IMG/VR virus record: IMGVR_UViG_3300045999_013174
Origin: a virus
DNA length: 64,000 bases
Direction: 5' to 3' (one strand)
Shown: one piece after another, positions 1 through 64,000 of the stretch
Position numbering within the stretch: the stretch's first letter is position 1
How the letters are laid out: the number at the start of each line of letters is the position of its first letter
Translations under genes and position numbers: made by a program
Notes under the pieces: model-generated
What the model saw: the letters and a program-made list of their open reading frames with translations, nothing else
The model's database searches: none
What the model was told of the DNA's origin: nothing

Positions 1-834
1 AATGATTATGAGCATTGCGTTAGGTCGTTGGTTCAGTTCCATGGGGGTAAGTGGGTATCTGACATGAGTTATGAGGAATACCGCAAGGCTATGGATTTTG
101 TTGACCGGCATTTTGTCATCATTAAAAACACCTCAACCTATAGCGCGTCCGAGGCATGCGCCTTGGCCGAGTATCTTCATCTTGACCCGAATGTTGGGCC
201 CTTTAACGCTTTTGTGATTGACCCGTATAACAGCCTGGTTGCTGAGACTCGCATAAGCGAGGGGCTTCGCAAGGTGCATTCTACAAAGCACGACCTCGAT
301 TATGAGGTGATGAGTGCTTTCCGGGGCTTTTGCAAGCGCACCGGCATGGCTTTGTATCTTAACTGCCATACCGGAACCGAGAAAGCGCGGAATGTGCAGT
401 CCACCGGAAAGGCTCCCAATATGTACGATGTTGAAGGTGGTGGTAAGTTTGCCAACAGGGCAGATGATTTTATAACCACCCATCGCAATACAAAAGACTC
501 CGAGCGCAGTATGATAACCGAAATGCATGTGGACAAGATTAAAACAACCGAGACCGGCGGTAGGCCGACGTCGGCCGATGGTCCTGTGGAGTTTTTTCTT
601 TGGTTCTCAAAATACCGGTTTGTGATTCTTGACCCTTCAAGCGGATATGCTGTAGACCCTCTTGAGATAGCACTCAAAAGAGGGAATGGTATGTATCCGA
701 AGTCTATGCTTCGTGTTTCATTCTCAGCAGAGACCGAGCCTGAACCCCAGCCTGAAGATAAGATTGGCGCCATGCAAGCCATTCCTCCAGTAAGCTTCTT
801 TGATTCATCATCAGATGATGGCCTTGATTTTTAA
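1..834 (+). CDS. replicative DNA helicase, C-terminal part (DnaB/gp4-like); 5'-truncated by window edge
   Basis: Reading frame is open from nt 1 with no stop before the TTG at 28 used by the ORF track. Motif YDVEGGGKFANRADDFITTHR resembles the DnaB-family H4 region. Acidic C-terminus. Confidence 0.4.
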   Translation, partial: NDYEHCVRSLVQFHGGKWVSDMSYEEYRKAMDFVDRHFVIIKNTSTYSASEACALAEYLHLDPNVGPFNAFVIDPYNSLVAETRISEGLRKVHSTKHDLDYEVMSAFRGFCKRTGMALYLNCHTGTEKARNVQSTGKAPNMYDVEGGGKFANRADDFITTHRNTKDSERSMITEMHVDKIKTTETGGRPTSADGPVEFFLWFSKYRFVILDPSSGYAVDPLEIALKRGNGMYPKSMLRVSFSAETEPEPQPEDKIGAMQAIPPVSFFDSSSDDGLDF

Positions 835-854
835 TAACTTTACACCCAAACAAC

Positions 855-1283
855 ATGACAGAAGAACAAAAAACAGAACAGCTTATTGAGCGGCAGATGC
901 AGCTTGATACAGCATTTGAGCAAATGCTTGAGCGCATTCATGATGTAGTTGGCAAGCAATGGTTTACCGAGTATGAATTGGCCGAATGGCTATCGGTGCC
1001 AAGGCAGGAGGCGAAAGACCTTATCTGCATGTACGAGAAGGCCGGGATAATTTTGCGTCACGACAAGAAACCGAAATATGCCTTGACGATTCATGTCTAC
1101 AACGACTATGATGCGACGCTTTCCCATATTCAATCAAAGGTTCAAGAGCACTATGAGGCAATTGGTTTGGCTCAGTCTGCAGAACGGCTTTTGATTTCTG
1201 CAGCCCAGCATGCTATAGTGAACAAGCATTCTGAACAGTTAAACACAGAAAGCCATGGCGAAGAAGAAGAGTCCAATCAATAA
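855..1283 (+). CDS. hypothetical protein
   Basis: 142-aa ORF, co-directional and tightly packed with neighbours; no recognisable motif. Confidence 0.4.
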   Translation: MTEEQKTEQLIERQMQLDTAFEQMLERIHDVVGKQWFTEYELAEWLSVPRQEAKDLICMYEKAGIILRHDKKPKYALTIHVYNDYDATLSHIQSKVQEHYEAIGLAQSAERLLISAAQHAIVNKHSEQLNTESHGEEEESNQ

Positions 1284-1707
1284 GGCCGGCATTGGTCACA
1301 ATGGCACCCCGTTTTCACGGGAGCGATATGCCGAAATTGAGGCGATGCTTAAAGGAGACCCTGATACAGCTTTTGTGTGGAGCATGTTTGTTGGGGTTTA
1401 TAATCCGGTTGTTATACACGCCTATCGGGAAATGCTTGAGACCCAAAAGTTCTTTGTTGAGCTTTTGGCCTCTGCTCGTGAGAAATTCACCGGTGAGCTC
1501 GATAAAGAGGATTTGAATCTTGCCGAAGAAATGACTGCTTGGATAAAAAGCTTGCAGGGCACAACGACTGCCATTCTTGAAATGCGTCAGTCTTTGTTGT
1601 CCAAAGAACAGGCCGACGAAATTGAAGGTTCAGTAGATGCTAAGTCAAGCAATATATCCATTGCCGATGAATTCGCGGCTAAAGCCAGGAAAGGGGGTTC
1701 AAAATGA
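1255..1707 (+). CDS. hypothetical protein
   Basis: 150-aa ORF overlapping the previous gene end by 29 nt; no motif recognised. Confidence 0.4.
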   Translation: MAKKKSPINKAGIGHNGTPFSRERYAEIEAMLKGDPDTAFVWSMFVGVYNPVVIHAYREMLETQKFFVELLASAREKFTGELDKEDLNLAEEMTAWIKSLQGTTTAILEMRQSLLSKEQADEIEGSVDAKSSNISIADEFAAKARKGGSK

Positions 1708-2102
1708 TAAAGACACCCCTTAGTTACTCTCCGGGTCTTTCGATAACCGGCTTGGAGAATGGAATTGTTATAGAACGAGGTTCTTTGCTGACTATTGCCG
1801 GAGAGGAGCTTGCTGTTGTTGGTGTTTTTGCTGCAGTAGACCTCATCGACGAGCAGTCCACATTTATCGTTCGCCTATCAGACGATAGCTTTCTGTACTA
1901 CGTAGCCAGGCAAGAACACTCCGAGGCTGTAAGGATTCCTAAGACCAAGTTCCTTGCTATGGCCGAGCTTTTCGCAATAGGGTCAGCCCAGCTTAATTTA
2001 CCGACCGGGTTTGTGAATGAAAATCACAACATCTGTTTTGATACAGCTCTTACAGTTCAACCAACACCAATGGACCAATGCCCAACATTAGACGACCTAT
2101 AA
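1704..2102 (+). CDS. hypothetical protein
   Basis: 132-aa ORF with a 4-nt overlap to the upstream gene (ATGA-type coupling). Confidence 0.4.
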   Translation: MIKTPLSYSPGLSITGLENGIVIERGSLLTIAGEELAVVGVFAAVDLIDEQSTFIVRLSDDSFLYYVARQEHSEAVRIPKTKFLAMAELFAIGSAQLNLPTGFVNENHNICFDTALTVQPTPMDQCPTLDDL

Positions 2103-2392
2103 GCATCCCTTGTCTTTTCTCCAATGGCAGCCCGATAAAATCTTCGCAGCATAAACAAGGCAGCGAGCCGGTTTATATCTGCTCTGTTGTCTTTATGCAT
2201 CTTGATTACTTCTTCCCGATGGCGGAGCAAATGTGTGTTGTTTCGTCCGGGGGGGTTGACTTTTTAGCTCAGATTGATATGGATGCTCTCGTTGATATTC
2301 TGTTTTCGGCATTTAATGAAGACAATGGCGGGGATAGCGTTTCTGTTGACTTGTTAGATTTTAGCGTGAGTTCAACTTTGGGAAATATGTAA
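2078..2392 (+). CDS. hypothetical protein (position compatible with small terminase subunit)
   Basis: 104-aa ORF immediately upstream of the large terminase gene; positional inference only. Confidence 0.3.
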   Translation: MPNIRRPISIPCLFSNGSPIKSSQHKQGSEPVYICSVVFMHLDYFFPMAEQMCVVSSGGVDFLAQIDMDALVDILFSAFNEDNGGDSVSVDLLDFSVSSTLGNM

Positions 2393-2402
2393 TCGAAATC
2401 TC

Positions 2403-4319
2403 ATGGAGAATCATTCCTTTTATGTGAACGATAGCAAGCCAAAGGAGCTTTTTTCCTGGGAAGGCATGCCTGACTTTGACAAAATGAGCCGCATTGAGGC
2501 GGCGCGTTGGTATGAGAAGCAGCGTAAGCGATGGGAGGAGGGCTACGGCGGCCTAAATGGTCTTCATTATTTCTATGCGACAATCGGGACCCTGAAAAAC
2601 GCAAGGAATAAGTACATAAAGCCTCGGGTTCGAGACGGGGATATTTTGGTTTTTGAAGCCTATATAGAGGCTCAAAAAAGACAGCGAGACCTCTTCATTG
2701 CAAAGCGAAGGGGTTTCGCTCTTTCTTCAATATTCGGAGCCGGTGTGCCGTTTTATCACGCCTTGCTTGAGGGCGGCTCTGTTAATCTGATGACCTCTGC
2801 CGACCAAAAGCGTCTAAATGCTTTGTATCGTGACAAAATCATGCCGTTTTACAACGGTCTTCCCGACATTATAAAGCCTGGTGTTATCTCCGGCCAGCAG
2901 AAGAACCTTCTTCATCTTGGTAGTAGAGAGGGCAAGACTGTATCGGGGCTCGACTCCCTAATCATGGGTGTTCCGACTGCCGGTTCTTATGATGAAGCGA
3001 CAGCCTTTGAGGCTTATCGTGCCACTTCGATTTTCATAGATGAGGTTTTCCTTCATGACTACGCAAAGCAGGTTCTTGCTTCGGCCCAAGCTTCAATATC
3101 GGATGACCTTGTAAAGATTAATCCTATTGTGATGGGTGGTAGTTGTGGCGTTGCCTCAAGCAAGGCCGCAGTTGAAATGCAAGCTCTTTGGGAGGACTCT
3201 GTTGCCGAGAAGGTTCTTACCGTTTTCATCCCGGGAACAATGTGTGTGGAGTCTGCTCCTGAAATAGGCGCAGACGGGGAGCCAACGGGTCGGATTCTTA
3301 ATTTTTGCGAGAACGGTATTTCTGACCAAAAGAGGGCAGAGGAGTGGATTGACAGAACTCGAGAGATTTACGACAAGGCCACCAATAAGACCAAGCTGTA
3401 TCAGTTCATTAAGGCATACCCAAAAACCATTGGCGAGGTTTTCGAGTTTAACACCGTTGGTGCATTCTCGCAGGATGTTATGGATGCGTTGACTGATATC
3501 TCTACGCGCATAACCAAGCAGAATGACTTTGTTGTGCCGGTTCGTATATCAGAGGCTTATGAGGGTGGCGCTGTTAGGGCTACACCTATCCCTTCTAAGA
3601 ACTATACTGGGGACAAGAGCGGGTTCTTTATCCTGAAAAATCCTGAGCCGAATGTGATTTATGGGCTCGGGAATGACCCTATTCCGTTTACGGACAACTC
3701 TCAAGATGGCAAGCGCTCTGACCTTGTCTCTATTGTCGCAAGAATGGACACGGCCGAGCCGGTCGCTTACTATCGAGAGAGAACCCACGACCCGGATATT
3801 GCTGTTGAGAACACCTTGCTTTTGTCCCGGCTTTATAATGACGCCAAGATTATGATTGAAATGAACCAAGGGGGCGTTTTGTCTCACAAAATTCGAGACC
3901 TTGGATTTAAGCACTTATTGGCTCCTCAGCCGATTTGTTTTGGCGGGGGTGTTTTCAAGAAAAGAGAAGGGTATGGATGGTGGAAAGGAACAAATGCCCA
4001 GGAGGCATACGCCGAGCTGGTCCGGATAATCAAAACCCAGGGTCAGTACCTAAACATGAAAGACCTTGTTGACGAGCTTAAAAAGTTCCTCGTGGTTAAT
4101 ACAGACTTGGCGGATGCTTATGTCTCCTTCTTGGTTTACAGGATGGACTATCTTCATCGAAAAAAGGCCGGCGAGCTTCGGCCGAAAATCGAAAAGGAGA
4201 TACCTCAGGCCGTTTGGAGGAACGGCCGGCTTGTAACGGAGTGGGTTAAGGTGTATGTTGACGCAGAGGGCGTTGAACCTGTTAATAAAAACCCGAGTAG
4301 CATGTATTATGGCCGTTAG
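2403..4319 (+). CDS. terL: terminase large subunit
   Basis: 638 aa with Walker A-like LGSREGKT and Walker B-like IFIDEVF, then a nuclease-sized C-terminal half. Sits upstream of portal. Confidence 0.8.
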   Translation: MENHSFYVNDSKPKELFSWEGMPDFDKMSRIEAARWYEKQRKRWEEGYGGLNGLHYFYATIGTLKNARNKYIKPRVRDGDILVFEAYIEAQKRQRDLFIAKRRGFALSSIFGAGVPFYHALLEGGSVNLMTSADQKRLNALYRDKIMPFYNGLPDIIKPGVISGQQKNLLHLGSREGKTVSGLDSLIMGVPTAGSYDEATAFEAYRATSIFIDEVFLHDYAKQVLASAQASISDDLVKINPIVMGGSCGVASSKAAVEMQALWEDSVAEKVLTVFIPGTMCVESAPEIGADGEPTGRILNFCENGISDQKRAEEWIDRTREIYDKATNKTKLYQFIKAYPKTIGEVFEFNTVGAFSQDVMDALTDISTRITKQNDFVVPVRISEAYEGGAVRATPIPSKNYTGDKSGFFILKNPEPNVIYGLGNDPIPFTDNSQDGKRSDLVSIVARMDTAEPVAYYRERTHDPDIAVENTLLLSRLYNDAKIMIEMNQGGVLSHKIRDLGFKHLLAPQPICFGGGVFKKREGYGWWKGTNAQEAYAELVRIIKTQGQYLNMKDLVDELKKFLVVNTDLADAYVSFLVYRMDYLHRKKAGELRPKIEKEIPQAVWRNGRLVTEWVKVYVDAEGVEPVNKNPSSMYYGR

Positions 4320-4701
4320 TCTTCAGAAAAGCAAGCTCAGAAAGGTGGAGTACATCGCCCTTGACAACTCAACAAAAGTTGGTTGGTTTCATTGCTTTGT
4401 CGTAAGGAAGGGGGATTACGTGGGATACTCCAAAGGCGCGATGGTTGAGGCTGCTAATGGGAAGCTTATAATTGTAAAGGTTGGTGAATTTAGGTTTGTA
4501 GACCCGCCTGTTCGTAAGCATAGAAGGCTTATTTTTGTGAACGATAAAGGAGCCACTGAGGTTGCTTTTTTTCATGTGTGGATAAGGCGTAAGGGTGTCT
4601 ATGTCGGTATAGACACCTTTGCCCTTATTGAGAAAAAGAGCGGCGAGCTTCTTGTCAGGCCTTACAACGAGATAACATTTATTGACACAGAATCATCATG
4701 A
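4309..4701 (+). CDS. hypothetical protein
   Basis: ORF track gives 4255..4701 (TTG start). An in-frame ATG at 4309 (ATGGCCGTTAG) overlaps the terL stop and is the more plausible start. Confidence 0.4.
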   Translation: MAVSLQKSKLRKVEYIALDNSTKVGWFHCFVVRKGDYVGYSKGAMVEAANGKLIIVKVGEFRFVDPPVRKHRRLIFVNDKGATEVAFFHVWIRRKGVYVGIDTFALIEKKSGELLVRPYNEITFIDTESS

Positions 4702-5171
4702 CAGAACAAGCACAGAAAATTTACATTGGATGCGACCCCGGTCTTTCGGGCGGGTTTGTTGTCCTTTCTGAGACCGGAGCCGTTATCGAGGTCTTTAAGA
4801 CCCCTGAGACAATTCAGGCGTTTGCCGAATCGCTCGGGAAATATGGCGACCCTGAAAAATATGTAGTCACCTTGGTAAAAGAACGAGTGCACTCTATGCC
4901 AAAAAACGGGGCTAAGTCCAACTTCACTTTTGGTTATACTATAGGGGTATTGGAGTCTGCTATCTCGTTTTATCGCATTCGTCATTTTGACATTACGCCT
5001 CAGACCTGGATGAAGTATTATATGATGAAGAAAGACCCTTCAGAAACGGACACCGCTTGGAAAAACCGCCTCAAGGCCCGAGCAATGGGCTTGTTCCCTC
5101 AGTCAAAGATTGCGCTTTGGAATTCCGATGCTTTCCTTATCGCGGAGTACGCGAGGCAGGTTTACAGATAA
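4698..5171 (+). CDS. RuvC-like Holliday junction resolvase
   Basis: N-terminal IYIGCDPGLSGGFVV matches the RuvC catalytic-Asp motif (GIDPG...G). Mid-protein acidic residue and C-terminal NSDAFLIAEYA (D..D..) match the RuvC fold pattern. Confidence 0.7.
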   Translation: MTEQAQKIYIGCDPGLSGGFVVLSETGAVIEVFKTPETIQAFAESLGKYGDPEKYVVTLVKERVHSMPKNGAKSNFTFGYTIGVLESAISFYRIRHFDITPQTWMKYYMMKKDPSETDTAWKNRLKARAMGLFPQSKIALWNSDAFLIAEYARQVYR

Positions 5172-5182
5172 TGTCTACTGGT

Positions 5183-5216
5183 TTTGGAGCAGTGTAAATA
5201 AACGCTTATAAATTTG
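5183..5216 (+). promoter_or_regulatory. Bacteroidota-type promoter (-33 TTTG / -7 TAAATTTG) upstream of portal gene
   Basis: TTTG at 5183-5186 and TAAATTTG at 5209-5216, spacer about 22 nt, 17 nt before the ATG. Confidence 0.35.
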
Positions 5217-5232
5217 TTCACCAAAAGCTAAG

Positions 5233-7479
5233 ATGGATTTATTCAAAGAAGGATTGACAACGAGCTCTTATTCCGCCCCTCGGAATGACATTCCGATGGA
5301 CGAGATAGAGAAAGTCTATGGCTCTGTCGAGGCTTGGATTGCAAAGAACATTCGATACATATCGACGTTTTACAACCAGCGTCAGAGTTACAGCAACTCT
5401 TTTTTTGGCCAGGCTCGCCCAACAGATTACAATACGATGCGATACGCTCCAGGAGCGTCGCCGGTTACCCGAATGCAGGAAAATTATCGGTATTACCTTG
5501 GAGAGCAGTTTAACTACAAATACTCATTCTTGGAACAAGCCCCCGACGGCTCCACTGTTCCTTCCCCATTCATCCCTGGCCAAAGAGTCTTCCAGGTTAT
5601 TGAGTTTCTGAAGGGTTCTTATGCCAGTGTGGTAAGAAACGCAAAGATTCGTTGCCAGTCTACCAGTAGAGACGCTCAGACTTACAGAGAAAAGATGATT
5701 GCTCTCGCGCTCCTTAAGTATGACCTTTATGAGAATGTCGCCGAAATGGAGGGTATGGGTGTTAAGATTGAAACCCCGTTCGATGGCCTTGAGGTTAAAG
5801 ACAAGAAAGACCTGTTGAGAAAAGCCCAGGAGACTCCGATAGAGCGCTCCGAAATGCTTGGTAATGAGATTTTGGCTCGGGTTGTTGACAAGTATCAGAT
5901 TTTGTCTAAGGCTATCCGTTCTTGGACAGACACTCGCATAGCTGGCCCTACTGGAATGATTTTTCGTAGGTTTGGAACCAGGGTTGATGTTCAGGTTATT
6001 CCGCCGACCCATCTTATAGTAGACAATCGAGTTGACGACGAGTTTAATCGCGAGGCTCGCTTCAGGGGGTTTATAGAGTTTCTTACTCCTGAGGAAATTA
6101 TGGAGCGTGGTTATTCCGGAGTCGGAAGAAAGGAGCGCGATGCTCTTTTTGCCATGGTTGCCAATGAAGCCACCGGTAGCGCGTCCCTTATGGGAACCAA
6201 CATGAACTTTATGTGGTCAAAGCCGCAGACTCGAGAGATTGCTTGCGTTACCGGATATTTTATCTATTTGAAAGACACTCGCCTTGTTTATCGCAGGGAC
6301 TCTAAGGGTAATATCCGACTGCCGTATTCTTACAAGCGACTAAAGGACTCTGACCCTCGTTCGGGTGAAATAATGAAGCCGGTCATTTATTACGGCACTC
6401 TTATAGCGGACCGCTTTCTTGTCGATTATGGCCAGGCTGACGAGACTCTATATGACCCGCTTGACTCCGATAGGCCTTTATTCCCTATTCACGTATTCCT
6501 TCCCGGTATAACAAATGGGATTATTCGGAGCGCCGTTGACCGCCTCCGTGACCACCAGGATATGCATGATGCAATCTCTCTTCGTATCCGGCAGCGGCTT
6601 GCGCGGGCTCACGGGAAGATTCCGGTAATAGATGGGTCTCAGTTTGATGGCAATAAGACTCCAAAGTCTTTTATGCAGGATATTGTCACCCTCGGGTTCA
6701 CTGTTGCCAACCGGGCAAATGGCGAAGAGTTTGACCCCTCGCTTCAGAGAAGAGGGGCGATGGCGGAGTATTTGGATTTTACCTTTGATGCTGACGTTAG
6801 GCAACTCCTTGAGCTTAAGGTTGAGGAGGAGCGCTTGATGAACGAAATGTTTAACACCTCGCCGGTTGTTATGGGAACAAACAGGACCTATGTTGGCTAT
6901 AACTCTCAGCAGCAAAGTATATCCCAGGCGACATTATCATTGGCAAACGACTATGAGAACCACATGCAGTTTGTTACCAACTTTCTGCAGCATCTTCTTA
7001 ATTATCTAAAGAACTACTTCCTTACAGAGCAAGGGAGGAAGGAGGCAGAGCTGTTTTTGTCTCCTCGGTCGCTAAACATGCTTTCATCAACAGAAGGCTT
7101 GGCTTTTGACAACCTTGCCACATCTGTAAACATGAGAGACAACATGAGCGACATTGAGCGACAGCAGATAATTGGAATTGCTCAGACCGTTCTGCCTACT
7201 GGCAACATTGAAGCACTGTTGGCCCTCGTTAAGATTCAGTCTGCCGCAACGAAGACCGATGTTGTCAACGAGCTTGAGTATTTCGCTGAGCGGAAAATGA
7301 GAGAGGCTGCCCAAGCCCAGCGTGACCAAATGATGATGCAAGCTGCACTTTCTCAGCAAAACCAGCAAGGTAGGCTTGATGAGGTGGCGATGAAAAATCA
7401 GGGTACCGTTGACGCTAAGACTGTTGAGGCGGAGGGCAAGCTTGCTAATACTATGCTCAAGGAGGGGATTTCACAATAG
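5233..7479 (+). CDS. portal protein (putative)
   Basis: 748 aa directly downstream of terL and the resolvase, followed by scaffold and capsid genes. Size and synteny only. Confidence 0.5.
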   Translation: MDLFKEGLTTSSYSAPRNDIPMDEIEKVYGSVEAWIAKNIRYISTFYNQRQSYSNSFFGQARPTDYNTMRYAPGASPVTRMQENYRYYLGEQFNYKYSFLEQAPDGSTVPSPFIPGQRVFQVIEFLKGSYASVVRNAKIRCQSTSRDAQTYREKMIALALLKYDLYENVAEMEGMGVKIETPFDGLEVKDKKDLLRKAQETPIERSEMLGNEILARVVDKYQILSKAIRSWTDTRIAGPTGMIFRRFGTRVDVQVIPPTHLIVDNRVDDEFNREARFRGFIEFLTPEEIMERGYSGVGRKERDALFAMVANEATGSASLMGTNMNFMWSKPQTREIACVTGYFIYLKDTRLVYRRDSKGNIRLPYSYKRLKDSDPRSGEIMKPVIYYGTLIADRFLVDYGQADETLYDPLDSDRPLFPIHVFLPGITNGIIRSAVDRLRDHQDMHDAISLRIRQRLARAHGKIPVIDGSQFDGNKTPKSFMQDIVTLGFTVANRANGEEFDPSLQRRGAMAEYLDFTFDADVRQLLELKVEEERLMNEMFNTSPVVMGTNRTYVGYNSQQQSISQATLSLANDYENHMQFVTNFLQHLLNYLKNYFLTEQGRKEAELFLSPRSLNMLSSTEGLAFDNLATSVNMRDNMSDIERQQIIGIAQTVLPTGNIEALLALVKIQSAATKTDVVNELEYFAERKMREAAQAQRDQMMMQAALSQQNQQGRLDEVAMKNQGTVDAKTVEAEGKLANTMLKEGISQ

Positions 7480-7530
7480 AATTTACACGCAAATGATAAA
7501 AAAGGTATCATTGGCTACATAATAACCAAA

Positions 7531-7538
7531 TAGATTTG
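7531..7538 (+). promoter_or_regulatory. -7 box TAGATTTG immediately upstream of scaffold-gene ATG (leaderless-type)
   Basis: TAnnTTTG ends 5 nt before ATG 7543. Confidence 0.3.
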
Positions 7539-7542
7539 CACC

Positions 7543-8565
7543 ATGACAGAACAAAATCAACCCGGGACGCCTCCTGTAGAACCAGTAGGTACCCCTCAGG
7601 CGAACAACAACCCTTCAGCTCTTCCGGCGCCTCCGGTAGACCCTCCGGTAGACCCGGCACAGGTCTCGACCGATGACGTTGAGCTTGACGGGAAAGTTAT
7701 TCGCCCATCGTTCCTTGAAAACTTAACAAACAAACCAACTGAGCCCGGGTCTCTTCCCGATGACATTCGCCAGGAGCTTGAGCGTCTTCGTGGAATTGAG
7801 GCCAAGTATAACGAGCTCACAAGTGACACATTGTTTTCCGCTGTCTCTGCTTATAAACAGGCTGGCGGAAGCGATATTAATGTGTTCATTGAAAAGGTGT
7901 CGGGCTCTGCGCCTGACCCGGAAAAAATGACTCCTCTTGAAATCTTTGAGTATGACCTCCGAAACAATCTTGCCAAGGAGGCTCAGATGTCCGAAGATGA
8001 AATTGAAGAGGCTATTCAATACTTCGCAGAAAAGCCTAAGTTTGAGCAAGTGCATCAAATTAAGGATGCGAAGAAGCGATTAGCAGAAGCAAGAGCCAAT
8101 CATCTATCAAAAGTCAACACCGAGCTTAGCGGTCAGGCTGCGCAACAGTTGCAGAATTCCGAGGAGCGCGCAAGACAGGAGAGAGAGGCGGCATCTGCGT
8201 TTGAGAACACGTTGGATTCTTTAGTAGGTAAAACATGGCACCGTTTGCCCGTCACCAAGGAAAGGGCTGATGAGGTTAAGCAGCTCGCTCAGTTATACTG
8301 TATACGGAATCCTAAAACAGGTCTGCCTGATGTTGAAGCGACTATTCAATTCGCGTTGCCATTCCTGTATCTCGAAGAAATACTCAAGGCCAATATTCGC
8401 TATGGGCGGGACCGGGGTCTTGAGGAAGGCGCCAACATTGGTAAGGGCTCGAACGGCGTAACGAGGAATGTCGTGACAAGACAAAGTCCTCCGACCGACC
8501 CGGACAACGACCCTTATGAACGATGGAAGGCAGCTAAACAGAAAAAACAAAACAGCCCAGCTTAA
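7543..8565 (+). CDS. scaffolding protein (putative)
   Basis: 340 aa, Pro-rich N-terminus, long charged helical/coiled-coil-like middle. Lies between portal and capsid genes. Confidence 0.4.
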   Translation: MTEQNQPGTPPVEPVGTPQANNNPSALPAPPVDPPVDPAQVSTDDVELDGKVIRPSFLENLTNKPTEPGSLPDDIRQELERLRGIEAKYNELTSDTLFSAVSAYKQAGGSDINVFIEKVSGSAPDPEKMTPLEIFEYDLRNNLAKEAQMSEDEIEEAIQYFAEKPKFEQVHQIKDAKKRLAEARANHLSKVNTELSGQAAQQLQNSEERARQEREAASAFENTLDSLVGKTWHRLPVTKERADEVKQLAQLYCIRNPKTGLPDVEATIQFALPFLYLEEILKANIRYGRDRGLEEGANIGKGSNGVTRNVVTRQSPPTDPDNDPYERWKAAKQKKQNSPA

Positions 8566-8581
8566 CCTCAACTAAAAAACA

Positions 8582-9952
8582 ATGGCAAATAGCATTTCTC
8601 CATTGTCGTTAGAGACCAACCTTATCTCTCGACGACTGACAGACCGAAACGACTTTTCGGCACCGCTTGACCTTACCGGAGGTTATTCCAAATTGATGTC
8701 TCTTATCAACATCATCAACAAGGAGTCCGGCCCAAAGAGCATTAATACTGAGAAATACGAGAAGTCGTTTATTGTAAACGACTACGTAATCGCAATGATT
8801 GCTGCTCCTCCTGCAGTAGTTGGTAACTCTGTTATCGTTACTCTTGCAGACCCGTCTTATAACAATTTCCGCGAATGGGATTTGGTTACAGGGGCAAACA
8901 CTGAAATCCAGGGTATTGTTACCTCAAGTGCTCCTGGTTCTGTTACCCTTGAGCCGGCACCTGGCGGAACAACCGTTGCCCAGCTTGCCGCTGAGTTTGT
9001 TGCTAACACCTACATCAAAGTGTATGGTTCTGCACACCCTCTGCGCAACTCAACCGGACGTAAGCCTTTGTACATCTTCCCTGATGTAGACTTTAACTAC
9101 ACTCAGGTTGTTCGTGAATCTTACTATGCTTCTCGTCGTGACAAGATTTCAACTCGCGTTTCTTATGACGGAGAGCTGTGGTCAGCCGGCCAGCAGAAAG
9201 AAGCTATCGACCGTTTAATGAAGAACATGGAGCACATGGCTCTTATCGGACGTCGTGGTCAGTCTACCGTAAACGGAGAGCTTGTTAATCAGGCTGGAGG
9301 TATCGAGTGGGCTATTAAAGAGCGCCCTATTGGTCAGGGTGTGTATTATGGACAGCCTACACTCCCTTCTCTTGGAACCTTTGAGCGTTTTCTTGCCGAC
9401 GTGGATGACCGTCGTGTTCGTAAAGGGCCAAAGTTCCTCGCTATGGGTAAAGGGGCTCTCTCTCACATCCAAAACACATTTACTTCAGGTTTCGTAGAAG
9501 CTGCTGGTAAGCTTAACACTTTTGGTGGTGAGGATGTTTCCGGATTGAACATCATGCAATATCATGTTGCCGGCATGGAGTATTACTTCATGGAGCTTCC
9601 TTTGTTGAACGACCCAACTTATTTCCCTGAAGCAACCACTGCTCCTGGAGCGATTTACCGTCGTAAGCAGTATTCTATCTATTGCCTCGACCTTGACCCA
9701 ATTCCGGTTCGCGGAGGCTCGGGCACGGCGCCAGCTATCGAAAAGATTTACTGGGGCGACAGCGAGTTCTACGAGTGCTTCGTTGCGGGTATCGACAGCT
9801 CTCCGTCTGCCGGAATTAGTGACGACCGCATTGTTGAGCTTTCGGCTATGCGCACAGCTACAGACGTGGACAACAGTTCTTACCACGTTCTTACCGATTG
9901 CGCGCATGACATGGTGGGTCAGTTCTCCGGAATGTTTGAATTAACTGCTTAA
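8582..9952 (+). CDS. major capsid protein (putative)
   Basis: 456 aa following portal and scaffold. A strong terminator closes the operon after the next gene. Synteny-based call. Confidence 0.5.
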   Translation: MANSISPLSLETNLISRRLTDRNDFSAPLDLTGGYSKLMSLINIINKESGPKSINTEKYEKSFIVNDYVIAMIAAPPAVVGNSVIVTLADPSYNNFREWDLVTGANTEIQGIVTSSAPGSVTLEPAPGGTTVAQLAAEFVANTYIKVYGSAHPLRNSTGRKPLYIFPDVDFNYTQVVRESYYASRRDKISTRVSYDGELWSAGQQKEAIDRLMKNMEHMALIGRRGQSTVNGELVNQAGGIEWAIKERPIGQGVYYGQPTLPSLGTFERFLADVDDRRVRKGPKFLAMGKGALSHIQNTFTSGFVEAAGKLNTFGGEDVSGLNIMQYHVAGMEYYFMELPLLNDPTYFPEATTAPGAIYRRKQYSIYCLDLDPIPVRGGSGTAPAIEKIYWGDSEFYECFVAGIDSSPSAGISDDRIVELSAMRTATDVDNSSYHVLTDCAHDMVGQFSGMFELTA

Positions 9953-9973
9953 TAACCTCAAAAACACCGAAAA

Positions 9974-11026
9974 ATGGACTCATTAAAGCCCACATATCAA
10001 ATCATCAACTCTCTCGCAGCAACTGCGGGAGATTTGGTTGTGAATGACAAAAACCTTGTCATTGGCCCAACCGCCAACCAAAGTCCTGTGATTAATTTGT
10101 CTCAGGATTGTAAACTCACCCGTATTTACTCTGTAAAAGAGACCCCAGCCGTATTCACTTACACCCCTGGCACTCTTGCTGCAAACACCAGGTACGGGTT
10201 TACGCTCATGCAAGTAATTGACGGCATGACCAAAGTTACTGTTGTTGAGTTCAACGCTGTAACTGCCCCTGGCTCAGCTACAATTGTTTGCGACGCGCTT
10301 CGTACAGTGCTTGCTAAATACGTAGCCAACGGGCGTGTTAAGGTTGTTGGTTCAGGAACCGCTACTGTTATTGTAACCGGTGCCGCTGGGTTCCCGTTGT
10401 TTAGTATGGCAGCTCCGCAAGGAGGAACTTCTGCCGAGACCCTTGCAACCATTGCTCTGAACGCGACACCTGGAACAGCGGTTGCTCAGTCATCAGGAGT
10501 TGTTACGGTTACCGCCGCCTCTGCCCATGGTCTTTCTACCGGAACCTTGGTTAGCTTAAGCACCGTGACAGGTATGACGTTTACCCGTAATGGCGTAACA
10601 ACAACCGCCGCTATCGACAACGCTCGCATCCATGTAGCCTCGTCTACCACCTTCACCCTTACCGGTGTGGTTGGCTCAGGCACCAACACTGGAACGTCCG
10701 TTCTTACTGTTAAGCCGTCTGAGGCTGCGGGTTCTTACAGCTTAGTTCTTGCTGAGACTGAGAATCAGGGTGCAACCCTTGCTCCTGTGTCGGGCCGCCA
10801 ATACTCAAAATACATTTTTGAGTACGCGAATCCTGTATCTTCTCTAAACAGCATTGCTCGTTTCCAGGAAGGAACTCACATCTTGTTTGTAGATGACTTG
10901 TTTGATTCTGCAACTCCAACCAATTTCACAAACTTCAACAACCGCGTAACGCAGATTGTGGGAGGCTTGAATTCGGGAGGAAACGTAGACGCAGAGCTGT
11001 TGTCTATTCCAAGCGTAAACAACTAA
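9974..11026 (+). CDS. Gly/Thr/Ala/Val-rich structural protein (capsid decoration or Ig-like protein, putative)
   Basis: 350 aa with repetitive T/G/V/A beta-rich composition. Immediately followed by a strong intrinsic terminator at 11043-11069. Confidence 0.35.
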   Translation: MDSLKPTYQIINSLAATAGDLVVNDKNLVIGPTANQSPVINLSQDCKLTRIYSVKETPAVFTYTPGTLAANTRYGFTLMQVIDGMTKVTVVEFNAVTAPGSATIVCDALRTVLAKYVANGRVKVVGSGTATVIVTGAAGFPLFSMAAPQGGTSAETLATIALNATPGTAVAQSSGVVTVTAASAHGLSTGTLVSLSTVTGMTFTRNGVTTTAAIDNARIHVASSTTFTLTGVVGSGTNTGTSVLTVKPSEAAGSYSLVLAETENQGATLAPVSGRQYSKYIFEYANPVSSLNSIARFQEGTHILFVDDLFDSATPTNFTNFNNRVTQIVGGLNSGGNVDAELLSIPSVNN

Positions 11027-11042
11027 TTGTTCTCACTTATGA

Positions 11043-11069
11043 AAAGCCCGGCAAGTCCGGGCTTTTTTT
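11043..11069 (+). terminator. rho-independent terminator after capsid/decoration operon
   Basis: AAGCCCGG-caagt-CCGGGCTT hairpin followed by TTTTTTTA. Confidence 0.8.
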
Positions 11070-11081
11070 ATCTATAAACTC

Positions 11082-11390
11082 ATGAAGAAGACATCATCTG
11101 TTGCAAAAAAAGCAGCCGCAGCCGTTAAAAGAGCCGGGGTCTCAGGGGTGAATAAGCCAAAGGCAACCCCTACGCACCCAAAGAAAAGCCATATAGTAGT
11201 CGCAAAAGAGGGAGCTAAGGTCAAAACAATGCGATTTGGAGAGCAAGGCGCCAAGACTGCCGGAAAGCCTAAGGCCGGAGAAAGTGATAAAATGAAAAAA
11301 AAGAGAGCTTCATTTAAGTCTCGTCACGGTCGCAATATTAAGAAGGGCAAGATGTCCGCAGCTTATTGGGCGGACAAGGTAAAGTGGTGA
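11082..11390 (+). CDS. lysine-rich histone-like basic protein
   Basis: 102 aa, about 30% Lys/Arg, low-complexity AKK/KPK runs. Stand-alone gene right after the capsid terminator. Confidence 0.5.
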   Translation: MKKTSSVAKKAAAAVKRAGVSGVNKPKATPTHPKKSHIVVAKEGAKVKTMRFGEQGAKTAGKPKAGESDKMKKKRASFKSRHGRNIKKGKMSAAYWADKVKW

Positions 11391-11441
11391 TATGCTTGGT
11401 ATTTATAATCCTTTCTCTATTTTTGCATAAAGAGATTCAAC

Positions 11442-12428
11442 ATGACAAGAGAAACACTTATTCTACGCCCCTTCAATATGACATCGTCAAGAAGGACTGC
11501 GTTTTCATTCTCGTACCTCGATAAGCGGACGAGAAAGCAATTTTCGCTGCTCTCTGACGGCGGTTTTTATGAGGGGCCGCTCGTGGCTCGCGACCAGCGC
11601 TCTTTGGATGAGAAAAAGATTTTCTTTGACAAGGACAACTTTGAGTATAAGCTTGAGTTTGATGCCGAAATGCTCGACTCTATTCTCGATGGCTCTCTTG
11701 ACCGCAAGCTAATGTATAACCTTGCGCCTGACGTGCGCGAGGCTATTGCTATTCTGCGCCATCCTGACGTTTATCACACAACCGGAGCTCAGTCATACAA
11801 CCACAACCCCATCGGCAAAAAGTGGATTGTTGAACTTCGGCGTGAGCGGTTGAATTCCGATTTTAAGACCTCTCTTATAAAGATGCAAGCTATCAACCGG
11901 TTCTTCTCTGAAGACCCTATGGTTTGGAGAGAGCTTGCATTTTATTTTGGCGTTAATCCGATTGGAAAAGACCCTGATGAGCTTGCGAATATCATGGCCT
12001 CTCCTGATAAAGGGGCGATTGTGGTTACTCGCGAAACTGCAGAGGAGTTTATGGAGTTTGTTCAGTCGTTCGACGCTCGAATCCCCCGGGTTGTTTGTCA
12101 GAAAGCCCTTGCTCTTGGTGTGATTCATAAAGACCGAGAGCAATACATGTATCTCGACACACCTCTTGGCAAAACGGTTGCAGAGGTTATTGAGGTTCTG
12201 TCAAAAGACAAAACCGTCAACATGATGGTTATTAAGGCTACCGAGGATTATGACGCTGACATTGTTCGCTACCAAGAGGGGTGTGACCGCGTCGCTCGCG
12301 TTATCAAGGAGACCCTTAGTGGCAAAGACAAAAAGAAGCAGCCTTCTGTGAAGGGACGCGCTGAGATTGTAACTCCCATCGCCTCGCCTAAAACATCGCC
12401 CCCAAATACCGTGGCTGAACCGGCTTAA
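11442..12428 (+). CDS. hypothetical virion-module protein
   Basis: 328-aa ORF followed by intrinsic terminator 12455-12492. Confidence 0.45.
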   Translation: MTRETLILRPFNMTSSRRTAFSFSYLDKRTRKQFSLLSDGGFYEGPLVARDQRSLDEKKIFFDKDNFEYKLEFDAEMLDSILDGSLDRKLMYNLAPDVREAIAILRHPDVYHTTGAQSYNHNPIGKKWIVELRRERLNSDFKTSLIKMQAINRFFSEDPMVWRELAFYFGVNPIGKDPDELANIMASPDKGAIVVTRETAEEFMEFVQSFDARIPRVVCQKALALGVIHKDREQYMYLDTPLGKTVAEVIEVLSKDKTVNMMVIKATEDYDADIVRYQEGCDRVARVIKETLSGKDKKKQPSVKGRAEIVTPIASPKTSPPNTVAEPA

Positions 12429-12454
12429 TGATACTTCCTTTTTACATTTTGATA

Positions 12455-12492
12455 AAGCCCCTCTTTATGAGGGGCTTTCTTTTTAATTTTGC
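12455..12492 (+). terminator. rho-independent terminator
   Basis: AAAGCCCCTC-ttta-tGAGGGGCTTT hairpin then CTTTTTAATTTT. Overlaps the TAATTTTG box of the next gene. Confidence 0.7.
12484..12491 (+). promoter_or_regulatory. -7 box TAATTTTG immediately upstream of ATG 12496
   Basis: TAnnTTTG motif 5 nt before the start codon. Confidence 0.3.
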
Positions 12493-12495
12493 TTT

Positions 12496-13620
12496 ATGAC
12501 GACAGGGGCTGATATCTTAAAAATTTATGACAGGGAGATTGACCAGGCCTATACGGACTTTGAATCCACCGAGCAAAAGACTGATAGGATGCGTGTTGCG
12601 ATGGTCAATGTGGTCGAGCGGATATATCGCTCTCTTGACTCTCAGAAGGACAATGATGACATCCGGGACATGATTGTCGTTGAGCGCCGCCTTGAGCTTC
12701 CTCAAGGAGAGTTGCGTTTGGCTCCTTTTTCTGTGCTTAATGCCATTTTAGCGCAGAATATCCCTTTTGGTATAACTACCGTTACAATTGAAACAGAGAC
12801 GCCTCACTTGCTACAGTCGGATGACCTGGCTAATCTTGTGTTCCGGAATTCTTCCGCCTCCGGGCTTGGTGTAGATTTTAATTCTGTTTCTTGGTCTATA
12901 CTATCTCCTACCCAGTTGCAAGCTATATTCCCGGTTTTGATTTCGGGAACTTATAATCAGGGTTCTGTCCTGGTTTATTCATCAAGGACGACTGTTGGCA
13001 ATTACTCACACTTGATTGCGGTGAAGCCTGAATACTATCACCCAATGCTCCCGAAGCTTTCAAAGATTGTTGCAGTGTCGGGCTCTAAGATTCGATTCCT
13101 ATTCTCGACTCCGCTTAGAACCGGAGATAAAATCAGAGTAAAAACATCTCCTGTAATCCAGGCTTATGAGACTGATTATTACGTTCAGCGCCTGAACGTG
13201 TTTGAGTTTGAGCTTTACATGGATGAAGCGTTGACAATGCCGGCGAGCTTGTCTTCTATTCCAAAAACCACTAAGTATTCGGTGTTTTTTGCGATTTCTG
13301 AGTATGCAGAAAAAGCTTCTCCTCATGAATTGGTTAGCCGATTCATAGGGGCCTACGAGGCTTTCCCGGGGTATCTTATTGACTCCAATAAAATAATTTT
13401 TAGACCGAAGTCTCCCGCGCCTGAGAGTGCGCTTTTGAGTTATATTCGCTCAGATATTGAGTTTTTTGATTTGGGGAATTCCACTAAGGATTACGAGGCT
13501 TACTACAGCAGGAAGTTCATTCAAAGAGTTATTGATGAAGCGGTTTCTGATTTCAACAGAAGCGTCCGTGACTTTAATGCTCTTGGAGCAGAAAATAATC
13601 AAATAATGACAAACCCATAA
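12496..13620 (+). CDS. hypothetical structural protein
   Basis: 374-aa ORF with TAATTTTG -7-like box 5 nt upstream of its ATG. Stop overlaps the start of the next gene. Confidence 0.45.
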   Translation: MTTGADILKIYDREIDQAYTDFESTEQKTDRMRVAMVNVVERIYRSLDSQKDNDDIRDMIVVERRLELPQGELRLAPFSVLNAILAQNIPFGITTVTIETETPHLLQSDDLANLVFRNSSASGLGVDFNSVSWSILSPTQLQAIFPVLISGTYNQGSVLVYSSRTTVGNYSHLIAVKPEYYHPMLPKLSKIVAVSGSKIRFLFSTPLRTGDKIRVKTSPVIQAYETDYYVQRLNVFEFELYMDEALTMPASLSSIPKTTKYSVFFAISEYAEKASPHELVSRFIGAYEAFPGYLIDSNKIIFRPKSPAPESALLSYIRSDIEFFDLGNSTKDYEAYYSRKFIQRVIDEAVSDFNRSVRDFNALGAENNQIMTNP

Positions 13621-14312
13621 TGCCGGTCGTTCATCAGTATCTTCAGCCCCTACAGGCTATTTTTGGTTCAGGGGGAATCGTCTCTACTGACAGTCGGGTT
13701 TCAGCGGCCTTTGCTATGAGAATGCTCGATGAATTAAGAGCATCTGCTATAGTTGAGTTTTTTAGGCAAAAGTTGCATTTGCCTGAACAGCTATATCAGA
13801 CAACATCTTTGATTTACGATGAGGACTATCAGACAGGTGATGATACTGGCAAGTGCATTTATTTGTATCCGGTTCCCGCGATTATTCCGGTTTCTGCGAC
13901 TCATGATGGAATTACTTATGTAGGAGTAAGAAATGGCGAAAACCTCAACAGGATAAAAAGCCAGTCTGTCTTATCCAACTATAAAAAGAACTACATCACC
14001 CGAAAAATTGTTGAAGACCAGCCGTGGGTTATGTACCAGCCGGATTTTTCCGATGTGCTTTTTCATAAGCCATTCGGAGGCCCGGCAAAAACGCTCGTTG
14101 TCAGGGCGATTTTTGTTAGGCCAACGCAATTGCCTGAGTACAATATTCAGAAGGATGAGTATCCAATAACAGATGAGATTTACAATCTTGTCTTGCGCAT
14201 GGCCCAGGAGCTTTATTCAAGAGGGGTCCTATCCTCCCAGCCTGAAGCTATTGCAAATGCGGCAGAAGATGCTTCTTTGCCGCCCATTAACCAGCAAAAC
14301 AACAACTCATGA
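13620..14312 (+). CDS. hypothetical structural protein
   Basis: 230-aa ORF, translationally coupled (stop/start overlap) to flanking genes. Confidence 0.45.
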   Translation: MPVVHQYLQPLQAIFGSGGIVSTDSRVSAAFAMRMLDELRASAIVEFFRQKLHLPEQLYQTTSLIYDEDYQTGDDTGKCIYLYPVPAIIPVSATHDGITYVGVRNGENLNRIKSQSVLSNYKKNYITRKIVEDQPWVMYQPDFSDVLFHKPFGGPAKTLVVRAIFVRPTQLPEYNIQKDEYPITDEIYNLVLRMAQELYSRGVLSSQPEAIANAAEDASLPPINQQNNNS

Positions 14313-14992
14313 GCGAAGGTCGTGGTTTATACAAGGCTATCTCTCTTGATAGCGCGGTTTCGTCAGCAAAGGACATGCTTGGCATTGAGGATACCTCTTT
14401 ACACGATACTGTTCTTAAGAAATATGGAGACGAGGCAATTCGTCGCATTTTCGGACAAAAAGCCTTGGTAAAAACAACCAAGTGTTTTGATATTGAAAAT
14501 GGCAGAATTCCGCTTCCCGACGGATTCCAAAGGCTTATAGCCGTGCAGCTTGATAACTCGGCTGTAGATAACCGGGCTTTTTATGTCGACTCAGACTTTA
14601 TAGAGGGTTTGGCTTGTTTGTCAGACGACACCATGAACATAAAGCCCTTGAGGAATAATGTTGAAATAGTCAATGAGCATTTGGTTTTTAGTACAAACAT
14701 CCCGGCAGAATCTGCTACTATAACATATCGAGGGTACAATATCGGAGACGATTGCCTTATGGCAATGTATGACCACCAGGAAGCTGCTGTGGTTGCGTAC
14801 ATGTGTTGGCGTTTTACGCAGAAGCACTTTGTCCAGTATCCAAGGGATATTCGAGAAGCGTACAAGAACGAATACATTTCTCAGAAGCACTTTGTGAGGG
14901 GGCATGAGTTTGTAAGTCAGTTTGAGCAACAAAAAGCGGAGATTGGAGCTATCTTTACAGCTCTTTTAATTGACCGAAATCAAGATGTGTAA
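14309..14992 (+). CDS. hypothetical structural protein
   Basis: 227-aa ORF, ATGA overlap with upstream gene. Confidence 0.45.
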   Translation: MSEGRGLYKAISLDSAVSSAKDMLGIEDTSLHDTVLKKYGDEAIRRIFGQKALVKTTKCFDIENGRIPLPDGFQRLIAVQLDNSAVDNRAFYVDSDFIEGLACLSDDTMNIKPLRNNVEIVNEHLVFSTNIPAESATITYRGYNIGDDCLMAMYDHQEAAVVAYMCWRFTQKHFVQYPRDIREAYKNEYISQKHFVRGHEFVSQFEQQKAEIGAIFTALLIDRNQDV

Positions 14993-14994
14993 AT

Positions 14995-17900
14995 ATGCCT
15001 GAAGTAAAACTGCAAGGGTTTGTTGGTATTAATTCTGACGATGAGTATTTGCTTGTCCCGCAGCCTGACACGACGTTGGGTCAGAATATTTCAATACAGA
15101 CAGATGTGCAAAGGGAGGGAGGGAGTGTAAAACCCAGGCTTGGAGACCTTTTTAAGTGCGAGATTTCTCCGGTGTCCCCGAGCTCAAAGGTTTATGAAAT
15201 AAGAACAAGCTCTTCTTCTGTTCATCTTAAGATTGTTACTCCAGCTCAGCAGTTTGTCCTTGCTGAGGCATCTGCCACGGGCCCGTTTGCTTTGCAGTTG
15301 GTCGTTGATGAGCTTTCTTTTCTGACTAACCAATACCCTTCGTTAGTAGGGAGCTCGTCTTATGTCTTGTTTGATGTCGAATACTTGATTGATAACCAGG
15401 GGCCATATATTCGGATTTCTCTCCCTGCTTTTGTAGGGCAGGGCGGTATTGCGACAGAGAACCCGAATCGCTATTTTGATTATGATGTCGTTGCTGGGAA
15501 TGATGAAGCATATAGTATTGTCTGTACAAGTGACAATATTTACCCGTCTATGGGTGGAGACCTTCGGGTTATAGGCAGTGTGGACCATCTTGGTAACACA
15601 TTTGTTTTTTCGACAACAGAAGACCGCCGTCCGTCTTCTATAAAAGCTCAGAGTGTAACTTATGTCTCCGCCTATTTTGTCGGGCCTAATATCGTGGCTT
15701 CTCAAACGATTGTAGAGTTGCCCGACCATGGGTTATCTGATTTTGATGCTGTTTCGATTGCTGTTTCAGATAATCGTTTTTACTCAGGCACCTATTCTGT
15801 TACGGTTATTGACCCTGACCGGTTTTATTTGAATGGATATCCGTATACTGTTCAGAATAATGGTCCGATAGCATTCCAGTCTACTGATTGTGTGGTTGTG
15901 TATAACCCAATAGCGATTGGGCAGATTGGTGTTTTGTTTGTTGATGTTTCGGGGCAGGAGCAGTATATTCCTCTTTTAACTTCCCCTGAGCTTAATTTCA
16001 GAACGTATCATCAGATTGATGTCGACGCAGAGGCTTTCCTAAATAAGATTGCTCTTTATTTCACTGACTTTAATAACGACCCTCGTGTGTTTTATTATGC
16101 CGGGGATTTTGTTGAGAACGGGGCTCTTGAGTTTATTAATCCTCAGAATCCGTATAAATATGGGACTATTGCTCAGCAGACCCGGTTGGTCAGCGCTCCA
16201 CAATCTTTGACAGTTCGTTTTGTTGAGCAATTGCAAACCGGAGGCACATTGTTTGCCGGGAATAAGCGATATGTAGCAAGGGGTGTTTCTGCGGACCTTA
16301 CTCCCGGGTTTTGGAGCGAGGCTACTGGCGTTGTTCCTGTTTATACGGCTTCGACAATTGTTTCGCCTCGTAAAATAAAGGGCAATACAACTGCTACTCA
16401 AACCGAGAAGGTTAATGTTATTGAAGTATCGGGAATTGACACCTCGATTTACTTTTTTGTGGAGATTGGTGTTATTGAATATCTCGATTCAGGATATGAG
16501 GCGGTGTTACTCAATCGTGTGGCCTTAAATGGCCGCTCTTCGCTTTTGTATTATCATGACGGTAAAGAAACCGAGCGTCTTGTTTTGCCGGCCCAAGAGT
16601 TTAATATTGACGACCGGAGTGTAAAAAAGGCACTCAATGTGTGTATTCTTGATAATAGGCTTCTGCTCTCTAATGTTGAATTTCGTTCTGAGCGAGGGCT
16701 TGAAGCTGTTCTTGATACTGTAAAATACCGGCTCAAACACTTTGCCCTTCCGAAGCAGGGGCGGGAGCTGGGGCAGTTTTATTTTGATGCGTCAGGGCTT
16801 GATTTTGCCGAGTACCAAAAGCCTGAGAATGTGAGCAAATACATTGGGTACATGCCCAATGAGACTTATTTGTTCGCTGCTCGTTTTGTGTTTAAGAACG
16901 GGTCTAAGTCAAAGCCTGTCCCGTTCTGTACTGTTAAGTTTGACACTGAGTCGACTTCTGCGGATGGTCGTCGTCTTGAGGGGTTGCCTTCTTATGATAC
17001 AATTAGGGGGCACCAATACAATCCGGCTTCGCAATTATATGACAAGGGCGAAATTCTCATTAATCACATTGAGTTTTCAAGCTTCAATTTCAATGCAATA
17101 ATCGACGGCGTTCCGGCAAGGGATATTATTGAGCGTATTGAGATAATGAGAGCAGAGGTTGTGAATCCAACGGTGCTTGGGTGCGGTCTTGCCGTACTTG
17201 CCATAAGGGCAGGTGCAGAAAGTCTTGCAAACACAACTTATCCTGTTTACAGGCCAACTCCTTTTGTTGGAGTTCCGACGGGTTTTGGCCCTCTGTTCTT
17301 TGACCCTGGGTATATGCAGATAGGCCTGGTAAGGCAACCTGATGTTGCATCGTTATACATCCCTGATTTTTTATACACAGGGGCCGATATTTCCTCTGTT
17401 GGCGTTGGTGCAAAGCTGGTTGTTTTTGGTAGTCATGACTATAACGCTCATAAGGATTCTTATGTACAAGCATTCGGCGCTCCCCCGACTGCGTTCCCTT
17501 ATGGAGGTTATATTCATTATGGCGGAGATTCAGGTTGGGGTGGAGCTGGGTTCTCTCCAGTGGAGTACGGTATTGATGAGTTTGGTAGTATAGCTGACGA
17601 TGGGTTTAAGATTTTCGCTGAAGGCTCTCAGTTCCCGTTTATTTTTAGGAACAGGCATTTTATACTGCCGAATAATAACAGGTGGACTCGCAACTTGACA
17701 GTTCGTCTTGATTCTCCTGTACTAACAGAATCTGACCATCAGTGGCAAGAGCCTGATACTCAAGGCGGTGAAACCTTCCTTGCGGGAGACAGGGGTCTTC
17801 GCTATGTTCAGATATACCGGCCAAATCCGGACCAATATAACGACATTGACATCACAAGCGCTATTTACACCCTTGCGAGTATTTCTCCATCTGACACATT

Positions 17901-19494
17901 CGTTGATGTGTTCGGGGGTGATTGTATGTATCAAAGGACGACGTTGAAACTGATGTCTTGTAATGCGCCAAATGTACCGCTAAATACTGGAGCTCCGGTG
18001 TGTGTTGACTTTTATAGCCATAACAGAATAAACGTCCAGCTTAGGGGTAGTGACGAAAATATCGACGCGGCTTACCCAATGGAGTTTGATACAATAAGCC
18101 AGTGGATGCTTCATCCGTTTTTTGACGAAATTGCTTATAGCCGAGCATACACCCCAAGGCAAGAGGCGCAGTCGAAGTTGGTTTTTAACCCAAATCTTCC
18201 GGATGACACAAAGCAGCCAACGACGATAGTTTACTCCCCGGTAAAGACCCGCGGCTCTGTCCAGGACTCGTATCGGCAGTTTTCTTATGCTGACTTCACT
18301 TCCCTTGACACGACATTTGGCCCTATTGTGTTTATGAGGCCCTTTAACGGGGAACTAATTACGCTTCAGGAGCGAAGGGCTCAGCGACAGTTTTTTAATA
18401 CAAGAGGTGTTTTAACTACCTCAGACGGAGCTACAGCCCTCATTGGCGATGGCGCTGCTTTTTATAGAGACGGCTCTACTCTTAGTTCGTTTGGTTGTCG
18501 CCATAAGTGGTCGGTAGTTGTCGGCCGGTCTTTTGGCGGGAATGATGTTTGGTATTGGTATGACGATGTTAATCGTGTTATTTGCCGGTTTGGTGCAGAT
18601 GGTCTTGTTCCTATTTCGTCAAGGGCAAAGTTTAGGACGGAAATCCGTTCGCTGACAGAGTTGGCCTCTGATTCTTTCACTCCTGCAGACGTTTTTGGCA
18701 TTAGCGGGGTTTGGGATGAGGCTTTATCTGAGGTCGTTTGGAGTTTTAAGCTTGCAAGAGGTTATCGGGGGCATTGGACCCCCGGCCTAAACGTGAAGCA
18801 GGGTGAGCTTTATAGCGTAAGGGGTCGGAACTACCTCGGTGTATTTGAGGACGTGCCTGTTCTTTACAGGGCTATTTTTAGTCATGAGGCCTCCTCGTTA
18901 AACGGTCCTGATTCAGACGACCCAGCATGGCAAGAAATTCCATACGGAGACCCTTCGTATATGAAGTTCTTCGGCTTGGTGTTTTCTGAGTCTCAAAATC
19001 GCTTTATATCAGTTGACGAAATCTACCCGGCTATCTTTATAGCCAACAACAGAAATGTTTACTACCCAAGAGCCAAGGCTCCATACGGACTTATTTATAA
19101 GCGAAACGCTGGAGAGCCGTTGGTGTTTTATGACTACTTTGGTGACAGAAAAACTGTTTTTGGTGCTGTAGAGAGCGTGTTCAATATCGACGCCAATATC
19201 CAAAAGAAGGCAGCGGCTTTAAGGGTTAATTGCACTCTTGTACCCCATAAGATTGAAGTTAGGACAGAACTTAATCAAACATTCATTCTTGCTGAAGACT
19301 TTAAGGGTCGCCTTAATCAGTGGGATTCGCCAGTTAATAAGGACTCTCAGGACGAGCAGTCGCGAAAGCAGGGAGAGGGTGGAATATATGGCACTTATGT
19401 CCGGGTAAAGTTTATCTTTGCACCTGAGCAGCATCAGCGTTTAATCAACATGGTTCTTAAATTTAGACCTGTGTCAAGAATGTATACAACATGA
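14995..19494 (+). CDS. large virion protein (tail tube/nozzle-like, putative)
   Basis: 1,499-aa uninterrupted ORF in the structural block. Beta-rich, many Gly/Tyr/Asn. Position corresponds to tail tubular proteins in T7-like order. Confidence 0.5.
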   Translation: MPEVKLQGFVGINSDDEYLLVPQPDTTLGQNISIQTDVQREGGSVKPRLGDLFKCEISPVSPSSKVYEIRTSSSSVHLKIVTPAQQFVLAEASATGPFALQLVVDELSFLTNQYPSLVGSSSYVLFDVEYLIDNQGPYIRISLPAFVGQGGIATENPNRYFDYDVVAGNDEAYSIVCTSDNIYPSMGGDLRVIGSVDHLGNTFVFSTTEDRRPSSIKAQSVTYVSAYFVGPNIVASQTIVELPDHGLSDFDAVSIAVSDNRFYSGTYSVTVIDPDRFYLNGYPYTVQNNGPIAFQSTDCVVVYNPIAIGQIGVLFVDVSGQEQYIPLLTSPELNFRTYHQIDVDAEAFLNKIALYFTDFNNDPRVFYYAGDFVENGALEFINPQNPYKYGTIAQQTRLVSAPQSLTVRFVEQLQTGGTLFAGNKRYVARGVSADLTPGFWSEATGVVPVYTASTIVSPRKIKGNTTATQTEKVNVIEVSGIDTSIYFFVEIGVIEYLDSGYEAVLLNRVALNGRSSLLYYHDGKETERLVLPAQEFNIDDRSVKKALNVCILDNRLLLSNVEFRSERGLEAVLDTVKYRLKHFALPKQGRELGQFYFDASGLDFAEYQKPENVSKYIGYMPNETYLFAARFVFKNGSKSKPVPFCTVKFDTESTSADGRRLEGLPSYDTIRGHQYNPASQLYDKGEILINHIEFSSFNFNAIIDGVPARDIIERIEIMRAEVVNPTVLGCGLAVLAIRAGAESLANTTYPVYRPTPFVGVPTGFGPLFFDPGYMQIGLVRQPDVASLYIPDFLYTGADISSVGVGAKLVVFGSHDYNAHKDSYVQAFGAPPTAFPYGGYIHYGGDSGWGGAGFSPVEYGIDEFGSIADDGFKIFAEGSQFPFIFRNRHFILPNNNRWTRNLTVRLDSPVLTESDHQWQEPDTQGGETFLAGDRGLRYVQIYRPNPDQYNDIDITSAIYTLASISPSDTFVDVFGGDCMYQRTTLKLMSCNAPNVPLNTGAPVCVDFYSHNRINVQLRGSDENIDAAYPMEFDTISQWMLHPFFDEIAYSRAYTPRQEAQSKLVFNPNLPDDTKQPTTIVYSPVKTRGSVQDSYRQFSYADFTSLDTTFGPIVFMRPFNGELITLQERRAQRQFFNTRGVLTTSDGATALIGDGAAFYRDGSTLSSFGCRHKWSVVVGRSFGGNDVWYWYDDVNRVICRFGADGLVPISSRAKFRTEIRSLTELASDSFTPADVFGISGVWDEALSEVVWSFKLARGYRGHWTPGLNVKQGELYSVRGRNYLGVFEDVPVLYRAIFSHEASSLNGPDSDDPAWQEIPYGDPSYMKFFGLVFSESQNRFISVDEIYPAIFIANNRNVYYPRAKAPYGLIYKRNAGEPLVFYDYFGDRKTVFGAVESVFNIDANIQKKAAALRVNCTLVPHKIEVRTELNQTFILAEDFKGRLNQWDSPVNKDSQDEQSRKQGEGGIYGTYVRVKFIFAPEQHQRLINMVLKFRPVSRMYTT

Positions 19495-20102
19495 TTGGTG
19501 AAATGATACTTGGAGTACCTCAGATGGTTATGGGGTTCCAGCAGATGAAGCAATTAAAAAACGTCCCTCGGCCAAACTTCTCTGTCTCTCCGGAGTTGCA
19601 GAAGAGCTACAATCGCGCAGAGACCATGGCTATGCAGGGTTTAACTGCGGCAGAAAGAGCGGCGATGGAAACTCAGCAAGCCGGACAGATAGCTTCGCAG
19701 GTTCGGGCGGGGTTCGCTCGGACTGGCGGAAATATGGCTGGGGCTCTTGGTGTTATTTCGGGAATGGGGCAGTCTCAGTTTACTCTTGGTTTAGGAAAAA
19801 TGGATGCTGATGTTCGGCGCTCAAACATAAGATATGCGGATAGCATTATGCGAGACATTAATCAGGTCCGTATGATGCAGCAGCGTCTTGATATTGAGCG
19901 CGACCAGTCTCGTAGAGACTCTGCCGCCGCCCTGCTTAACATGGGCATGCAGAATATTGCCCAGGGTATAAGCAGCGCAGAAGATAATGTCATGTATCTT
20001 GCCGGCTTACAGATGGGTGGTGGAATGGGGAGCATGCCAGGAATGCAAGACGGAGGCGGTAACTCATACGTTAAGCGGCCTTATACTCGTTATAAGTTAT
20101 AA
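19491..20102 (+). CDS. Met/Gly/Ala-rich internal virion protein (putative)
   Basis: 203 aa, Met/Gln/Ala-rich helical composition with MGGGMGSMPGMQDGGG tail. ATGA overlap with the 1,499-aa gene. Confidence 0.4.
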   Translation: MIGEMILGVPQMVMGFQQMKQLKNVPRPNFSVSPELQKSYNRAETMAMQGLTAAERAAMETQQAGQIASQVRAGFARTGGNMAGALGVISGMGQSQFTLGLGKMDADVRRSNIRYADSIMRDINQVRMMQQRLDIERDQSRRDSAAALLNMGMQNIAQGISSAEDNVMYLAGLQMGGGMGSMPGMQDGGGNSYVKRPYTRYKL

Positions 20103-20108
20103 GTTAGG

Positions 20109-31000: not shown

Positions 31001-34000
31001 TTATGACCTCAATGAGAAGAACCGGCTTAACCCTGGCGGAACCCGGATGGTTTACCGCTTGCCGGGTAACAGGGTTATAAAAGTGATTGGCGATAACACC
31101 CAAGCTGGTCGGGTTCAGAATCTCGCAGAAGGAATTGAGGATTTTACGCCTATGGTTTACGAGTCCGGGCTGGACTATGTGATTGTAGAGGAGCTTCCTC
31201 CGCCTTCAAGCGCAAATTTCAAAAACTTCGCCTCTTGGCTTAGCAAGACAAAGGCTGAGGACTGGATAAAGAAGCCTGAAGCGTTCCGAGAAAAGCTTGC
31301 TGAGTTTGGTCTTGAGAAAATACTTGACAAAGGATATTCTCTTGCTTATGGAGATATTACTGCGATTGAGAATTGGGGAGAGCGCGACGGCAAGATTATG
31401 CTTGTCGATGCGGGAAGCCTTGTTGCCGGATACCAAGTGTCGGGCAGTCTTGATAAGGCAGAACAAGTTCTCGCAGAGAAGACTGTTGCGACCAAGGAGG
31501 TGTTGGCTACAGACGCTCCGAAGGCTACGGTTTTGTTCCAAGCTGCGGCCCCCTTGCCGCCTTCTCCATGGCAGAATCTTATTGCTACGAACCGCCAGGC
31601 TCACAAGGCGGTTGTCAAGATGACCAAGAAAATCATCAAGGCTAACGGGAAGGTCGCAAATGATGTTGCTAATATCCTTATCGACACAATAGCTCAGGGG
31701 TTACCTGATATGCCGCCAATGCCAAAAGACATAGCGTTTGATTATGTAATCAAGGGTATGTCTGAACTTGGCATTCAGCCTGATTATACAGGTATGGCGG
31801 TGCAGCCTGATGAGATTGAATTGAGTGTTGGAGACCTCAATGTAAAGACGGTTTTCACCCGGGTTCAGCAATCAAAGAAAGTTTCCGGCCGGCTCCGCCA
31901 GGCGCTTACCCGTGCGGGAAGGCTTTATGACGTAGAGAACCAAGGCCTCGCTTCTGAGCTTGCTAATGCTATTATTGAAGAGTATGGCCCAAGGGCTGCT
32001 ATGGCGATGGTTAAGGCCGGAATTATAAAAGGGGCGACAAGCTCATTTATTTACGGTGCCGTCATTGATAAAATGTCTTCTGAAGGCTCTAAATATTCAG
32101 AGATAGCAGAGGTTATAAATGACTTTGCGCTACATCAGCGTGAGCTTGGTCGCGGGATAGCCGCCCTTAACGAGGTTTATGTAAGAAGCCCACAGGGTCT
32201 GTATTACATGGCCCTCCACGCGATGAATCAAACAAATGCTGTAGCAACTGCCTCGGCTACCGGGGCGGCCACAGCTCTTTCCGGTCAGCTTGCTGCAGCC
32301 CAGCAATCCGCAGCGGCTACCGTGGCTACTAATATTGCTCGTGGCGCAACATCCGGAACCAGCAGGATATCAACCGACATTCCGGATTTGATAATCATGG
32401 GTCAGCAGGAGAAGATGAAAGCCTTGAAAAAAGAGGCGAATGATATCCTCCGTCAGCTCAAAGGGCTCGGCTCTCAACTTCCATTCGCGGCTCCTACAGG
32501 ACGAATCCAAGCCCTTCAATCGCTTGGCAAGCTCGACCTTGTTGTTTCCCTCGGTGCAAACTTTATCAAGAGGGGCAATGTTCAGTTTAGTATTTGGGCT
32601 GCGCGGTTTAAGAAGTCACTATCATCAGCAGGTATAACCTTTGACAAAGATGACTTGCAATACGTTTGGGAAACCGCCGAAGTTAAGAAGACTCTTCAAG
32701 ATACTCTTGATTCGGGCCTTGCTCCTCTCGACGGCCCAATCAGGGATTACCTTCGCTCTACCCAAACGAAGCTTGCTGCTATTGTGCGGAAGCGGGCTGC
32801 CGACCGGACGATAAGCCTTCAGAATTTGGCTGACGATATTGCAGCCTCTCTTGCTGTAGACCCTGTGGTTGCCAGCCGTCTCTCTGCCGCTATTCTTGCC
32901 GACATTGACAAGATGTCTAAGGCTATGCAGCAGAAAATTGTTGAGAAGTTTCATAAGAATCTTACTAAGAAATTCGGCGGCAACAAAGAGGCTGCCGAGG
33001 CTTCCTTAGCAGACTTGGTGAATCTTGTCAACATGAACCAGGCCAACCCGCATGACATCGCAGAGGCGATAAAATTTGCTTTTGGCGGTGTTTCTATGTC
33101 GGACTCTCAGTCGGACCAGTTTATCAAGCTTGCCGAGGATGTGTTCAAAACCCGGGAGGGCTCTCGAAATCGTCAGATTGCTCAGAAGCGCCTTGTTGAG
33201 TTTACCAACAGTTTATACAAAACCAAGTTTGGAGACTTGTTTTGGATTTTCTTTTACCCAAATCAGCTTGCCGGCATCAGTACGCAAGTGGTAAACACCA
33301 TTGGAAACTTCTACAACACTCTCGCTCAGATGCTCATTTATGCTCACACAGACATACGCAATGCTGTCCGTATGGGTCTTGGGACATCTTTGATTAATTC
33401 ATTGTTGGAGCTTTCTCAGCAGGTTGGCACAGGGCTGCAGAGCGCGAAGCTTGTAATGGAAACGGGTATCGCTGGCTCCGGGAATAAGTATGCAGACCTT
33501 AAAGCCGCCACTAAGAATTCAAAAACCATCGAGGATGACCTTGGTTATAAGATTCAGAGTTTTAGCGGGCTTTCTACAGCGGAGGTGTTCCCTGTTGCGG
33601 TACGAAACCTGTTTAACGGATTCATGCTGCTTAATCAAGCGTTCTTGAAGTATTTCCCGGTGAGGTTTATGACCGCTGTGGATAATGCCTTCTATCAGGC
33701 TACATACGAGAAGTCTATCCGCAGACAGTATATCAACGAGCTTTATGAGCAAGGGTTTCGTGGAAAAGCGTTACGCGATGCTGTATACGAAGCAATGCAC
33801 GGAACTGATACGGATGTTCAGACCGCTGCTCAGGAAGCGTATGCTGAAATGGTCGACGCGCAAATCCCATTCTTCGACAATCAGAAGCTTGCGGATTATA
33901 TCCTGGCGAAACAGCTTAGCGGTGAGATTAAGGCTGCTATAAATAGTGCTATTGGCGCGGGTTCTGGAACTTCTCCTTTGCCTCCTCTCGCCGAGCTTAT

Positions 34001-35819
34001 GAATATGCTCGGGTCAGAGACCACTGGGCCTCTAATGTCTGCTGCGTTAATACAGGCGGACCCGAGTATTTTGGCTGAGCGAAGCTTGTGGTCTACGGCC
34101 GCGAAGGTTGCCGTAAGGGAGATTATTCACTCCCGCTCGATTCCTGAACACATTGCCGACAGGGCTTCGCGCCAGTCGATGTATGTGACATTGAAAAATA
34201 CGCCCGAAGGGTTTCTTGGGGTTATTGCCGCCGTTACGTCGATGGCCGTAAATACATTCGCTCCGATTCGATTCCTGGTTCCGTATGTTAATGTCCCGTT
34301 CAATATCGCCAATATGTTCCTCGATTGGTTCCCGCTAACCTCTGTGCCCCGCGCAGCCGGCTTGTCGCTATCGAGGATGTTTGGACCAACGTTCCTGCAG
34401 CGATTTGGTGTTAAGCCATCATCGTATTCTGAGGGAACGGCGGTTCAGTATGGACTGGAATACGACCCTGTTATGCATCAGGAGCAAAAGGTCAGGGCTA
34501 TGTATAGTACCCTTATTGGTATCTCGACATTTGCATACTACGTCTCGAAAGCACTTGGGGATGATGAGGAGGAGGAAGGCCCGGCAATAACCGGAGGTCT
34601 CTTCAATGTGAGATATGACCGCGCCGGGAAGACCCAAAAGCCTTACACCATAAAGATATTTGGCGAGGAGTTCTCTTATGAGAACACGCCTTTATACCTC
34701 GTCCTTGCCTCGGTAGGCAACACGTGCGACATAATCCGTCAGCTTAAGGCTGAGGGTGCTGAGCAAGGTGGTGTGAGTTTCGATGCTTTAATAAGCAACT
34801 CGTTGACCTCAATGACTTACACAGCGTTGTCCTTGTTTGATGCCTTGCCTATCAGTGGCCTCGAGGGGATAATGGGGATTCTCTCTTCAAGGGAGAAGGG
34901 GGCTGCGTCCATGGGACTTAAAGAAAAGGCTCTTTTGAGAACAGCCCAGGGACTTATAAAATCCCTGCTTACTCCGGTTCCTATTGTGGGCAACAACTTT
35001 GTGAAGCAGCTTGAGCAATTTAATGACCCACGCAAGTACGTTAATGATGTGTACGACCCTGAGGTGTTTCTTGCGAGAGCAACTGGTCACGTATTGATAA
35101 ACACCCTGTCAGACGGGTCTCTTGTTATGAGAGATTATCTTGGACGCGAAGTTGTTCAATATCCTGGCGCAAGGAATATCAAGACTCTTGAGATTGCTGA
35201 GAAGTCCGACATTGACCGCTACATCTACTCTAAGCATCTGAATTTTATTCCGGTATCAAAGGATTCCGAGGTTGCGGTTATTGCTAAGGGGCCAAATGGT
35301 CGGGAATCCGGGACCCTTGTGAAGCTGACTGATGATGTTCAGCTTTTTAACGAAGCTTACACCGCCGGTGGTACTATTATGCGAAAGTATCTTGGTGAGT
35401 TTCTCCCTCTGCTGAAGTCGCTTAACGACACTCAGCTTGAGAGAGAGATTATCAACCAGGCGAATGAATGGCAGCGAAAGTATGTTATTGAAAAAATAGA
35501 AGACGCCGAGTTTTCCAAAACGAAAGAAGGCTTTAAGGCCTCTTCGATTCCTGACGATATTTCTGTTGTGTTCTCCGGCTGGGGGCGCAACCGCGAATAT
35601 GCCGATGGGGTTACCCGGATTTCCGAAAATGGAAGTATCCTAAATATCCTTCGGGATATTAATAAATCACCGGTTTCCGCAAGGGAATCTAAGCTCAGGG
35701 ATTTGCGCGCTGTTCTCAATGTTAAGACCGAAAGCGAGAGGGTTAGGGATAAGATTCGGGAAGAGGCAGAACGTCGAAACTTAAATGTCAATAATTTGGA
35801 CATCGTAGTTCCTGAATAA
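22026..35819 (+). CDS. giant multidomain virion protein (4,597 aa), putative ejected polyvalent protein
   Basis: Single stop-free 13.8-kb frame. Coiled-coil N-terminal quarter. Pro/Ala linkers, including (PA)n at 26395-26487. A small domain repeated three times. HExxH...E zincin motif at 30060. Gly-loop/VDAG kinase-like segment 30920-31450. Multiple hydrophobic helices 33240-34900. Confidence 0.8.
   Translation: [4597 protein letters not shown]
26395..26487 (+). repeat. coding (Pro-Ala)n low-complexity tract inside the giant gene
   Basis: Translates to [31 protein letters not shown], a linker. A second P/A-rich linker lies at about 30590-30683. Confidence 0.7.
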
Positions 35820-35891
35820 TGGATAAATTCGCAGCAACAACAAGCCAAAAGCCTATGTCCTTAACTGGGCGTAGGCACAACAACTTCAGAT

Positions 35892-36458
35892 ATGCCTCTA
35901 ATTCCAAAGTTCGCGTTTAAGGTCTCAAAGGATGGTAAATCGCTCCGGGTTAAGGATGTGACAGGGCCCTTCTCTGTGTCATCGCCTGGCGGATATGGCA
36001 CACCGAATGAGGCTATTTCCGCGATAGCTTCCTCAAGCGTAACAATAAAAGACCCTGAGGGGAATGCTTATACTATTACGGGGATAGCATCGGATGTTTA
36101 CGCGGAGACTACAATCCCGCAGACCTCAATTGGAGTGCCGCCGGGAGAAAGTATTCCTGATGGGGTTTACGACGCTACATTTTCTATTGTCGGAGCTCTT
36201 GCCACATACACATACACGACCAAGTTTTTTGTAACGTGGAACGTGGAGTGCTGCTTTGAAAAAGCTCAGGCTGCTGAGTCGGCAATTCCTGCCGAAGGTT
36301 GTGGTTGCTCTTGTAAAGGCGGCTCTAATGTCGCGGATTATTTCTACATGATATGGTCTGCGAACAAGGCTTTTTATTGTGGCAAGATAGAATCGGCCAA
36401 GGCAATCTTGGAGTATCTAAAACAGGCCTGTAAAACACTCTCATGTTCAAACTGCTAA
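35892..36458 (+). CDS. hypothetical Cys-rich protein
   Basis: 188-aa ORF. C-terminal Cys cluster (CCFEK...CGCSCKGG...CSNC). Confidence 0.4.
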   Translation: MPLIPKFAFKVSKDGKSLRVKDVTGPFSVSSPGGYGTPNEAISAIASSSVTIKDPEGNAYTITGIASDVYAETTIPQTSIGVPPGESIPDGVYDATFSIVGALATYTYTTKFFVTWNVECCFEKAQAAESAIPAEGCGCSCKGGSNVADYFYMIWSANKAFYCGKIESAKAILEYLKQACKTLSCSNC

Positions 36459-36459
36459 T

Positions 36460-37560
36460 ATGCCAATAACATTTTATGACGACTGCGAGTCGTTGCAGAC
36501 CCCCTCGGGGCTCAACGGGGTTGACGGCCTTTCATCGGTAAGCCAGGTAAAGGATTTTGTTACTACAATCCCGCAAATAGACCCCTCCAACCTGTATCTC
36601 TCAGGCATTGTATACGCCTCCGCTGTTGGCGCATACGGCGTCGAGTGGCTACAGGTTGGTGTGTTTTTCACTTTGCCTCAATATGGAACGTTTGAGGTGG
36701 TTCAAATTGGCACAGCGACCCCTACCGAGACGATTATTTTCTATAAAAACAGAGGCGCGTCAGGGAATGCCCCCCAAGGAACCACTGTTCCCGCAGGTAC
36801 GCTTATTATCCCTGCCGGGACCCCCGGGGCAAACGGCGCCCCAGGCTCTGCTATCATTAATGGCTCAGGAGCTCCTTCATCAGGGCTCGGTTCTAATGGT
36901 GATTTTTATCTCGACACAGCGACCAATGAGATATATGGGCCGAAAACATCGGGCTCATGGGGGGCGGGCGTATCTCTTGTTGGGCCACAGGGTCCACCAG
37001 GAACCGGCACCGCCATTATACAGTCTTCGGGTGCTGGCCCTGTCAGAACAGGGGCAACAGGAGCCTTCTCTTTGCGTAGCTCGGCGATTTCTGTTGCAGC
37101 TAACCAGCTTTGCCCGACCAACGGCTCCGCGGCTATTTTTCATGCTGTATTAAGTGCATGGGAACCAGCGCAAACCGGCTCCGCCGCAAGACTTAAGTTT
37201 TCCTTCAGAATCAACGGAAACGTAGCGTCTAACAATCCCGATACGACAACAGACCCAACAAACCCCTTGTTCTCCAGCGTCCCCTCAGTGGTTGGTGCAC
37301 TTGCCCCCACAATCAGCTACTTTAAGCTGGAGGTGAGGATTCAAAGGGTTACCCAAACGTCCGCTATCGTTACCGTGACATTCATAAATAACTTCCAGGC
37401 TTCGGCGCGAGTTTATTCGGCAGACGTGTCCTCTGTGGTTTTCGATTTTGCTGCAGCGACAACCTTAGAACCATACGTTGAGTTTGTGTCAAGCGCACCA
37501 TTCAACCAGCCGATTCGTGCCTCTATTGTCAACTCTTGGATTGAACTCTTCACACAATAA
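36460..37560 (+). CDS. tail fibre protein with collagen-like Gly-X-Y repeats
   Basis: 366 aa. GAPGSAI..GAPSSGLGSNGDFYLDTATNEIYGPK..GPQGPPGTGTA resembles the widespread phage tail-fibre G-x-x tracts plus a DFYLDT..IYGPK motif. Confidence 0.55.
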   Translation: MPITFYDDCESLQTPSGLNGVDGLSSVSQVKDFVTTIPQIDPSNLYLSGIVYASAVGAYGVEWLQVGVFFTLPQYGTFEVVQIGTATPTETIIFYKNRGASGNAPQGTTVPAGTLIIPAGTPGANGAPGSAIINGSGAPSSGLGSNGDFYLDTATNEIYGPKTSGSWGAGVSLVGPQGPPGTGTAIIQSSGAGPVRTGATGAFSLRSSAISVAANQLCPTNGSAAIFHAVLSAWEPAQTGSAARLKFSFRINGNVASNNPDTTTDPTNPLFSSVPSVVGALAPTISYFKLEVRIQRVTQTSAIVTVTFINNFQASARVYSADVSSVVFDFAAATTLEPYVEFVSSAPFNQPIRASIVNSWIELFTQ

Positions 37561-37563
37561 GAT

Positions 37564-38739
37564 ATGACTTATCAAACGTATACTCTTACCTCATCGGGAG
37601 GGACGATAAATTTTCTTGGAGAGCGGGGACAGTACACCCCCTTCAGAATATATTCGGCAGCGCCGGTAACCCTCGCAGCTTCATTTTCAATTGTTGACCC
37701 GTATCAGCTTGTTGGTGTTCCCTCTATAGTTCGATGGGAGACGGCTGTCACCCTCGGGGCGTTTTCTGTCACTATAAATGGTGTGGCTATGTCGCAGGAC
37801 AGGGTGAACCAGCCGGGTACCTTTGTCAGCGTTTGGGATGGAGCCGCTTATTCTGTTCAATACTTTCCTGATTTCTCAGGGAAGCCGCAGGAGGACCCGG
37901 GGGTTGATTTTGTGAGCGTCCCGGCAACCGGTTCAAGGACAATCAAGCCTGGAGCAGACAAGGCTACTATCGTTCTGCAGGGTTCCCCAACCACGCTCAC
38001 CGGGAATTATACCGTAAGCTTTGAGACAACGGGTGTTACGGAAGGGACAATCCAGCGCGTTATTATCGGCGGCGATATCGACCTGTCGGGAAACCTGCTC
38101 ACTGTTGAGGGTAATGTGATTTCTCTGTATGATGCGGACAAAGGCAACGCCATGATATATGGCCTTTTTGGTGCCGGCGGATGGAGCACCGTATATGTTA
38201 ATGCAGACGTTCCGATCGGGAAGCTTGATACCGCTGGTTACGGCTCGGCTGATGATGGCAAGCTCGTTAATTACGACGATACCACCGGTAAGTTTGAGCC
38301 AAGCTTTATCAGGGCAGAGAATTTCTCCGGGGCGATTATTCCTTTGTACAAGACAACCGTTTTAATCCCATCGTCCGAAGTTCTTGACCTTAACTCTACA
38401 CCAAAGCTCGGGGTTTCCGCCCCAGGACTCGGGAAGGCCATTGAGATAATCCATTGCTCTGCGAAAATCACCAATGTTACAACTCCATACGCTTCGTTTA
38501 CAGGGCTTAGGGTTAGGTATGTAGGAGCAAACTTCGCTATTCGCTTCCAAAATGACATACTGTTGTCGACTGCGGATAGAACCTTGAGGATGGACGGAAT
38601 TGTTTCGACCTCGTCAGGGACAACAAACCAGCAGGTTATGGAAAATGTCGGCATTCAGATTTATGTTGAATCCGGAGACCCCACCGCGGGTGATGGGGAT
38701 TTGGCGGTGAATATTTGGTACACCATAGTAGACTATTGA
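37564..38739 (+). CDS. hypothetical tail/fibre-associated protein
   Basis: 391-aa beta-rich ORF between two fibre-like genes. Confidence 0.4.
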   Translation: MTYQTYTLTSSGGTINFLGERGQYTPFRIYSAAPVTLAASFSIVDPYQLVGVPSIVRWETAVTLGAFSVTINGVAMSQDRVNQPGTFVSVWDGAAYSVQYFPDFSGKPQEDPGVDFVSVPATGSRTIKPGADKATIVLQGSPTTLTGNYTVSFETTGVTEGTIQRVIIGGDIDLSGNLLTVEGNVISLYDADKGNAMIYGLFGAGGWSTVYVNADVPIGKLDTAGYGSADDGKLVNYDDTTGKFEPSFIRAENFSGAIIPLYKTTVLIPSSEVLDLNSTPKLGVSAPGLGKAIEIIHCSAKITNVTTPYASFTGLRVRYVGANFAIRFQNDILLSTADRTLRMDGIVSTSSGTTNQQVMENVGIQIYVESGDPTAGDGDLAVNIWYTIVDY

Positions 38740-38741
38740 TT

Positions 38742-39071
38742 ATGAACCTGGATACCCAGCAATTAAAAACTCGGTTGTTTTATGCTGACGCATGCCAGGC
38801 TAATGTTGCTCTTAAGGCGATTGAGGCTGATGCTAAGGGTGAGTATGACCGGTATAAGCACCTGATGAATGTTATTCGGGGTTTGCATTGGAGAATAGCT
38901 TCTTTGAGGTGCTTGCAGATGAGTGATGGGGTTTTGGTAAATGAAGATGCCCAGTGCCTGAGTACCGCTGATGTGTACTCAGTGCTGGATTGGATTAATC
39001 AGGTTTGCGGCACAGAATGCTGTAGCTGCACCTCTGTTCTTGAAGAAAACATCCCTCCATTGCTAATGTAA
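38742..39071 (+). CDS. hypothetical Cys-rich protein
   Basis: ORF track starts at a TTG at 38715. The ATG at 38742 directly after the upstream stop is preferred. C-terminal CGTECCSC. Confidence 0.35.
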   Translation: MNLDTQQLKTRLFYADACQANVALKAIEADAKGEYDRYKHLMNVIRGLHWRIASLRCLQMSDGVLVNEDAQCLSTADVYSVLDWINQVCGTECCSCTSVLEENIPPLLM

Positions 39072-41599
39072 TGCCTCCTGTAAAACGAATAGAACTTCCG
39101 ATAAGACCTGATGACCTGTTTAAGGTAATCAGGTTTTTTAACTCAAAACAGGACGAGCTTCATGTTTCGTTCAGGAATCTGCTCACCCAGCTTAAGAGTG
39201 AGCTTCAGCCTGGAGGAGGAGCATCTTCGCTTGATGAGTTGAGCGATGTAACCGTATCGAGCCCGGCGGGCGGGGATGTATTGACTTACAATAATCTAAC
39301 GGGCCAATGGGAAAACGCAACCCCTTCGGTTCAATTATTGGAAGTTGAGGACGAAGGCGTGAGTGTAGATGCTTCTGTTTCGGTAATAAACTTTGTTGGC
39401 CCAGGGGTTACTGTAAATCCAATAAGCCCTGGGGTTGTGGAAGTGGACGTCTCTTCTTCCGGAGGAAGCTCTCAGCTTAATGAGCCAACAGGCGTACTAT
39501 TCGGTGGCGTCTTGTCTGCTTCAATAGGAGGAACCACCTTTAGCCTAACAGCAGGTATCGGTCAGATTGTTACTCAGACATCCACAATATCAGGGGTATC
39601 AACAACGGTAACTCCTGTTTCTTGGGCCGCTGCAACAGCAGTTCCTATAACCAACATATCTACTGCTCCATTTACCTATGTTTTAATTAACAGCACAGGT
39701 GCTATAATTCAGCAGACAACACCATTTACCGACGCTCAGTACAAAACGCATATTGTTATTGGTATTCTGTGCCATATCAACCTTGCTACTGTAAACCTTG
39801 TAACCAATACTCAGAATGTAGCCTACCAAGACCCCTATAGGCTTGTTGAGTTAATAAGACTGTTTGGTCCTATTAAGAAAACAGGGCTAACTATAGGCCC
39901 TAACGGGGCCAATCTTCGTGTAAACAGGGCGTCGGGGGAGGTTTTCAAGATAGGCTCCAACTACACCACAGCAGCATTTGAGCCTGATGTGGATACTATA
40001 TCAGCAGTAACGCCTGCTCAGTTGTGTAGGGTTTACAGGGATGGTTCAGGAGGATTTGTATTTGACACCAATGGAGGGTTGTTTTATACCGATATAGCGC
40101 CTAACTTATGGGATAATGGTTCGGGAACTCCTCAAGCTGTTCCGTCAAACAGATGGACAGTACAAAGGCTTTTTATGTTTCCTGATAACCCTAATGACAT
40201 TATTTGTTATTATGGCATTCAGCTTTACAACAACTTTAGTGAAGCAAGAGCAGGTGTTGAATTTGAGCAGTTTGATGAAGCTCAGATAACTGCTGAAAAT
40301 GCCGTGTTCCTTGGGTTTTTATTTGTAAGACACAATGCAACTGCTCTTAATAATCCTTCACAAGCAGCTTTTCTTCAAGCTGGTTTGTTCAGAGGTATCC
40401 CTCCTGGTGGCGGAGGCTCAGGTGGCGCTGGAACGGTAACAAGTGTTGGCGCGACTGTTCCAAACCCAGTTAACCCTGCTTTTTCGGTAAACGTAACCAA
40501 CCCAACAACTACTCCATCGGTAGACATTACCGCAAACGGAGACCCAACTCAGTATGTTGATGGAGAAGGAGCATTGAGGCCGTTCCCGATAGTTCCGCCA
40601 CCGGAGTCTGTTTACCCTTACCAAAGACGGCAGTATTTTAATCTCGGAGACGGGCGTTCTTTAGGGTATTACCAAAACAAACTGTTTATAGTCAACAATA
40701 CAGCAAATCAAATTAGGGTAGTTGATACTGAAACAAACACTACCTTGCTTTCAACCATATTGAACCTTGCCAACACTTCGCAGATAATAGATGATATTGC
40801 CACTCCTGAGCATTGGTGTACATCAACTGGCGGGGCGGTTCAGATAGCAAGGCACAACGCTATTACAGGCGCCTTTATAGCAAACTCTACACCTACGGGT
40901 GTTGTAACTTCTGCGATACAGTCAAGGTTTGTTTCTTTTAGCTCAACAAAAACAATAGGGGCAAACTTAACCAATGTTTACACCATAAACCCTTCAACTT
41001 TTGTCACTGCAAATCTTACTGCGCATGGTTTAGGTACTTTAATGGTTTATTTGGCTGTAAACAAAAACCCATCCTCTCTGCATAATAATCTTTGTATGGT
41101 TGGGGGTCAAAATGGAATTATGCTGTTCGATTGCGTGACCAACACAACTACCTTGGCGGCAACAAATTTAGGAGGAGTTTTGGGTAATGTTTTAGAAGTG
41201 GCTTATGATGCTGTAAATGACCTTTGGTTTGTCGCAACTATTGTTTCCACCGTATTCAGAATTATTGCCTTGCAGCCAGCAAGCCCTACTACATTTAACA
41301 TCATTTACAATAAGTCAGATATATCCTCCAATGATTTTACACTTACTGGAGGTAACGCAAAACAAGTTTCATTAATCCCAATTCCGTCATTAGGGCAATT
41401 GTACGTATGCTTAAATAACCTTATTTACCCCTGTTCTATACTTACGGGTCAGGTTGTTAAAAGCGTAAACTTAATATCTCAGATAGGAACAGTGCGCCCA
41501 ACTAACGTAATTCTTGATGCGGTAAATAAAAGAATGTTTTATGTTACTGCCGGCTCAGGTAATACTACCGTATTTGAAATAATTTATGATAAGCCATGA
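39071..41599 (+). CDS. tail fibre / receptor-binding protein (putative)
   Basis: 842-aa beta-rich, Asn/Thr/Gly-rich ORF, last large gene of the structural block. ATGA-type coupling to upstream gene. Confidence 0.5.
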   Translation: MPPVKRIELPIRPDDLFKVIRFFNSKQDELHVSFRNLLTQLKSELQPGGGASSLDELSDVTVSSPAGGDVLTYNNLTGQWENATPSVQLLEVEDEGVSVDASVSVINFVGPGVTVNPISPGVVEVDVSSSGGSSQLNEPTGVLFGGVLSASIGGTTFSLTAGIGQIVTQTSTISGVSTTVTPVSWAAATAVPITNISTAPFTYVLINSTGAIIQQTTPFTDAQYKTHIVIGILCHINLATVNLVTNTQNVAYQDPYRLVELIRLFGPIKKTGLTIGPNGANLRVNRASGEVFKIGSNYTTAAFEPDVDTISAVTPAQLCRVYRDGSGGFVFDTNGGLFYTDIAPNLWDNGSGTPQAVPSNRWTVQRLFMFPDNPNDIICYYGIQLYNNFSEARAGVEFEQFDEAQITAENAVFLGFLFVRHNATALNNPSQAAFLQAGLFRGIPPGGGGSGGAGTVTSVGATVPNPVNPAFSVNVTNPTTTPSVDITANGDPTQYVDGEGALRPFPIVPPPESVYPYQRRQYFNLGDGRSLGYYQNKLFIVNNTANQIRVVDTETNTTLLSTILNLANTSQIIDDIATPEHWCTSTGGAVQIARHNAITGAFIANSTPTGVVTSAIQSRFVSFSSTKTIGANLTNVYTINPSTFVTANLTAHGLGTLMVYLAVNKNPSSLHNNLCMVGGQNGIMLFDCVTNTTTLAATNLGGVLGNVLEVAYDAVNDLWFVATIVSTVFRIIALQPASPTTFNIIYNKSDISSNDFTLTGGNAKQVSLIPIPSLGQLYVCLNNLIYPCSILTGQVVKSVNLISQIGTVRPTNVILDAVNKRMFYVTAGSGNTTVFEIIYDKP

Positions 41600-41817
41600 A
41601 AGCCTTAATCGACTTCTCAACCGACACGATTCTAAGCTGGGGGAAGCTATACGAAAGCGACCCCGAGGCCGTGGACGTACCCGATGACTATTCCCCCGAA
41701 AGTTATGACTACGTTCCTGAAATTCCCGGGGTGTATGACCCCGATGGGTTCATTCAAAAGCCTATCTTGGCTGAGCAAAATAACATTTGTCCAATTTGCC
41801 AACGCGAATTAAAATAA
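41596..41817 (+). CDS. hypothetical acidic protein
   Basis: 73-aa ORF, Asp/Glu/Pro-rich, ends with CPICQ. Confidence 0.3.
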   Translation: MKALIDFSTDTILSWGKLYESDPEAVDVPDDYSPESYDYVPEIPGVYDPDGFIQKPILAEQNNICPICQRELK

Positions 41818-41896
41818 CAACGAACCATGAAGACAAGACACGCTGACGGATACGTCGGAATTCGCGAAATCACTCTTTTTGCTATCCCGATTTGAT

Positions 41897-42307
41897 ATGA
41901 GCGGCATTAAATTCTGCGGGCAAACACTGGTGTGTACTCCAATAAAGTACACGCTCGCCTGTTCTAAGAAGGAATACCAAAAGGTTCTTCAAGGAATAGG
42001 CTATGAGGATTGGCGCAAAGAGGCTTTTACCCCGAACGAAACCACAGCATGCGTTCACACATTTACATCCGACAGCGGGCAGACAATAAAGATTGTGTGC
42101 ATCGACCATCAAGCCACAAAGGATTGGCCCATAGAGGAGGCTTATGCTGTGCTTGTTCATGAGGCGGTGCATATATGGCAAGACACAAGAGTCCAGCTCA
42201 ATGAGGCGCAGCCGAGCAGTGAATTTGAAGCGTATAGTCTGCAGAATATTTGCGCCGAACTTTTTTACCTTTACTCGAACTTTGCCAAGGAGCAGCAGTC
42301 GCCCTAA
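41897..42307 (+). CDS. small HExxH protein (putative minimal zinc metallopeptidase)
   Basis: ORF track start 41879 is a TTG; ATG at 41897 preferred. Contains VLVHEAVHIWQD (HExxH) with downstream SEFEAY as possible third ligand. Confidence 0.4.
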   Translation: MSGIKFCGQTLVCTPIKYTLACSKKEYQKVLQGIGYEDWRKEAFTPNETTACVHTFTSDSGQTIKIVCIDHQATKDWPIEEAYAVLVHEAVHIWQDTRVQLNEAQPSSEFEAYSLQNICAELFYLYSNFAKEQQSP

Positions 42308-42345
42308 GCCCAGCCTAACCCACTAATAAAACGAGGACAAATAGT

Positions 42346-42729
42346 ATGAGCGTAGCAAAAAAGACTAACCCTAAGCTTTGGGAAGCGGCTAAGTCTAAAG
42401 CAAAGGCCCGGATGGGAGGGAAGCACTCTGCCAGGGCGATGCAGCTGGCGGTGTCTATTTATAAAAAAGAGGGGGGCGGATTTGAAGGAAAGAAATCTTC
42501 ATCCAATAAGTTATCCAAGTGGACAAAGCAAAAGTGGCGGACGAAGAGCGGGAAGCCTTCAGGTGAAACCGGAGAGCGGTATCTCCCTGAGAAGGCTATC
42601 AAAAACCTGACGAGCGAAGAGTATGCGCAAACAACAGCGGCCAAAAGAAAGGGCTCAAAAAAAGGGCAGCAGTTTGTAAAGCAGCCAAAAAAAATTGCTG
42701 AAAAAACAAGGCGATACCGCAGTTCATAA
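42346..42729 (+). CDS. small lysine-rich protein
   Basis: 127 aa. N-terminal PKLWEAAKSKAKA..SARAMQLAVSIYKKEGGGF resembles a widespread uncharacterised small-protein family (recalled, not searched). Very basic C-terminus. Confidence 0.45.
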   Translation: MSVAKKTNPKLWEAAKSKAKARMGGKHSARAMQLAVSIYKKEGGGFEGKKSSSNKLSKWTKQKWRTKSGKPSGETGERYLPEKAIKNLTSEEYAQTTAAKRKGSKKGQQFVKQPKKIAEKTRRYRSS

Positions 42730-42767
42730 TAAACATCTTACCTTTCATAACCAAAACAAATCCAATC

Positions 42768-42998
42768 ATGCCAAACAATCCAAAACCTAAATTCCCTAAA
42801 ATCGACAAGAAGCTTGGGCCTCATTTCGGCGCCGGAGCCATCGGCACCTTTGCTGCCGCGTACGCTCCCGAAATCGGAGCTGCCGTTAAAAGAGGCGCCA
42901 AGAAGGCTAAAAAGGCTATCAAGAAGACTGTTTCAAACATTAAAAGCAAATCTGCCAACAGGCGGACGGCCGATGGTGTGGTGAAGCGCAAAAAGTAA
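42768..42998 (+). CDS. small lysine-rich protein
   Basis: 76-aa ORF, about 28% Lys/Arg. Confidence 0.4.
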   Translation: MPNNPKPKFPKIDKKLGPHFGAGAIGTFAAAYAPEIGAAVKRGAKKAKKAIKKTVSNIKSKSANRRTADGVVKRKK

Positions 42999-43017
42999 CC
43001 GGATACTCCGGCTGCAA

Positions 43018-43037
43018 TCAATCACAATCAATCACCT
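43018..43037 (+). repeat. tandem direct repeat 2 x AATCAATCAC
   Basis: GCAATCAATCACAATCAATCACC immediately upstream of the 43-aa lysine-rich ORF. Confidence 0.4.
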
Positions 43038-43050
43038 AATCTCAAAAACC

Positions 43051-43182
43051 ATGTACAACAACTCAGACAAAAAAACAATGCCCCTTGCCAAGAAGAAGAC
43101 ACGCAAGACAGGCAGCAAAAAACCTGTAGCGCAAAAAGGCAAAATGGCTAAAAAGGCCATGGCTATGCGCAAAATGAAGTAA
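43051..43182 (+). CDS. very small lysine-rich protein (43 aa)
   Basis: ATG-initiated 44-codon ORF below the ORF-track cutoff (MYNNSDKKTMPLAKKKTRKTGSKKPVAQKGKMAKKAMAMRKMK). Preceded by a tandem 10-mer repeat. Confidence 0.3.
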   Translation: MYNNSDKKTMPLAKKKTRKTGSKKPVAQKGKMAKKAMAMRKMK

Positions 43183-43202
43183 CCAGCAAACCAAGCAGAC
43201 CG

Positions 43203-43469
43203 ATGGCCCGCAACAAATTAGCAGGTAAAGGCACCGGCCGGTACAATGAAAGTACCGGCCGTGACTATTCGTATGACAAGAAGTATCAGGCGAAGAAAAA
43301 GCAAAAGAAGTATCGCGCAAAACTAAACAAGGCCAATCGAGACAGCGGCACCTATGGAAACGGAGACGGTATGGATAAAAGCCATACTAAGAGCGGAAGG
43401 CTCGTTAATGAGAAACAAAGGTGGAATAGGGCTCGTAATGGAGCAAACGGAAAATCAACTAAAAAATAA
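43203..43469 (+). CDS. small basic protein
   Basis: 88-aa ORF rich in K/R/N/G. Confidence 0.4.
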   Translation: MARNKLAGKGTGRYNESTGRDYSYDKKYQAKKKQKKYRAKLNKANRDSGTYGNGDGMDKSHTKSGRLVNEKQRWNRARNGANGKSTKK

Positions 43470-43474
43470 CCGTT

Positions 43475-43957
43475 ATGAAAACAGATGCGATTACTTTGTC
43501 AAGGATTGAGCTTATGCACCCGAAGGTTCGAGAAGAGGTTCGGCGCATGTATGAATCAATTTGCCAGGCTTTAACCGGTAGAGCTCTTTGCCGATTCACG
43601 CACACCTTAAGGACATTCGAGGAGCAGAATGCATTATTTGCACAAGGGAGAACAGCTCCCGGGAAGAGGGTCACTAACGCCCGGGGTGGAGCGTCGTTTC
43701 ACAACTATGGGCTCGCCTTTGATATTTGCCTTATTGTTGACGGGAAAACCGCCTCGTGGGACATGAAGAGCGATTTTGACCAAGATAGAAAGTCTGATTG
43801 GATGGAGGTTGTTGCTATCGCAAAGTCATTTGGGTGGGAATGGGGCGGAGATTGGAAGAAATTCCCGGATGCTCCGCATTTCCAAAAGACCTTTGGTTAT
43901 ACAACCAAAGAACTCATGGGGCTACGCAAGGCGAATGCGACATATCCTGATATTTAG
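43475..43957 (+). CDS. endolysin, peptidase M15 family (L-alanyl-D-glutamate peptidase type)
   Basis: SFHNYGLAFDI (H-x6-D) and DAPHFQ (D-x-H) zinc-ligand motifs typical of VanY/M15C phage endolysins. Confidence 0.8.
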   Translation: MKTDAITLSRIELMHPKVREEVRRMYESICQALTGRALCRFTHTLRTFEEQNALFAQGRTAPGKRVTNARGGASFHNYGLAFDICLIVDGKTASWDMKSDFDQDRKSDWMEVVAIAKSFGWEWGGDWKKFPDAPHFQKTFGYTTKELMGLRKANATYPDI

Positions 43958-44005
43958 CGCTCACTAAAGATGTCAAAATATAGTGCGTTTTAGGTATTAT
44001 CTCTT

Positions 44006-44599
44006 ATGTCGAGAGCGTACCTTTACTGGGCGATGATTCCAGCAAGCTTACTTTTAGAAAACTCTCTTAACTGGTTCTTTTTCAGGTCTGACGACGCTGG
44101 CAAGATTGTCTATTGTAATGAATTGTTTGAGTCTTACATTGACCATATTCAGCCAAACACGGTTGGAGACCTTGTAAAACTTGAAAAAGACAAGGATAAG
44201 GTGGAGTCTGCGATGGAAAAGGCGAAGGCTATTTCGCCCTTTCCTGTTCGTGTTCAATGCAGGATTTTACAAAACACAGGAGCTTACCGGTGGTCAACAT
44301 GGGAAATCTCTTATGGAGACAACCTGCATCACTGGATTGGCGTACAGTTATTTGACGTAGTTTCCATTGCCGCACACGAGCACGAAGAACAAGCTCGCCT
44401 CCTTGAAAAAATAGCCTGGCACCACAGCCACAAAATCAGGCGGCCCTTATCGAACATTCTTGGGGTTTTGGGGCTAATGGAAAAGTCGACAGGCCCGGCG
44501 GTTGAAGAGCTTGTCCCAATGCTTTCGACTGCTGCAAAAGAGCTTGATGAGGAAATAAAAAACATCGTGAATCTAACAGCAAGACCAAAAGATTCATAG
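44006..44599 (+). CDS. PAS-HisKA protein lacking an ATPase domain
   Basis: 197 aa. N-terminal PAS-like segment (..GAYRWSTWEIS..) followed by H-box AWHHSHKIRRPLSNILGVLGLM. The ORF ends before any HATPase_c N/G1/G2 boxes. Confidence 0.55.
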   Translation: MSRAYLYWAMIPASLLLENSLNWFFFRSDDAGKIVYCNELFESYIDHIQPNTVGDLVKLEKDKDKVESAMEKAKAISPFPVRVQCRILQNTGAYRWSTWEISYGDNLHHWIGVQLFDVVSIAAHEHEEQARLLEKIAWHHSHKIRRPLSNILGVLGLMEKSTGPAVEELVPMLSTAAKELDEEIKNIVNLTARPKDS

Positions 44600-44628
44600 A
44601 TTAGTGCTCACCCAAAAGGGTTATTGCA

Positions 44629-44868
44629 ATGCAAAAAAAATCAGACCTTTCAGCAGTATCGGCGACCGATTTGACAGATGAGCAGTACAACTCCAGGCTC
44701 ATCAGAGTTTTTATAGAAGGCGCTATTGAGGAACGTTATGACACCGAGCAAATTCCTGATATGCTAAGCTCTTTATGCAGATGCGCTGGCGATAACGCAG
44801 TCAAGGGTAAGAGAGAGCTGATTGCCCAGTTTTTTTATGAGAGTCGCATTGCGGGCCTCTCTGTTTAG
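44629..44868 (+). CDS. hypothetical protein
   Basis: 79-aa ORF. Confidence 0.3.
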   Translation: MQKKSDLSAVSATDLTDEQYNSRLIRVFIEGAIEERYDTEQIPDMLSSLCRCAGDNAVKGKRELIAQFFYESRIAGLSV

Positions 44869-44909
44869 AATGTCAATTTTTATATCTTTATCGCCCCAGG
44901 CCGATAAGG

Positions 44910-45356
44910 ATGTCGACAGACGAGTTAACGATATACATTATTGATAATTATGGGCATTGCGCAATAAAGCCGGATGGGTCTCCCAAAAAAGGCTTTATGC
45001 TCAATGTAAACTATCGCGATGTAATAGACGCTATAGATGCCATCTTGCCGTTCAAGGACGACGGCTCATACAAAAAATGCATTGAGGTTCAGCGCAAAAC
45101 CATCATGTCTGTGATACTAACTCGGCACGTATCGTCCAAACTGCTTCTGAAAAGGGTAGCCTATCTCCTTAATGTATCAAGCCATGCGCTTATTGTGCAT
45201 TACCGTAGGCAGCACGATAAAAAAATGCAAAGCATAAAACTGGAAGACCGGGATTATCAGCGTTCATTCGCTGTGGTTATTGACACCCTTTCATTTCAGA
45301 GCGACAAAAATAAACAACGAATTGACAATCTTTTATCGGGCAAAATTTCGCCTTGA
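44910..45356 (+). CDS. hypothetical protein
   Basis: 148-aa ORF followed by hairpin terminator 45391-45430. Confidence 0.4.
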   Translation: MSTDELTIYIIDNYGHCAIKPDGSPKKGFMLNVNYRDVIDAIDAILPFKDDGSYKKCIEVQRKTIMSVILTRHVSSKLLLKRVAYLLNVSSHALIVHYRRQHDKKMQSIKLEDRDYQRSFAVVIDTLSFQSDKNKQRIDNLLSGKISP

Positions 45357-45390
45357 CAATATCTTTGAGCCGTTCTGTTCTGTTATGTTG

Positions 45391-45430
45391 AAAGGGCGGC
45401 TCATCGAAAGGTGTCCGCCCTTCTCTTTTC
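45391..45430 (+). terminator. candidate intrinsic terminator
   Basis: AAGGGCGG-(16 nt)-CCGCCCTT stem followed by CTCTTTT. Confidence 0.5.
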
Positions 45431-45433
45431 ACC

Positions 45434-45745
45434 ATGCAACAATCCCTATTTGACCACGAACGGATTCAATCCTGTAATAAAGACGGAAGGAAGCCCACAG
45501 CTATTAATGTAAAATCCTTTTTTAAGGCCCCGGAATCTATTCGGCTTGGGGACCTATATGTAAGTTATACCGGTAGGGTGATGCTTGCAATGAAGTATGT
45601 TGTTGATGGCAAAAATGACCTTGGAATGCCGGTTGTTAAACTTCAAGTAAGAGAGGGTAGGGAGAATCCATTTGAATACAAGCTGGTGTCCGTTGACTCA
45701 TTCGCAAGAGCCGTAGAGTCTAAAAAGCTTGTTATGGTAGTGTAA
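45434..45745 (+). CDS. hypothetical protein
   Basis: 103-aa ORF. Confidence 0.4.
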   Translation: MQQSLFDHERIQSCNKDGRKPTAINVKSFFKAPESIRLGDLYVSYTGRVMLAMKYVVDGKNDLGMPVVKLQVREGRENPFEYKLVSVDSFARAVESKKLVMVV

Positions 45746-45799
45746 GGTCGGCGCGGTTATGAATAGAAACAATCGCTCTTATTGTGCGTAATAAAGGTC

Positions 45800-46570
45800 A
45801 TGAAGACCTTTATCTTTATTTTGATTATGTGTGTAGGCGGGAGCCTCATTGCTCAGTGCAACATCCGAACCGCACCGACATTCCTCGCTCTGCCGTCCTT
45901 TTTCGGGTTATTCCTGAATGGTCATTGCGTATCGCAGAATATGGCCGACACAACTATCTGCGTGAAGTTTCCACCCACCGCAACGGGAAGGGTGGCGGCA
46001 TTCTCAGTAAGTTCCCCGAACGGCTCTCCGGCATTTATCACCTCATACGCTCAGTACAACGAGCAATGCGTATTCATATCCAACTCCCCGCTTATTTGGC
46101 CGTCATCCGACACCACTACCGTGTGCTACACCATTCAAACAGCACTCATTGACAACTTCTGCCCGTACGCCCTACAAGTGTCCGGCCTTGCCGTTGAGTG
46201 GTGTGGAGTTTCTGCTACCATGCAAGGAGCCTATATAGACATCAGATTCTCCACCTGTTCCAACACAGGCACCGACAAGTTTATAATCCAAGCAAGCCAT
46301 GACCTAATCACATGGCAATCGTTCGGCAAAGTTTCGGCGCAATACCCTAACCACCCCGACAGGCTAAATTACCAAGTCACACTACCGCCCTGCATCGCGG
46401 GAAATCAGTACATCAGAATTGTTGAGTTGGACTTGAACGGTAATACGCAACCGTCCGAACCGGTGTTTGTTTCGGTGCCTTCTCCGGCGGTAACCACCAA
46501 AGGGTCATTTGATATCTTAGGGCGTGTCATTAGCGCCGATTCACCGTACCTTTACCGCGTTGGCAACTGA
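45800..46570 (+). CDS. secreted protein with N-terminal signal peptide
   Basis: ATG at 45800 gives MKTFIFILIMCVGGSLIAQC.. (classic Sec signal); the 45782 start in the ORF track is a TTG. Cys-rich beta-rich body. Confidence 0.45.
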   Translation: MKTFIFILIMCVGGSLIAQCNIRTAPTFLALPSFFGLFLNGHCVSQNMADTTICVKFPPTATGRVAAFSVSSPNGSPAFITSYAQYNEQCVFISNSPLIWPSSDTTTVCYTIQTALIDNFCPYALQVSGLAVEWCGVSATMQGAYIDIRFSTCSNTGTDKFIIQASHDLITWQSFGKVSAQYPNHPDRLNYQVTLPPCIAGNQYIRIVELDLNGNTQPSEPVFVSVPSPAVTTKGSFDILGRVISADSPYLYRVGN

Positions 46571-46572
46571 CT

Positions 46573-46830
46573 ATGACATCCGAAGAATTTAACAGCCTTA
46601 AACGCAAGCTGGAACTTATATTCCACTACCTCGGGCGTACCGTTGGCCTGCTCATTTTGGTTAGCGCCTATTGGGCTTCCCGCGCAGGTGTCATCAATAC
46701 CGCATCGGGGCTTTTATGGGTGTTCGTGGCGGCGGCAATAGGACTGTTCGGGAATAAGGTTAACTTTGAGTTCTTAAAACACATCCTTCCAATATCCAAG
46801 AAAGGAGGTAACGATGAACACAGCAGCTAA
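46573..46830 (+). CDS. small membrane protein (holin-like, speculative)
   Basis: 85 aa with two predicted TM helices and a charged C-terminus. Confidence 0.35.
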   Translation: MTSEEFNSLKRKLELIFHYLGRTVGLLILVSAYWASRAGVINTASGLLWVFVAAAIGLFGNKVNFEFLKHILPISKKGGNDEHSS

Positions 46831-47155
46831 TGATACTTTGCCTTATGTGGTTGTCAATGGTGATACCATCTACCTCGATGGCACTTTTGCACCGGCATAC
46901 ATTCGCACCTTTGAAGAGCCTAAGCAACTTACCGCTTTCGACACCATTCAGCCATGCGACATAAAGCTGCTTGAGGTTGGTGATACCGCCCGCTCGGCTT
47001 CCTTCGTTGGCACCATTAAGCCCAACGTGTGCGCCGGATATTCGCCAAGCCCTGATGATATCTCCATCACCTGCACCGATTCTATAATGTGGGCGTTTAC
47101 CACCTACGCCCTGCTAAAGCTATGCTTCAAAGTTGCGTTTTGGCCGAGGGCGTGA
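46814..47155 (+). CDS. hypothetical protein
   Basis: 113-aa ORF, last gene of the plus-strand block. Confidence 0.35.
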   Translation: MNTAANDTLPYVVVNGDTIYLDGTFAPAYIRTFEEPKQLTAFDTIQPCDIKLLEVGDTARSASFVGTIKPNVCAGYSPSPDDISITCTDSIMWAFTTYALLKLCFKVAFWPRA

Positions 47156-47183
47156 GGGTTATTCATCCAATAATCGACTACTA

Positions 47184-47245
47184 AAACCAAGGCTATTCAT
47201 TATTGTTTTCTTGGTTTCTTTAGGCAAATCTGCCTCTAAAAAAAT
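47184..47245. terminator. candidate bidirectional terminator region at the convergent strand switch
   Basis: Two hairpins, AAACCAAG...CTTGGTTT and AGGCA-aatc-TGCCT, flanked by T- and A-runs between the converging gene blocks. May overlap a 57-codon minus-strand ORF. Confidence 0.3.
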
Positions 47246-47455
47246 GGTAAGCTTATTTTCAACAAGCCATTTAGCCAAATGCTTATAGGCTAAATAGTTT
47301 TTTAAGGCAGGTAGTTTATCCTTTGCGGTCATATTTCTGTTTTAATCCTTACTGAGACCCGCCAGCGCGGTAAGCGGTGTTTATCAACCATTCGGAAATC
47401 CCGAACAGTTGGGGTGCAATTTTGTGAAGCGAATAAAGTGGCGCAAACACGGTAG

Positions 47456-47737
47456 TTAGGCGAGATTGCCAACAGCATCCTCAACCAATTTACGGATTTT
47501 CTTTTTGACTGATTTTTTAAGTTTCCTATACTCATCTTGGTAGTTATCAGCACACCAAACTTCATTAACATATTTTACAGCTTCATTTTTAAAAACCGTA
47601 GCATACCATCGCATTTTAAAGCCATTTGCAGTTACCATTACCATATATGTAGTTTGGCTTGAAGAGAAAGCAACCTCGCCTAACAGCACATTTGCAATAG
47701 GCGGGGTTTCGTGGTTTAATGATGTTTCGTGTTCCAT
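47456..47737 (-). CDS. small protein, MEHE-family paralog 1
   Basis: 93 aa starting ATGGAACACGAAAC (MEHET). N-terminal 30 aa paralogous to the gene at 48645-48848. Start codon bracketed by inverted repeat arms. Confidence 0.5.
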   Translation of the reverse strand: MEHETSLNHETPPIANVLLGEVAFSSSQTTYMVMVTANGFKMRWYATVFKNEAVKYVNEVWCADNYQDEYRKLKKSVKKKIRKLVEDAVGNLA

Positions 47738-47806
47738 ATAAAATTTTATTTTAAGTTGAATAATTCGTTTTCAAAAGTCCCGCCCATCGCAAATCTGCAA
47801 AACGTT
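47676..47806. repeat. imperfect inverted repeat (arms about 47676-47712 and 47771-47806) bracketing the start codon at 47737
   Basis: + strand ..CTAACAGCACATTTGCAATAGGCGGGGTTTCG.. versus the reverse complement of ..AAAAGTCCCGCCCATCGCAAATCTGCAAAACGTTAGTGGC..; arms share TAAC..ATTTGC.AT.GGCGGG..TT. Confidence 0.5.
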
Positions 47807-48107
47807 AGTGGCTATTGTAGGGACGCAGCCATCCCATACGAAAACCGTGTAACATTTTTTGTGTTGTTTCTTGTTCGTTATTATCTTCCAAGTAAGTGTA
47901 ATTCTGTTTTATCCATTGACCGCTTACCAAGTCAAGAACCTCATACAAATCTTTATGCTGTAACTTGCTTACAAAAGCGATAGCATCTGTATGTGAATGT
48001 TTGTAATGCTGTTCAAATTCGGGAGAACAACAGCCGCTAACACACGTTTGGCGCAAGCGGGGCTGACGTGCAAACATCAACTTTAGTTTTTCAATTAATC
48101 TTTTCAT
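47805..48107 (-). CDS. hypothetical Cys-containing small protein
   Basis: 100-aa ORF. Start bracketed by inverted-repeat arms 48030-48068 and 48127-48170. TAAATTTG box upstream. Confidence 0.45.
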   Translation of the reverse strand: MKRLIEKLKLMFARQPRLRQTCVSGCCSPEFEQHYKHSHTDAIAFVSKLQHKDLYEVLDLVSGQWIKQNYTYLEDNNEQETTQKMLHGFRMGWLRPYNSH

Positions 48108-48170
48108 GTTATATCAAATTTAGTTTTTCAAAATCCCCGCCTGTCGCCAAGCGTGGGAGCGTTAGCAGCA
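48030..48170. repeat. imperfect inverted repeat (arms about 48030-48068 and 48127-48170) bracketing the start codon at 48107
   Basis: + strand GCCGCTAACACACGTTTGGCGCAAGCGGGGCTG versus the reverse complement of CCCCGCCTGTCGCCAAGCGTGGGAGCGTTAGCAGC. Same motif family as 47676-47806. Confidence 0.5.
48116..48123 (-). promoter_or_regulatory. -7 box TAAATTTG (minus strand) upstream of gene 47805-48107
   Basis: Minus strand reads CTAAATTTGATATAAC-ATG. Confidence 0.3.
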
Positions 48171-48173
48171 ATT

Positions 48174-48530
48174 TTAAGGCTGACGTTCATCAATATACTT
48201 TTTGCTCGACATGACACCAAATGTAAATATGTTACGAAGAGCTTTGCTAATCAAAAATCCTTCTACAATTTTCAAATCTTCACTTTCTTTAGGTATGTAA
48301 CTTTCTCTAAATATGACCTTTCCATCAACACCTACTTCAACAAACCAAGCCATTTTTCTTTCTGTTGGAATTGATTTAGTTGTGCCTATGTGCATCATTG
48401 GTAAATAATAATCAGAAGGTTTTAACCCGCTAAAAAATTCAACGGTTCTTCTTTGGTTTGTTTCTTTTCGCTCATTCAATTCCCTTTCAAGATTTGAGCA
48501 AAGGTCTTGTAAAATACGTTTCTGTTCCAT
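48174..48530 (-). CDS. hypothetical protein
   Basis: 118-aa ORF starting ATGGAACAGAAA (MEQK). Upstream intergenic region is a 100-nt imperfect palindrome. Confidence 0.45.
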   Translation of the reverse strand: MEQKRILQDLCSNLERELNERKETNQRRTVEFFSGLKPSDYYLPMMHIGTTKSIPTERKMAWFVEVGVDGKVIFRESYIPKESEDLKIVEGFLISKALRNIFTFGVMSSKKYIDERQP

Positions 48531-48540
48531 AAATAAAACT

Positions 48541-48641
48541 GCTGCTAACAGCGTGTTTATGCAAGCGGGCGGACAGCTTGCTGTTAATAATTAAGTTCGT
48601 GCTATGCCCGCCTGACATAAACACGCAAAACGTTATGTGCC
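48541..48641. repeat. 100-nt imperfect palindrome of the same family (arms 48541-48580 and 48601-48641)
   Basis: CTGCTGCTAACAGCGTGTTTATGCAAGCGGGCGGACAGC / GCTATGCCCGCCTGACATAAACACGCAAAACGTTATGTGCC. Shared core CATAAACACGC and GCGGGC. Confidence 0.5.
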
Positions 48642-48644
48642 ATT

Positions 48645-48848
48645 TTAAGACACCTTTGCAATCTCATACACTTCATCAATAAAATGATAATGTGTTGCAA
48701 ATTCTACCATTGCATCATTTAAGCTACTTGCTTCTATATATACCATCAAATCTTTACCCATACTTCGGTATTGGAATAAAAAACGGCACATAACAGCCGT
48801 TTGCTGCAATGGCGGGTTCTGTGGTGTATTTATGCTTTCGTGTTCCAT
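48645..48848 (-). CDS. small protein, MEHE-family paralog 2
   Basis: ORF track gives 48645..49037. Internal ATG at 48848 (ATGGAACACGAAAG, MEHES..) matches paralog 1 at nucleotide and protein level. A perfect palindromic terminator lies between 48848 and 48910. Confidence 0.45.
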   Translation of the reverse strand: MEHESINTPQNPPLQQTAVMCRFLFQYRSMGKDLMVYIEASSLNDAMVEFATHYHFIDEVYEIAKVS

Positions 48849-48874
48849 TGGAATTTTATTTGAGTTTTCCTGAG

Positions 48875-48900
48875 AAAAGGCTCCCCTAAGGGAGCCTTTT
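48875..48900. terminator. perfect palindromic bidirectional terminator-like hairpin
   Basis: AAAAGGCTCCC-CTAA-GGGAGCCTTTT, flanked by A- and T-runs, between two minus-strand paralog genes. Confidence 0.6.
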
Positions 48901-48909
48901 GGCTGTTTT

Positions 48910-49173
48910 CTAAAAAAGATTCCCGTTGTTCCATTTCGCCTCCGTTTTATCCGGGTCTCTGATGTACTCAAAAAGCCGGTCCAAAAGTTCGTCTTTGGTG
49001 CTGAATGCAAAAGCTTGGCATCCCACTCGGACGACAAATCCTCTGCTCAATTCCTCGATGCGCATGTCCTTGATTTTGTTTGCTGATAGGGCTCGGTCAG
49101 CTACATTTACTGGGGTCGGCTCTCGTAAAGTCTCCAAGAGCGTTCCCCCACGCCCGTCCTGTTCATGTTCCAT
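48910..49173 (-). CDS. small protein, MEHE-family paralog 3 (divergent)
   Basis: ORF track gives 48910..49206. Internal ATG at 49173 gives MEHEQDGRGG...; shares the conserved start ATGGAACA(T/C)GAA. Confidence 0.4.
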   Translation of the reverse strand: MEHEQDGRGGTLLETLREPTPVNVADRALSANKIKDMRIEELSRGFVVRVGCQAFAFSTKDELLDRLFEYIRDPDKTEAKWNNGNLF

Positions 49174-49216
49174 TATGTTAGATTTGGGTTTTACAAAGCC
49201 GCCCAAGGCTATGAAG

Positions 49217-49441
49217 TTACTGTTCGCTAAAAAGACTCAATTGGGTATACCTCCTTCTCTTTCTGCACCTGCAGTCGCGCAGCGTTACGGTATTATCAGC
49301 TATTACTTCAATCTTGTCTCCTCTTCGGAAATATCGACGCAGCCGGCGAAGCCAAGATTCGTCAGTATAACAAAGCGGCTCAGCGCATGCGGCAAAGATT
49401 GCTCCGCAGCATTTTCGTTTAACGACTTGAATCATACGCAC
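49217..49441 (-). CDS. hypothetical Cys/Arg-rich small protein
   Basis: 74-aa ORF. Confidence 0.3.
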   Translation of the reverse strand: MRMIQVVKRKCCGAIFAACAEPLCYTDESWLRRLRRYFRRGDKIEVIADNTVTLRDCRCRKRRRYTQLSLFSEQ

Positions 49442-49448
49442 TATGGTT

Positions 49449-49799
49449 TTAATGAGGCCCTATTGGGTCTCCGTTTGGGTTACAGCGAAGTAGTCCAGGT
49501 ATGATATCGGGGCGAAAAAACAACTCCCTACCACAATTGCTGCATTTGTACTCGTAAAGCGTTTGTATTATCTGCCTGTCCGGAAGCTTCGTTTGGTGTC
49601 TGTTTACAAACGACTTACTATGAACAAGCTCGTTACCGCAGTCGCAAAAAACCATTGTATGCCATTTCCCGTCCACGTCAATGACCTTCCCTTTGTGGTA
49701 TCTGCGAATATCCATCCATTCTCCGTCAACATTTACAAAGGTTTTGCTGGGCCAAAGGCTTCTGAACCATTTGTGTTTTGCAAGATTTATCATAGTCAT
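49449..49799 (-). CDS. zinc-ribbon protein
   Basis: 116 aa with CDCG..(24 aa)..CSNCG, the spacing of a Cys4 zinc ribbon. Confidence 0.4.
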   Translation of the reverse strand: MTMINLAKHKWFRSLWPSKTFVNVDGEWMDIRRYHKGKVIDVDGKWHTMVFCDCGNELVHSKSFVNRHQTKLPDRQIIQTLYEYKCSNCGRELFFRPDIIPGLLRCNPNGDPIGPH

Positions 49800-50206
49800 C
49801 AGGGGTTTTCCACAGACGGAGTGGAGGTTATAAGACCTGGGTTGTAAAGAGCATTGTGAAGCATCCCTTTTATCCTTAAAGGGTCTGCTAAAGCAGAAAA
49901 TATATGCTCAACCTTTACCGAGCCTTTTCTTGTATCTGTAACGGCAAGGATAACATACTCGCTTGACCCTAAAATTGAGTTAAGCGCATCTATCTTATCA
50001 AGCGGAAATGGAAACATAAGCTCAACCTCGTTTGAGAGAAACCCAATGTCGCCCGAGTGGCCATAAGGCCTTACGAAAACAAAGTCTCCATCGGAAATCG
50101 TCACAACTCCGAGGTCATTTTTCTTTAGCTTTCGCCCACTGGAGAGCTTGTGCCCCTTGTAGCTTCCGGTAATCTTTACAATGTCGAATGGCTTGTATGC
50201 GCTCAT
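49799..50206 (-). CDS. hypothetical protein
   Basis: 135-aa ORF; start overlaps the stop of the upstream gene. Confidence 0.4.
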   Translation of the reverse strand: MSAYKPFDIVKITGSYKGHKLSSGRKLKKNDLGVVTISDGDFVFVRPYGHSGDIGFLSNEVELMFPFPLDKIDALNSILGSSEYVILAVTDTRKGSVKVEHIFSALADPLRIKGMLHNALYNPGLITSTPSVENP

Positions 50207-51003
50207 TAGTTCAAAATTATTGGGGTTCGACCATCGGTGATAATCACTTTGTTGTTGGTTGTTTTTATGGCCTCAATCCACTGCTGCTGAAGAATTTCTT
50301 TGGTTAATCCCGAAGACTCCACCCTGTTTCTCTCAGCGTCAATACGAGCCTTCTCGAGCAGCATCTTCGATGTGGCAAGCTGGTTCTCCACGGTTGCAGC
50401 TTCCTGGATGGCGTTGTTCTTTTTCTCAATCGCCTGAAGCATAGAAGTCGAGGGTTTAATACCCGAGGTAAGGTCGCCCATGTCAAAGTGTTTTACATTG
50501 AATTCGGTCTTAAGCCTTAGTTCAACGGCTGACTCCAGTGACCTGATGTTATACAGAAGACTGTCGTTTGTGAATCGACTCGCCTCTTCTCGGTAGGCAT
50601 TCAGCACAAGCCGGTTAAGGATGCCCTTTTCGATATTGTCCATAAAGGCTTCGCCTGTTCCAAACTGCTTGTATGAGAAAACGATATCGACACCCTTGCC
50701 GCGCATCGCGCTGTATGTGTATGTGGGGTCTACCGTGAACCGGCCACCGTCTTTGGTAACAATCTCCATCGCCTCAGGGTCTGCAGATTGCTCAAACATC
50801 GGAACTTGATAAAGTTCAGACCCGGGGCCAAGTATACCTTGACTTCCGGTTACCAAGGAGAAGTCGCCCTTGCCATTTCTTCCGTATTTCTTCATCAGGA
50901 CACCCTCATAATTCGGGGCCACTGAGTTGCAGGATGTGCATGATTGTAAAATCATTAGGCCATACACGGCAATTGCGGTCAATAAGAATTTAGTTGCTTT
51001 CAT
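50206..51003 (-). CDS. SPFH/Band-7 (prohibitin/stomatin-like) domain lipoprotein
   Basis: Signal peptide plus Cys (MKATKFLLTAIAVYGLMILQSC) typical of lipoproteins. Central domain and the C-terminal ..QQQWIEAIKTTNNKVIITDGRTPIIL resemble SPFH family proteins (HflC/prohibitin-type ending). Confidence 0.55.
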   Translation of the reverse strand: MKATKFLLTAIAVYGLMILQSCTSCNSVAPNYEGVLMKKYGRNGKGDFSLVTGSQGILGPGSELYQVPMFEQSADPEAMEIVTKDGGRFTVDPTYTYSAMRGKGVDIVFSYKQFGTGEAFMDNIEKGILNRLVLNAYREEASRFTNDSLLYNIRSLESAVELRLKTEFNVKHFDMGDLTSGIKPSTSMLQAIEKKNNAIQEAATVENQLATSKMLLEKARIDAERNRVESSGLTKEILQQQWIEAIKTTNNKVIITDGRTPIILN

Positions 51004-51214
51004 TTTGGTTTTTTGTTTTTGTTTGGGTTTTGGATTTTGATGTTTCGCTGAAAAAAATCTGCTTGTAAGGAAGGGCTATCAGGGAGACGGTCAAGACTAC
51101 AAGTATCGCCCATGCCAACAATGGGTACGGAGACTGAAATACCTCTATAATACCCATGCAGATTACAAAAAGTGCTGCAAGCATGAGCACTGCGGTTATT
51201 GCTTTCTTTTTCAT
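50990..51214 (-). CDS. small integral membrane protein (possible NfeD-like partner of the SPFH protein)
   Basis: 74 aa with two hydrophobic helices. Overlaps the SPFH gene start by 14 nt (operon). Confidence 0.4.
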   Translation of the reverse strand: MKKKAITAVLMLAALFVICMGIIEVFQSPYPLLAWAILVVLTVSLIALPYKQIFFSETSKSKTQTKTKNQNESN

Positions 51215-51215
51215 T

Positions 51216-51518
51216 TTAGTCGTGGTTCATTAAGAAAATGTTCTTGTTCTTCTTGCGCTCCTCGAGCACCTTTTGAAGCTTCTTTTTGTTGGGGTCTAAG
51301 GATTTGTACCCAATAACCGAAAGAGCATCCTCTATACGGGTGAGAATTTTTACTCCAAAATTCTTCCTCCCGCTCATGAATTTGCTCATGTCAGCCTTGT
51401 GTACATTAGCCCTTCGGCGCAACTCAGAAGTCGAAAGAAGGGTATTTTGGGAGAGGTATAACCTCAGCCTTGCGTTCCATTCATCAAGGCGCTTTCGTTG
51501 CGTGTTGTTCATTCTCAT
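51216..51518 (-). CDS. helix-turn-helix (XRE-like) transcriptional regulator
   Basis: LSTSELRRRANVHKADMSKFMSGRKNFGVKILTRIEDAL fits HTH_XRE architecture. Confidence 0.55.
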   Translation of the reverse strand: MRMNNTQRKRLDEWNARLRLYLSQNTLLSTSELRRRANVHKADMSKFMSGRKNFGVKILTRIEDALSVIGYKSLDPNKKKLQKVLEERKKNKNIFLMNHD

Positions 51519-52255
51519 GGCATTGCAGAATTGGCTATAAACCCTGCTCCAAAAAGGGCTGCAGCGCCCAGTATTTTAACACCTAATGGGACTTTCTTTT
51601 TCCCTCTTACGGTGTATTCCCGGAAGCTTATCGCTTCGTAATATGGGCTCTCTATAGAAACCCTTACAACGGGGCTTTGCCTCTTAAAAGACAGCGGTTT
51701 TCTTGGTGTAACATCATCAATCTGCACTTGCCCTGTGCTCAAATTTAGGGTGTCAATTAGTATTCCTGGGCCAATTGGCGACTTCACAATTGAGCCTCTA
51801 AGGTCAAACCACAGGCTGTCCTTATAAGCGAATCGTGCCGGCGTAGGAATACATGCTGTATCGGTTGAAGCAAGGCCTCCTGTGTCTATGGGAATAAACA
51901 CGCTGTCTACCGAAGCTTTAAGGCTCATCATGACAGAACGTTCAAGGTTTTTGTATCGCCTCGCCTCAGCTCCTAACCTTTGCTTAAAGTCTTCCGAAGC
52001 GGATTTCTCAGACACAATCAGCCTCTCAAGCTCATACACCTTGCGCCCCGAAGCCTCGACTTTAACAAAGGCGTCGGCGGCCGACACCTCCGCTGATATA
52101 GCCCTTTGCTCAGCCTCTTCTAATGAGGCTTCAAGAGACCGATTTGCGATGCCACCGAGCCACTCGGAATAAATAAACCCTAAAAGGACGCCAATGGCAA
52201 TTCCGGCGGCAATTAAGGCAGCTCGCTCCATGGACTTAAAAGTCTGACTGGTCAT
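51515..52255 (-). CDS. membrane-anchored coiled-coil protein
   Basis: 246 aa. N-terminal TM helix (AALIAAGIAIGVLLGFIY) followed by a charged helical region. Confidence 0.4.
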   Translation of the reverse strand: MTSQTFKSMERAALIAAGIAIGVLLGFIYSEWLGGIANRSLEASLEEAEQRAISAEVSAADAFVKVEASGRKVYELERLIVSEKSASEDFKQRLGAEARRYKNLERSVMMSLKASVDSVFIPIDTGGLASTDTACIPTPARFAYKDSLWFDLRGSIVKSPIGPGILIDTLNLSTGQVQIDDVTPRKPLSFKRQSPVVRVSIESPYYEAISFREYTVRGKKKVPLGVKILGAAALFGAGFIANSAMP

Positions 52256-53210
52256 AATAAAGCCCTATTGTTGGTTGCCCAAGTTCAAGAACACCTTCAT
52301 AGAGTCGGCGCTTTTTGGGATTACTGCCGTATTCGCTAAAGAACAGTGACACGCGAGACTTGATATTCAAGTCCATAACCTTGTCTGTTTGCTCTGTCAG
52401 TAAAAACGAAGGCTCGGTCCGCCACTCTTTAGGAGACCAATTGAACAGCTTAACAGGGAATTCATCGCAAAGCTCCGGGTAGTGCTCACGGAACAGCATT
52501 TCCGCCATCTTTAGCTGCAATTCATTGTCTCTGTAAAACCCATGGCGGCCGCTCTTAAAGTCGACAAGACCGATTACCCGAACATCATTATAGGACTCCT
52601 TCATGGAGCCTTTCTGCGGGCCAGTCTTGTAGACCTCGCCCCAATACCCTTTGACCCTTAAGGTCATCTTGCAGGGCATATCAAGCGTTCCGGCAAATCC
52701 AAGGTTCGCGCTGGCTAATGGCAACTCTAGAGCCAAGGGCTCAACTTGGTATTCATTAAAGAACGCACAGAAGGACAGCAGGTCGGAATAAGTATCCTGC
52801 TCAAACTTAAAGAAGACCTTATGGTTAAACCCTCGGTTGTTCATTCCGATGTCGTCCACAACCTCCCTCTCAAATGGAATCTTTACAGATTTATTCCTGA
52901 TGAAATACCCGATGATAATGTGGAGGTTGGTTCCGTAGTCTGCCCGTTCCTCAAGGTACGCTCCCCACGCCTCTTTCCCCATCTGAATCATCTTGTCGAT
53001 TATAAAAGGGGAAAGCGGGGAGGTGTTCCTTATTATGGTGGTGATTGATGGGAGGACGATTGGCTCTGACTCTTCATCGCTATCTTTGCTCCTTACCATA
53101 TAATGCCTTCCGGATTCCGCAGAGACGCGGGATATGTAATAGGGAGGCGTTTTGATTACTGCTTCGTCAATATAGTCCGGCAGTAAGAGTTCAAGTTGTT
53201 GTTCTGTCAT
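52236..53210 (-). CDS. putative PD-(D/E)xK nuclease (exonuclease-like)
   Basis: 324 aa with ..GFAGTLD.. and ..VIGLVDFKSG.. resembling motifs II/III of PD-(D/E)xK nucleases (YqaJ/lambda-Exo-like). Adjacent to SSB and NinB-like genes. Confidence 0.35.
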   Translation of the reverse strand: MTEQQLELLLPDYIDEAVIKTPPYYISRVSAESGRHYMVRSKDSDEESEPIVLPSITTIIRNTSPLSPFIIDKMIQMGKEAWGAYLEERADYGTNLHIIIGYFIRNKSVKIPFEREVVDDIGMNNRGFNHKVFFKFEQDTYSDLLSFCAFFNEYQVEPLALELPLASANLGFAGTLDMPCKMTLRVKGYWGEVYKTGPQKGSMKESYNDVRVIGLVDFKSGRHGFYRDNELQLKMAEMLFREHYPELCDEFPVKLFNWSPKEWRTEPSFLLTEQTDKVMDLNIKSRVSLFFSEYGSNPKKRRLYEGVLELGQPTIGLYYDQSDF

Positions 53211-53255
53211 GTTAAAAGGGGGTTAAAGCCCCTCCCGTGAGGAAGGGGCTGTTTG

Positions 53256-54005
53256 TTAAAATGGAAGGTCATCGTCCTCTCCGCCCATAAGAGGCGGCGG
53301 TTCTGTTGCTTGGGCTGCGCTCGCCTGGGCGCGAGCCCTCTCAATGGCTCCTACTTTGAAGGACTCATTTTCGCTTGGCGGCTGCTGCGCAGGAGGCTGA
53401 GAGGGCTGCTCTTCATTGGGAGCCTCTGAGGCGGGAGCCGGCGAAGGCGAGCCTGTAGAGCCGAATTTCGCAGTAAGGTTGTCGATTACCGTATGGAAAA
53501 AATCCACAACGGCAGAGTCGTCAACAACCTTCTTCTTGCCTACCATCCCGATTTCGGGGCGGGGGATTTCGTTTACTGGGATAGCCCAGTCAACCCTGTT
53601 GCCCTCAGACTCCACATAAGCTGAGGCATAAAACTTACCATCATTCTTTGATTGGCGCGAATAAACGCGAATACGTACAGGTTTGCTTTTATCAAGCGAA
53701 AGCAAGCTGTTCAAAATAGAATACGTCAAGGAGTTGTAGGTCGCCTCCACTTGGAATTTTTTGGTTGGCTCTTGGTCATCTACGAATTTAACCCTTACGG
53801 AGTAAATTGGATTCCCTTGCCATTCCCCCTCCTTGCGGGAAACACCGATAACATACCCGGAAACTTGGTCGAAGCGACCATCTGTTCCCCATTTACCATC
53901 TGCACCCTTGACAGCTAATGTGAAAAAAGGCGAGTTCGATTCATCAGTCTTAGCATTAAGCTTAAGATAATCAATCTGTTCAGAATTTGAATTTGAATAA
54001 CCCAT
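53256..54005 (-). CDS. ssb: single-stranded DNA-binding protein
   Basis: 249 aa. Pro/Gln/Ala-rich flexible tail ending with the canonical SSB acidic tip DDDLPF. Confidence 0.7.
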   Translation of the reverse strand: MGYSNSNSEQIDYLKLNAKTDESNSPFFTLAVKGADGKWGTDGRFDQVSGYVIGVSRKEGEWQGNPIYSVRVKFVDDQEPTKKFQVEATYNSLTYSILNSLLSLDKSKPVRIRVYSRQSKNDGKFYASAYVESEGNRVDWAIPVNEIPRPEIGMVGKKKVVDDSAVVDFFHTVIDNLTAKFGSTGSPSPAPASEAPNEEQPSQPPAQQPPSENESFKVGAIERARAQASAAQATEPPPLMGGEDDDLPF

Positions 54006-54025
54006 TGGTTTAAGATTAGAGTTGC

Positions 54026-54033
54026 AAAGTTAG
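54026..54033 (-). promoter_or_regulatory. -7 box TAACTTTG (minus strand) upstream of ssb
   Basis: Minus strand reads CTAACTTTGCAACTCTAATCTTAAACCA-ATG. Confidence 0.3.
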
Positions 54034-54061
54034 ACAAAAACCCACTAACGTAGGTCGTTAA

Positions 54062-54544
54062 TTATAAACAATCCGAACTTGGCTCGGGTATTATCCAGTC
54101 CATATTAAGTTCATAATACTGACGGATAGCCTCGAGCCTTTCTCCGAATTCTTTGGTGTTGTAGAGCGTCGTTGAGGTTGGGATATTAATCGTCTCTCCG
54201 GTCGCTCCATTGAAGATTGTCACACAGAAAAAATTCGCCTTATTGAACTCATGCATCTGCTGCTTTGATAGTTGTAGCCCGTGCCTTTCCTTGTGCGCTT
54301 TAATCTGCTCTGCGACAACAACGCCATAGTAATAGGCGTTTTGAGCAAGGGAGCGCTTATCGCTATCAAAAACGCTAAGTTCCATCACCAATGTAGAGCC
54401 TTTGAATTGCGATACGAATTCATTAAAAGCCTTTCTGTTGATGATTTTAGCAACCCCCGTGTCGCTATCGACACGGAGGAAGAATCTGTTCTGAAAGCTT
54501 GACAGCTCCTTAATCGACCTCATTGGCATCAGGCTTAAGCTCAA
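54062..54544 (-). CDS. NinB/Orf-like recombination mediator
   Basis: 160 aa. SDKRSLAQNAYYYGVV resembles the lambda Orf (NinB) core ERNRSLDQNRKLWACLGDV, from memory of the family. Confidence 0.45.
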   Translation of the reverse strand: MSLSLMPMRSIKELSSFQNRFFLRVDSDTGVAKIINRKAFNEFVSQFKGSTLVMELSVFDSDKRSLAQNAYYYGVVVAEQIKAHKERHGLQLSKQQMHEFNKANFFCVTIFNGATGETINIPTSTTLYNTKEFGERLEAIRQYYELNMDWIIPEPSSDCL

Positions 54545-55310
54545 GCTGGCGGGCTGGAAGTTTGTTCAAGATATTAATCTTTCGCTCAGCGAAAACCTCG
54601 CTACGAACTTCTGAATAGAGGCTGTTTGAGAGAATGTTCTTAACAGTGCTACCGTACCACGTTTTGTTCCTCTTGGAAGGAATACCCCTACGGGAAAGTT
54701 CGGTGGCGATATACCCCTGCCCGCGCCCATTAAGGGACATAGAGATTATCTCTTTGATGATTTTAATCTCCCCTTCGTGGCGAACAAGGTTACCATCGGC
54801 GTCTGAGACGAATCCATAAGGGTCTTTGCTGTACTTTTTGCGTGACCGCTTAAGCTGCGCCATAGCATCGGAGGTTCGCTCTGAAATACGGGCTGATTCA
54901 AATACGGCAAAGGAGAGCATGAGCGTAAAAAGTAGCCGGCCCGTAGAGGATTGCGTATTGACAATGTTGCCGGCGACATCCGTTGTGTAAAGGCTAATGC
55001 CTTTTGAAGACCATTCATCGACAGTTGTCAAGCCGTCAACATCATTACGAAAAACGCGGTCAACCCGAAGTCCTATAACCCCTACAACATCGGGGTTTTC
55101 GCTAAGATATTCAAGCATCTTGCCGCCCTCGGGCCTCTCTTTAAGAGGTTTGCGCCCGGAAACATCGCTGTCGGCAAAGATTTTTACAGGGAAAACATTA
55201 AGGAACTGGCAAAAGCTGTAAATCTTTTGGTGCTGAACCTCTGTGGATAGGTCTTGGTCGTCAGTGCTTACCCGTATGTAAGCAACAACTTTTTTGATTG
55301 GCTCAATCAT
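54510..55310 (-). CDS. serine recombinase (resolvase/invertase family; possible integrase)
   Basis: N-terminal VVAYIRVSTDDQ catalytic-serine motif, then VIGLRVDRVFRN. 266 aa, shorter than typical large serine integrases. Confidence 0.8.
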   Translation of the reverse strand: MIEPIKKVVAYIRVSTDDQDLSTEVQHQKIYSFCQFLNVFPVKIFADSDVSGRKPLKERPEGGKMLEYLSENPDVVGVIGLRVDRVFRNDVDGLTTVDEWSSKGISLYTTDVAGNIVNTQSSTGRLLFTLMLSFAVFESARISERTSDAMAQLKRSRKKYSKDPYGFVSDADGNLVRHEGEIKIIKEIISMSLNGRGQGYIATELSRRGIPSKRNKTWYGSTVKNILSNSLYSEVRSEVFAERKINILNKLPARQLELKPDANEVD

Positions 55311-55411
55311 AAGTCAAAGGGTTAAAAGGAAAAGTGAAAAAAGGATTGAAAAAAACATTATCAGAAAGGCTGCCAGCCAATAAAGTATAAAGGCCAGCAG
55401 CCAGCGTGTGC

Positions 55412-55672
55412 TTAAACCGGCATCTTGTTCCATTGCCGTAGCGCTTTAGTTATCGCCCATGTTAACTCTGAGGCGTCAAGGTCGTCTCCCTTTATGGGGA
55501 GCTCTATCATTCGAGAGCCTTTTGTATCCTGCAATTGAATACTAATGGAATCCTTAGAATTCCATTTCTCCCTGGACTCTATGTGGATAGCAAATACAGG
55601 GCAGGTGTCTTTCTCGGGATGGCTTGGGTATGGCGGTGCACTTGCTCCGCCCTGACTTAAAAGCTTTACCAT
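55412..55672 (-). CDS. hypothetical protein
   Basis: 86-aa ORF. Confidence 0.35.
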   Translation of the reverse strand: MVKLLSQGGASAPPYPSHPEKDTCPVFAIHIESREKWNSKDSISIQLQDTKGSRMIELPIKGDDLDASELTWAITKALRQWNKMPV

Positions 55673-55674
55673 GA

Positions 55675-56010
55675 TTAGGAGCGCTTAAAAAAGTAAGTAC
55701 CATCGGAGCGAACATAAACGTCGTCGTCCTCGTATTCCTCTTTTGGCCATAGATAAGCAAGCACAGCGTTGCGTATAGAGGCTCTGAAATTAGCGAGGTT
55801 GCCGAACACGTAGAAAGCGATGTCGTAGGTAGAGTTGTCAGGCTCGGTTGCTTTTACTCCGGCTGTTAATACAGCCCATCCTTTAGACTTCTCGTCATGC
55901 ACCAACGAGGGGGATTCTCCCCCTGCGACAAGCGCTTGAAGCGCATCTTCGGCTGTGACCCTCTCTTTGAGAAGGCGCACGAATAAATCTGTTTTTTCGG
56001 TTCTGTTCAT
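55675..56010 (-). CDS. hypothetical protein
   Basis: 111-aa ORF, co-directional packing. Confidence 0.4.
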   Translation of the reverse strand: MNRTEKTDLFVRLLKERVTAEDALQALVAGGESPSLVHDEKSKGWAVLTAGVKATEPDNSTYDIAFYVFGNLANFRASIRNAVLAYLWPKEEYEDDDVYVRSDGTYFFKRS

Positions 56011-56020
56011 GTGTGATTAT

Positions 56021-56641
56021 TTATTTAGGGTTAAGAAGCTTGTTTGTCGTAGCGGAACAATAAAGCCCGCCGAAGAATTGATTTATAGCCTTATTAAAAA
56101 CATCCGCACCCTCTATACCCCACCCGGGGGAATTGTCGCGCTTGAGGGACTGGTAGGCTTTGTCAAAAAGGGTTATACAGGAGCGTAGCTTCATACAATC
56201 GACAAAGCCGAACATATCCAATAGCTGCTTGGAAATGTCTTTGTTTGTAAAGGTTCTGAGCATATAGGACAATAAGTCCACAAGCGCCTCCCTCAATTCA
56301 TCATCGAGAAGGTACTCTTTTGCTTCCTTCATGCCTTTAATGCCGTAGAAGCGGGATATTCTGCTTTTGCCGAGACCTCTTATCTGCGGGTACATAAACC
56401 ACATATAGCACATGCTCTTTTTCCCTGCTGCAATATCAGCTTTTGCAAATAAATGCATACCCGCGGAGGCAAGCTTAAAGCGGTCAAGCCCTACCCCTGC
56501 AACGGTGTTGAATACGTGCCTTGCTGCTTCGTAATAATCGGAGCCGCGAAGTTCCTGGGCGCCAATATACGCCTTGATGAAGACCTCAAGGTCGAGGTCG
56601 TTTTCCCTCATTAGTTTGAGGGCAAGTTCTGATTTTTCCAT
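56021..56641 (-). CDS. hypothetical protein with conserved WFMYPQIRGLGKS motif
   Basis: 206-aa ORF. The motif is reminiscent of a DUF-type family (recalled, unverified). Confidence 0.4.
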   Translation of the reverse strand: MEKSELALKLMRENDLDLEVFIKAYIGAQELRGSDYYEAARHVFNTVAGVGLDRFKLASAGMHLFAKADIAAGKKSMCYMWFMYPQIRGLGKSRISRFYGIKGMKEAKEYLLDDELREALVDLLSYMLRTFTNKDISKQLLDMFGFVDCMKLRSCITLFDKAYQSLKRDNSPGWGIEGADVFNKAINQFFGGLYCSATTNKLLNPK

Positions 56642-56664
56642 TTTTGCTCATTTTAAGGGTTTGT

Positions 56665-56746
56665 GGTCAGGACAGGACTCGAACCTGCATCAGAGGTGGC
56701 AGAGTTTACTACATCACCTTGCTTTATCCAATTACGCCACCTGACC
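56665..56746 (-). tRNA. tRNA-like gene with aberrant anticodon arm (identity undetermined)
   Basis: Minus-strand sequence GGTCAGG..AGGTG[16 nt]CACCT..GCAGGTTCGAGTCCTGT CCTGACC A. Perfect 7-bp acceptor stem, canonical GGTTCGAGTCC T-arm and a 5-bp anticodon stem, but a 16-nt anticodon loop instead of 7. Confidence 0.45.
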
Positions 56747-56824
56747 AATTCCCCGCGCTCCGTTATTTCCCAAAATCATAGCGCGGGGGATAAAGAACTA
56801 ACCGGATACCGCCGGCACGGTAAT

Positions 56825-57304
56825 CTATTCATCTGAAATATCGGGATAGTCGGGCGAAAAACGCCTGAAAGCCCTGTATTCGGTTGGAAGCATAAAGAAG
56901 CCTTTCGACCTGTGCGGGTCTGCTACCATATAAAGCACAAAGCCGTTCCCCATAAGGCCATCCTGCTCATAAGTTCTCATGTGCAGAATGGTTTCTGTAT
57001 CGGTTATTACATACCGATATGCCGACACGGCTTGCGGGGATATAACCTCATGGGTAAGAACCTTTGCTCCCGCAAGCCTTGGAGCCATGGTCTTAGACTC
57101 GGTTAAGTTAATGTATGCATGCACAAGCCAAAACGCATCATACTTTCGCAGGATATACTCAGCGCCATCGCTTAGGATAACGCCGTGATACCTCAGGTGA
57201 CGAGGATACCCTATAAAAGTCTTGGCATCTTCGTCCTGCGCTACAGCGTAGAACCGTGTTGGTATCCTCAGCTTATCCTCTTGCATGGCACAAAGATATA
57301 TCAA
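56825..57304 (-). CDS. hypothetical protein
   Basis: 159-aa ORF. Confidence 0.4.
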   Translation of the reverse strand: MIYLCAMQEDKLRIPTRFYAVAQDEDAKTFIGYPRHLRYHGVILSDGAEYILRKYDAFWLVHAYINLTESKTMAPRLAGAKVLTHEVISPQAVSAYRYVITDTETILHMRTYEQDGLMGNGFVLYMVADPHRSKGFFMLPTEYRAFRRFSPDYPDISDE

Positions 57305-57717
57305 ATTTCTAATTTACCAACATAAGTTGATTTTTTTAAGTCGACAGTCAGCTTAACCCAAACAGCTTTCTTCATTGTTTCCGTAGGAATCTTGTGGAGC
57401 ATATCGTAAATCATTTTGCAAAGCACAAGCATATTCTTCGGGGTTGCGCTATCGGTCTTCGCCATAACCTTCGTTATGTAGACGGCGCGGGGCAGCCTTC
57501 TGTCCTTGAAATAAATGTATCCATATCCCTTTGCCTTGTAGCAAATTGTACCAACCTCTATAAATTGATAGAAGGACAGGGCTGACCATGTATGGTTGGC
57601 GTACTTTCCGGGGGCATACCTAAAAGGAAGCTCGCCCTTGATTATATCAAGGGGGTCGGGGTCGGTCATGCCTTTCTTTCTGCCTCTCTTGCGGGGGGTG
57701 TCACTATCATCAAGCAT
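57301..57717 (-). CDS. hypothetical protein with basic N-terminus
   Basis: 138 aa. N-terminal PRKRGRKKG (AT-hook-like). Confidence 0.4.
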   Translation of the reverse strand: MLDDSDTPRKRGRKKGMTDPDPLDIIKGELPFRYAPGKYANHTWSALSFYQFIEVGTICYKAKGYGYIYFKDRRLPRAVYITKVMAKTDSATPKNMLVLCKMIYDMLHKIPTETMKKAVWVKLTVDLKKSTYVGKLEI

Positions 57718-57718
57718 A

Positions 57719-58126
57719 CTATTCCGTGTTGTTTTGGACGGTTAAATTAAAACGTATGTAATCAAATGCTGCTGAATAGGCTTCTTGTGGTGATTTATGT
57801 TCTCCTAATCTACTAGGTAATTCTACCATATCTCCAAAAGTATGTTGTATACAAGCATACCATATTTTTCCATTAGTATAACTGTAAACCCAAATACCAT
57901 GATTAACTCTTAACCACTGAACAACTTGATGTTGTTCGGGGGCAATGAGAAGATTTGTAGTATTATAGTATCCTCCATCTTCTTTAATCCATTTATTTGT
58001 AACAGAAGCTCTTTTAAGCTTCTTGTTTGTATCGTAACAGTGATTACAGTAGTCTGAATCAAATCCATTTTCAAACAACCACTTGGCTTGTTCAAAGGTT
58101 ACGTATGTTGGTTCGACTGTTTTCAT
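57719..58126 (-). CDS. hypothetical protein
   Basis: 135-aa ORF. Confidence 0.4.
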   Translation of the reverse strand: MKTVEPTYVTFEQAKWLFENGFDSDYCNHCYDTNKKLKRASVTNKWIKEDGGYYNTTNLLIAPEQHQVVQWLRVNHGIWVYSYTNGKIWYACIQHTFGDMVELPSRLGEHKSPQEAYSAAFDYIRFNLTVQNNTE

Positions 58127-58806
58127 AGTATTTTGGTTATTTTTATTTTACCGTTGGTGAGTTTGGGTTGTTGTATCTCAGGGTGCTTACAACCTTCATA
58201 TTTTTGACAACCAAATAAAATACAATCTTCACTTCCGCAAAACTTTTCAATTTCTACCTCCCAACACTTAGGTTGAGATAGAGATTGAGCAAACATTTCT
58301 ACTATTTTATCAGGAGTAGTACGATGAACTATTTGAGCTTCTTCTAAAGGTTTAGTTGGGCCGTAAGACTTTTTTAACCAGTAGTAAAATTTTAACATAT
58401 CCTCCTCGGTAAACCTTCTGTCAGACAGGAGTTCGAGGGCTTTTTGGAAGCCTGCAATATAATTTTTAACCTGATAAAAGCCTTCTCTATCGTAAATTTT
58501 ACTTGGCATTTCTCCAAAATAATCATTATGATGCAGTGCCAATTTCTCAATATCAATCCACCCAATCTCTCTCAGTTTCTCTTCGGGAATGTCATCGGAG
58601 AAGGTTAGTTGGTGTTGTTGGGCTATTATTTTTTTGGTATTTTTAGCCCAATAAGAGTCATCAGCAGTTCTCAAACATTTAACAATATAAAGCTGATTAT
58701 TATAACCGGGACTACCTTCTAAATCAAAACATAAATCATCTTTTATAGGTTTTTCATCAGAAGTAACAATAAACCCTTCGGGTAACTTGTGTAAGTGCGT
58801 TTTCAT
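58123..58806 (-). CDS. hypothetical protein
   Basis: ORF track extends to 58872, which would run into the terminator hairpin of the upstream gene. ATG at 58806 (MKTHLHKL..) preferred. Confidence 0.4.
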   Translation of the reverse strand: MKTHLHKLPEGFIVTSDEKPIKDDLCFDLEGSPGYNNQLYIVKCLRTADDSYWAKNTKKIIAQQHQLTFSDDIPEEKLREIGWIDIEKLALHHNDYFGEMPSKIYDREGFYQVKNYIAGFQKALELLSDRRFTEEDMLKFYYWLKKSYGPTKPLEEAQIVHRTTPDKIVEMFAQSLSQPKCWEVEIEKFCGSEDCILFGCQKYEGCKHPEIQQPKLTNGKIKITKIL

Positions 58807-58837
58807 TTCGTAAAGTTTTGAGTCGTTGTTCGGGTTA

Positions 58838-58880
58838 AAAAGAAAAAGCCCGGCTGTGACACGAATACACAAGCCGGGCC
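58838..58880 (-). terminator. rho-independent terminator (minus strand)
   Basis: Minus-strand GGCCCGGCT-(loop)-AGCCGGGC followed by TTTTTCTTTTT. A second GC hairpin (58881-58911) is adjacent. Confidence 0.6.
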
Positions 58881-58936
58881 GGGCGGTCGCACCCTTTACA
58901 AACGACCGCCCTGTTTCAACCTACGTTGCAAAGATA

Positions 58937-59557
58937 TTATTTCTTATTAGCATTGTCTTCTGAATTGTACCAATTCAAGAACTGCCAAATAGCCTCAACC
59001 GTAGATTGCTTTTTGTTTGGAGTTGAGGTATTGGCTATGCTTGAAATATCGACAGCGCACCCTTCTATTTTAACCCAAGCAAAGGACTTTTCAATTTTCT
59101 CAACAACTGCCATAATGCAGTTCCAGTCTTGGGTAAACATATTCGTATGGTTAGCCTCTAACATAGTCCTAACCAAAGGGGAGTTGTTGCTATCTAAACC
59201 AAGAGGCACTCCTTCGCTGTGTGTATAAAAGCAAAAGTCAGCATCTTCGCAGGTCTTATGAAAGCCTAATAGCTCAGCGCACATACTATTGTACTTCGCC
59301 AAGTTAAAATTGGATTTTAACGAAATGCTCTTCACTGCCTCATAAAGAGGAAGCGGAATCTGAGCAAAGTCAAACCAGCCATCGTATGCTTCAAGCAGGT
59401 CTATGGCATCGTCTTTTTCAGGGTCAAAGCGCACGATGGCGCAATGCGTATTATTGATTCGCTTAGCGAGAGACTCTACAGTCTCTTTGTCGTCGTTCCA
59501 ACAGTTGTAAATTTTACACGCCTCTTTTCCAAAGAGGTAACAGGTTGTCTTGCTCAT
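58937..59557 (-). CDS. hypothetical protein with N-terminal YLFG-EA domain
   Basis: 206 aa. First ~75 aa paralogous to the entire 77-aa product of 59596-59829. Confidence 0.4.
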   Translation of the reverse strand: MSKTTCYLFGKEACKIYNCWNDDKETVESLAKRINNTHCAIVRFDPEKDDAIDLLEAYDGWFDFAQIPLPLYEAVKSISLKSNFNLAKYNSMCAELLGFHKTCEDADFCFYTHSEGVPLGLDSNNSPLVRTMLEANHTNMFTQDWNCIMAVVEKIEKSFAWVKIEGCAVDISSIANTSTPNKKQSTVEAIWQFLNWYNSEDNANKK

Positions 59558-59595
59558 GGTGTTTAGGGTTTAATGATGAATCTTATACGTAAGAT

Positions 59596-59829
59596 TCATG
59601 GTTTCAAAAGTTCGTAAAGGTCGCCTTCGATTTCAGCAAAACCACCCCAGCCACAAAATTCATTAAGGAGCATTGTTGGGTGCATTTCTGATTCATCGTA
59701 CATGAATACATAGTGTCCAGCAACCTTTATGCGCTCTGCAAGCTGCTCGAATGATTCTGTTTCATGGTCATGGTTAAGATAAACGTCCACGGCTTCGCTG
59801 CCGAAAAGGTAATAGATAGGTTCAATCAT
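59596..59829 (-). CDS. small protein, stand-alone YLFG-EA domain
   Basis: 77 aa. YYLFGSEAVDVY...LAERI...GWGGFAEI..LYE aligns to the N-terminus of the 58937-59557 product. Confidence 0.4.
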   Translation of the reverse strand: MIEPIYYLFGSEAVDVYLNHDHETESFEQLAERIKVAGHYVFMYDESEMHPTMLLNEFCGWGGFAEIEGDLYELLKP

Positions 59830-60089
59830 AACGAAGGGGTGTTAAATTTAGATTTAAGGTTCATTGCTTGGGCGACTTCGTCAATAATAAAGTTTATTTC
59901 GCCCATAATGAAGGCGTTTTGCAGAGCAGTATTAGCAACCTCAAGGGCTTGCTCTTCGGTGCAATCGTATCGGTACGATACATCTTGTGCACACCACAAA
60001 TTCTCAACGGCATAACCTGCGCGTCTTAACACGTCACGCGCGGAATCTATATCTGACTGAGTAGGCTTGTTTTGCTTGTCTCTTCTCAT
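59826..60089 (-). CDS. hypothetical protein
   Basis: 87-aa ORF, ATGA overlap with downstream gene. Confidence 0.35.
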   Translation of the reverse strand: MRRDKQNKPTQSDIDSARDVLRRAGYAVENLWCAQDVSYRYDCTEEQALEVANTALQNAFIMGEINFIIDEVAQAMNLKSKFNTPSL

Positions 60090-60109
60090 GGTAAAAGTGT
60101 AAAGGTTTG

Positions 60110-60182
60110 TAGCTTCGGCAGGAATCGAACCTGCATCTTCCGTTTAGGAAACGGACATTCTATCCATTGAACCACGAAGCCT
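60110..60182 (-). tRNA. tRNA-Arg (anticodon CCU)
   Basis: Minus strand folds by hand into a cloverleaf: AGCTTCG TG GTTC AATGGATA GAAT G TCCGT TTCCTAA ACGGA AGAT GCAGG TTCGATT CCTGC CGAAGCT A. 7-bp acceptor, D-arm, perfect 5-bp anticodon stem, loop U-U-CCU-A-A. CCA not encoded. Confidence 0.75.
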
Positions 60183-60191
60183 GAGTTTAAC

Positions 60192-60716
60192 TCAAAAGAC
60201 TGGCGTGAACACTTGTCCATTCGGAAACAACGAAGGGGTATCGCACCCGTCAGAAGGAGAGTCGCCACCCCATGAAGGGGTGGCTTTCTCAATAATCGCC
60301 ATAATGTACAGCAAATAAGAAATGCGATACACCGAAGCATTTCGCTCTATCTCCCAATTAAAACCGCAGGTTTTGGTTAAGCCTTCGATGATGGTCTGCT
60401 GTGGCTTGTCCTTCGTTAAAGAAGAAAGATGGGCGTTGTAAAACCACTCAAGGAGGCCTTGCTGAACAAGCTTAATCATAACCATACGCCGCTGATTTTC
60501 TTTGATAACAGAAAGGAACCTACTTTGAATCGAGGCTTCAGTTACAACGGTTACATTATCCCAATTTCGTTGAACATCATCATCTTTAACCAGGAGCCAT
60601 TCGAGCGATGGGTATAGGCTTAAGATGTGCGCTCTTAAATTAGCGCGAGACCCATCATTGGTCTTAAACATGGATACGGGAATCCTGTACCCTTCGGGCA
60701 AAAAGTTTTTTCTCAT
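60192..60716 (-). CDS. hypothetical protein
   Basis: 174-aa ORF between the GATase gene and tRNA-Arg. Confidence 0.4.
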   Translation of the reverse strand: MRKNFLPEGYRIPVSMFKTNDGSRANLRAHILSLYPSLEWLLVKDDDVQRNWDNVTVVTEASIQSRFLSVIKENQRRMVMIKLVQQGLLEWFYNAHLSSLTKDKPQQTIIEGLTKTCGFNWEIERNASVYRISYLLYIMAIIEKATPSWGGDSPSDGCDTPSLFPNGQVFTPVF

Positions 60717-60777
60717 AGATTGAAAAGATTAAGCCCTCCCCATAACAGGGAGGGCGAGGTTAAACATCAGGTTGGAA

Positions 60778-61923
60778 TCAGGACACCACGGGGTTGTTTA
60801 CACAACAAACCCGCTCATAGTTATCCATCGCTGTTCGCAAGATTTCAGAATCAAGCTTGTAAAAAGTATCGTTACCCTTGTTGAACTCGGTCAGGACGTG
60901 ACCTAATAGGTCTTTGTCATAGATAGCAAAGGGCAAAATTTTCGCCGAGGATAACTCTTTAGAGAAATCCTTGAGACAGGTAACAGTCTTGTCCCCAATG
61001 GTAACATTGACAGACTTAAAGTTGCTCGACTGCTTGTTGTCGGGCATGAAGTAAGTAACGCCATCAGCAATCAACTCCGCTGCTGTGCCGTAATACTCCG
61101 CTGAGCTTAAAGCTTCGGTTGCCCAGTTTTCGTATGATTCGATAACTGTTGAACCCATGATGGCAGTGTAAGCGTAGCTGCTTTTAGACATAAAGCCTAT
61201 ATCATGAAGCTTATTTTCAACCTTTATGGATAAGCCTATAACCTTGTCCTGAGTTTTGTCGGCTCCTGAAGTAGCGCCCCAATCATCCCACGCTTTTCCG
61301 TGAGATTTGCTATCGGTGCTGTATGCATTATTAACCGTGCTGCGGTCAACCATCTTACCGCCGTAGTTAATCTTAGAGCTATAGCTCTTGTATGAGGTGT
61401 TGGAGTACCAATTGTCCTGATGCCAATGACCGTCACGCTCATTCACGATAGACCATTTATGGTCTACATCGAGCATCACAAACTTAGACCAGCCTCCGAT
61501 TTCCTCAAGGAAATTGTGCACACCTTCCGAGTGTTGCCATCCATCGGGAAGCTTTGCCAAGAACTCCTCGCAAAGGAAGCGAGTATCGCTGCGGTGGTCA
61601 CGGTAAGAGTGACCTTTAAGGTCAACCATGCCGTTGTGGATAAAGGCAACCTTGTCGTTTATAACGAAGGGATGAAGGTTGTCCTTGGTAATAGTCCCGT
61701 GGGTTGAGATACGGAAGTGTAACAGGAACGGAACGTCAGGGTTCTTTTTGCGGGCTGCTTTGTAAGCTTTATAAAAAGCTGTCGCGCCCTTATCTGTTTT
61801 GAACACGTTGATTTTTGAGCCATCGCTGTAAGCGAAGCCGGCACCGTGATAATTGTTCTCGTAAGAGTTGAAGATATACTCACGCTTGATTGTGTTTTTG
61901 ATGTTGAGGATTGCAATACACAT
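60778..61923 (-). CDS. class-II glutamine amidotransferase / Ntn-hydrolase family protein
   Basis: Starts Met-Cys (MCIAIL..), the nucleophile position of Ntn/GATase-II enzymes. ..LHFRISTHGTITKDNLHPFV.. and ..AFIHNGMVD.. match the conserved H-x-R-x-(A/S)T and HNG motifs of the family. Confidence 0.6.
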   Translation of the reverse strand: MCIAILNIKNTIKREYIFNSYENNYHGAGFAYSDGSKINVFKTDKGATAFYKAYKAARKKNPDVPFLLHFRISTHGTITKDNLHPFVINDKVAFIHNGMVDLKGHSYRDHRSDTRFLCEEFLAKLPDGWQHSEGVHNFLEEIGGWSKFVMLDVDHKWSIVNERDGHWHQDNWYSNTSYKSYSSKINYGGKMVDRSTVNNAYSTDSKSHGKAWDDWGATSGADKTQDKVIGLSIKVENKLHDIGFMSKSSYAYTAIMGSTVIESYENWATEALSSAEYYGTAAELIADGVTYFMPDNKQSSNFKSVNVTIGDKTVTCLKDFSKELSSAKILPFAIYDKDLLGHVLTEFNKGNDTFYKLDSEILRTAMDNYERVCCVNNPVVS

Positions 61924-61978
61924 AAGAAAAAAGGGATTAAAGGGTTAAAAAGGAATTGAAAGTTGAAGCTGCTGCACA

Positions 61979-63865
61979 TTACTGTGCAGTAGCCATTGAT
62001 TTTGGAAGCTGCAATACAACGAAGTTGTACTTACGAGAGTTCTCGATAAAGTTCATAGCGGTCTTAAGCATAAACCGCTGCATACCTTTCTCTCCATTGC
62101 GACCCTCTACGGTACGGTAGTAAGACCGAAGGTGAGCAGATAATGTACTCTTGCGATTCGCTATAAGGCGAAGAACCTCAATCTCAGAAGCACCGTAATA
62201 CTTGGTCAAGGCAAGCTGCATTAAACGAACGCGCCACTTAAGGTCAGCCACATTGCGAACAGCATCAAAGATTCTAATCTCAAGAATCTTATCGTTCTTG
62301 GTGTACGCTGAGGAATACTTGGTAGGAGACTCTGTAAGCATCGTCAAGGACTTAGCTTCGCAGTAGGAATTACGCATACGCTCAGGATAAAGGGCGTAAA
62401 TCAGCGGGAGGAAGCCCCGTAGAGCCTGTAATAATTCACGGGAACTAACCCCAACCATTGACACATTAAAGTGTCCACCGCAGCTGTCTTCGTAATCTGC
62501 GTTCACAAGGTTCCTGACGATGCTGTTTTCCATGTCCTTATTAAAAGCGGTCAGGTCAACAAGGTCATATACAGGGCTTATAGCCTCAAATCCACCTTCG
62601 TTTAAGCTGCCGTCGTGCTCTTTACCCCAGCCCGTTTCCTTAAGAACGTAGTCGAAAGTGTTTTCCTCCTTAACGTAATTGTCCTCTTTCTCTACCTCTA
62701 CGCCAAAGCTGATTGTTGTGCTACCTGAGGTCTTATAGACCGTATCGAGTTCGCCATAGCTGGCAACCCACCTACGGGGAGGACACCAATCGTCACCATC
62801 GTATTCCAAGCCGTTGTCTTCAGCAATACTTGCTGAAATATAATACTCGTCACGATATTCAGAGAAGACGTAGTCTTCGCTGTCCATGAAGTACCCCTGT
62901 CCTCCCGACGAGTTTACAACTCCGTACTTAAGTACGTCAGAATCCTGATAGCCGTATCCTCCCGAGTACCTTCCGTTAAGGGGGACAAGGTTATACCTTT
63001 GTTTTGCCCTGTAAGGTATTGGCAAGTCATAGTTCTCAGTAACGTCGTTAACGACGCGCTCGTCATCGGCAACGAAACCTGATTCTGTTTGGATGGCGTG
63101 CTCCATAAGAGCAATTTGCCCGGCATACTCAGAATCATCGCACAGGGTAACCGTTTCATCAGAAACATGGCAGCAAGGTGTGCCGCCGTTAGAAGTTATG
63201 TACATCGCTTCGCTGAGGTATACTACCTCTTCTGCGGGAACGGATTCGCCTTGGCGTTTGCCGTCAGAGAGCATTACAAGCTCTACGTTTTCTTCTGCTT
63301 TCATTGCTGTAAAGGGATTTGGGTTTGTTATAGGGTTATTGATTCCGAAATGTTCCAGCATATTAAATGCTGTAGCAAGGCTCGATATGGCATTCTGATA
63401 GCGCGGCGCAAAGCTTGCCAGCATTACATTATGATTAGCAAACTCCCAAAAAGAACCGTCAGTAAAATCCCTGAGGATAACCTCAGGTTGATTTATCGCA
63501 TCGCGGACAAGCTGTATCCGTGACGCTGAATCACGGCAAAAATCGAAGTTTGCAATAAAATTATAAGCCGTGTAGAAAATATTAAGATTTTCAGGGCATA
63601 CGTCTTCTGAGTTAATTAGAAACTCAGCAGCCTCAATTTCATCGCGCCTCGAATTTAACATATACCAAAACCCCCGTCCTTGCGGAGTTGTCGACCATGT
63701 TAAGGCATAGTCAATCATACGGCGGAAGTCGCCATAATAACTACCGACATGACATTGTACCTTCTGCTTTAACAGGAGGTTCATAAAGCTAAACGACTCT
63801 TCAGAGGTTTGCTTTCTTTTAATGTACTCTACAAGTACATCGGTTATTAATTTTCGTTTTCTCAT
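61979..63865 (-). CDS. putative glutamine-synthetase-like amidoligase (Amidoligase_2-like), N-terminally extended
   Basis: 628 aa. C-terminal half contains ..EHDGSLNEGGFEAISPV.. and ..SCGGHFNVSM.. resembling the Glu-rich and G-x-H-v-H motifs of the GS-like amidoligase family (pattern recall). Immediately upstream of the GATase-II gene. Confidence 0.4.
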   Translation of the reverse strand: MRKRKLITDVLVEYIKRKQTSEESFSFMNLLLKQKVQCHVGSYYGDFRRMIDYALTWSTTPQGRGFWYMLNSRRDEIEAAEFLINSEDVCPENLNIFYTAYNFIANFDFCRDSASRIQLVRDAINQPEVILRDFTDGSFWEFANHNVMLASFAPRYQNAISSLATAFNMLEHFGINNPITNPNPFTAMKAEENVELVMLSDGKRQGESVPAEEVVYLSEAMYITSNGGTPCCHVSDETVTLCDDSEYAGQIALMEHAIQTESGFVADDERVVNDVTENYDLPIPYRAKQRYNLVPLNGRYSGGYGYQDSDVLKYGVVNSSGGQGYFMDSEDYVFSEYRDEYYISASIAEDNGLEYDGDDWCPPRRWVASYGELDTVYKTSGSTTISFGVEVEKEDNYVKEENTFDYVLKETGWGKEHDGSLNEGGFEAISPVYDLVDLTAFNKDMENSIVRNLVNADYEDSCGGHFNVSMVGVSSRELLQALRGFLPLIYALYPERMRNSYCEAKSLTMLTESPTKYSSAYTKNDKILEIRIFDAVRNVADLKWRVRLMQLALTKYYGASEIEVLRLIANRKSTLSAHLRSYYRTVEGRNGEKGMQRFMLKTAMNFIENSRKYNFVVLQLPKSMATAQ

Positions 63866-63891
63866 TTGTAGAGGGTTTGGTTTGGGGCTTG

Positions 63892-63957
63892 TCTGAGAAT
63901 CTCTACTCTCTCTAATCCTGAGAATCTCCCCTCGAAAGAAATCGGGGAGTTCTCAGG
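63892..63957. repeat. direct and inverted repeat cluster upstream of the amidoligase gene
   Basis: TCTGAGAATCTC (63892-63903) repeated as CCTGAGAATCTCCCC (63917-63931), which is palindromic with GGGGAGTTCTCAGG (63944-63957). Confidence 0.4.

Positions 63958-64000: not shown

Follow-up and report, generated by a model that had tools for sequence, protein, structure and literature searches.

Spo0B and ChpT retain a degenerate CA-like α/β domain. In these two proteins, from Bacillus and Caulobacter respectively, as well as in PhyT from Sphingomonas, the His of a DHp-type hairpin acts between two receivers. Spo0B and ChpT are dimeric phosphotransferases that arose from kinases, and PhyT shuttles phosphate from one receiver to another in addition to sequestering a regulator (PMC5898713). 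Moreover, an inert DHp-bearing protein can modulate another system via its dimerisation interface. RetS and GacS form an established heterodimer via the canonical DHp interface (PMC8498467), and the CA-less pseudokinase ChrS heterodimerises with its paralogue HrrS and alters signalling (PMC9491836). Among phage-encoded factors, the Rap proteins of the Rap–Phr systems, which phi3T and other Bacillus phages carry, target the Spo0F relay (PMC8027211).

Here, we analyse a PAS–DHp gene in a stretch of 64,000 nucleotides (hereafter the window) from an uncultured crAss-like phage. We read its product as a functional cytoplasmic accessory protein that keeps a phosphorylatable His; it is not a kinase and most probably not a canonical HisKA phosphatase either. 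Some of its cellular relatives occur in the order HK → REC → DHp → REC, which recalls the position of Spo0B, ChpT, and PhyT between two receivers, and it is this operon order in the relatives that suggests, by analogy, a Spo0B/ChpT/PhyT-like phosphotransfer by the phage protein. In contrast to Spo0B and ChpT with their CA-like domain, the phage protein ends after helix 2; further, it adds a PAS input, and its sequence kinship to all three proteins is limited to HisKA-clan similarity. The likeness to RetS and ChrS lies in the DHp-bearing protein that would act via its dimerisation interface. However, RetS and ChrS are host proteins, of which RetS still has its CA and receiver parts and ChrS_CA-fs is a frameshift made in the laboratory, whereas the phage PAS–DHp layout is ancient, conserved, and virus-encoded. 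With Rap–Phr, the gene shares the predicted intervention of a phage accessory gene in a host His-Asp-His-Asp phosphorelay. Rap, in contrast, has an unrelated TPR fold that acts as phosphatase or anti-activator in Firmicutes hosts, is peptide-regulated, and does not mimic a relay component.

Gene, domain architecture and fold

The PAS–DHp gene spans positions 44006–44599 on the plus strand and encodes 197 aa from the first ATG to the TAG stop at 44597–44599. Met10 (44033) is the probable true start, as judged from homologous sequences, and would give a protein of 188 aa. MIPAS forms the start in 19 of 20 homologues, and an identical public protein (P0001; public metagenomes, 70.9 kb contig) was called at 188 aa.

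The protein consists of a PAS fold (residues 23–114; 44072–44347, plus strand) and a subsequent two-helix DHp/HisKA hairpin (residues 123–191; 44372–44578, plus strand). The PAS fold is evident from AF2 secondary structure, Foldseek, and the family-invariant motif N..F….SHI.P. In the AF2 model (pLDDT 80.9), residues 23–114 form a five-stranded antiparallel sheet (strands 23–28, 33–37, 81–88, 94–104, and 107–114) with flanking helices between the strands, at a local pLDDT of ~87–95. The best Foldseek matches are the LOV–histidine-kinase chains 4gcz and 8a52 (E ~1e-6), which cover both the PAS fold and the hairpin. Isolated PAS domains (HIF2a/ARNT, LOV, Leptospira) match with TMt ~0.7 and E ~4e-5. 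The Pfam signal for PAS is weak at the sequence level: PAS_3 matches 2 of 21 family members (0.012) and PAS only one (0.078), while the window protein by itself has no Pfam PAS match.

Because LOV kinases are the best fold matches, a LOV/flavin photosensor was considered, which would require the motif GXNCRFLQ with the adduct Cys on helix Eα. The sole C-R-x-L-Q in the protein is QCRILQ at residues 84–89. The LOV reading was rejected because strand 81–88, which carries this motif, follows the long helix 60–76; the motif position corresponds to Gβ, typical of PAS_3, and not to the LOV site. Sequence identity to the LOV matches is 16–20%.

The hairpin is composed of helices 123–160 and 164–191 and is supported by Pfam, PDB profile, AF2, and hhalign. 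For the window protein alone, HisKA (PF00512) scores 20.5 bits (E = 5.1e-4), compared with the Pfam cut-off of 26.9 bits. All 21 family members match HisKA at E ≤ 0.1 (best 2.5e-7), and ten of them carry a precomputed PF00512 annotation. Among solved DHp domains, the family profile finds GacS (7n0e_A) at 1.3e-5 and 7z8n at 7e-5; the DHp domains of GacS and RetS are its best PDB sequence matches. The two helices run antiparallel, with the His on helix 1, an Arg at H+3, and a Pro at H+5. The H-box, WHHSHKIRRPLSNIL, occupies residues 138–152 (44417–44461, plus strand) and was delimited by alignment to GacS HEIRTPL and by logos. Its intact His142 (44429–44431) is the candidate phospho-acceptor, followed by Lys at H+1 and Arg at H+4, and the reading frame stops 55 residues past His142. 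The original prediction of a PAS-like N-terminus, a clear H-box, and a HisKA domain is thus borne out by fold and family profile. Its further claim that the protein ends at 197 aa, ahead of any HATPase_c domain, stands with regard to the missing ATPase, while the length is probably 188 aa.

Absence of ATPase and receiver domains

A canonical sensor histidine kinase has a CA after the DHp, in the same protein or in a split gene; the PAS–DHp protein has neither. Pfam detects no HATPase_c in the ORFs downstream of the gene, where the original prediction proposed to look for a split ATPase domain. The gene is not a frameshifted kinase. Likewise, no ORF of the window matches HATPase_c or Response_reg, and the ORF of 4597 aa has no Pfam match of any sort. 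The search was extended in six frames, with locally built HMMs, to 1.13 Mb of phage DNA; the 64-kb window of the ~71 kb genome and 98 related phage loci were covered. It yielded no CA match at E ≤ 10 and no REC match, while the same HMMs found 57 CA and 120 REC matches in bacterial loci that served as positive controls. Within the DNA scanned, the phage encodes no kinase or receiver partner. Since the PAS–DHp protein is devoid of an ATPase domain, it cannot autophosphorylate.

H-box chemistry

In HisKA proteins, an acidic residue at H+1 is needed for autokinase activity, and Thr or Asn at H+4 is required for phosphatase activity (PMC3510030; Willett & Kirby 2012). The phage clade has neither of them. 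According to the logos, H+1 is Lys (86%) or Leu (13%), and H+4 is Lys (68%) or Arg (31%), with Lys or Arg at this position in 22 of 22 phage-clade sequences. The missing acidic H+1 and Thr/Asn H+4 argue against both a kinase-acceptor role and canonical phosphatase chemistry. The invariant His, Arg, and Pro, together with a common helix-1 face PL(A/S)NILG, suggest that docking and phosphotransfer are retained.

Cellular relatives

The C-terminal module of the phage protein aligns with a cellular terminal-DHp module (hhalign 99.8%, E = 1.5e-28, 43% identity over 70 columns). We delineated this terminal-DHp family in the present analysis by the motif [AS]-W-x-Q-S-H-x-[VI]-R-x-P-[LV] … ELD..I..IV and an end ~50–75 residues past the His, both of which are found in the phage protein. 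At E ≤ 1e-10, the family comprises 429 representatives, and in nearly all of the top 150 the His lies 50–75 residues from the C-terminus. With tighter alignment subsets, which were used to find the genome loci, more than 568 terminal-DHp sites were confirmed in Bacteroidota genomes, and the stop lies 52–69 residues past the His in 82 of 84. Bacteroidota members such as MCZ2222727.1 (Chitinophagales) share with the phage protein the C-terminal module W-x-Q-S-H-x-[VI]-R-x-P-L … ELD..I..IV, the stop ~55 residues past the His, the N-terminal PAS type, and the non-canonical H+1 and H+4. The H+4 position in the cellular family is R, A, K, or G; in the H-boxes listed for the top representatives, Thr occurs there once and Asn does not occur.

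P0049-type proteins of Chitinophagales contain the closest DHp, AWHQSHKVRKPLSNILGL, compared with AWHHSHKIRRPLSNILGV in the phage; H-box and helix 1 are near-identical between the two. As the homology between the phage protein and its cellular relatives extends to their N-terminal PAS, sequence comparison identifies the phage protein as a minimised host-type protein that consists of the first PAS and the terminal DHp. While the Bacteroidota proteins comprise 314–1320 aa, that of the phage is limited to one PAS and ~188 aa, and no receiver, kinase, or other signalling gene is located nearby. By these alignments, the phage protein belongs to a large, Bacteroidota-specific and natively CA-less PASn–“terminal DHp” family, and the lack of an ATPase in this layout is not an innovation of the phage. 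The cellular members are annotated as ‘PAS domain-containing protein’ only or are mislabelled as ‘histidine kinase’. Neither phage HisKA-only proteins nor a CA-less Bacteroidota DHp family is described in the literature searched, which took in few of the subscription journals.

Part of the cellular family is embedded in receiver-rich operons. The pattern used to collect these picks out the ‘VRAPLA’ sub-branch, in which Response_reg directly follows the PAS-DHp gene at 44 of 78 loci and directly precedes it at 36 of 65. A stand-alone REC adjoins the gene on the same strand in 56 of 80 loci of this sub-branch. Its recurrent same-strand operon has the order HK(CA) → REC → [REC]PAS-DHp → REC, and HK → REC → PAS-DHp → REC is the layout of a His-Asp-His-Asp relay. 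Additionally, two proteins combine the terminal-DHp module, REC, HisKA, and HATPase_c in one chain. From such operons, we infer a phosphorelay function of the cellular terminal-DHp family.

The neighbourhood is different in the sub-branch nearest to the phage protein. None of its four contexts includes an adjoining receiver or kinase, and in Chitinophagales the order is serS, PAS-PAS-DHp → a 114-aa unknown → PPIase → gcvH. The 114-aa gene does not encode a receiver; the PDB holds no relative of its product at E < 0.1, and it lacks homologues in phages. A link to stand-alone receivers or to a CA kinase is thus missing for the phage and for the closest cellular sub-branch. The receiver link, which holds for the VRAPLA sub-branch and not for the sub-branch closest to the phage protein, is the sole evidence on partners and is drawn from gene neighbourhoods.

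Conservation among phages

The phage lineage comprises 21 clusters, all of 174–199 aa, with 35 invariant columns that include S141, H142, R145, and P147, and the contexts around the PAS–DHp gene are syntenic in related contigs. A sister clade is represented by at least 337 IMG/VR stretches, has its stop 57–58 residues past the His, and displays a median dN/dS of 0.074 (350 pairs). Conservation of this kind marks PAS–DHp as a working gene and not as a remnant or a broken kinase.

The exact H-box pattern is confined to four contigs of this lineage in a scan of IMG/VR; a further pattern match, in L098, is a chance antisense match. Among 50,697 cultured phage records, neither blastn of 43000–47000 nor tblastn of the PAS–DHp protein, the portal, and a 638-aa ORF gave a match. 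PAS-specific patterns revealed no prophage copy in 185,579 species genomes. Foldseek matches in UniProt/BFVD include short ‘PAS domain’ or ‘histidine kinase’ proteins (165–205 aa) of uncultured Caudovirales, as well as full kinases of jumbo and giant viruses. Virus genes resembling PAS proteins and histidine kinases have thus already been deposited under automatic names, and the literature searched holds no functional study behind these names.

Genomic neighbourhood

The original prediction placed the gene next to lysis genes, in agreement with an M15 (VanY-type) endolysin directly 5′ (43475–43957, plus strand; Peptidase_M15_4 1.4e-17; phrog_2649 endolysin 2.2e-33). This neighbour is also present in the related contigs L005–L009. 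Downstream, an accessory block of six ORFs extends up to the strand switch (44629–47155, plus strand). It includes a 262-aa signal-peptide protein (45782–46570, plus strand) and, at 46573–46830 (plus strand), an ORF of 85 aa that contains a hydrophobic segment and was called holin-like. None of the six ORFs harbours a CA or receiver domain, and the gene order of the block relative to PAS–DHp varies among related contigs. A promoter/terminator scan around the gene, which did not cover Bacteroidota promoters, gave counts equal to the shuffled expectation. The gene is located in the late/lysis arm, which is not where an early host-takeover factor is expected, and this position counts against the model that we favour below.

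Discussion

As a cut-down copy of a naturally ATPase-less Bacteroidota family, the PAS–DHp protein probably serves the phage to plug a decoy into a host phosphorelay. Our best model, to which we give slightly less than an even chance, is that it mimics a host protein and exchanges phosphoryl groups with, or sequesters, the receiver partners of that protein. The DHp would form a four-helix bundle with itself or with the host homologue, and the conserved face around His142 would dock the receiver domain(s) normally served by the host protein. Phosphoryl groups may then be accepted and returned, as in the His2 step of Spo0B, ChpT, or PhyT, or the receiver may simply be sequestered. The host phosphorelay would thereby be drained, rerouted, or blocked, possibly gated by a signal sensed by the PAS. 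The idea of a hijack of host signalling, as put forward in the original prediction, survives in that interference with host His-Asp signalling is still the best reading. The protein is, however, not a kinase that has lost its ATPase, because the family is natively ATPase-less. A far-reaching version of the model is doubtful. It holds that two Bacteroidota phage lineages, in hundreds of contigs, encode a PAS-gated, ATPase-less His phosphotransfer mimic as the first virus ‘His2’ module, which reroutes the host His-Asp-His-Asp flow, and that thousands of CA-less PASn–DHp proteins are unrecognised DHp phosphotransferases replacing HPt.

Alternatively, the protein may act as a dominant-negative poison whose DHp heterodimerises with host kinases or with the PAS–DHp homologue and breaks the geometry of trans-autophosphorylation, as RetS does on GacS. 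A DHp without CA whose best solved-structure matches are the GacS DHp and RetS would suit this role, for which the RetS–GacS and ChrS–HrrS heterodimers are precedents, and the near-identity of H-box and helix 1 with the P0049-type host protein would favour mixed dimers. Although a poison could do without the acceptor His, this residue, along with Arg and Pro, is invariant in both phage clades and in the cellular family. Moreover, since the natural family is CA-less, the closest host homologue would offer no autophosphorylation to poison. We consider this explanation unlikely; the data agree better with mimicry of one particular host protein than with a kinase fragment that is dominant-negative in a generic way.

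A phage-internal sensor is comparably unlikely. Here, the PAS would sense the state of the host cell, for instance redox, energy, or a metabolite, and the hairpin would be a dimerisation or output coiled coil acting on phage proteins, for example in lysis timing, with no host receiver involved. Genomic position speaks for this possibility, as the gene lies within the endolysin-to-strand-switch block in two phage lineages and, in the window, between the endolysin and the holin-like ORF; however, the gene order in this block is unfixed, as for a moron-like accessory gene and not for a component of a cassette. A specific ligand or cofactor is suggested by the conservation of N..F….SHI.P in the PAS, where the invariant His47 of SHI.P is a candidate ligand residue, and the phage has no receiver gene of its own in the DNA scanned. 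The hairpin, in turn, is a bona fide HisKA relative whose invariant H-box is common to proteins in kinase/receiver operons, and no candidate phage partner co-varies with the gene in the contigs examined.

The phosphatase-like hijacker of the original prediction fares considerably worse. A dedicated phosphatase of a host response regulator, in which the phosphatase activity of a bifunctional kinase is kept without the kinase, is conceivable in principle, as this activity of HisKA kinases resides in the DHp and a lone DHp could dock receiver~P. With Lys or Arg in every phage member at the H+4 position where Thr or Asn is required (PMC3510030), we regard it as very improbable. A pseudogenised, frameshifted, or split ordinary kinase with its ATPase half elsewhere, which the lack of CA in the ORF and nothing further would suggest, is effectively refuted by a stop position that is kept across phage copies and bacterial genes, each numbering in the hundreds, by the low dN/dS, by the negative Pfam scans of the window ORFs, and by the control-validated absence of CA-like sequence from all frames of the window and the 98 related phage loci.

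If the model of host-protein mimicry is wrong, PAS–DHp is still a conserved, strongly selected, and lysis-proximal phage accessory gene. If it is true, phages that infect a dominant phylum of soils, freshwater, and guts, the Bacteroidota, would steer host two-component signalling by mimicry of a relay component and not by an enzyme, which would represent a new takeover route. The compact protein of 188 aa would then also provide a sensor-gated tool to probe or rewire phosphorelays. For the hosts, recognising a very large, natively ATPase-less PAS–HisKA family would change the counts of signalling capacity in Bacteroidota.

Anatomy of the phage PAS–DHp protein

The PAS–DHp gene is a plus-strand ORF (44006–44599) that encodes 197 aa and ends with a TAG stop at 44597–44599, as originally predicted. 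Its H-box, WHHSHKIRRPLSNIL, spans residues 138–152 (44417–44461) and contains the candidate phospho-acceptor His142 (44429–44431). The start codon is ambiguous between the first ATG and Met10 (MIPAS…, 44033); the equivalent of Met10 is the start in 19 of 20 homologues, and P0001, a public protein identical to that of the window, is called at 188 aa.

In a Pfam scan, the window protein alone matches HisKA weakly (E = 5.1e-4, 20.5 bits, under the 26.9-bit gathering score) and yields no PAS profile match, so that support from relatives and structure is required. A search of 5.8 billion proteins returns homologues in 21 clusters, all of 174–199 aa and 47–100% identical, whose alignment displays 35 invariant columns across both halves, including S141, H142, R145, and P147. 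HisKA is matched by 21/21 family members (best 2.5e-7), and the family profile recovers solved DHp domains, namely GacS (7n0e_A, 1.3e-5), 7z8n (7e-5), and RetS (0.02). The AlphaFold2 model computed from the family alignment (mean pLDDT 80.9) predicts a PAS-type domain of five strands at residues 23–114 (block pLDDT ~87–95), followed C-terminally by two long helices (residues 123–160 and 164–191). The top Foldseek matches in the PDB are the LOV–histidine-kinase chains 8a52 and 4gcz (E ~1e-6, ~215 aligned columns over both parts), while isolated PAS domains are also matched at a target TM of ~0.7. At the level of the predicted fold, the PAS plus HisKA-type architecture anticipated from the sequence is confirmed.

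A LOV domain was rejected because 'QCRILQ' sits in a β-strand, away from the LOV flavin site. The PAS domain carries the near family-wide motif N..F….SHI.P (family alignment A8), of which HIQP occupies residues 47–50 (44144–44155). Its conserved histidine lies in the helical region between the PAS strands and may serve to bind a cofactor or ligand.

Absence of ATPase and receiver domains

The original prediction of a protein devoid of HATPase_c holds well beyond the gene itself. The four downstream ORFs, where a split ATPase domain was to be sought, show no HATPase_c similarity, and Pfam detects neither HATPase_c nor Response_reg in the 29 minus-strand and 37 plus-strand ORFs of the window. 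Receiver and ATPase (CA) HMMs built from bacterial loci carrying cellular relatives give 120 and 57 matches, respectively, in those loci as a positive control, and none even at E ≤ 10 in six-frame translations of the window, which covers 64 kb of the ~71 kb genome, and of 98 related phage loci (1.13 Mb in total). Moreover, the stop position of the PAS–DHp genes is conserved, and the median dN/dS in a sister phage clade is 0.074 (quartiles 0.061–0.092; 43 distinct coding sequences).

Genome setting and spread among viruses

The window encodes a portal (phrog_6547), a tail fibre, and crAss-type muzzle and ring proteins (PF25731, 1.2e-31; PF24228). Among 50,697 records of cultured phages, no match was found for the DNA at 43000–47000, the PAS–DHp protein, the portal, or another protein of 638 aa; the window comes from an uncultured, deeply divergent crAss-like lineage with a genome of ~71 kb. 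The structural arm contains a giant plus-strand ORF of 4597 aa (22026–35819) that matches nothing in Pfam at E ≤ 0.01 and in which a simple regex search finds no DxDGD-type motif. Giant virion proteins of crAss-like phages include the packaged RNA polymerase. Between tail fibre and endolysin, four consecutive small plus-strand ORFs (42346–43469; 127, 76, 43, and 88 aa) are exceptionally rich in basic residues (28–37% Lys+Arg); those of 127 and 88 aa are conserved in the related contigs L008 and L009.

The PAS–DHp gene sits in the late arm, and its proposed proximity to lysis genes is borne out by an M15 endolysin gene directly upstream. The strand switch follows at ~47.16 kb. On 40–78 kb phage-like contigs, homologues occupy the same place, past the structural genes and endolysin and ahead of the strand switch. 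Gene order within this block varies among related contigs, as is typical of accessory ('moron-like') genes. A conserved protein of 262 aa, which begins with a segment resembling a signal peptide or lipoprotein signal (45782–46570, plus strand; kept in most of the lineage's contigs examined, namely L001–L004, L008–L011, and L013), is encoded downstream of the PAS–DHp gene in the window and L008 and upstream of it in L001–L004 and L010–L013. It adjoins an 85-aa plus-strand ORF (46573–46830) with a strongly hydrophobic segment, a candidate holin conserved in L008/L009. The minus-strand arm (47159–63865) encodes a small serine recombinase (Resolvase and Recombinase), an SPFH/Band_7 protein, a DUF1810 protein, and tRNA-Tyr(GTA) and tRNA-Arg(CCT), with tRNAs at 56663–56746 and 60109–60181.

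The PAS–DHp family is widespread in phages. The exact H-box type occurs in only four IMG/VR contigs, all of the window's lineage, and L098 was rejected as a chance match. A divergent sister clade of ~189-aa proteins with the H-box SHELRQPL and a stop 57–58 residues past the histidine is found in 337 or more viral stretches, and contigs of 32–38 kb carry many of them. L107, the sister-clade contig seen in detail, displays the same micro-synteny, from tail fibre via endolysin and small ORFs to PAS–DHp and replication genes. In BFVD, short proteins of uncultured phages are already listed with the automatic names 'histidine kinase' or 'PAS domain'. Bacterial genomes yielded no prophage-like copy of the PAS–DHp gene.

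An ATPase-less family native to Bacteroidota

When 1.84 billion representatives are searched exhaustively with the family profile, 5827 match, 429 of them at E ≤ 1e-10. Below the ~190-aa phage-type proteins rank hundreds of multi-PAS, GAF, phytochrome, or LOV proteins of 300–1320 aa, in which the DHp match extends to the very end of the protein; among the best 150 of the 5827 matches, almost all have the histidine 50–75 residues from the C-terminus. Profile–profile comparison relates the phage family to this cellular C-terminal module with 99.8% probability (E = 1.5e-28, 43% identity), and the module is HisKA by Pfam in 21/21 cases (best 7.2e-10). Scanning a single genome for each species locates upwards of 568 confirmed sites, nearly all of them in Bacteroidota (Algoriphagus, Gillisia, Mucilaginibacter, Pedobacter, Pontibacter, Chitinophagaceae, Marivirga, Cyclobacterium). 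Since the stop lies 52–69 residues past the histidine in 82/84 ORFs from assembled genomes, the terminal DHp without CA is a true architecture and not an assembly artefact. In P0076 and P0106, the module lies in mid-chain, and the same proteins contain a receiver at the N-terminus and, separately, canonical HisKA and HATPase_c domains.

Genomic neighbourhoods were compared in 80 bacterial loci retrieved with the pattern QSHxVRAPLA, which picks out one sub-branch. In these loci, Response_reg is the downstream neighbour in 44/78 and the upstream neighbour in 36/65 cases, compared with 5 and 6 for HATPase_c. In 56/80, one or more stand-alone receivers lie next to the gene on the same strand, frequently with overlap at the stop or start codon, and a CA-bearing kinase lies within 4 kb in 42/80. 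The recurrent same-strand map is HK(CA, ~670–900 aa) → REC(~150) → [REC+]PAS–DHp → REC(~140), as in L014 (2791–4640), L017, L032, L046, and L053. By analogy, the genes follow one another as in a His-Asp-His-Asp phosphorelay, the CA-less DHp occupying the putative second-His position. We found no literature on such an operon of Bacteroidota. Some loci (L069, L033) hold two to three CA-less PAS–HisKA genes within 8 kb.

The sub-branch nearest to the phage protein (H-box AWHQSHKVRKPLSNILGL versus AWHHSHKIRRPLSNILGV in the phage) comprises 314–325-aa proteins of Chitinophagales-type bacteria (MCZ2222727.1), some on contigs >1 Mb. Their context is conserved and receiver-free: serS adjoins PAS-PAS-DHp, after which come a conserved 114-aa protein of unknown family, PPIase, and gcvH. 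The 114-aa protein (L179 and L181, 6987–7331; L183, 7001–7345; L184, 7032–7376) always comes after the PAS-PAS-DHp gene, has no Pfam record, PDB relative, or phage homologue, and was rejected as a receiver; it could be the true partner of the PAS-PAS-DHp protein or linked to it by synteny only. As these relatives share both the N-terminal PAS and the DHp, the phage protein looks like the host protein minus its middle PAS.

H-box and possible mechanism

In HisKA proteins, the acidic residue adjoining the histidine is required for kinase activity, and Thr/Asn four residues past it for phosphatase activity (Willett & Kirby, PMC3510030). Phage HKIRRPL aligns with HEIRTPL of GacS. In the phage clade, the position following the histidine (H+1) is occupied by K in 86% and L in 13%, compared with E in only 34% of the cellular family. 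At H+4, the phages have K in 68% and R in 31%; the cellular family has R/A/K/G there, and the listed H-boxes of its top representatives include a single Thr and no Asn at this position. The histidine, Arg (H+3), Pro (H+5), and the helix-1 face PL(A/S)NILG are common to both families and nearly invariant. In kinase–regulator complexes, the helix-1 face after the histidine contacts the receiver. Judged by these residues, the pattern would fit a retained docking or phosphotransfer role, which requires neither H+1 nor H+4, and argues against a canonical phosphatase role.

The anatomy of the protein is solid: phages carry a conserved, selected, orphan PAS plus DHp protein, both domains of which are homologous to the CA-less Bacteroidota family, itself partly encoded in kinase/receiver operons. 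For its mechanism, we infer a mimic of the host counterpart as a plausible, still tentative model. The phage protein would form a DHp bundle with itself or a host protein, engage the counterpart's partners, most plausibly receiver domains, and then exchange phosphoryl groups via His142 or sequester the partner, as does PhyT (PMC5898713). By analogy, it would work like the kinase-derived phosphotransferases Spo0B, ChpT, and PhyT without being a member of that class, differing in having no CA remnant. As a divergent member of the HisKA clan, it lacks both catalytic-residue features and the CA feature of canonical kinases. Kinases without HATPase or HisKA have been recognised as an 'incomplete' class (bioRxiv 10.64898/2026.02.27.708494), and the closest functional phage precedent, Rap–Phr acting on Spo0F (PMC8027211), has an unrelated fold.

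Poisoning of a host DHp interface, in the manner of RetS–GacS or the ChrS pseudokinase (PMC8498467, PMC9491836), is a less likely alternative, and a phage-internal PAS sensor linked to the lysis block is about equally doubtful. The phosphatase-like activity of the original prediction fares worse: a canonical phosphatase is improbable with K or R in place of Thr/Asn at H+4. A pseudogenised, broken, or split kinase is rejected as exceedingly improbable because no CA occurs in the 1.13 Mb of phage DNA, the stop is conserved, and dN/dS in the sister clade is 0.074.

Within incomplete literature coverage, we found no description of the CA-less Bacteroidota DHp family or its phage copies. The ATPase-less layout is native to the presumed host phylum, and the cellular family is of interest independently of its phage copies.

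Follow-up and report, generated by a model that had tools for sequence, protein, structure and literature searches.

Inverted repeats around small genes of a phage genome are probably attC-like recombination sites that delimit gene cassettes

Four small genes and the repeats between them

The stretch of viral DNA analysed here (64 kb, hereafter the window) carries a row of four small genes interspersed with GC-rich inverted repeats. An earlier note on this DNA had described three such repeats, and we found all three to be real and to lie where it had placed them, on the minus strand, which is the sense strand of the genes. They are complete imperfect palindromes (48546-48635, 48038-48164 and 47681-47807), and as a count of complete copies three is correct. 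What the note had missed was a half copy around ATG 48848 (48780-48848) and a terminal R''ext-TAAC remnant (47455-47469), after which come decayed arm fragments at 47357-47384. Read 5' to 3' on the sense strand, an element has the layout [R''ext]TAAC, G, 4 nt, a stem of about 20 bp that includes GGCGGG, a loop, CCCGCC and the rest of the stem, T, and GTTA[R'ext]. Under the reading that we favour, one unit would consist of a hairpin, a gene and a 15-nt box ending in TAAC, and the features are listed in these terms.

48780-48848, minus strand: E1, half copy with which the array begins upstream, with loop, 3' arm and R'ext; 5' arm absent; ATG 48848-48846 in the loop, CCCGCC at 48816-48811, T-GTTA at 48794-48791, R'ext at 48794-48780
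48645-48848, minus strand: cassette 1 gene, 67 aa, begins MEHESINTPQNPPLQQ; extends from a start codon in the E1 loop to a stop codon at the R''ext box's 5' edge
48632-48646, minus strand: R''ext-TAAC box at the end of unit 1, AAAATGGCACATAAC; complementary to 48780-48794 across the gene (repeat search and pairing matrix)
48546-48635, minus strand: E2, self-contained 90-nt short-loop hairpin of unit 2, upstream of ATG 48530; no ATG in the loop
48174-48530, minus strand: cassette 2 gene, 118 aa, wholly between R'ext 48535-48549 and R''ext 48161-48175, which pair at 15/16 positions
48038-48164, minus strand: E3, 127-nt hairpin of unit 3; loop with TAAATTTG (48122), ATG 48107 and, continuing through the 3' arm, about 20 codons
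47805-48107, minus strand: cassette 3 gene, 100 aa, terminating in the TAA of the TAAC that follows; pairing between R'ext 48027-48041 and R''ext 47804-47818 covers 13/15 positions
47681-47807, minus strand: E4, 127-nt hairpin of unit 4, with ATG 47737 in the loop
47455-47808, minus strand: unit 4, a mobile unit, made up of the hairpin, gene 47456-47737 (93 aa) and R''ext-TAAC 47455-47469
47333-47454, minus strand: tail past the last TAAC, with decayed 5'-arm-like fragments TGTTTGCGCCAC and ATAAACACCGCTTACCGCGCTGGCGGG at 47357-47384; 3' arm absent

Upstream of E1, a terminator-like hairpin (48875-48900) stands in place of the missing 5' arm. The state of E1 and the decay of the tail suggest that the array is partly fossil. 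In related phages the tail position is occupied by a recombinase gene; none is present at this place in the window.

Searches of PHROGs and Pfam gave no match for the four cassette proteins or for the putative HTH protein at 51216-51518, and a nucleotide search of 47300-49300 against 50,697 GenBank phage records gave no match at E 1e-5. A more permissive search with E2 returned only matches of arm length, and these pointed to Flavobacterium phages.

Folding, covariation and pairing across the genes

Against an expectation of 0.66, the window has 5 occurrences of a loose arm pattern, and none of 100 shuffles reached 5. Folded as the sense strand, the three complete elements have z scores of -4.97 (E2), -5.68 (E3) and -5.33 (E4), with none of 200 shuffles folding equally well, and the plus strand gives -3.0 to -4.0. 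The sense-strand pairing proposed in the earlier note is thus well beyond that of shuffled sequence (z -5.0 to -5.7). A search with the Rfam 15 covariance models returned a single chance-level match, to Phe_leader and outside the elements (E = 0.83).

Both arms are conserved among relatives, and 11 of the 20 consensus pairs show compensatory changes (RNAalifold). TAAC and GTTA are invariant in 85/85 aligned elements, the core consensus of the family being (A/C)TAAC-G and T-GTTA(G/T). The consensus hairpin has the parts of an attC-type site, with paired outer boxes (R''/R'), paired inner boxes (L''/L') and AAC...GTT, and its helix is interrupted by a 4-nt bulge and conserved mismatches rather than by the canonical extrahelical G and T. 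The claim that selection acts at the level of the nucleic acid therefore holds, since both arms are kept and covary although one of them is coding; because this selection is on nucleic acid and not on protein, the first codons of different genes retain nucleotide identity.

The pairing also extends beyond each hairpin. This is the decisive feature, and the earlier note had missed it: the outermost 15 nt of an arm find their complement not in their own partner but in the neighbouring element, on the other side of the gene. The 15 nt after GTTA match the 15 nt before the next TAAC at 13-15 of 15 positions in all four window cassettes, including 14/15 between R'ext of E1 (48780-48794) and 48632-48646. 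Each of the four has a G·T at pairing position 11. Across the family, 50/98 adjacent pairs show at least 8 of 11 Watson-Crick matches, compared with 1% for pairs within an element and 2.4% when partners were shuffled; 49/50 of the paired cases have G·T at position 11, and pairing stops at position 16. This is the crossover signature of integron cassettes, in which a cassette begins with the complement of the inverse core of its own attC and not of the adjacent site, except that the complementarity here reaches 15 nt.

We then asked which gene a hairpin travels with. Where two loci have the same downstream cassette and different upstream ones, 38/55 pairs agree in their hairpin (at least 90% identity), whereas 0/8 pairs do so with the same upstream cassette and different downstream ones. 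This linkage rules out the classical integron polarity, in which the hairpin belongs to the upstream gene, and we adopted the same geometry on the other strand. Exon shuffling, with N-termini encoded in the loop being joined to any cassette, was likewise rejected: two reading frames cross GTTA, and the frame in which a given 15-nt box is read varies.

An element family in Bacteroidota phages and genomes

Structural pattern scans recovered 113 viral loci, with element lengths clustering at 89-91 and 123-131 nt, and a scan of genomes recovered at least 120 loci, nearly all from Bacteroidota among the matches listed. A scan by structure alone found 222 elements, compared with 3 in reversed-sequence controls. 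In total, the loci analysed (Bacteroidota phage contigs and genomes, the bacterial hits taken as stretches of at most 8 kb) contain 718 distinct elements. Near-identical copies of E2 are present in 21 viral contigs with unrelated flanks, and copies of E3 that are 95-96% identical occur in two further loci (L083 and L102), where they are fused to other gene bodies. Loops are interchangeable between identical arms.

The elements are sense to the cassette ORFs in phages (121/128) and antisense to them in Bacteroidota genomes (75/82). On one and the same strand of the element, G·T pairs outnumber A·C pairs by about 13:1 (158:11 for phages, 245:20 for genomes), and this G·T-rich, better-folding strand remains the same element strand although gene orientation flips between phages and bacteria. 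The folded strand must therefore be fixed by the element and not by transcription. Among long phage loops, 70/71 contain an ATG, and 82/150 cassettes start there; the loops of bacterial arrays contain no ATG. DNA methyltransferases predominate among phage cassettes, while the bacterial ones vary widely, with Mrr, AbiJ, a reverse transcriptase and Fic among them, a content that fits an accessory gene store.

Whole units are gained and lost with precise ends. A copy of unit 4 of the window (47455-47808), with a gene body about 97% identical, lies in the contig of an unrelated phage (L086/L237), and the similarity ends exactly at TAAC on both sides; the rest of the 64-kb window matches none of the loci analysed. 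Compared with L041, locus L048 has two extra units at TAAC|GTTTTGCA between flanks that are 100% identical. Flavobacterium phage hemulen6-1 differs from a relative by one extra 476-nt unit, with flanks 100% identical over 300 nt and only TAACGTT as common sequence at the junction. Overall, unit junctions have 7-12 nt in common at TAAC|G, between otherwise different hairpins. Whole-unit gain and loss with junctions at the AA|C / G|TT position is what is seen with integron cassettes.

A tyrosine recombinase with an intact R-K-H-R-H-Y set adjoins the arrays. Seen from the recombinase gene, 80 viral loci have 204 elements in the position upstream of it on its own strand and 11, 4 and 5 in the three remaining positions, and an array is present in 50/54 of the phage recombinase loci that have upstream sequence. 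In 12 genome loci with a close homologue, the recombinase is always at the same array end. The best solved relatives of the enzyme are XerA. Against the NCBIfam integron-integrase model TIGR02249 (cutoff 265 bits), close relatives score 139-207 bits and the distant L059 homologue 43, the match being in two pieces, and the IntI-specific insertion is missing (22 residues vs 64 in VchIntIA). A homologue of this array-linked recombinase was not found in the 64-kb window, nor was the recombinase found in hemulen6-1 or P12002L. Since the window holds no such recombinase, its array resembles a CALIN.

Origin of the repeats and relation to known systems

Taken together, the evidence, all of it comparative, makes it probable that the repeats are attC-like recombination sites, which would act as hairpins in single-stranded DNA and delimit four cassettes in a phage array without its own recombinase. 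A unit would be excised as a circle, in which the two 15-nt boxes come to flank the hairpin and lengthen its stem by 15-16 bp containing the crossover point. In relatives, the Xer/IntI-like tyrosine recombinase at the fixed array end presumably breaks and reseals the G·T-rich strand at TAA|C, and an enzyme may also serve the recombinase-less window array. Whole units could thus be inserted, excised and exchanged between phages and between Bacteroidota genomes. In the phage variant the genes run opposite to those of classical cassettes, and the loop would have been recruited as the translation start and the first ~17-20 codons of the downstream gene; such recruitment would explain why one arm is coding and why the first codons look paralogous. 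The cassette reading accounts for both the four orphan ORFs of the window and their odd common first codons.

Several observations weigh against the attC-like reading. The 64-kb window has no recombinase of the family, and its E1 and tail are decayed; the recombinase lacks the IntI insertion and scores below the integron-integrase cutoff; the full RYYYAAC/GTTRRRY consensus is present in only 8% of elements; and G·T wobble would suit an RNA structure in phages equally. In addition, P12002L_attC1, the one site of the same architecture with a published assay, was negative with class 1 IntI1 (PMC9892861).

The wobble pairs lead to the first of the alternatives, an extension of the earlier suggestion that mRNA stem-loops gate translation. 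Stem-loops in the sense transcript would control translation or stability gene by gene, and the 15-bp long-range pairing would close each cistron. The sense strand does fold best and is rich in G·U-type pairs, and the frequency of ATG in long phage loops and of cassettes starting there would also fit. However, the same structured strand is antisense to the genes of bacterial arrays (75/82), whose loops lack an ATG, and the start codons lie unoccluded in large open loops instead of being sequestered. Unit-precise indels, the linkage of hairpin to downstream gene and the fixed-end recombinase would all be left unexplained, and a match to an Rfam family is absent. We consider this explanation unlikely, and gating as first proposed is not supported, given the antisense strand and the open loops; because 70 of the 71 long phage loops carry an ATG, the loop may possibly have acquired a secondary role in translation in phages. 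According to the other earlier suggestion, the arms are double-stranded operator half-sites to which a looping regulator binds, the small protein at 51216-51518 being named as an example. The arms are indeed inverted repeats around gene starts, with a candidate regulator gene nearby, but that protein has no PHROG family match, the family is present in hundreds of unrelated phages and bacterial genomes, and the arms vary in sequence from copy to copy, show covariation and contain strand-specific G·T pairs. Nothing would maintain wobble specific to one strand in a double-stranded operator, and we find this reading scarcely credible.

Linkers like the PeSLs of T4-type phages, that is, conserved promoter/terminator cassettes between which genes are shuffled by ordinary homologous recombination, resemble the present elements in being repeated structures between small, variable, non-essential genes, and PeSLs are known to mediate modular shuffling, with mini-circles proposed (PMC2839356, PMC4122927). 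Variable small genes of an accessory region are separated by conserved elements, E2-type cores are near-identical in the 21 contigs with unrelated flanks, and loops are swapped between identical arms, all of which would be expected of such linkers. A PeSL, however, is a sigma-70 promoter joined to a terminator hairpin and works by homologous recombination (PMC2839356, PMC4122927). A scan of the loops revealed no sigma-70-like site, so the hallmark of a strong sigma-70-type early promoter joined to a terminator stem-loop was not found in them, and the Bacteroidota -7 motif TAnnTTTG occurs in 2/71 long loops. The -7 box that the earlier note had placed in the loops is present in E3 (TAAATTTG at 48122) but not in E4. 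We had entertained the idea that cassettes promote themselves and dropped it on the same grounds, the loops having no general promoter. With 35-75 nt and no T-run, the loops are not terminator-like either. Shuffling by homology also does not explain junctions exactly at TAAC with 7-12 nt in common between otherwise different hairpins, a hairpin that is never common when only the upstream gene is (0/8), stems whose covariation indicates selection of structure and not of sequence homology alone, or the dedicated site-specific recombinase associated with the arrays. PeSL-like linkers are, in our judgement, quite improbable. More improbable still is 'peel-and-paste' transposition by an HUH enzyme, as with IS200/IS605, in which a unit with a subterminal hairpin would be placed on the 3' side of TAAC. 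Units do start right after TAAC and end with TAAC, with one strand-specific hairpin at the left end, but the array-linked enzyme is consistently a tyrosine recombinase and not an HUH protein. IS200/IS605 elements have left-end and right-end hairpins, and one hairpin per unit plus a 15-bp long-range stem is unlike them.

Integrons are the textbook device for gene capture and shuffling, and the attC-like reading rests on many likenesses to them. Their attC sites, 55-130 nt long, are imperfect palindromes in which AAC...GTT is invariant, a variable loop is enclosed by outer (R) and inner (L) boxes that pair, and one strand folds better; each cassette has one site, all in the same orientation, and begins with the complement of that site's inverse core, and whole cassettes are gained or lost at AA|C / G|TT. 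As in integrons, a tyrosine recombinase stands at a fixed array end and ORFs fill the cassette, with the stop within the site. The Bacteroidota bacterial arrays are classical also in the orientation of their genes and in a median cassette size of 884 nt. There are differences as well. Instead of about 7 bp, the R stem has 15-16 bp, among them an invariant G·T, a one-sided 4-nt bulge replaces the two-sided unpaired spacer, and the RYYYAAC and G|TTRRRY 7-mers match only 7.8% and 8.1% of the 718 elements. The recombinase is Xer-like without the IntI insertion, and the window array has none. Phage genes are reversed, with ORFs on the folded-strand side in 121/128 cassettes, and the phage loop supplies a start codon and N-terminal codons.

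Xer recombinases are known to act on folded single-stranded DNA at attP(+) of CTX-phi, and Xer-flanked pdif modules occur on Acinetobacter plasmids. The former resembles our system in that an Xer-type tyrosine recombinase acts on a one-strand hairpin, and the latter in that inverted arms of about 11 bp, to which the recombinase binds, enclose separate gene modules; both differ in using host XerC/D and dif-like sites, and neither forms arrays of cassettes each with its own long hairpin. Compared with PeSLs, the elements here have site-specific TAAC junctions, covarying stems and a linked dedicated recombinase. The closest precedent is the work of Qi et al. (2023), who reported clusters of attC sites in virulent phages; among them, P12002L_attC1 shows the architecture of the window family, and its assay with class 1 IntI1 gave no recombination (PMC9892861). 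DNA methyltransferases are found in published phage CALINs too. Beyond the phage CALIN report, the family is not described in the open-access papers to which our literature search was confined, which does not by itself prove novelty.

On balance, we lean towards a broader view, in which the family is a branch of integron-like systems not yet described and pervasive in Bacteroidota and their phages, characterized by an Xer-like recombinase without the IntI insertion and by attC sites with a long R stem. Phages would possess complete platforms of their own (array, then recombinase), with flipped genes and an attC loop co-opted as translation start and N-terminal codons. Their cassettes would mainly stockpile and exchange DNA methyltransferases and small proteins, maybe for anti-defence, and would circulate between unrelated phages and host chromosomes. 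To our knowledge, integrons have been studied almost solely in Proteobacteria with IntI-type integrases; if the broader view is correct, a parallel Bacteroidota system with a simpler enzyme of the Xer type would be relevant to the question of how Xer recombinases gave rise to integron integrases. The pair of recombinase and site may also be a new one for the engineering of Bacteroidota. The signature of TAAC, hairpin and GTTA with cognate 15-nt boxes could serve to delimit hundreds of small phage genes as putatively exchangeable units, and phages would, if this is true, run cassette platforms of their own, which would provide a mechanism for the fast turnover of orphan methyltransferases and small accessory genes in their 'hyperplastic' regions.

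Hairpin elements in the minus-strand gene block

The genes at 47.1-64 kb of the window lie on the minus strand, and in this region the earlier note had described three copies of an imperfect inverted repeat. All three were borne out: on the sense strand the copies fold with z = -5.0 (E2), -5.7 (E3) and -5.3 (E4), and 0 of 200 shuffles fold as well, the plus strand folds more weakly (z = -3.0 to -4.0), and a pattern for the arms has five matches in the window where 0.66 would be expected. Two further pieces, a half element (E1) and a terminal box, were absent from that description. Read on the minus strand, an element runs from a 15-nt box ending in TAAC through G plus a 4-nt bulge, a stem of ~20 bp, the loop and the returning stem to T and the GTTA that opens a second 15-nt box. 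The inner part of the stem is GGCGGG/CCCGCC, and the loop measures 34-75 nt in the three window copies.

Elements of the window array
48780-48848, minus strand: half element E1, comprising ATG 48848, loop and 3' arm, without a 5' arm
48546-48635, minus strand: complete element E2, followed by ATG 48530
48038-48164, minus strand: complete element E3, with ATG 48107 within the loop
47681-47807, minus strand: complete element E4, with ATG 47737 within the loop
47455-47469, minus strand: terminal box, followed by decayed arm fragments

Directly upstream of E1, at the expected position of its 5' arm, 48875-48900 holds an 11-bp GC-rich hairpin flanked by A/T runs and terminator-like on both strands. 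Three minus-strand genes, with starts at 49172, 48848 and 47737, begin with ATGGAACAYGAA (MEHE...), and two of these starts lie within element loops; the third gene (48910-49206, minus strand) is not enclosed by arms and may represent a unit that has decayed completely. Elsewhere in the window, a single 4597-aa ORF (22026-35819, plus strand) sits in the plus-strand half of the phage genome, which is the structural one, the composition profile has an AT-skew spike of 0.28 at 42001-44000 (absolute value at most 0.13 elsewhere), and the minus-strand gene block includes a DUF1810-family protein (56021-56641, minus strand; Pfam E = 3e-29).

A family of elements that delimit mobile units

A structural pattern with 20 fixed bases retrieved 21 and 92 viral contigs, in which element lengths cluster tightly at 89-91 and 123-131 nt, and a 21-base version retrieved at least 120 loci in bacterial genomes, nearly all Bacteroidota among those listed. 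When only TAAC, GTTA and stem complementarity were required, the first 113 loci yielded 222 elements against 3 in reversed-sequence controls; over all fetched loci, 718 distinct elements were collected. Elements also occur in cultured phages. In Flavobacterium phage vB_FspS_hemulen6-1 the stretch at 2.7-8.7 kb contains 12 or more of them, which delimit small ORFs, an HTH gene and four DNA methyltransferase genes, and Polaribacter phage P12002L has 56-58-nt versions on both sides of a methyltransferase gene. A short, high-coverage contig of 8951 nt from the isolate genome of Pedobacter psychrophilus (L121) has nine elements within 8 kb and may be a plasmid or a phage-like replicon that consists almost wholly of cassettes. 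Rfam held no family matching the elements, and no description of the element family, its recombinase or the phage platform was found in open-access papers.

For the outer 15 nt of each arm, the pairing partner is not the element's own second arm but the neighbouring element across the gene, and we call such pairs cognate.

Cognate box pairs of the window array
48780-48794 with 48632-48646: pair 1
48535-48549 with 48161-48175: pair 2
48027-48041 with 47804-47818: pair 3
47670-47684 with 47455-47469: pair 4

In the window, 13-15 of the 15 positions of cognate boxes are paired, with G always opposite T at position 11, and non-cognate combinations have nothing in common beyond the consensus. Integron cassette boundaries were first defined by this kind of complementarity between boxes across a cassette. 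Across the family, 50 of 98 adjacent pairs form Watson-Crick matches at 8 or more of the 11 positions beyond GTTA; within-element pairs reach this level in 1% of cases and shuffled partners in 2.4%. The pairing across the gene covaries at all variable positions, keeps G·T at position 11 in 49 of 50 cases and ends at position 16. The invariant G·T is one helical turn away from the core GTT/AAC and converts a second AAC into AAT; speculatively, it could mark a non-cleavable second contact. Within the hairpins, an alignment of 85 distinct elements gave 20 consensus pairs, 11 with compensatory changes and several with three or four pair types. Two reading frames cross GTTA, and one identical 15-nt box is read in different frames, so the boxes are constrained as nucleic acid. 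The earlier note's inference of selection at the nucleic-acid level was correct.

Comparison of copies from different contigs delimits the unit. Where the downstream gene was the same and the upstream gene different, 38 of 55 pairs had hairpins with 90% identity or more; with the same upstream and a different downstream gene, 0 of 8 pairs had the same hairpin. The hairpin therefore follows the downstream gene, and the unit consists of hairpin, downstream gene and terminal TAAC box, with its breakpoint between TAAC and G. The segment 47455-47808 of the window recurs in another contig (L086/L237) with a gene body ~97% identical and both arms alike, the loop being different, and similarity ends exactly at TAAC on both sides; the rest of the 64-kb window matched no fetched locus. 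One locus (L048) contains two whole units more than another (L041), placed between TAAC and GTTTTGCA with flanks 100% identical, and hemulen6-1 has one 476-nt unit that its close relative L033 lacks, with flanks 100% identical over 300 nt and only TAACGTT in common at the junction. Sharing of only 7-12 bases between otherwise different hairpins argues for site-specific over homologous exchange.

Folded strand and associated recombinase

The earlier note had proposed that the arms act as mRNA stem-loops gating translation or as half-sites of a looping regulator, for instance the HTH protein at 51216-51518. Start codons do lie in the loops: an ATG occurs in 70 of 71 long phage loops, and in 82 of 150 phage cassettes following long elements the start codon is within the loop. 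The stop codon of phage cassettes lies on the TAA of TAAC (53 cases) or 12 nt further upstream (55 cases). Neither mechanism is supported; against the mRNA reading, the folded strand stays constant while gene orientation flips. The cassette ORF is on the element strand in 121 of 128 cases in phage arrays (median cassette 288 nt) and, in bacterial arrays (median 884 nt), on the other strand in 75 of 82 cases, whereas G·T pairs exceed A·C mismatches on the same element strand in both (158:11 in phages, 245:20 in genomes). It is therefore the element with its recombinase, and not transcription, that determines the folded strand. Bacterial loops contain no ATG and have two ACCACnAA...CGnAGnAC repeats; in the 126-nt elements of L121, L149, L151, L160 and other bacterial loci the two copies read ACCACnAA(n7-12)CGnAGnAC, a motif that an accessory protein may bind. 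The phage loops show recognisable homology to them and keep traces of the motif around the ATG, which is an acquisition of the phage loops.

A tyrosine recombinase with intact catalytic residues adjoins arrays, with the C-terminus ...HxLRHS.ATxLLE.GTD.R.IQ..LGH...TT.IYTHV...SP and a length of 352-374 aa in bacterial and 255-282 aa in phage loci. An independent search that started from the recombinase and not from the elements covered 80 viral loci. Upstream of the gene, 204 elements shared its strand and 11 lay on the other; downstream, the counts were 4 and 5. An array was present in 50 of 54 viral loci with more than 1.5 kb upstream of the recombinase, usually ending 90-750 nt before the gene, and the recombinase occupies the same array end relative to element polarity in phages and bacteria. 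Its gene follows element polarity in phages; in most bacterial loci examined it is co-oriented with the cassette ORFs, opposite to element polarity. The bacterial proteins (L141, L151, L158, L160, L210, L211) have an extra N-terminal domain of ~90 aa, absent from phage versions (L042, L086, L111).

Among NCBIfam models, close relatives came nearest to the XerA/integron-integrase model (169-223 bits, cutoff 220; distant homologue L059, 85). With the integron-integrase model they scored 139-207 bits, below the cutoff of 265 (L059, 43), and all but L059 matched it in two pieces. The best relatives of solved structure are XerA proteins, and the integron-specific insertion region, 64 residues in Vibrio IntI4 (2a3v), has 22 in the recombinase.

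The 64-kb window encodes no homologue of this tyrosine recombinase, and its array is therefore integrase-less, like a CALIN, an attC cluster without integrase. The sole recombinase of the window is an unrelated serine recombinase (54510-55310, minus strand; 266 aa, Pfam Resolvase and Recombinase domains), whose split or frameshifted C-terminal part may be the overlapping downstream ORF 54062-54544 (minus strand). Arrays without a tyrosine recombinase are also found in hemulen6-1 (L114/L116) and P12002L (L115), and the annotation of each phage lists a NinG/Rap junction-specific endonuclease, which might act on extruded hairpins.

A probable integron-like system

Among known systems, the attC sites, cassettes and CALINs of integrons come closest. 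In 17 phages, CALINs were described by Qi et al. 2023 (PMC9892861), and the only site that the class 1 integrase IntI1 failed to recombine was P12002L_attC1 (TGCTAAC...GTTAGGC), which has the architecture of the window elements. Our 96 phage cassette proteins include 14 N6/N4 and 3 C5 methyltransferases and one match each to Dam and Mom, in agreement with the methyltransferase cassettes of that study. Bacterial cassettes are diverse, with Mrr, AbiJ, a reverse transcriptase, Fic and kinases among them. The promoter-early stem-loops of T4-type phages, promoter-terminator units exchanged by homology (PMC2839356, PMC4122927), are a functional analogue.

The sense strand of the window corresponds to the attC bottom strand, with crossover between RYYYAA and C; by integron polarity, bacterial arrays are classical and phage arrays have their genes flipped. 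Unlike classical integrons, the system has a recombinase without IntI insertion and a long R stem with a fixed wobble pair; the bulge is one-sided, the core consensus is present in only 8% of elements, and in phages the genes are reversed and the loop serves translation initiation.

The comparisons show how the elements are built and covary, where units begin and end, that whole units are mobile, which enzyme accompanies them and that the folded strand is constant; very probably, the elements are cassette-boundary recombination sites of an integron-like system. Such an element would fold in single-stranded DNA, and in an excised circle the two cognate boxes would flank the hairpin and form a stem of 15-16 bp. 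Xer-type binding arms have this length, which may explain why the stem exceeds the 7 bp of the classical attC R box. Cleavage by the recombinase would fall between TAA and C, and the single-strand exchange would, by analogy with integrons, be resolved by replication. In the window, E1 is missing its 5' arm and the tail has decayed; this array may be mostly fixed and serve just to express four small genes.

Follow-up and report, generated by a model that had tools for sequence, protein, structure and literature searches.

A probable integron-like array of mobile cassettes in a tailed Bacteroidota phage

We identified, on the minus strand at positions 47455-49240 of the window (the whole 64-kb stretch of viral DNA analysed here), what is probably an integron-like cassette array, made of mobile units and carried by a tailed Bacteroidota phage, a reading to which we give a probability of about 0.7. 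The array is CALIN-like: it comprises three intact and two decayed units and has no recombinase. Our reading draws on the observed repeat structure and its covariation, the boundaries of the units, the occurrence of identical units in different contexts, the linkage of related arrays to a recombinase, and the rule that places the ATG in the hairpin loop. The features of the locus are given in Table 1.

Table 1. Hairpin elements, mobile units, and ORFs of the array and its border (^ marks a junction)
Feature	Position	Strand	Description
E0 + U0	48910-49240	-	degenerate E0 at ~49235-49085; TAAC...GGGCGGC half-site and ATGGAACATGAA loop recognisable
E1 (unit 1)	48632-48916	-	decayed; loop, 3' arm, and GTTAT 48794-48790 kept; weak R1 match, 15.3 bits
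E2	48530-48652	-	short-loop hairpin; TAAC 48635-48632, GTTAG 48549-48545; 37-nt loop without ATG
E3	48022-48182	-	complete hairpin site; TAAC 48164-48161, GTTAG 48041-48037; fold z = -4.1; R1 171.6 bits
E4	47665-47825	-	complete hairpin site; DNA fold z = -3.4; covariance model R1 164 bits
Mobile unit 2	48161-48635	-	TAAC to TAAC; E2 core + U2; 475 bp
Mobile unit 3	47804-48164	-	E3 core + U3
Mobile unit 4	47455-47807	-	E4 core + U4; end ...CTCGCC-TAAC (47458-47455)
Array terminal junction	47440-47458	-	TAAC^TACCGTGTTTGCG; T after TAAC instead of G + hairpin
ORF U0	48910-49173	-	87 aa, MEHEQDG...
ORF U1	48645-48848	-	67 aa, ATGGAACA start at 48848
ORF U2	48174-48530	-	118 aa, MEQKRIL...
ORF U3	47805-48107	-	100 aa, MKRLIEK...; ATG in E3 loop
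ORF U4	47456-47737	-	93 aa, MEHETS...
57-aa ORF	47159-47332	-	past array end; then convergent plus-strand genes; limit of minus-strand block

The initial annotation had drawn attention to ATGGAACA at the start of four minus-strand ORFs (47737, 48530, 48848, and 49173), which it took for consecutive genes. The motif is indeed present at these starts and once more at 48934, and five of its six occurrences in the 64-kb window fall within 1.45 kb (2.2 are expected window-wide). The genes are not consecutive, as U3 intervenes between two of them in the same array. The loop of an imperfect but conserved hairpin holds three of the four ATGs (47737, 48848, and 49173) and likewise that of U3, and the ATG of U2 lies just past hairpin E2, not within its loop. 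This element is present in three complete copies (E2, E3, and E4), which share one fold with nine compensatory pairs, and in two decayed ones (E0 and E1). It measures ~90-160 nt, with loops of ~37-75 nt in the window copies, and also encodes the start codon and the first ~15-25 residues of the cargo, the 3' arm specifying the stretch PPIANVLLG / PPLQQTAVM. In E4, CACTAAC (TAAC at 47807-47804) is followed by G, a 4-nt bulge, a stem of ~20 bp, a GGGCGGG/CCCGCC cap, a 72-nt loop carrying ATGGAACA at 47737, and T-GTTAG at 47684-47680. What had been described as a perfect palindrome at 48530-48652 turned out to be the imperfect hairpin E2, whose perfect segment is 11 bp long; it is not a one-off, and its core is found at ~90-99% identity in at least 15 other contigs. 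The 5' arm of E1 has been replaced by a terminator-like hairpin (48875-48900), as judged from its fold and from the alignment with E4 and L034, and E0 has GACCG in place of GTTAG as its decayed 3' box and shows no significant fold (z = +0.6). Searching Rfam at gathering thresholds returned two tRNAs only, with no family reaching threshold for the hairpins.

A strict regular expression recovered one copy in the window and none in contigs L001-L008, and it was superseded by a covariance model (R1). A pattern scan placed the element in 14 viral contigs. With the covariance model, dozens of viral contigs were seen to carry same-strand arrays, the largest of them with 11 copies; the element is also present in Bacteroidota genomes. 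Across 105 distinct copies, 91% of the cells were paired, double-sided changes numbered 657 versus 210 in shuffles, and the covariation score was 0.587 versus 0.165 in shuffled alignments, with slid controls at 0.06 or below. In 89 of 104 elements, the coding strand forms the more stable fold of the two strands. An in-frame ATG occurs in the hairpin loop for 53 of 67 long ORFs versus 28 of 134 control frames (p = 2e-15), and all three reading phases are represented. These statistics favor the shorter ATGs at 49173 and 48848 over the ORF-track starts at 49037 and 49206, which had been suspected of being too long. Apart from its loop ATG, the U3 cargo has no in-frame ATG until near its end. The homologues of U4 and U2 begin at the equivalent Met (73 homologues share it in the case of U2); longer database versions of these proteins correspond to reading back through the hairpin arm. 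The cargo of other arrays is mostly made of DNA methyltransferases, with Mom and similar genes also found. Megablast and blastn searches of the region against the INPHARED phages gave zero matches, and relatives sought through the SPFH, exonuclease, 246-aa, and 116-aa proteins and the serine recombinase were found only in distant or unrelated contigs, with no synteny. Matches to the 116-aa and SPFH proteins in Logan were confined to short contigs ending inside the array.

The units are bounded by the TAAC box. We found 97 left breakpoints exactly at the T of TAAC, and blocks shared between contigs extend from TAAC to TAAC (1281 bp at 99.8% identity in L022 and L026, 356 bp in L024 and L028). 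Pairing between the start of a unit and its own end reaches 10 of 13 positions or more in 26 of 42 units, against averages of 6.4 (same hairpin) and 6.6 (other units) in the controls. In the window, this complementarity reaches 12/13 in units 4 and 1, and in unit 3 the start GTTAGCGGCTGTTG pairs with the end CAATAGCCACTAAC at 11 of the 13 scored positions, the conserved G:T being counted as a match. Where the box has the variant form GTTG/CAAC, this variant is specific to the unit. Our initial expectation was that crossover would take place at GTTAG, as in integrons, the core forming part of the cassette upstream; the breakpoints speak against it. We also considered a transposon or MITE, with terminal inverted repeats around each ORF, and rejected it because structured and conserved spacer hairpins move together with the ORF and insertions occur at one specific site beside a tyrosine recombinase. 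The near-invariant E2-type core is found with many different upstream and downstream partners, so that the rule by which a core always travels with its ORF is not the full explanation. The terminal junction of the window is of the type seen beside the recombinase gene in other arrays, here with no recombinase gene after it; comparable junctions are TAAC^TACCATATAAC in L034, TAAC^TACT in L043 and L045, and TAAC^TACCTGC in L063 and L064.

Identical units were found in different contexts. The segment 48635-48161 of the window, which corresponds to the E2 core and U2, recurs at 100% identity in L063 and L064, two metagenomic contexts with unrelated flanks, the match covering precisely its 475 bp. 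The near-identical phages L083 and L084 differ by a one-unit indel bounded by ...TAAC^ and ...CAAC^. A larger difference separates Freya_1 from Freya_10, of the cultured Polaribacter phage Freya: a block of 4,921 bp and 12 genes at ...ACAAC^ACCCCTATAACAAC, 45 nt before the integrase ATG, with flanks 100% and 99.7% identical. The attI-like site of Freya, which is exactly where this block is inserted, reads ACAAC^ACCCCTATAACAACAATA; the sites of Freya and Ingeline were undetected by model R1 and recognised by junction inspection only. Judging from these sequence comparisons, the units behave as discrete mobile cassettes that are gained, lost, and swapped between phages.

The enzyme linked to the arrays is a 263-aa tyrosine recombinase of the Xer/IntI clade without the IntI-specific insertion, the corresponding region having 27 aa versus 75 in VchIntIA. 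Its match to the integron integrase profile TIGR02249 (150 bits, in two stretches) falls below the cut-off of 265, and its best NCBIfam match is XerA (169 bits, under the cut-off of 220). Among 26 loci whose only selection criterion was the presence of a relative of the L023 recombinase, 14 had arrays, against 1 of 19 controls (Fisher p = 0.001). All 62 elements at these loci are on the strand of the recombinase, nearly all of them upstream of it, and the recombinase is co-oriented with and downstream of the shared units. At 16 of the 17 loci inspected, ...TAAC (or CAAC) lies 45-65 nt before the recombinase ATG and is followed by a clade-specific attI-like sequence. This attI-like neighbour is found in the relatives and not in the window, which retains the TAAC^TACC junction only. 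We detected no tyrosine recombinase in the 64-kb window, part of a source contig of 70,874 bp, with tblastn (E<=1), nor among 20 of its large ORFs with Pfam and PHROGs. The adjacent region of the close relative L065 encodes a Prim-Pol and small ORFs and no integrase, and several other arrays (L070, L073-L080) have no recombinase nearby. Hence, any present-day mobility of the window array must be driven in trans.

From these patterns, we infer which enzyme would act, that its site would fold as a single strand, and where exactly it would be cleaved. Each unit spans the interval between two successive (C/A)TAAC boxes and comprises TAAC-G, a 4-nt bulge, an imperfect stem of ~20 bp, a loop, T-GTTA(G/T), and then the cargo ORF, whose start codon usually lies in the loop and whose first ~15-25 codons cross the 3' arm and the GTTAG box. 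The small phage-encoded recombinase of the Xer/IntI clade would recognise the folded hairpin, which forms better on the coding strand and is made asymmetric by two conserved G:T pairs and the bulge, and would exchange strands inside the TAAC box. Units would be excised as circles, their own 15-nt ends being paired, and re-inserted at another hairpin or at the attI-like site directly upstream of the recombinase gene. Viewed on the non-coding strand, the system has the classical intI-attI-array order, except that the cargo points towards the integrase and the hairpin lies 5' of the gene. A role at the RNA level would likewise suit the conserved G:T (G:U) pairs and the placement of the start codon within the loop. 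In the literature searched, we found no description of such a dedicated recombinase, of the reversed polarity, or of the start-codon-in-hairpin layout.

The array resembles integrons in its same-strand arrangement of small, mostly single-gene units and in its imperfect hairpins with an inverse-core/core pair (...TAAC and GTTA...). The unit boundaries lie in the core site, consistent with a crossover inside the core, the cassette ends are mutually complementary, and relatives carry an Xer/IntI-clade tyrosine recombinase at the array end beside a simple attI-like site. In integrons, the attC site is downstream of the ORF, the crossover occurs at the G^TT of R' on the coding strand, and cassettes are transcribed away from intI. 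Here, in contrast, the hairpin is upstream of the ORF and carries its start codon, and the cargo is transcribed towards the recombinase gene; neither a recombinase with the IntI domain nor the downstream attC polarity was found in the window. True integrons rely on the insertion missing from the phage-family recombinase for the reading of extrahelical bases, and the asymmetry comes here from the bulge and the G:T pairs instead of the extrahelical bases described there. Unlike in integrons, the system is carried by phages, and the box is (A/C)TAAC-G...T-GTTA(G/T) instead of RYYYAAC...GTTRRRY: the sites have the hairpin architecture and a TAAC/GTTA core that is invariant, and only 6/104 and 12/104 of them match the strict integron 7-mers.

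Phage CALINs are already known. They have 2-4 attC-like sites per phage, no integrase, and DNA methyltransferase cargo, and they occur in virulent phages (Qi et al. 2023, PMC9892861). They were detected with bacterial attC models, exchange with bacterial integrons was proposed, and a related site of Polaribacter phage P12002L was recombined by IntI1 in experiment (PMC9892861). We found weak model matches between the methyltransferase genes of P12002L. The window array is likewise integrase-less, with three complete and two decayed sites in 1.8 kb, these sites coming from a family-specific and not a standard attC model. Unlike what we describe, the published account includes no dedicated phage recombinase, attI-like site, reversed polarity, or coding role of the site (PMC9892861). 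Xer-dependent elements, such as the folded single-stranded attP of CTX-phi and the pdif modules of Acinetobacter plasmids, also combine an Xer-type recombinase with folded or inverted-repeat sites and consist of discrete modules bounded by inverted sites. However, a 28-bp dif-like site is not evident here, the element itself encodes the recombinase, and the hairpins of ~90-160 nt form tandem arrays. The PeSL mobile regulatory cassettes of T4-type phages, reportedly described by Arbiol, Comeau and Krisch in 2010, consist of promoter and stem-loop repeats and are assumed to use homologous recombination. They too have repeated intergenic stem-loops flanking small accessory ORFs in hyperplastic regions, with modular shuffling, yet they are not known to have a linked site-specific recombinase, complementarity of the unit's own ends, or a crossover confined to a box.

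Could the locus be explained otherwise? The initial annotation saw in it a single small-protein family, rapidly diversifying, whose paralogous members keep the MEHE N-terminus, a view that we now regard as very improbable. The ATGGAACA starts are common to these proteins and the N-terminus of U4 (MEHETSLNHETPPIANVLLG) does resemble that of U1 (MEHESINTPQNPPLQQTAVM), with 43% identity over residues 1-14. However, the shared part of the window proteins is limited to the first 4-14 residues: BLASTP similarity stops at residue 14 and vanishes once the hairpin-encoded leader is trimmed, and the five small proteins have zero Pfam matches and share no Pfam family. Their common stretch corresponds to the 3' arm of the DNA hairpin, which shows compensatory changes, and the same type of leader precedes methyltransferases and other unrelated proteins in other arrays. 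Nor is the MEHE start conserved, as the leaders of U4 homologues vary (METK, MKTELNNNEK, MNDK, VETK...) when their cargo, from LLGEVAFSSS onward, is 84-97% conserved. The likeness of the N-termini is thus a DNA-level one: mutually unrelated proteins look alike there because their first codons lie in the 3' arm and GTTAG box of a repeated recombination element. A primarily RNA-level or regulatory role of the hairpins, as intercistronic structures, translation platforms, or promoter modules shuffled by homologous recombination in the manner of PeSL and with no dedicated recombinase, seems unlikely to us. It would fit the G:U-compatible pairs, the better folding of the coding strand, the start codon in an A-rich loop, and the many arrays without a nearby recombinase. 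Yet the breakpoints fall in a 4-nt box and are not spread across the ~100-nt repeat, the complementarity of the units' own ends is not a product of homologous recombination, the stems of neighbouring copies are too different for it, and the arrays show a strong and oriented linkage to one recombinase family with a conserved attI-like junction. The element may have a dual role, as DNA site and translation start.

We consider it quite unlikely that the locus is an ordinary bacterial-type CALIN, acquired from the host chromosome and with attC sites for the host IntI. The published phage CALINs with methyltransferase cargo, including one in a Polaribacter phage, and the IntI1 experiment (PMC9892861) speak in its favor, and the GTTA/TAAC core, the hairpin, and the cassette signature are integron hallmarks. 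Against it, RYYYAAC/GTTRRRY is matched by only 6-12% of the sites, the polarity is reversed, with the crossover in the 5' box of the coding strand, the linked Xer-like enzyme lacks the IntI insertion and is phage-encoded, and the units are common to phages and not to sequences identifiable as bacterial integrons. Movement of the units by the serine recombinase of the window (54510-55310) is hardly credible. This gene is on the same strand, 5 kb upstream of the array, and its homologues lie 0.6-2 kb from the arrays in L027 and L022; nevertheless, no homologue occurs in any of the 26 recombinase-selected loci, and the gene belongs to a recombination/replication module with an exonuclease and NinB. 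Serine recombinases generally act on double-stranded sites with a 2-bp core, and hairpins are not their type of substrate.

An integron-like mobile array thus remains our preferred reading, and beyond the window the chances seem to us evenly balanced that Bacteroidota phages own an integron-type platform. This would combine a minimal Xer-like tyrosine recombinase devoid of the IntI domain with an attI-like site and with hairpins doubling as translation start and leader; it would shuffle anti-restriction and accessory genes between phages and form a lineage distinct from bacterial integrons, either invented independently or ancestral in form. The array of the window would be an orphan of this system. 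What the cargo of the window does we infer from its setting. The initial guess at anti-defence or host-takeover proteins is in keeping with a fast-changing accessory locus whose units are gained, lost, and swapped among phages and with the methyltransferase-rich cargo of other arrays, and it fails as to the single protein family; the locus may serve anti-defence.

Bacterial integrons have come to be seen as reservoirs of genes for defence against phages. If our interpretation is true, a platform of cassettes on the side of the phages, with methyltransferases and small unknown genes, would allow the fast exchange of counter-defence genes between phages and account for some of the "hypervariable small-gene" regions that phages carry. 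Such a system would test what integrons require, as it has no IntI-specific domain, a reversed polarity, and a translated recombination site, and it would link Xer recombinases with the integrases of integrons. In practice, gene callers place the starts of hairpin-led ORFs wrongly, searches using the hairpin-encoded N-termini produce false "families", and near-identical hairpin copies break assemblies. The "integrases" of the cultured flavobacterial phages Freya, Ingeline, and Leef have been read as markers of lysogeny (PMC8776804). They may instead be cassette recombinases, and Freya with its Polaribacter host would provide a cultured system in which to test the cassette platform.

We located five small ORFs, U0 to U4, on the minus strand within 49240-47455, four of which (U0, U1, U2, and U4) start with ATGGAACA. 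This shared start, reported in the initial annotation, is real because five of its six occurrences in the window lie inside 1.45 kb, whereas 2.2 would be expected over the whole 64 kb. The four genes had been described as consecutive; they do lie in one block, but U3 stands between U2 and U4. The proposal that they form a paralogous family did not hold: BLASTP matched the five proteins to each other only in the tetrapeptide MEHE and, for U1 and U4, in residues 1-14, no similarity among U0-U4 was found by the same program once the hairpin-encoded N-terminus (the leader) was removed, and none of the five has a Pfam match. Judged from their sequences, U0-U4 are not paralogs, and their N-terminal likeness is at the level of DNA, not of protein. 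A fifth ATGGAACA, at 48927-48934 (minus strand), falls in the 3'-terminal part of U0 but in another frame, starts an ORF of 34 aa reading through the terminator hairpin, and may be what is left of a further decayed loop.

A single structured element, present as copies E0 to E4, makes up the sequence between the ORFs and also their first 60-80 nt. The three complete copies share the same fold: a basal box CTAAC/GTTAG followed by a conserved G:T pair, a 4-nt bulge on the 5' side, an imperfect stem of around 20 bp with the cap GGCGGG/CCCGCC, and a loop of 37-73 nt. Their fold z-scores range from -3.4 to -4.1, and compensatory changes are found in 9 of 27 pairs among these three copies alone. The ATGs of U3 and U4 are inside the hairpin loops, and the peptides PPIANVLLGEV and QPRLRQTCVSG are the translated 3' arm and GTTAG box.

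Positions of the array features and of the serine recombinase in the window
Feature	Position	Strand	Description
U0	49173-48910	minus	ORF
U1	48848-48645	minus	ORF
U2	48530-48174	minus	ORF
U3	48107-47805	minus	ORF
U4	47737-47456	minus	ORF
57-aa ORF	after U4		followed by a convergent plus-strand block
E0	upstream of U0	minus	decayed copy
E1	upstream of U1	minus	loop, 3' arm, and GTTAT kept; terminator-like hairpin in place of the 5' arm
E2	48652-48530	minus	complete copy
E3	48182-48022	minus	complete copy
E4	47825-47665	minus	complete copy
Serine recombinase	54510-55310	minus	266 aa, Resolvase and Recombinase domains; in the exonuclease/NinB module

An exact pattern made from the conserved positions matched 14 IMG/VR contigs, as well as arrays in genomes of Bacteroidota (Flavobacterium, Algoriella, Cyclobacteriaceae, Chitinophagaceae, Paludibacter, and others). 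Scans with R1, a covariance model built from E2-E4, revealed same-strand arrays of up to 11 copies. Among 105 distinct copies, 91% of the cells are paired, double-sided changes number 657 versus 210 in shuffles, and the covariation score is 0.587 versus 0.165 (at most 0.06 when the partner is slid by 1-3 columns); the alignment was fitted to the model, which biases these figures towards structure, but the margin is still very large. Two G:T pairs are near-invariant (100/105 and 95/105), and in 89 of 104 copies the more stable fold is that of the coding strand, not of its complement. The consensus of the boxes is (A/C)TAAC-G ... T-GTTA(G/T), and the strict 7-mers of integrons are matched by only 6-12% of the copies.

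When the array is divided into units running from one TAAC box to the next, the sequence that follows GTTA for approximately 15 nt reads as the reverse complement of the last 15 nt or so of the same unit before TAAC. This own-end complementarity reaches at least 10 of 13 positions in 26 of 42 units, with a systematic G:T at position 11, while the flanks of the same hairpin give a mean of 6.4 and the ends of other units a mean of 6.6 (sd 1.7). All four units of the window follow the rule (11-13/13), and the variant box GTTG/CAAC is unit-specific. Between unrelated arrays, homology begins exactly at the T of TAAC, where 97 left ends are found, and blocks are shared from TAAC to TAAC (1,281 bp at 99.8% identity in contigs L022 and L026; 356 bp in L024 and L028). 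The segment 48635-48161 of the window, which begins at the TAAC of E2, takes in the hairpin and U2, and ends with the TAAC of E3, matches L063 and L064 over exactly its 475 bp at 100% identity. These contigs come from two other metagenomes, and their flanks bear no relation to those in the window. In both of them the unit stands alone, between ...TTTTGAT^TAAC and CTAAC^TACCTGC (the caret marks the boundary). Because of this identity, at least the U2 unit has moved very recently. Contigs L083 and L084 are 97-99% identical around the U4 homologue, except that one of them has an additional unit, placed between ...CTCGCCTAAC and C(C/T)ATTTATAGG and itself ending with ...ACGCCAAC. From these boundaries and shared blocks it follows that the units are mobile cassettes, in which the hairpin moves together with its downstream ORF. 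This joint movement explains the reading frame of the loop ATG, which agrees with that of the cargo in 53 of 67 cases (control frames, 28 of 134; p = 2e-15) and does so in all three phases relative to GTTA.

In the phage lineage of L082-L084 (JGI 3300050213, 3300050718, and 3300051198), the array with the U4 homologue lies mid-genome between lysis genes (amidase) and an ERF/DnaB replication module; no recombinase was flagged near it, and its unit content varies by sample. The short-loop core of E2 type (window 48530-48652; copies in L020-L034) keeps around 90-99% identity in at least 15 contigs that are otherwise unrelated, whereas the remaining hairpin cores have diverged freely by compensatory changes. 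Its upstream cassettes all differ, and so do the downstream ones beyond about 20 nt. A simple unit of core plus ORF does not account for this pattern; crossover at both flanks of the hairpin, or a special role of the variant, may be behind it.

Concerning the cargo, 67 large ORFs from array-bearing loci, some of which may lie outside units, include 13 N6_N4 and 3 C5 methyltransferases, as well as Mom, a radical-SAM protein, SpoU, ThyX, and YopX. The cargo proteins of the window carry no annotation, although they have many metagenomic homologues (21 of U4 and 73 of U2). Those of U4 have a cargo that is 84-97% conserved from LLGEVAFSSS onward, and a leader that varies by loop changes and compensated stem changes; those of U2 have a near-invariant start Met corresponding to position 48530.

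The window is a phage. Encoded in it are the portal protein and tail fibre, two giant ORFs (1,499 and 4,597 aa), an exonuclease, NinB/Orf, an SPFH protein, a serine recombinase, and two tRNAs. No close relative was found among INPHARED genomes or in the IMG/VR look-ups made. The 4,597-aa ORF (22026-35819, plus strand, in the structural block) has a 3,425-aa counterpart in L070, a different array-carrying phage. The tRNA genes (56664-56746 and 60110-60181, minus strand) lie in the minus-strand early/replication block, and the composition profile shows an unusually high AT skew of 0.28 at 42001-44000 (elsewhere at most 0.13 in absolute value).

Which enzyme could move the cassettes? In contig L023, a 263-aa tyrosine recombinase (Pfam PF13495 and PF00589) directly follows the array. 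We chose 26 loci solely for encoding its relatives and found 62 elements, all on the recombinase strand and nearly all upstream. Arrays are present in 14 of these loci, and for most of the remaining ones there is hardly any sequence upstream; 19 control loci (315 kb in total) have two elements, both in one locus (Fisher p = 0.001). In all but one of 17 inspected loci, the last unit ends with ...TAAC (or CAAC) 45-65 nt upstream of the recombinase start codon, and is followed by a clade-specific sequence instead of G and a hairpin: TAAC^TA(C/T)(C/T)ATATA... in one clade, TAAC^ATCTTTCTT.CCGCACTCTT... in another. The same junction occurs in three of four loci without detected arrays (L035, L038, and L054), and behaves as would be expected of an attI site. 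The best NCBIfam match of the L023 recombinase is XerA (169 bits, below the cut-off of 220); the integron integrase model TIGR02249 gives 150 bits in two stretches (cut-off 265), and the best PDB matches are XerA (4a8e) and then VchIntIA (2a3v). Such matches place it in the Xer/IntI clade. At the place of the IntI-specific insertion it has 27 residues and VchIntIA 75, so this insertion is missing. No homologue was found in the window, nor in the neighbouring region of its close relative L065. The serine recombinase of the window was dropped as the cassette enzyme because it has no homologue in the 26 loci; it may serve as an integrase in lysogeny or have some other role. Its homologues in L027 and L022 (30-36% identity) are 0.6-2 kb away from the arrays there.

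The gene-attI-array geometry, the hairpin sites, the crossover within a GTT/AAC core, and the own-end complementarity point to an integron-type mechanism for the window array and its relatives. On the non-coding strand, the order is recombinase gene, attI-like site, array. The tyrosine recombinase would act on a folded single strand, and excised circular units would then be inserted beside its own gene; we infer the strand that folds, the cleavage position, and the acting enzyme. Classical integrons differ from this phage system in their enzyme, which is here a minimal Xer-like protein, in their box sequences, and in their polarity to the cargo, the phage hairpin being 5' of the ORF. Unlike theirs, the phage site doubles as translation start and N-terminal leader. 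A dedicated phage recombinase, an attI-like site, reversed polarity, and a coding site are undescribed in the full-text literature searched, which covers few subscription journals and is no proof of absence. The window array ends at an attI-type junction TAAC^TACC (47458-47451) without a recombinase, has its decayed copies at the distal end, and is an orphan, similar to the CALIN (clusters of attC sites lacking an integrase). Qi et al. 2023 described 17 CALIN in phage genomes, among which one with methyltransferase cargo in Polaribacter phage P12002L, and IntI1 was shown to recombine one P12002L site (PMC9892861). In this phage (NC_028924), we found weak R1 matches at 29992-30074, 30893-30973, and 38862-38954, in gaps that separate the methyltransferase and Mom genes, each on the same strand as the genes and of the form GCTAACG...hairpin...TTGTTAGG. 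Because of these weak same-strand matches between methyltransferase genes, its CALIN probably represents a short-loop relative of the window elements.

Relatives of the L023 recombinase at around 40% identity are annotated as integrases in cultured phages: Polaribacter phages Freya_1-10 and Leef, and Cellulophaga phage Ingeline. The Freya integrase has been taken as a sign of possible lysogeny (PMC8776804). A 4,921-bp block with twelve small genes distinguishes Freya_1 from Freya_10 (MT732463 and MT732472), in which the flanking sequences match at 100% and 99.7%. Its insertion point is exactly ...TTGTTTACAAC^ACCCCTATAACAACAATAAG..., 45 nt upstream of the start codon of the integrase. The block starts with G and ends with ...TTGTTGCTAAC, and the units within it keep the own-end rule (GTTAGCAGTAGTTTA ... 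TAAATTACTGCTAACG). Genome length varies from 43,978 to 48,920 bp among the ten Freya isolates, in which the integrase occupies seven different offsets. Isolates of this one cultured species are 0-12 small genes apart at a CAAC/TAAC box. They provide a ready experimental model for the cassette system.

Follow-up and report, generated by a model that had tools for sequence, protein, structure and literature searches.

A conserved hairpin membrane protein paired with a putative SPFH/Band-7 lipoprotein in a gene cassette of Bacteroidota phages and chromosomes

On the minus strand of the window, by which we mean the whole 64,000-nucleotide stretch of viral DNA analysed (IMGVR_UViG_3300045999_013174), a gene for an SPFH/Band-7 protein with a predicted lipoprotein signal overlaps a gene for a 74-aa two-helix membrane protein, and the two are best explained as one translationally coupled membrane cassette. 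The SPFH gene is of a kind familiar in phages, and what is new is its obligate hairpin partner, which is not an NfeD protein. Taking the evidence as a whole, we lean towards the explanation that the cassette would encode a periplasmic SPFH cage whose transmembrane (TM) element is supplied in trans by the hairpin, and which would control a client early in infection. The features of the cassette are as follows.

50990..51214, minus strand: gene for the 74-aa two-TM hairpin partner, ATG start (from the ORF and hydropathy, family alignments and family HMM, E=2e-22)
50206..51003, minus strand: gene for the 265-aa SPFH/Band-7 putative lipoprotein, ATG start, stop codon 50206-50208 (from Band_7, phrog_200, the AF2 model and Foldseek)
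50990..51003, minus strand: 14-nt overlap of the partner 3' end with the SPFH start codon, a putative translational-coupling junction (read from the ORFs)
50929..51003, minus strand: predicted signal peptide and lipobox, SPFH aa 1-25 (from a rule-based test and family statistics, with codons from the sequence)
50380..50922, minus strand: SPFH (Band_7) domain, aa 28-208 (from the Pfam envelope and model secondary structure)
50209..50448, minus strand: candidate C-terminal oligomerisation region of the SPFH protein (from model secondary structure, conserved residues and full-length alignment with cage proteins)

The overlap of 14 nt described in an earlier, sequence-only reading is exact, and the strand, which that reading left unstated, is minus. 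Its placement of the pair in a phage is borne out by an endolysin, a tail fibre, an exonuclease and a 4,597-aa ORF within the window, and no close DNA relatives of the window were found among deposited phages. Co-transcription of the two genes, as also proposed there, is plausible given the zero intergenic space and the lack of a terminator between them, but the whole leftward array is equally packed, and the specific link between the SPFH protein and its partner is therefore drawn from comparative genomics and not from the tightly packed window alone. Promoter and terminator counts in the window were close to the shuffle expectation in a scan whose tool does not cover Bacteroidota promoters. 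The cassette lies in an early/replication-side gene array and not in the structural module, with a 246-aa membrane/coiled-coil protein encoded upstream of it, and the endolysin (43475..43957, plus strand) belongs to the late module about 6 kb away. We propose that the cassette is expressed with the early/replication-side genes and not with the lysis genes.

Two hydrophobic helices were found in the partner by hydropathy, in agreement with the two-helix membrane protein described from the sequence, and its layout comprises a K-rich N-terminus, TM1 (about aa 5-25), a periplasmic turn, TM2 (about aa 32-48) and a K/T/S/N-rich tail. The turn reads F26-Q-S-P-Y-P31 (family motif F-R-S-x-x-P, also F-R/Q-S-x-x-P), and TM2 is followed by the motif P49-Y50-x-x-x-F54 (family P-Y-x-x-F-F); in family alignments A2 and A5, F26 and P31 are invariant and R27, S28, P49, Y50 and F54 near-invariant. 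About 99 clusters of short proteins from 1.84 billion proteins searched make up this family, with lengths of 55-75 aa and most members at 55-62 aa. The partner had no match above threshold among Pfam, PHROG, NCBIfam and PADLOC families, and belongs to a conserved family of its own without a Pfam model. The gene is labelled hypothetical in the phages phi4:1 (gp164), IAS (gp017) and cr85_1 (gp015) and left unannotated in Lbo-JY46 and PV4-TP1, and no description of the hairpin as a conserved SPFH partner was found in the literature or annotations searched.

Of 73 SPFH stretches, drawn from phages, metagenomes and 50 bacterial genome loci, 68 have a match to the partner HMM adjacent to the SPFH gene and in the same orientation, in most cases upstream of it and in some downstream. 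Because the window partner scores E=2e-22 against this HMM and its relatives stand beside SPFH genes so consistently, the 74-aa ORF is not a chance one. Reverse look-ups from three partner proteins found Band_7 directly downstream each time, and the pair was still kept where the gene order is inverted (one clade and locus L012) or an extra gene is inserted (L006). In most of 49 non-redundant pairs, the junction is an overlap of 1, 4, 11, 14 or 17 nt or a gap of at most 8 nt, with the identical 14-nt overlap recurring in L001, L011 and L015. The two genes are also naturally fused in frame, in the order partner, signal peptide with lipobox, SPFH (P0024, P0027, P0114, P0070 and Filimonas zeae L036), with such in-frame fusions of the partner to the SPFH signal peptide in several Chitinophagaceae. 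An AF2 model of fusion P0027, from an alignment of fusion and SPFH rows only, with separate partner rows left out, has three N-terminal helices followed by SPFH. As the fusions run from the partner into the SPFH signal peptide, they place the partner C-terminus in the cytoplasm, and we propose that the partner is an N-in/C-in helical hairpin. A pattern of co-variation between partner turn and SPFH linker was present but is confounded by phylogeny and shared ancestry. Because the pairing is conserved, translationally coupled and naturally fused, we regard it as functional.

The assignment of the larger gene product to the SPFH/Band-7 proteins held in a profile search (PF01145, E=4.4e-9, 37.1 bits against a gathering cut-off of 23.6, aa 28-208), and the PHROG profiles gave a match to phrog_200, 'lipoprotein' (E=3.9e-30). 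Homologues numbered 867, and PF01145 was found in all but one of the 119 homologues listed. An AF2 monomer model (pLDDT 86) contains a beta-sheet (aa 32-99), helices (aa 104-170), a long helix (aa 186-230) and a further helix (aa 235-248), and ends in a highly conserved tail with short strands, N251-K-V-I-I-T-D-G-x-T-P-I-I-L. Within this tail, N251, I254, T256, G258 and P261 are invariant in the SPFH family alignment A1, which is consistent with the NKVIITDGxTP segment as a candidate oligomer interface. In Foldseek, the model matched prohibitin, stomatin, HflK/C, erlin, flotillin and QmcA at E-values of 3e-11 to 1e-7 and, with vault included, at a probability of 1.00 over 230-300 aligned columns; the best named match was prohibitin (8rrh, 3e-11), and others were stomatin (9oh9), HflK/C (7wi3/7vhq) and QmcA (8z5g). 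The protein is thus predicted to have the fold of full-length prohibitin, stomatin and HflK-C. A search of its sequence profile against the PDB gave prohibitin as the best match at E=0.22. In sequence the protein is only very weakly similar to SPFH proteins of known structure, so that functional transfer from them is loose.

What had been read as an HflC-like C-terminus stands as generic SPFH cage architecture, but no HflC-specific affinity was found, with prohibitin and stomatin scoring equally well. Membership in HflK/HflC was rejected on this ground, on the presence of one SPFH gene only, and on the lack of an NCBIfam match (at E<=1, NCBIfam gave only two unrelated sub-threshold matches, in a release that may lack HflK/HflC models). 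No second Band_7 gene was found in the cassette, either in the window or in any of the loci examined.

The N-terminus of the SPFH protein reads MKATKFLLTAIAVYGLMILQS-C22-TS-C25, with an n-region MKATK (positive residues K2 and K5), an h-region FLLTAIAVYGLMIL and a lipobox LQS-C22. The lipoprotein signal claimed for it was recovered at C22, where AVYGLMILQS-C22 fits the pattern, the rule used being of the PROSITE PS51257 type; the codons of C22 and C25 lie at 50938-50940 and 50929-50931. This rule was passed by 89 of 104 full-length homologues, and the lipobox Cys is kept in all 104. C25 is a family-conserved Cys, positioned exactly five residues ahead of PNYEG in 101 of the 104. These features suggest that the protein is probably exported, lipidated at an N-terminal Cys (C22 or C25) and periplasm-facing. 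Retention in the inner membrane would place it with its partner, and sorting to the outer membrane could take it away from that inner-membrane protein.

An SPFH gene is nothing unusual in a phage: annotations of phage SPFH genes go back to 2006 (PMC1524935), and 72 phage records were found here. Phage SPFH lipoproteins are widely annotated (PHROG 200, Cellulophaga phi4:1 gp165, crAss-like, Lak, LoVE, Bacillus and T4-like phages), and the reason for SPFH genes in phage genomes was called unclear in a 2026 paper (PMC13239085). The phage SPFH proteins of PHROG 200 (phi4:1 gp165, IAS virus gp018, LoVEphage 'HflC' and Bacillus prohibitin-family proteins) are direct homologues of the window protein, and like it carry a lipobox and have a small membrane ORF directly upstream; identity to the window protein is 56% for phi4:1 gp165 and about 30% for the crAss-like, Lak and LoVE proteins. 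Judged by profile match and identity, the window protein is a member of the PHROG 200 family with no essential difference. Directly upstream of the ~30%-identical genes in crAss-like, Lak and LoVE phages are small two-TM ORFs, whose homology with the partner was undetectable (hhalign probability 1.9%), making them positional and architectural analogues only.

HflK/C and the prohibitins are oriented with their body on the non-cytoplasmic side of an energised membrane, and the body of the window SPFH protein is predicted to lie on the non-cytoplasmic side too. E. coli HflK/HflC and PHB1/PHB2 share with it a full-length structure match, an SPFH domain, a long wall helix, a C-terminal cap and an N-terminal anchor. 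They differ in sequence (12-17% identity), in forming a heteromeric paralogue pair where a single SPFH gene is present here, and in being anchored by a TM helix, whereas here there is a lipobox and the TM element would come from the separate hairpin. In the reading that we favour, the SPFH product would have a complete cage-type architecture (SPFH domain, wall helix of about 45 residues, second helix and conserved C-terminal strand). Only the conserved F-(R/Q)-S-x-x-P turn of the hairpin would reach the periplasmic surface, where it would meet the equally conserved lipidated SPFH linker C-N-x-x-x-P-N-Y-E-G, and the hairpin would supply in trans a TM element that is present in cis in HflK/C and the prohibitins. 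The pair may assemble into an SPFH dome or microdomain that sits on the inner membrane from the periplasmic side and has membrane clients inside it. For cage formation, lipidation and hairpin-SPFH contact, we infer as much from the monomer model and conservation. The likeliest use would be to gain control over a client in the inner membrane at an early stage of infection. The best precedent is for a membrane protease of the FtsH type or a quality-control client, since both SPFH families with outward-facing topology cage AAA+ proteases; the membrane of the infected cell and the phage membrane proteins might as a result stay functional until lysis. The uses put forward in the sequence-only reading, namely protection of the membrane, superinfection exclusion and modulation of FtsH, are all candidates. 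It is the client and the biological role that we infer above all, and no FtsH-related gene is linked to the cassette among the loci with listed neighbours.

The distribution of the cassette was compared across its contexts, which include a Runella chromosome, a Mu-like prophage and a large phage. Phage and chromosomal copies are intermixed in an NJ tree, and loci of different genera have only the cassette in common. In a tblastn comparison of 13 window neighbours with 16 SPFH loci, only the cassette was matched. Synteny with Cellulophaga phage phi4:1 had been suggested by a similar annotation order (exonuclease, 250-aa protein, small TM ORFs, SPFH) and was withdrawn, as tblastn found the cassette alone. 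Seven Runella species carry the cassette at one and the same chromosomal site, with a gene for an MMPL transporter as its neighbour. The copy in the Mu-like prophage belongs to the lytic early operon and is not adjacent to the repressor, and one chromosomal copy neighbours CHAT/TPR and patatin genes. Tree and gene content show the cassette to be an accessory element that moves among Bacteroidota chromosomes, prophages and phages of virulent type. Its mobility, its patchy occurrence and the one CHAT/TPR-patatin neighbourhood fit a conflict role (exclusion or defence) at least as well as a housekeeping-like role in protease control.

T4 Imm/Sp and T5 Llp are early phage superinfection-exclusion proteins, small with several TM helices and/or periplasm-facing as anchored proteins or lipoproteins. 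The cassette recalls them in joining a small two-TM protein to an anchored periplasmic one in an early position, but they are not SPFH proteins, and the PHROG search found no sequence or profile similarity to known exclusion proteins. Superinfection exclusion or envelope defence, in which a periplasmic dome with its hairpin would cover or sequester an inner-membrane entry portal or receptor and so block DNA delivery by a secondary phage, is an alternative that we entertain tentatively. It would benefit a virulent phage in its latent period, the lysogen of a prophage and a bacterium with a domesticated cassette, and is favoured by the very range of carriers (virulent-type phages, the Mu-like prophage and stand-alone chromosomal insertions), by their mixing in the tree and patchy sharing of the cassette alone among genera, by the early location in both window and prophage, and by the CHAT/TPR-patatin neighbours. 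Against it, stable inheritance at one Runella site across seven species looks more like a resident cell function, the prophage copy sits in a lytic operon away from the repressor, and no link between SPFH proteins and defence was found in the literature searched. Membership in catalogued defence systems was rejected, with no PADLOC-DB match (only JetD for the SPFH protein at E=0.011, 12.8 bits, and none for the partner). In a broader form that we consider rather doubtful, a 'split SPFH' module would shuttle between Bacteroidota and phages, with crAss-like and Lak phages included through analogous pairs, and its periplasmic cage would sequester an inner-membrane portal or protease, excluding competitors or blunting membrane-targeting abortive infection.

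Kinship with bacterial SPFH-NfeD operons, which the sequence-only reading had drawn, was contradicted by the NfeD profile, as no PF01957 match was found in Pfam even at E<=1. The partner was likewise rejected as an NfeD by a search of its profile against the PDB, which found no YbbJ/NfeD chain at E<=10. SPFH-NfeD operons (QmcA-YbbJ, FloA-NfeD and PH1511-PH1510) share with the cassette a two-gene logic in which a membrane partner is translationally coupled to SPFH, and Foldseek matched the SPFH protein to the QmcA-YbbJ cage 8z5g (E=4e-8). Their partners, however, have an OB-fold, with or without a ClpP-type protease, whereas the hairpin has neither and belongs to a separate family of 55-75 aa; there is no room in it for an OB-fold, as its tail beyond helix 2 amounts to some 20 residues of low complexity, and the majority of the family is shorter still than the window protein. 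One paper gives a proposal that NfeD partners improve SPFH function by way of oligomerisation and describes the QmcA(YbbK)-YbbJ cage as protruding into the cytoplasm (PMC13086221), in contrast to the export signal of the window SPFH protein. On the profile evidence, membership of the partner in the NfeD family is already refuted, and it is improbable that the hairpin acts as a minimal NfeD, promoting SPFH oligomerisation or regulating a protease, in a phage SPFH-NfeD operon.

A role in lysis timing, with the 74-aa protein as a class-II-type holin or antiholin and the SPFH lipoprotein regulating its triggering, is suggested by the holin-like size and two-TM build, by a weak match to Phage_holin_3_6 (E=0.048, 14.1 bits against a cut-off of 28.4) and by a faint Rz-like spanin match of the upstream 246-aa protein (E=0.065). 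All of these matches are sub-threshold, and the partner has no PHROG lysis match; moreover, the endolysin lies 6 kb off on the opposite strand in the late module, the cassette stands alone in bacterial chromosomes with no lysis genes near, and the fusion of the partner to the SPFH signal peptide in some bacteria is hard to square with a free holin, all of which makes this role highly improbable. We give almost no credence to packaging or attachment of the SPFH lipoprotein to particles for adsorption or DNA entry, for which the GenBank note on phi4:1 gp165 ('part of structural ...'), low peptide counts in mass spectrometry of Vi01-like (PMC10892097) and Erwinia jumbo phage (PMC6034870) preparations and a speculation in the 2026 paper (PMC13239085) could be cited, as the counts are very low (3 retrievals; 1 peptide) and at least one preparation was crude, making membrane contamination likely, and as the early-side location outside the structural module, the stand-alone chromosomal copies and the integral-membrane partner misfit a tailed-virion component.

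The favoured reading, a periplasmic SPFH cage with its TM hairpin in trans, bears on one of the commoner accessory genes of large phages, as SPFH/Band-7 lipoproteins are found also in the abundant gut crAss-like phages and Lak megaphages. The partner family corrects the default assumption that a small gene beside SPFH is NfeD. In practical terms the gain is modest, namely that these genes are missing or wrongly named in several deposited phage genomes. The obligate, coupled and sometimes fused hairpin offers an experimental handle on the complex and on the client that it may cage. As the cassette moves among chromosome, prophage and virulent phage, a part in phage-host conflict at the membrane is a candidate function for it, and few membrane-level conflict mechanisms are known in Bacteroidota.

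The window derives from a phage, as the sequence-only reading had supposed: a rightward structural and late module contains, besides a 4,597-aa ORF, genes for a tail-fibre protein and for an endolysin (43475..43957), and the products of a leftward module include an exonuclease, a serine recombinase, a DUF1810 protein and an SSB-like protein whose C-terminus is DDDLPF. The cassette, consisting of the SPFH/Band-7 lipoprotein gene and the gene of its small membrane partner, lies within the leftward module, on the strand opposite to the endolysin and some 6 kb away from it. The features are as follows.

22026..35819, plus strand: single 4,597-aa ORF of the structural and late module
50206..51003, minus strand: SPFH ORF, 265 aa, ATG start
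50990..51214, minus strand: partner ORF, 74 aa, ATG start
53256..54005, minus strand: SSB-like protein, 249 aa, ending GGEDDDLPF, only a weak match, to a PHROG of unknown function
54510..55310, minus strand: serine recombinase, 266 aa, Resolvase N-terminal domain (E=1.5e-27) and part of a Recombinase domain
56021..56641, minus strand: DUF1810 protein (E=3.1e-29)

An acidic C-terminal tip is typical of single-stranded DNA-binding proteins, and the 249-aa protein is probably the phage SSB. The recombinase matched phrog_95 (integrase) and phrog_125 (invertase); it may represent a remnant integrase or a DNA invertase, which bears on whether the phage is temperate. The 3′ end of the 74-aa ORF lies within the 265-aa ORF (14-nt overlap), its start is one base past the stop of a preceding 100-aa HTH-like ORF, and the stop of the 265-aa ORF overlaps the start of the next ORF (135 aa), so that the cassette sits inside a tightly packed leftward array. 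No terminator was detected between the two genes in a consensus scan that overall performed no better than on shuffled sequence. The sites at 48875..48900 and 48781..48802 comprise an 11-bp perfect hairpin (AAAAGGCTCCCCTAAGGGAGCCTTTT), readable on both strands because A and T runs flank it, and a minus-strand terminator-like site near it; they possibly mark the end of the cassette's leftward transcription unit. The product of the 100-aa ORF (51216..51518, minus strand) weakly resembled HTH proteins (HTH_26, E=0.039; TrbA, E=0.0015) and, among PADLOC candidate-system proteins, PDC-M64B/C (E about 2e-4). A 246-aa protein encoded two genes upstream of the cassette (51515..52255, minus strand) combines a TM helix at the N-terminus, a coiled-coil and a hydrophobic segment at the C-terminus; it displayed a faint Rz-like spanin match (E=0.065), and had no counterpart beside the SPFH genes at 16 compared loci.

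The 265-aa protein proved to be a genuine SPFH/Band-7 protein, matching Pfam Band_7 with 37.1 bits (E=4.4e-9) against a curated cut-off of 23.6 and PHROG 200 "lipoprotein" strongly (E=3.9e-30), with no match in NCBIfam or PADLOC profile searches. An AlphaFold2 model built on 50 homologues was confident (pLDDT 86); from the N-terminus onwards it runs through a signal-peptide helix, the alpha/beta domain of SPFH proteins, a helix of 45 residues at aa 186-230, another helix and short C-terminal strands, the tail being nearly invariant across the family alignment (N251, I254, T256, G258, P261). Foldseek searches against the PDB returned nearly full-length matches to prohibitin (3e-11), stomatin, HflK/C, erlin, flotillin, QmcA-YbbJ and vault, all of them cage-forming SPFH proteins, at an identity of only 12-17%; the sequence profile barely picked up prohibitin (E=0.22). 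The HflC-like C-terminus that had been proposed holds in a general sense only, since prohibitin and stomatin score as well as HflK/C: the protein is a divergent SPFH clade without particular affinity to HflC, and the "HflC" name on some database entries appears to be a generic superfamily label.

The lipoprotein signal was confirmed. The N-terminus reads MKATKFLLTAIAVYGLMILQS-C22-TS-C25-NSVAPNYEG, and C22 conforms to the PROSITE PS51257-type lipobox rule, while C25 occupies the alignment position of the Cys conserved in the family. This Cys was present in all 104 homologues whose N-termini are complete; it stood exactly five residues before the invariant PNYEG in 101 of them, and 89 passed the lipobox rule. 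About a quarter of the family, including the window protein (aa 22-25), carries a further Cys three positions ahead of the conserved one of the lipobox (CTSC, CGGC, ACTC or ACRC; bearers include the homologues P0003, P0004, P0008, P0019, P0027 and P0035). In the public JGI call for an identical protein (P0001), M37 is taken as the start, leaving 229 aa that lack both signal peptide and lipobox (first 36 codons of the gene, window 50895..51003); this call is too short, because the invariant N31, E33, G34 and L36 stand upstream of it. In Bacteroidota, lipoproteins destined for surface export are marked by an acidic stretch directly behind the Cys. Here the residues following the Cys (NSVAP; NRPEP in relatives) contain no such stretch, which suggests that the SPFH lipoprotein faces the periplasm.

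The 74-aa protein, in which a K-rich N-terminus and a K/T/S-rich tail frame two hydrophobic helices, showed no significant match in Pfam, PHROGs, NCBIfam or PADLOC, and no description of it was found in the literature. At loci fetched via the SPFH protein, the partner displays a common design of TM1, an F-R-S-x-x-P turn, TM2 and then (F/L)-P-Y-x-x-F-F. An HMM built from ten small SPFH-adjacent ORFs identified a same-strand member adjoining the SPFH gene in 68 of 73 SPFH stretches (deposited phages, IMG/VR contigs, metagenome contigs and 50 bacterial genome loci); among the five misses, one locus (L009) has a recognisable but degenerate copy and two are the distant crAss-like and PV4-TP1 phages. 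Conversely, a Band_7 gene lay directly downstream of all three partner proteins used for reverse look-up. The partner is upstream of the SPFH gene in most loci, immediately downstream in a Flavobacteriaceae/Weeksellaceae group and at locus L012, and separated by one inserted gene at locus L006; this persistence through rearrangements argues for a functional rather than merely inherited linkage. Most of the 49 non-redundant pairs have overlaps of 4 nt (n=13), 1 nt (n=8) or 14 nt (n=4, including the window) or gaps of up to 8 nt, junctions typical of translational coupling. An exhaustive HMMER search of 1.84 billion proteins yielded 99 partner clusters at 50% identity (44-113 aa), a lower bound because such small ORFs often go uncalled; those at the partner position in Leptolyngbya phage Lbo-JY46 and Phocaeicola phage PV4-TP1 are unannotated. 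Membership of the partner in the NfeD family was rejected on every count, with no match to PF01957 in Pfam even at E≤1, no NfeD/YbbJ chain at E≤10 when the partner profile was searched against the PDB, and no room for an OB-fold. What had been observed in the sequence, including the two-helix protein overlapping the SPFH ORF, is confirmed, and its interpretation stands as far as an SPFH lipoprotein with a membrane partner, without the NfeD and specific HflC affinities.

Natural fusions provide evidence of the Rosetta-stone type for joint action of the two proteins. The partner runs in frame, with no stop, into the SPFH signal peptide and lipobox in Filimonas zeae (L036) and in the metagenomic proteins P0024, P0027, P0114 and P0070; in the AF2 model of P0027 (pLDDT 87), three helices (2-26, 31-47 and 63-79) precede the SPFH body. 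Because the fused signal peptide must insert N-in/C-out, the partner's C-terminus has to be cytoplasmic, in agreement with its positive-inside lysine distribution, and only the conserved F-R/Q-S-x-x-P turn then gets to the periplasmic surface, where it may meet the conserved, putatively lipidated linker C-N-x-x-x-P-N-Y-E-G. Linker and turn change jointly by clade (CNRPEP with FRS[DE]xP; CNRVQP or CNSVAP with F[QK][ST]xxP), a pattern inseparable from shared ancestry. Two SPFH families, HflK/C and prohibitins, are known to be oriented away from the cytoplasm, and both cage AAA+ membrane proteases. They carry a TM element in cis, whereas in the cassette it would be provided in trans by the hairpin. 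We propose that the SPFH protein is lipidated, faces the periplasm and oligomerises into a dome through its wall helix and conserved C-terminal strands, as in its structural relatives, and that the SPFH-hairpin complex would enclose inner-membrane clients, for which an FtsH-type protease is the best-precedented guess given what HflK/C and prohibitins cage. The pay-off would be stabilisation of the membrane and of phage proteins during infection. We consider such a two-component periplasmic SPFH scaffold probable and a specific protease or membrane-homeostasis role rather doubtful; taken jointly, picture and role are slightly favoured.

The SPFH protein has 867 detected homologues, and every named taxon among the 50 loci of a genome scan belongs to Bacteroidota (Runella, Flavobacterium, Paraflavitalea, Filimonas, Taibaiella, Dyadobacter, Mucilaginibacter, Hymenobacter, Algoriphagus, Capnocytophaga, Riemerella, Bergeyella and Cloacibacterium). 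In 'Candidatus Pseudobacter hemicellulosilyticus', a Runella sp. and a 242-kb contig, the cassette stands alone between opposite-strand non-phage genes (e.g. ECF sigma/FecR/SusCD, MacB/OEP, MMPL/RND); in Elizabethkingia anophelis it lies within the early region of a Mu-like prophage, and on a 443-kb contig beside CHAT/TPR and patatin genes. Phage and chromosomal copies were intermixed in a rough NJ tree. Seven Runella species keep the upstream flank, indicating stable inheritance there; between other genera the cassette alone is shared. At 16 other loci, phi4:1 and Lbo-JY46 among them, the surroundings of the SPFH gene contained no homologue of any of 13 neighbouring window genes, so the cassette travels as a unit. 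Synteny with Cellulophaga phage phi4:1 was rejected (0/13 neighbours). Lbo-JY46 (PP438436.1, L001) carries the cassette at 3697..3879 and 3866..4648 with 57% identity and the same 14-nt overlap; its recorded host is a cyanobacterium, yet the cassette is of Bacteroidota type, which raises a question about the host assignment or the origin of the gene.

The main rival reading is an exclusion or defence role, which accounts no less naturally for the patchy, mobile spread over chromosomes, prophages and virulent phages. A holin/antiholin reading is unlikely, the cassette being outside any lysis cassette. A virion component is unlikely too; in phage preparations, SPFH proteins yielded only low peptide counts (PMC10892097, PMC6034870).

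SPFH genes in phages were already listed for T4-like phages in 2006 (PMC1524935). Our searches found them annotated in 72 deposited phage genomes, under names such as "SPFH domain / Band 7 family" (phi4:1 gp165), "prohibitin family protein" (IAS virus), "hflC" (PBS1), "high frequency of lysogenization C protein" (LoVEphage) and "prohibitin-family protein" (Bacillus phages), and BFVD contains SPFH proteins from phages and giant viruses alike. In crAss-like cr85_1 (NC_055883.1, L073, 1483..2283), the SPFH protein is labelled "serine protease", probably an inherited misnomer. Small 2-TM ORFs also lie directly upstream of 30%-identical SPFH genes in crAss-like phages (IAS gp017; cr85_1 gp015, 11-nt overlap), Lak-B3 and LoVEphage/PV4-TP1, with no detectable homology to the partner family; in PV4-TP1 (PQ571302.1, L004) this is an unannotated 57-aa membrane ORF (2838..3011) overlapping the SPFH start by 17 nt. 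The function of phage SPFH proteins was explicitly termed unclear in 2026 (PMC13239085), and a Crassvirales preprint offers speculation only. The window SPFH lipoprotein is an ordinary member of a known, widespread and functionally unexplained phage family, to which the present analysis adds a non-NfeD hairpin partner, its fusions and the mobility of the cassette.
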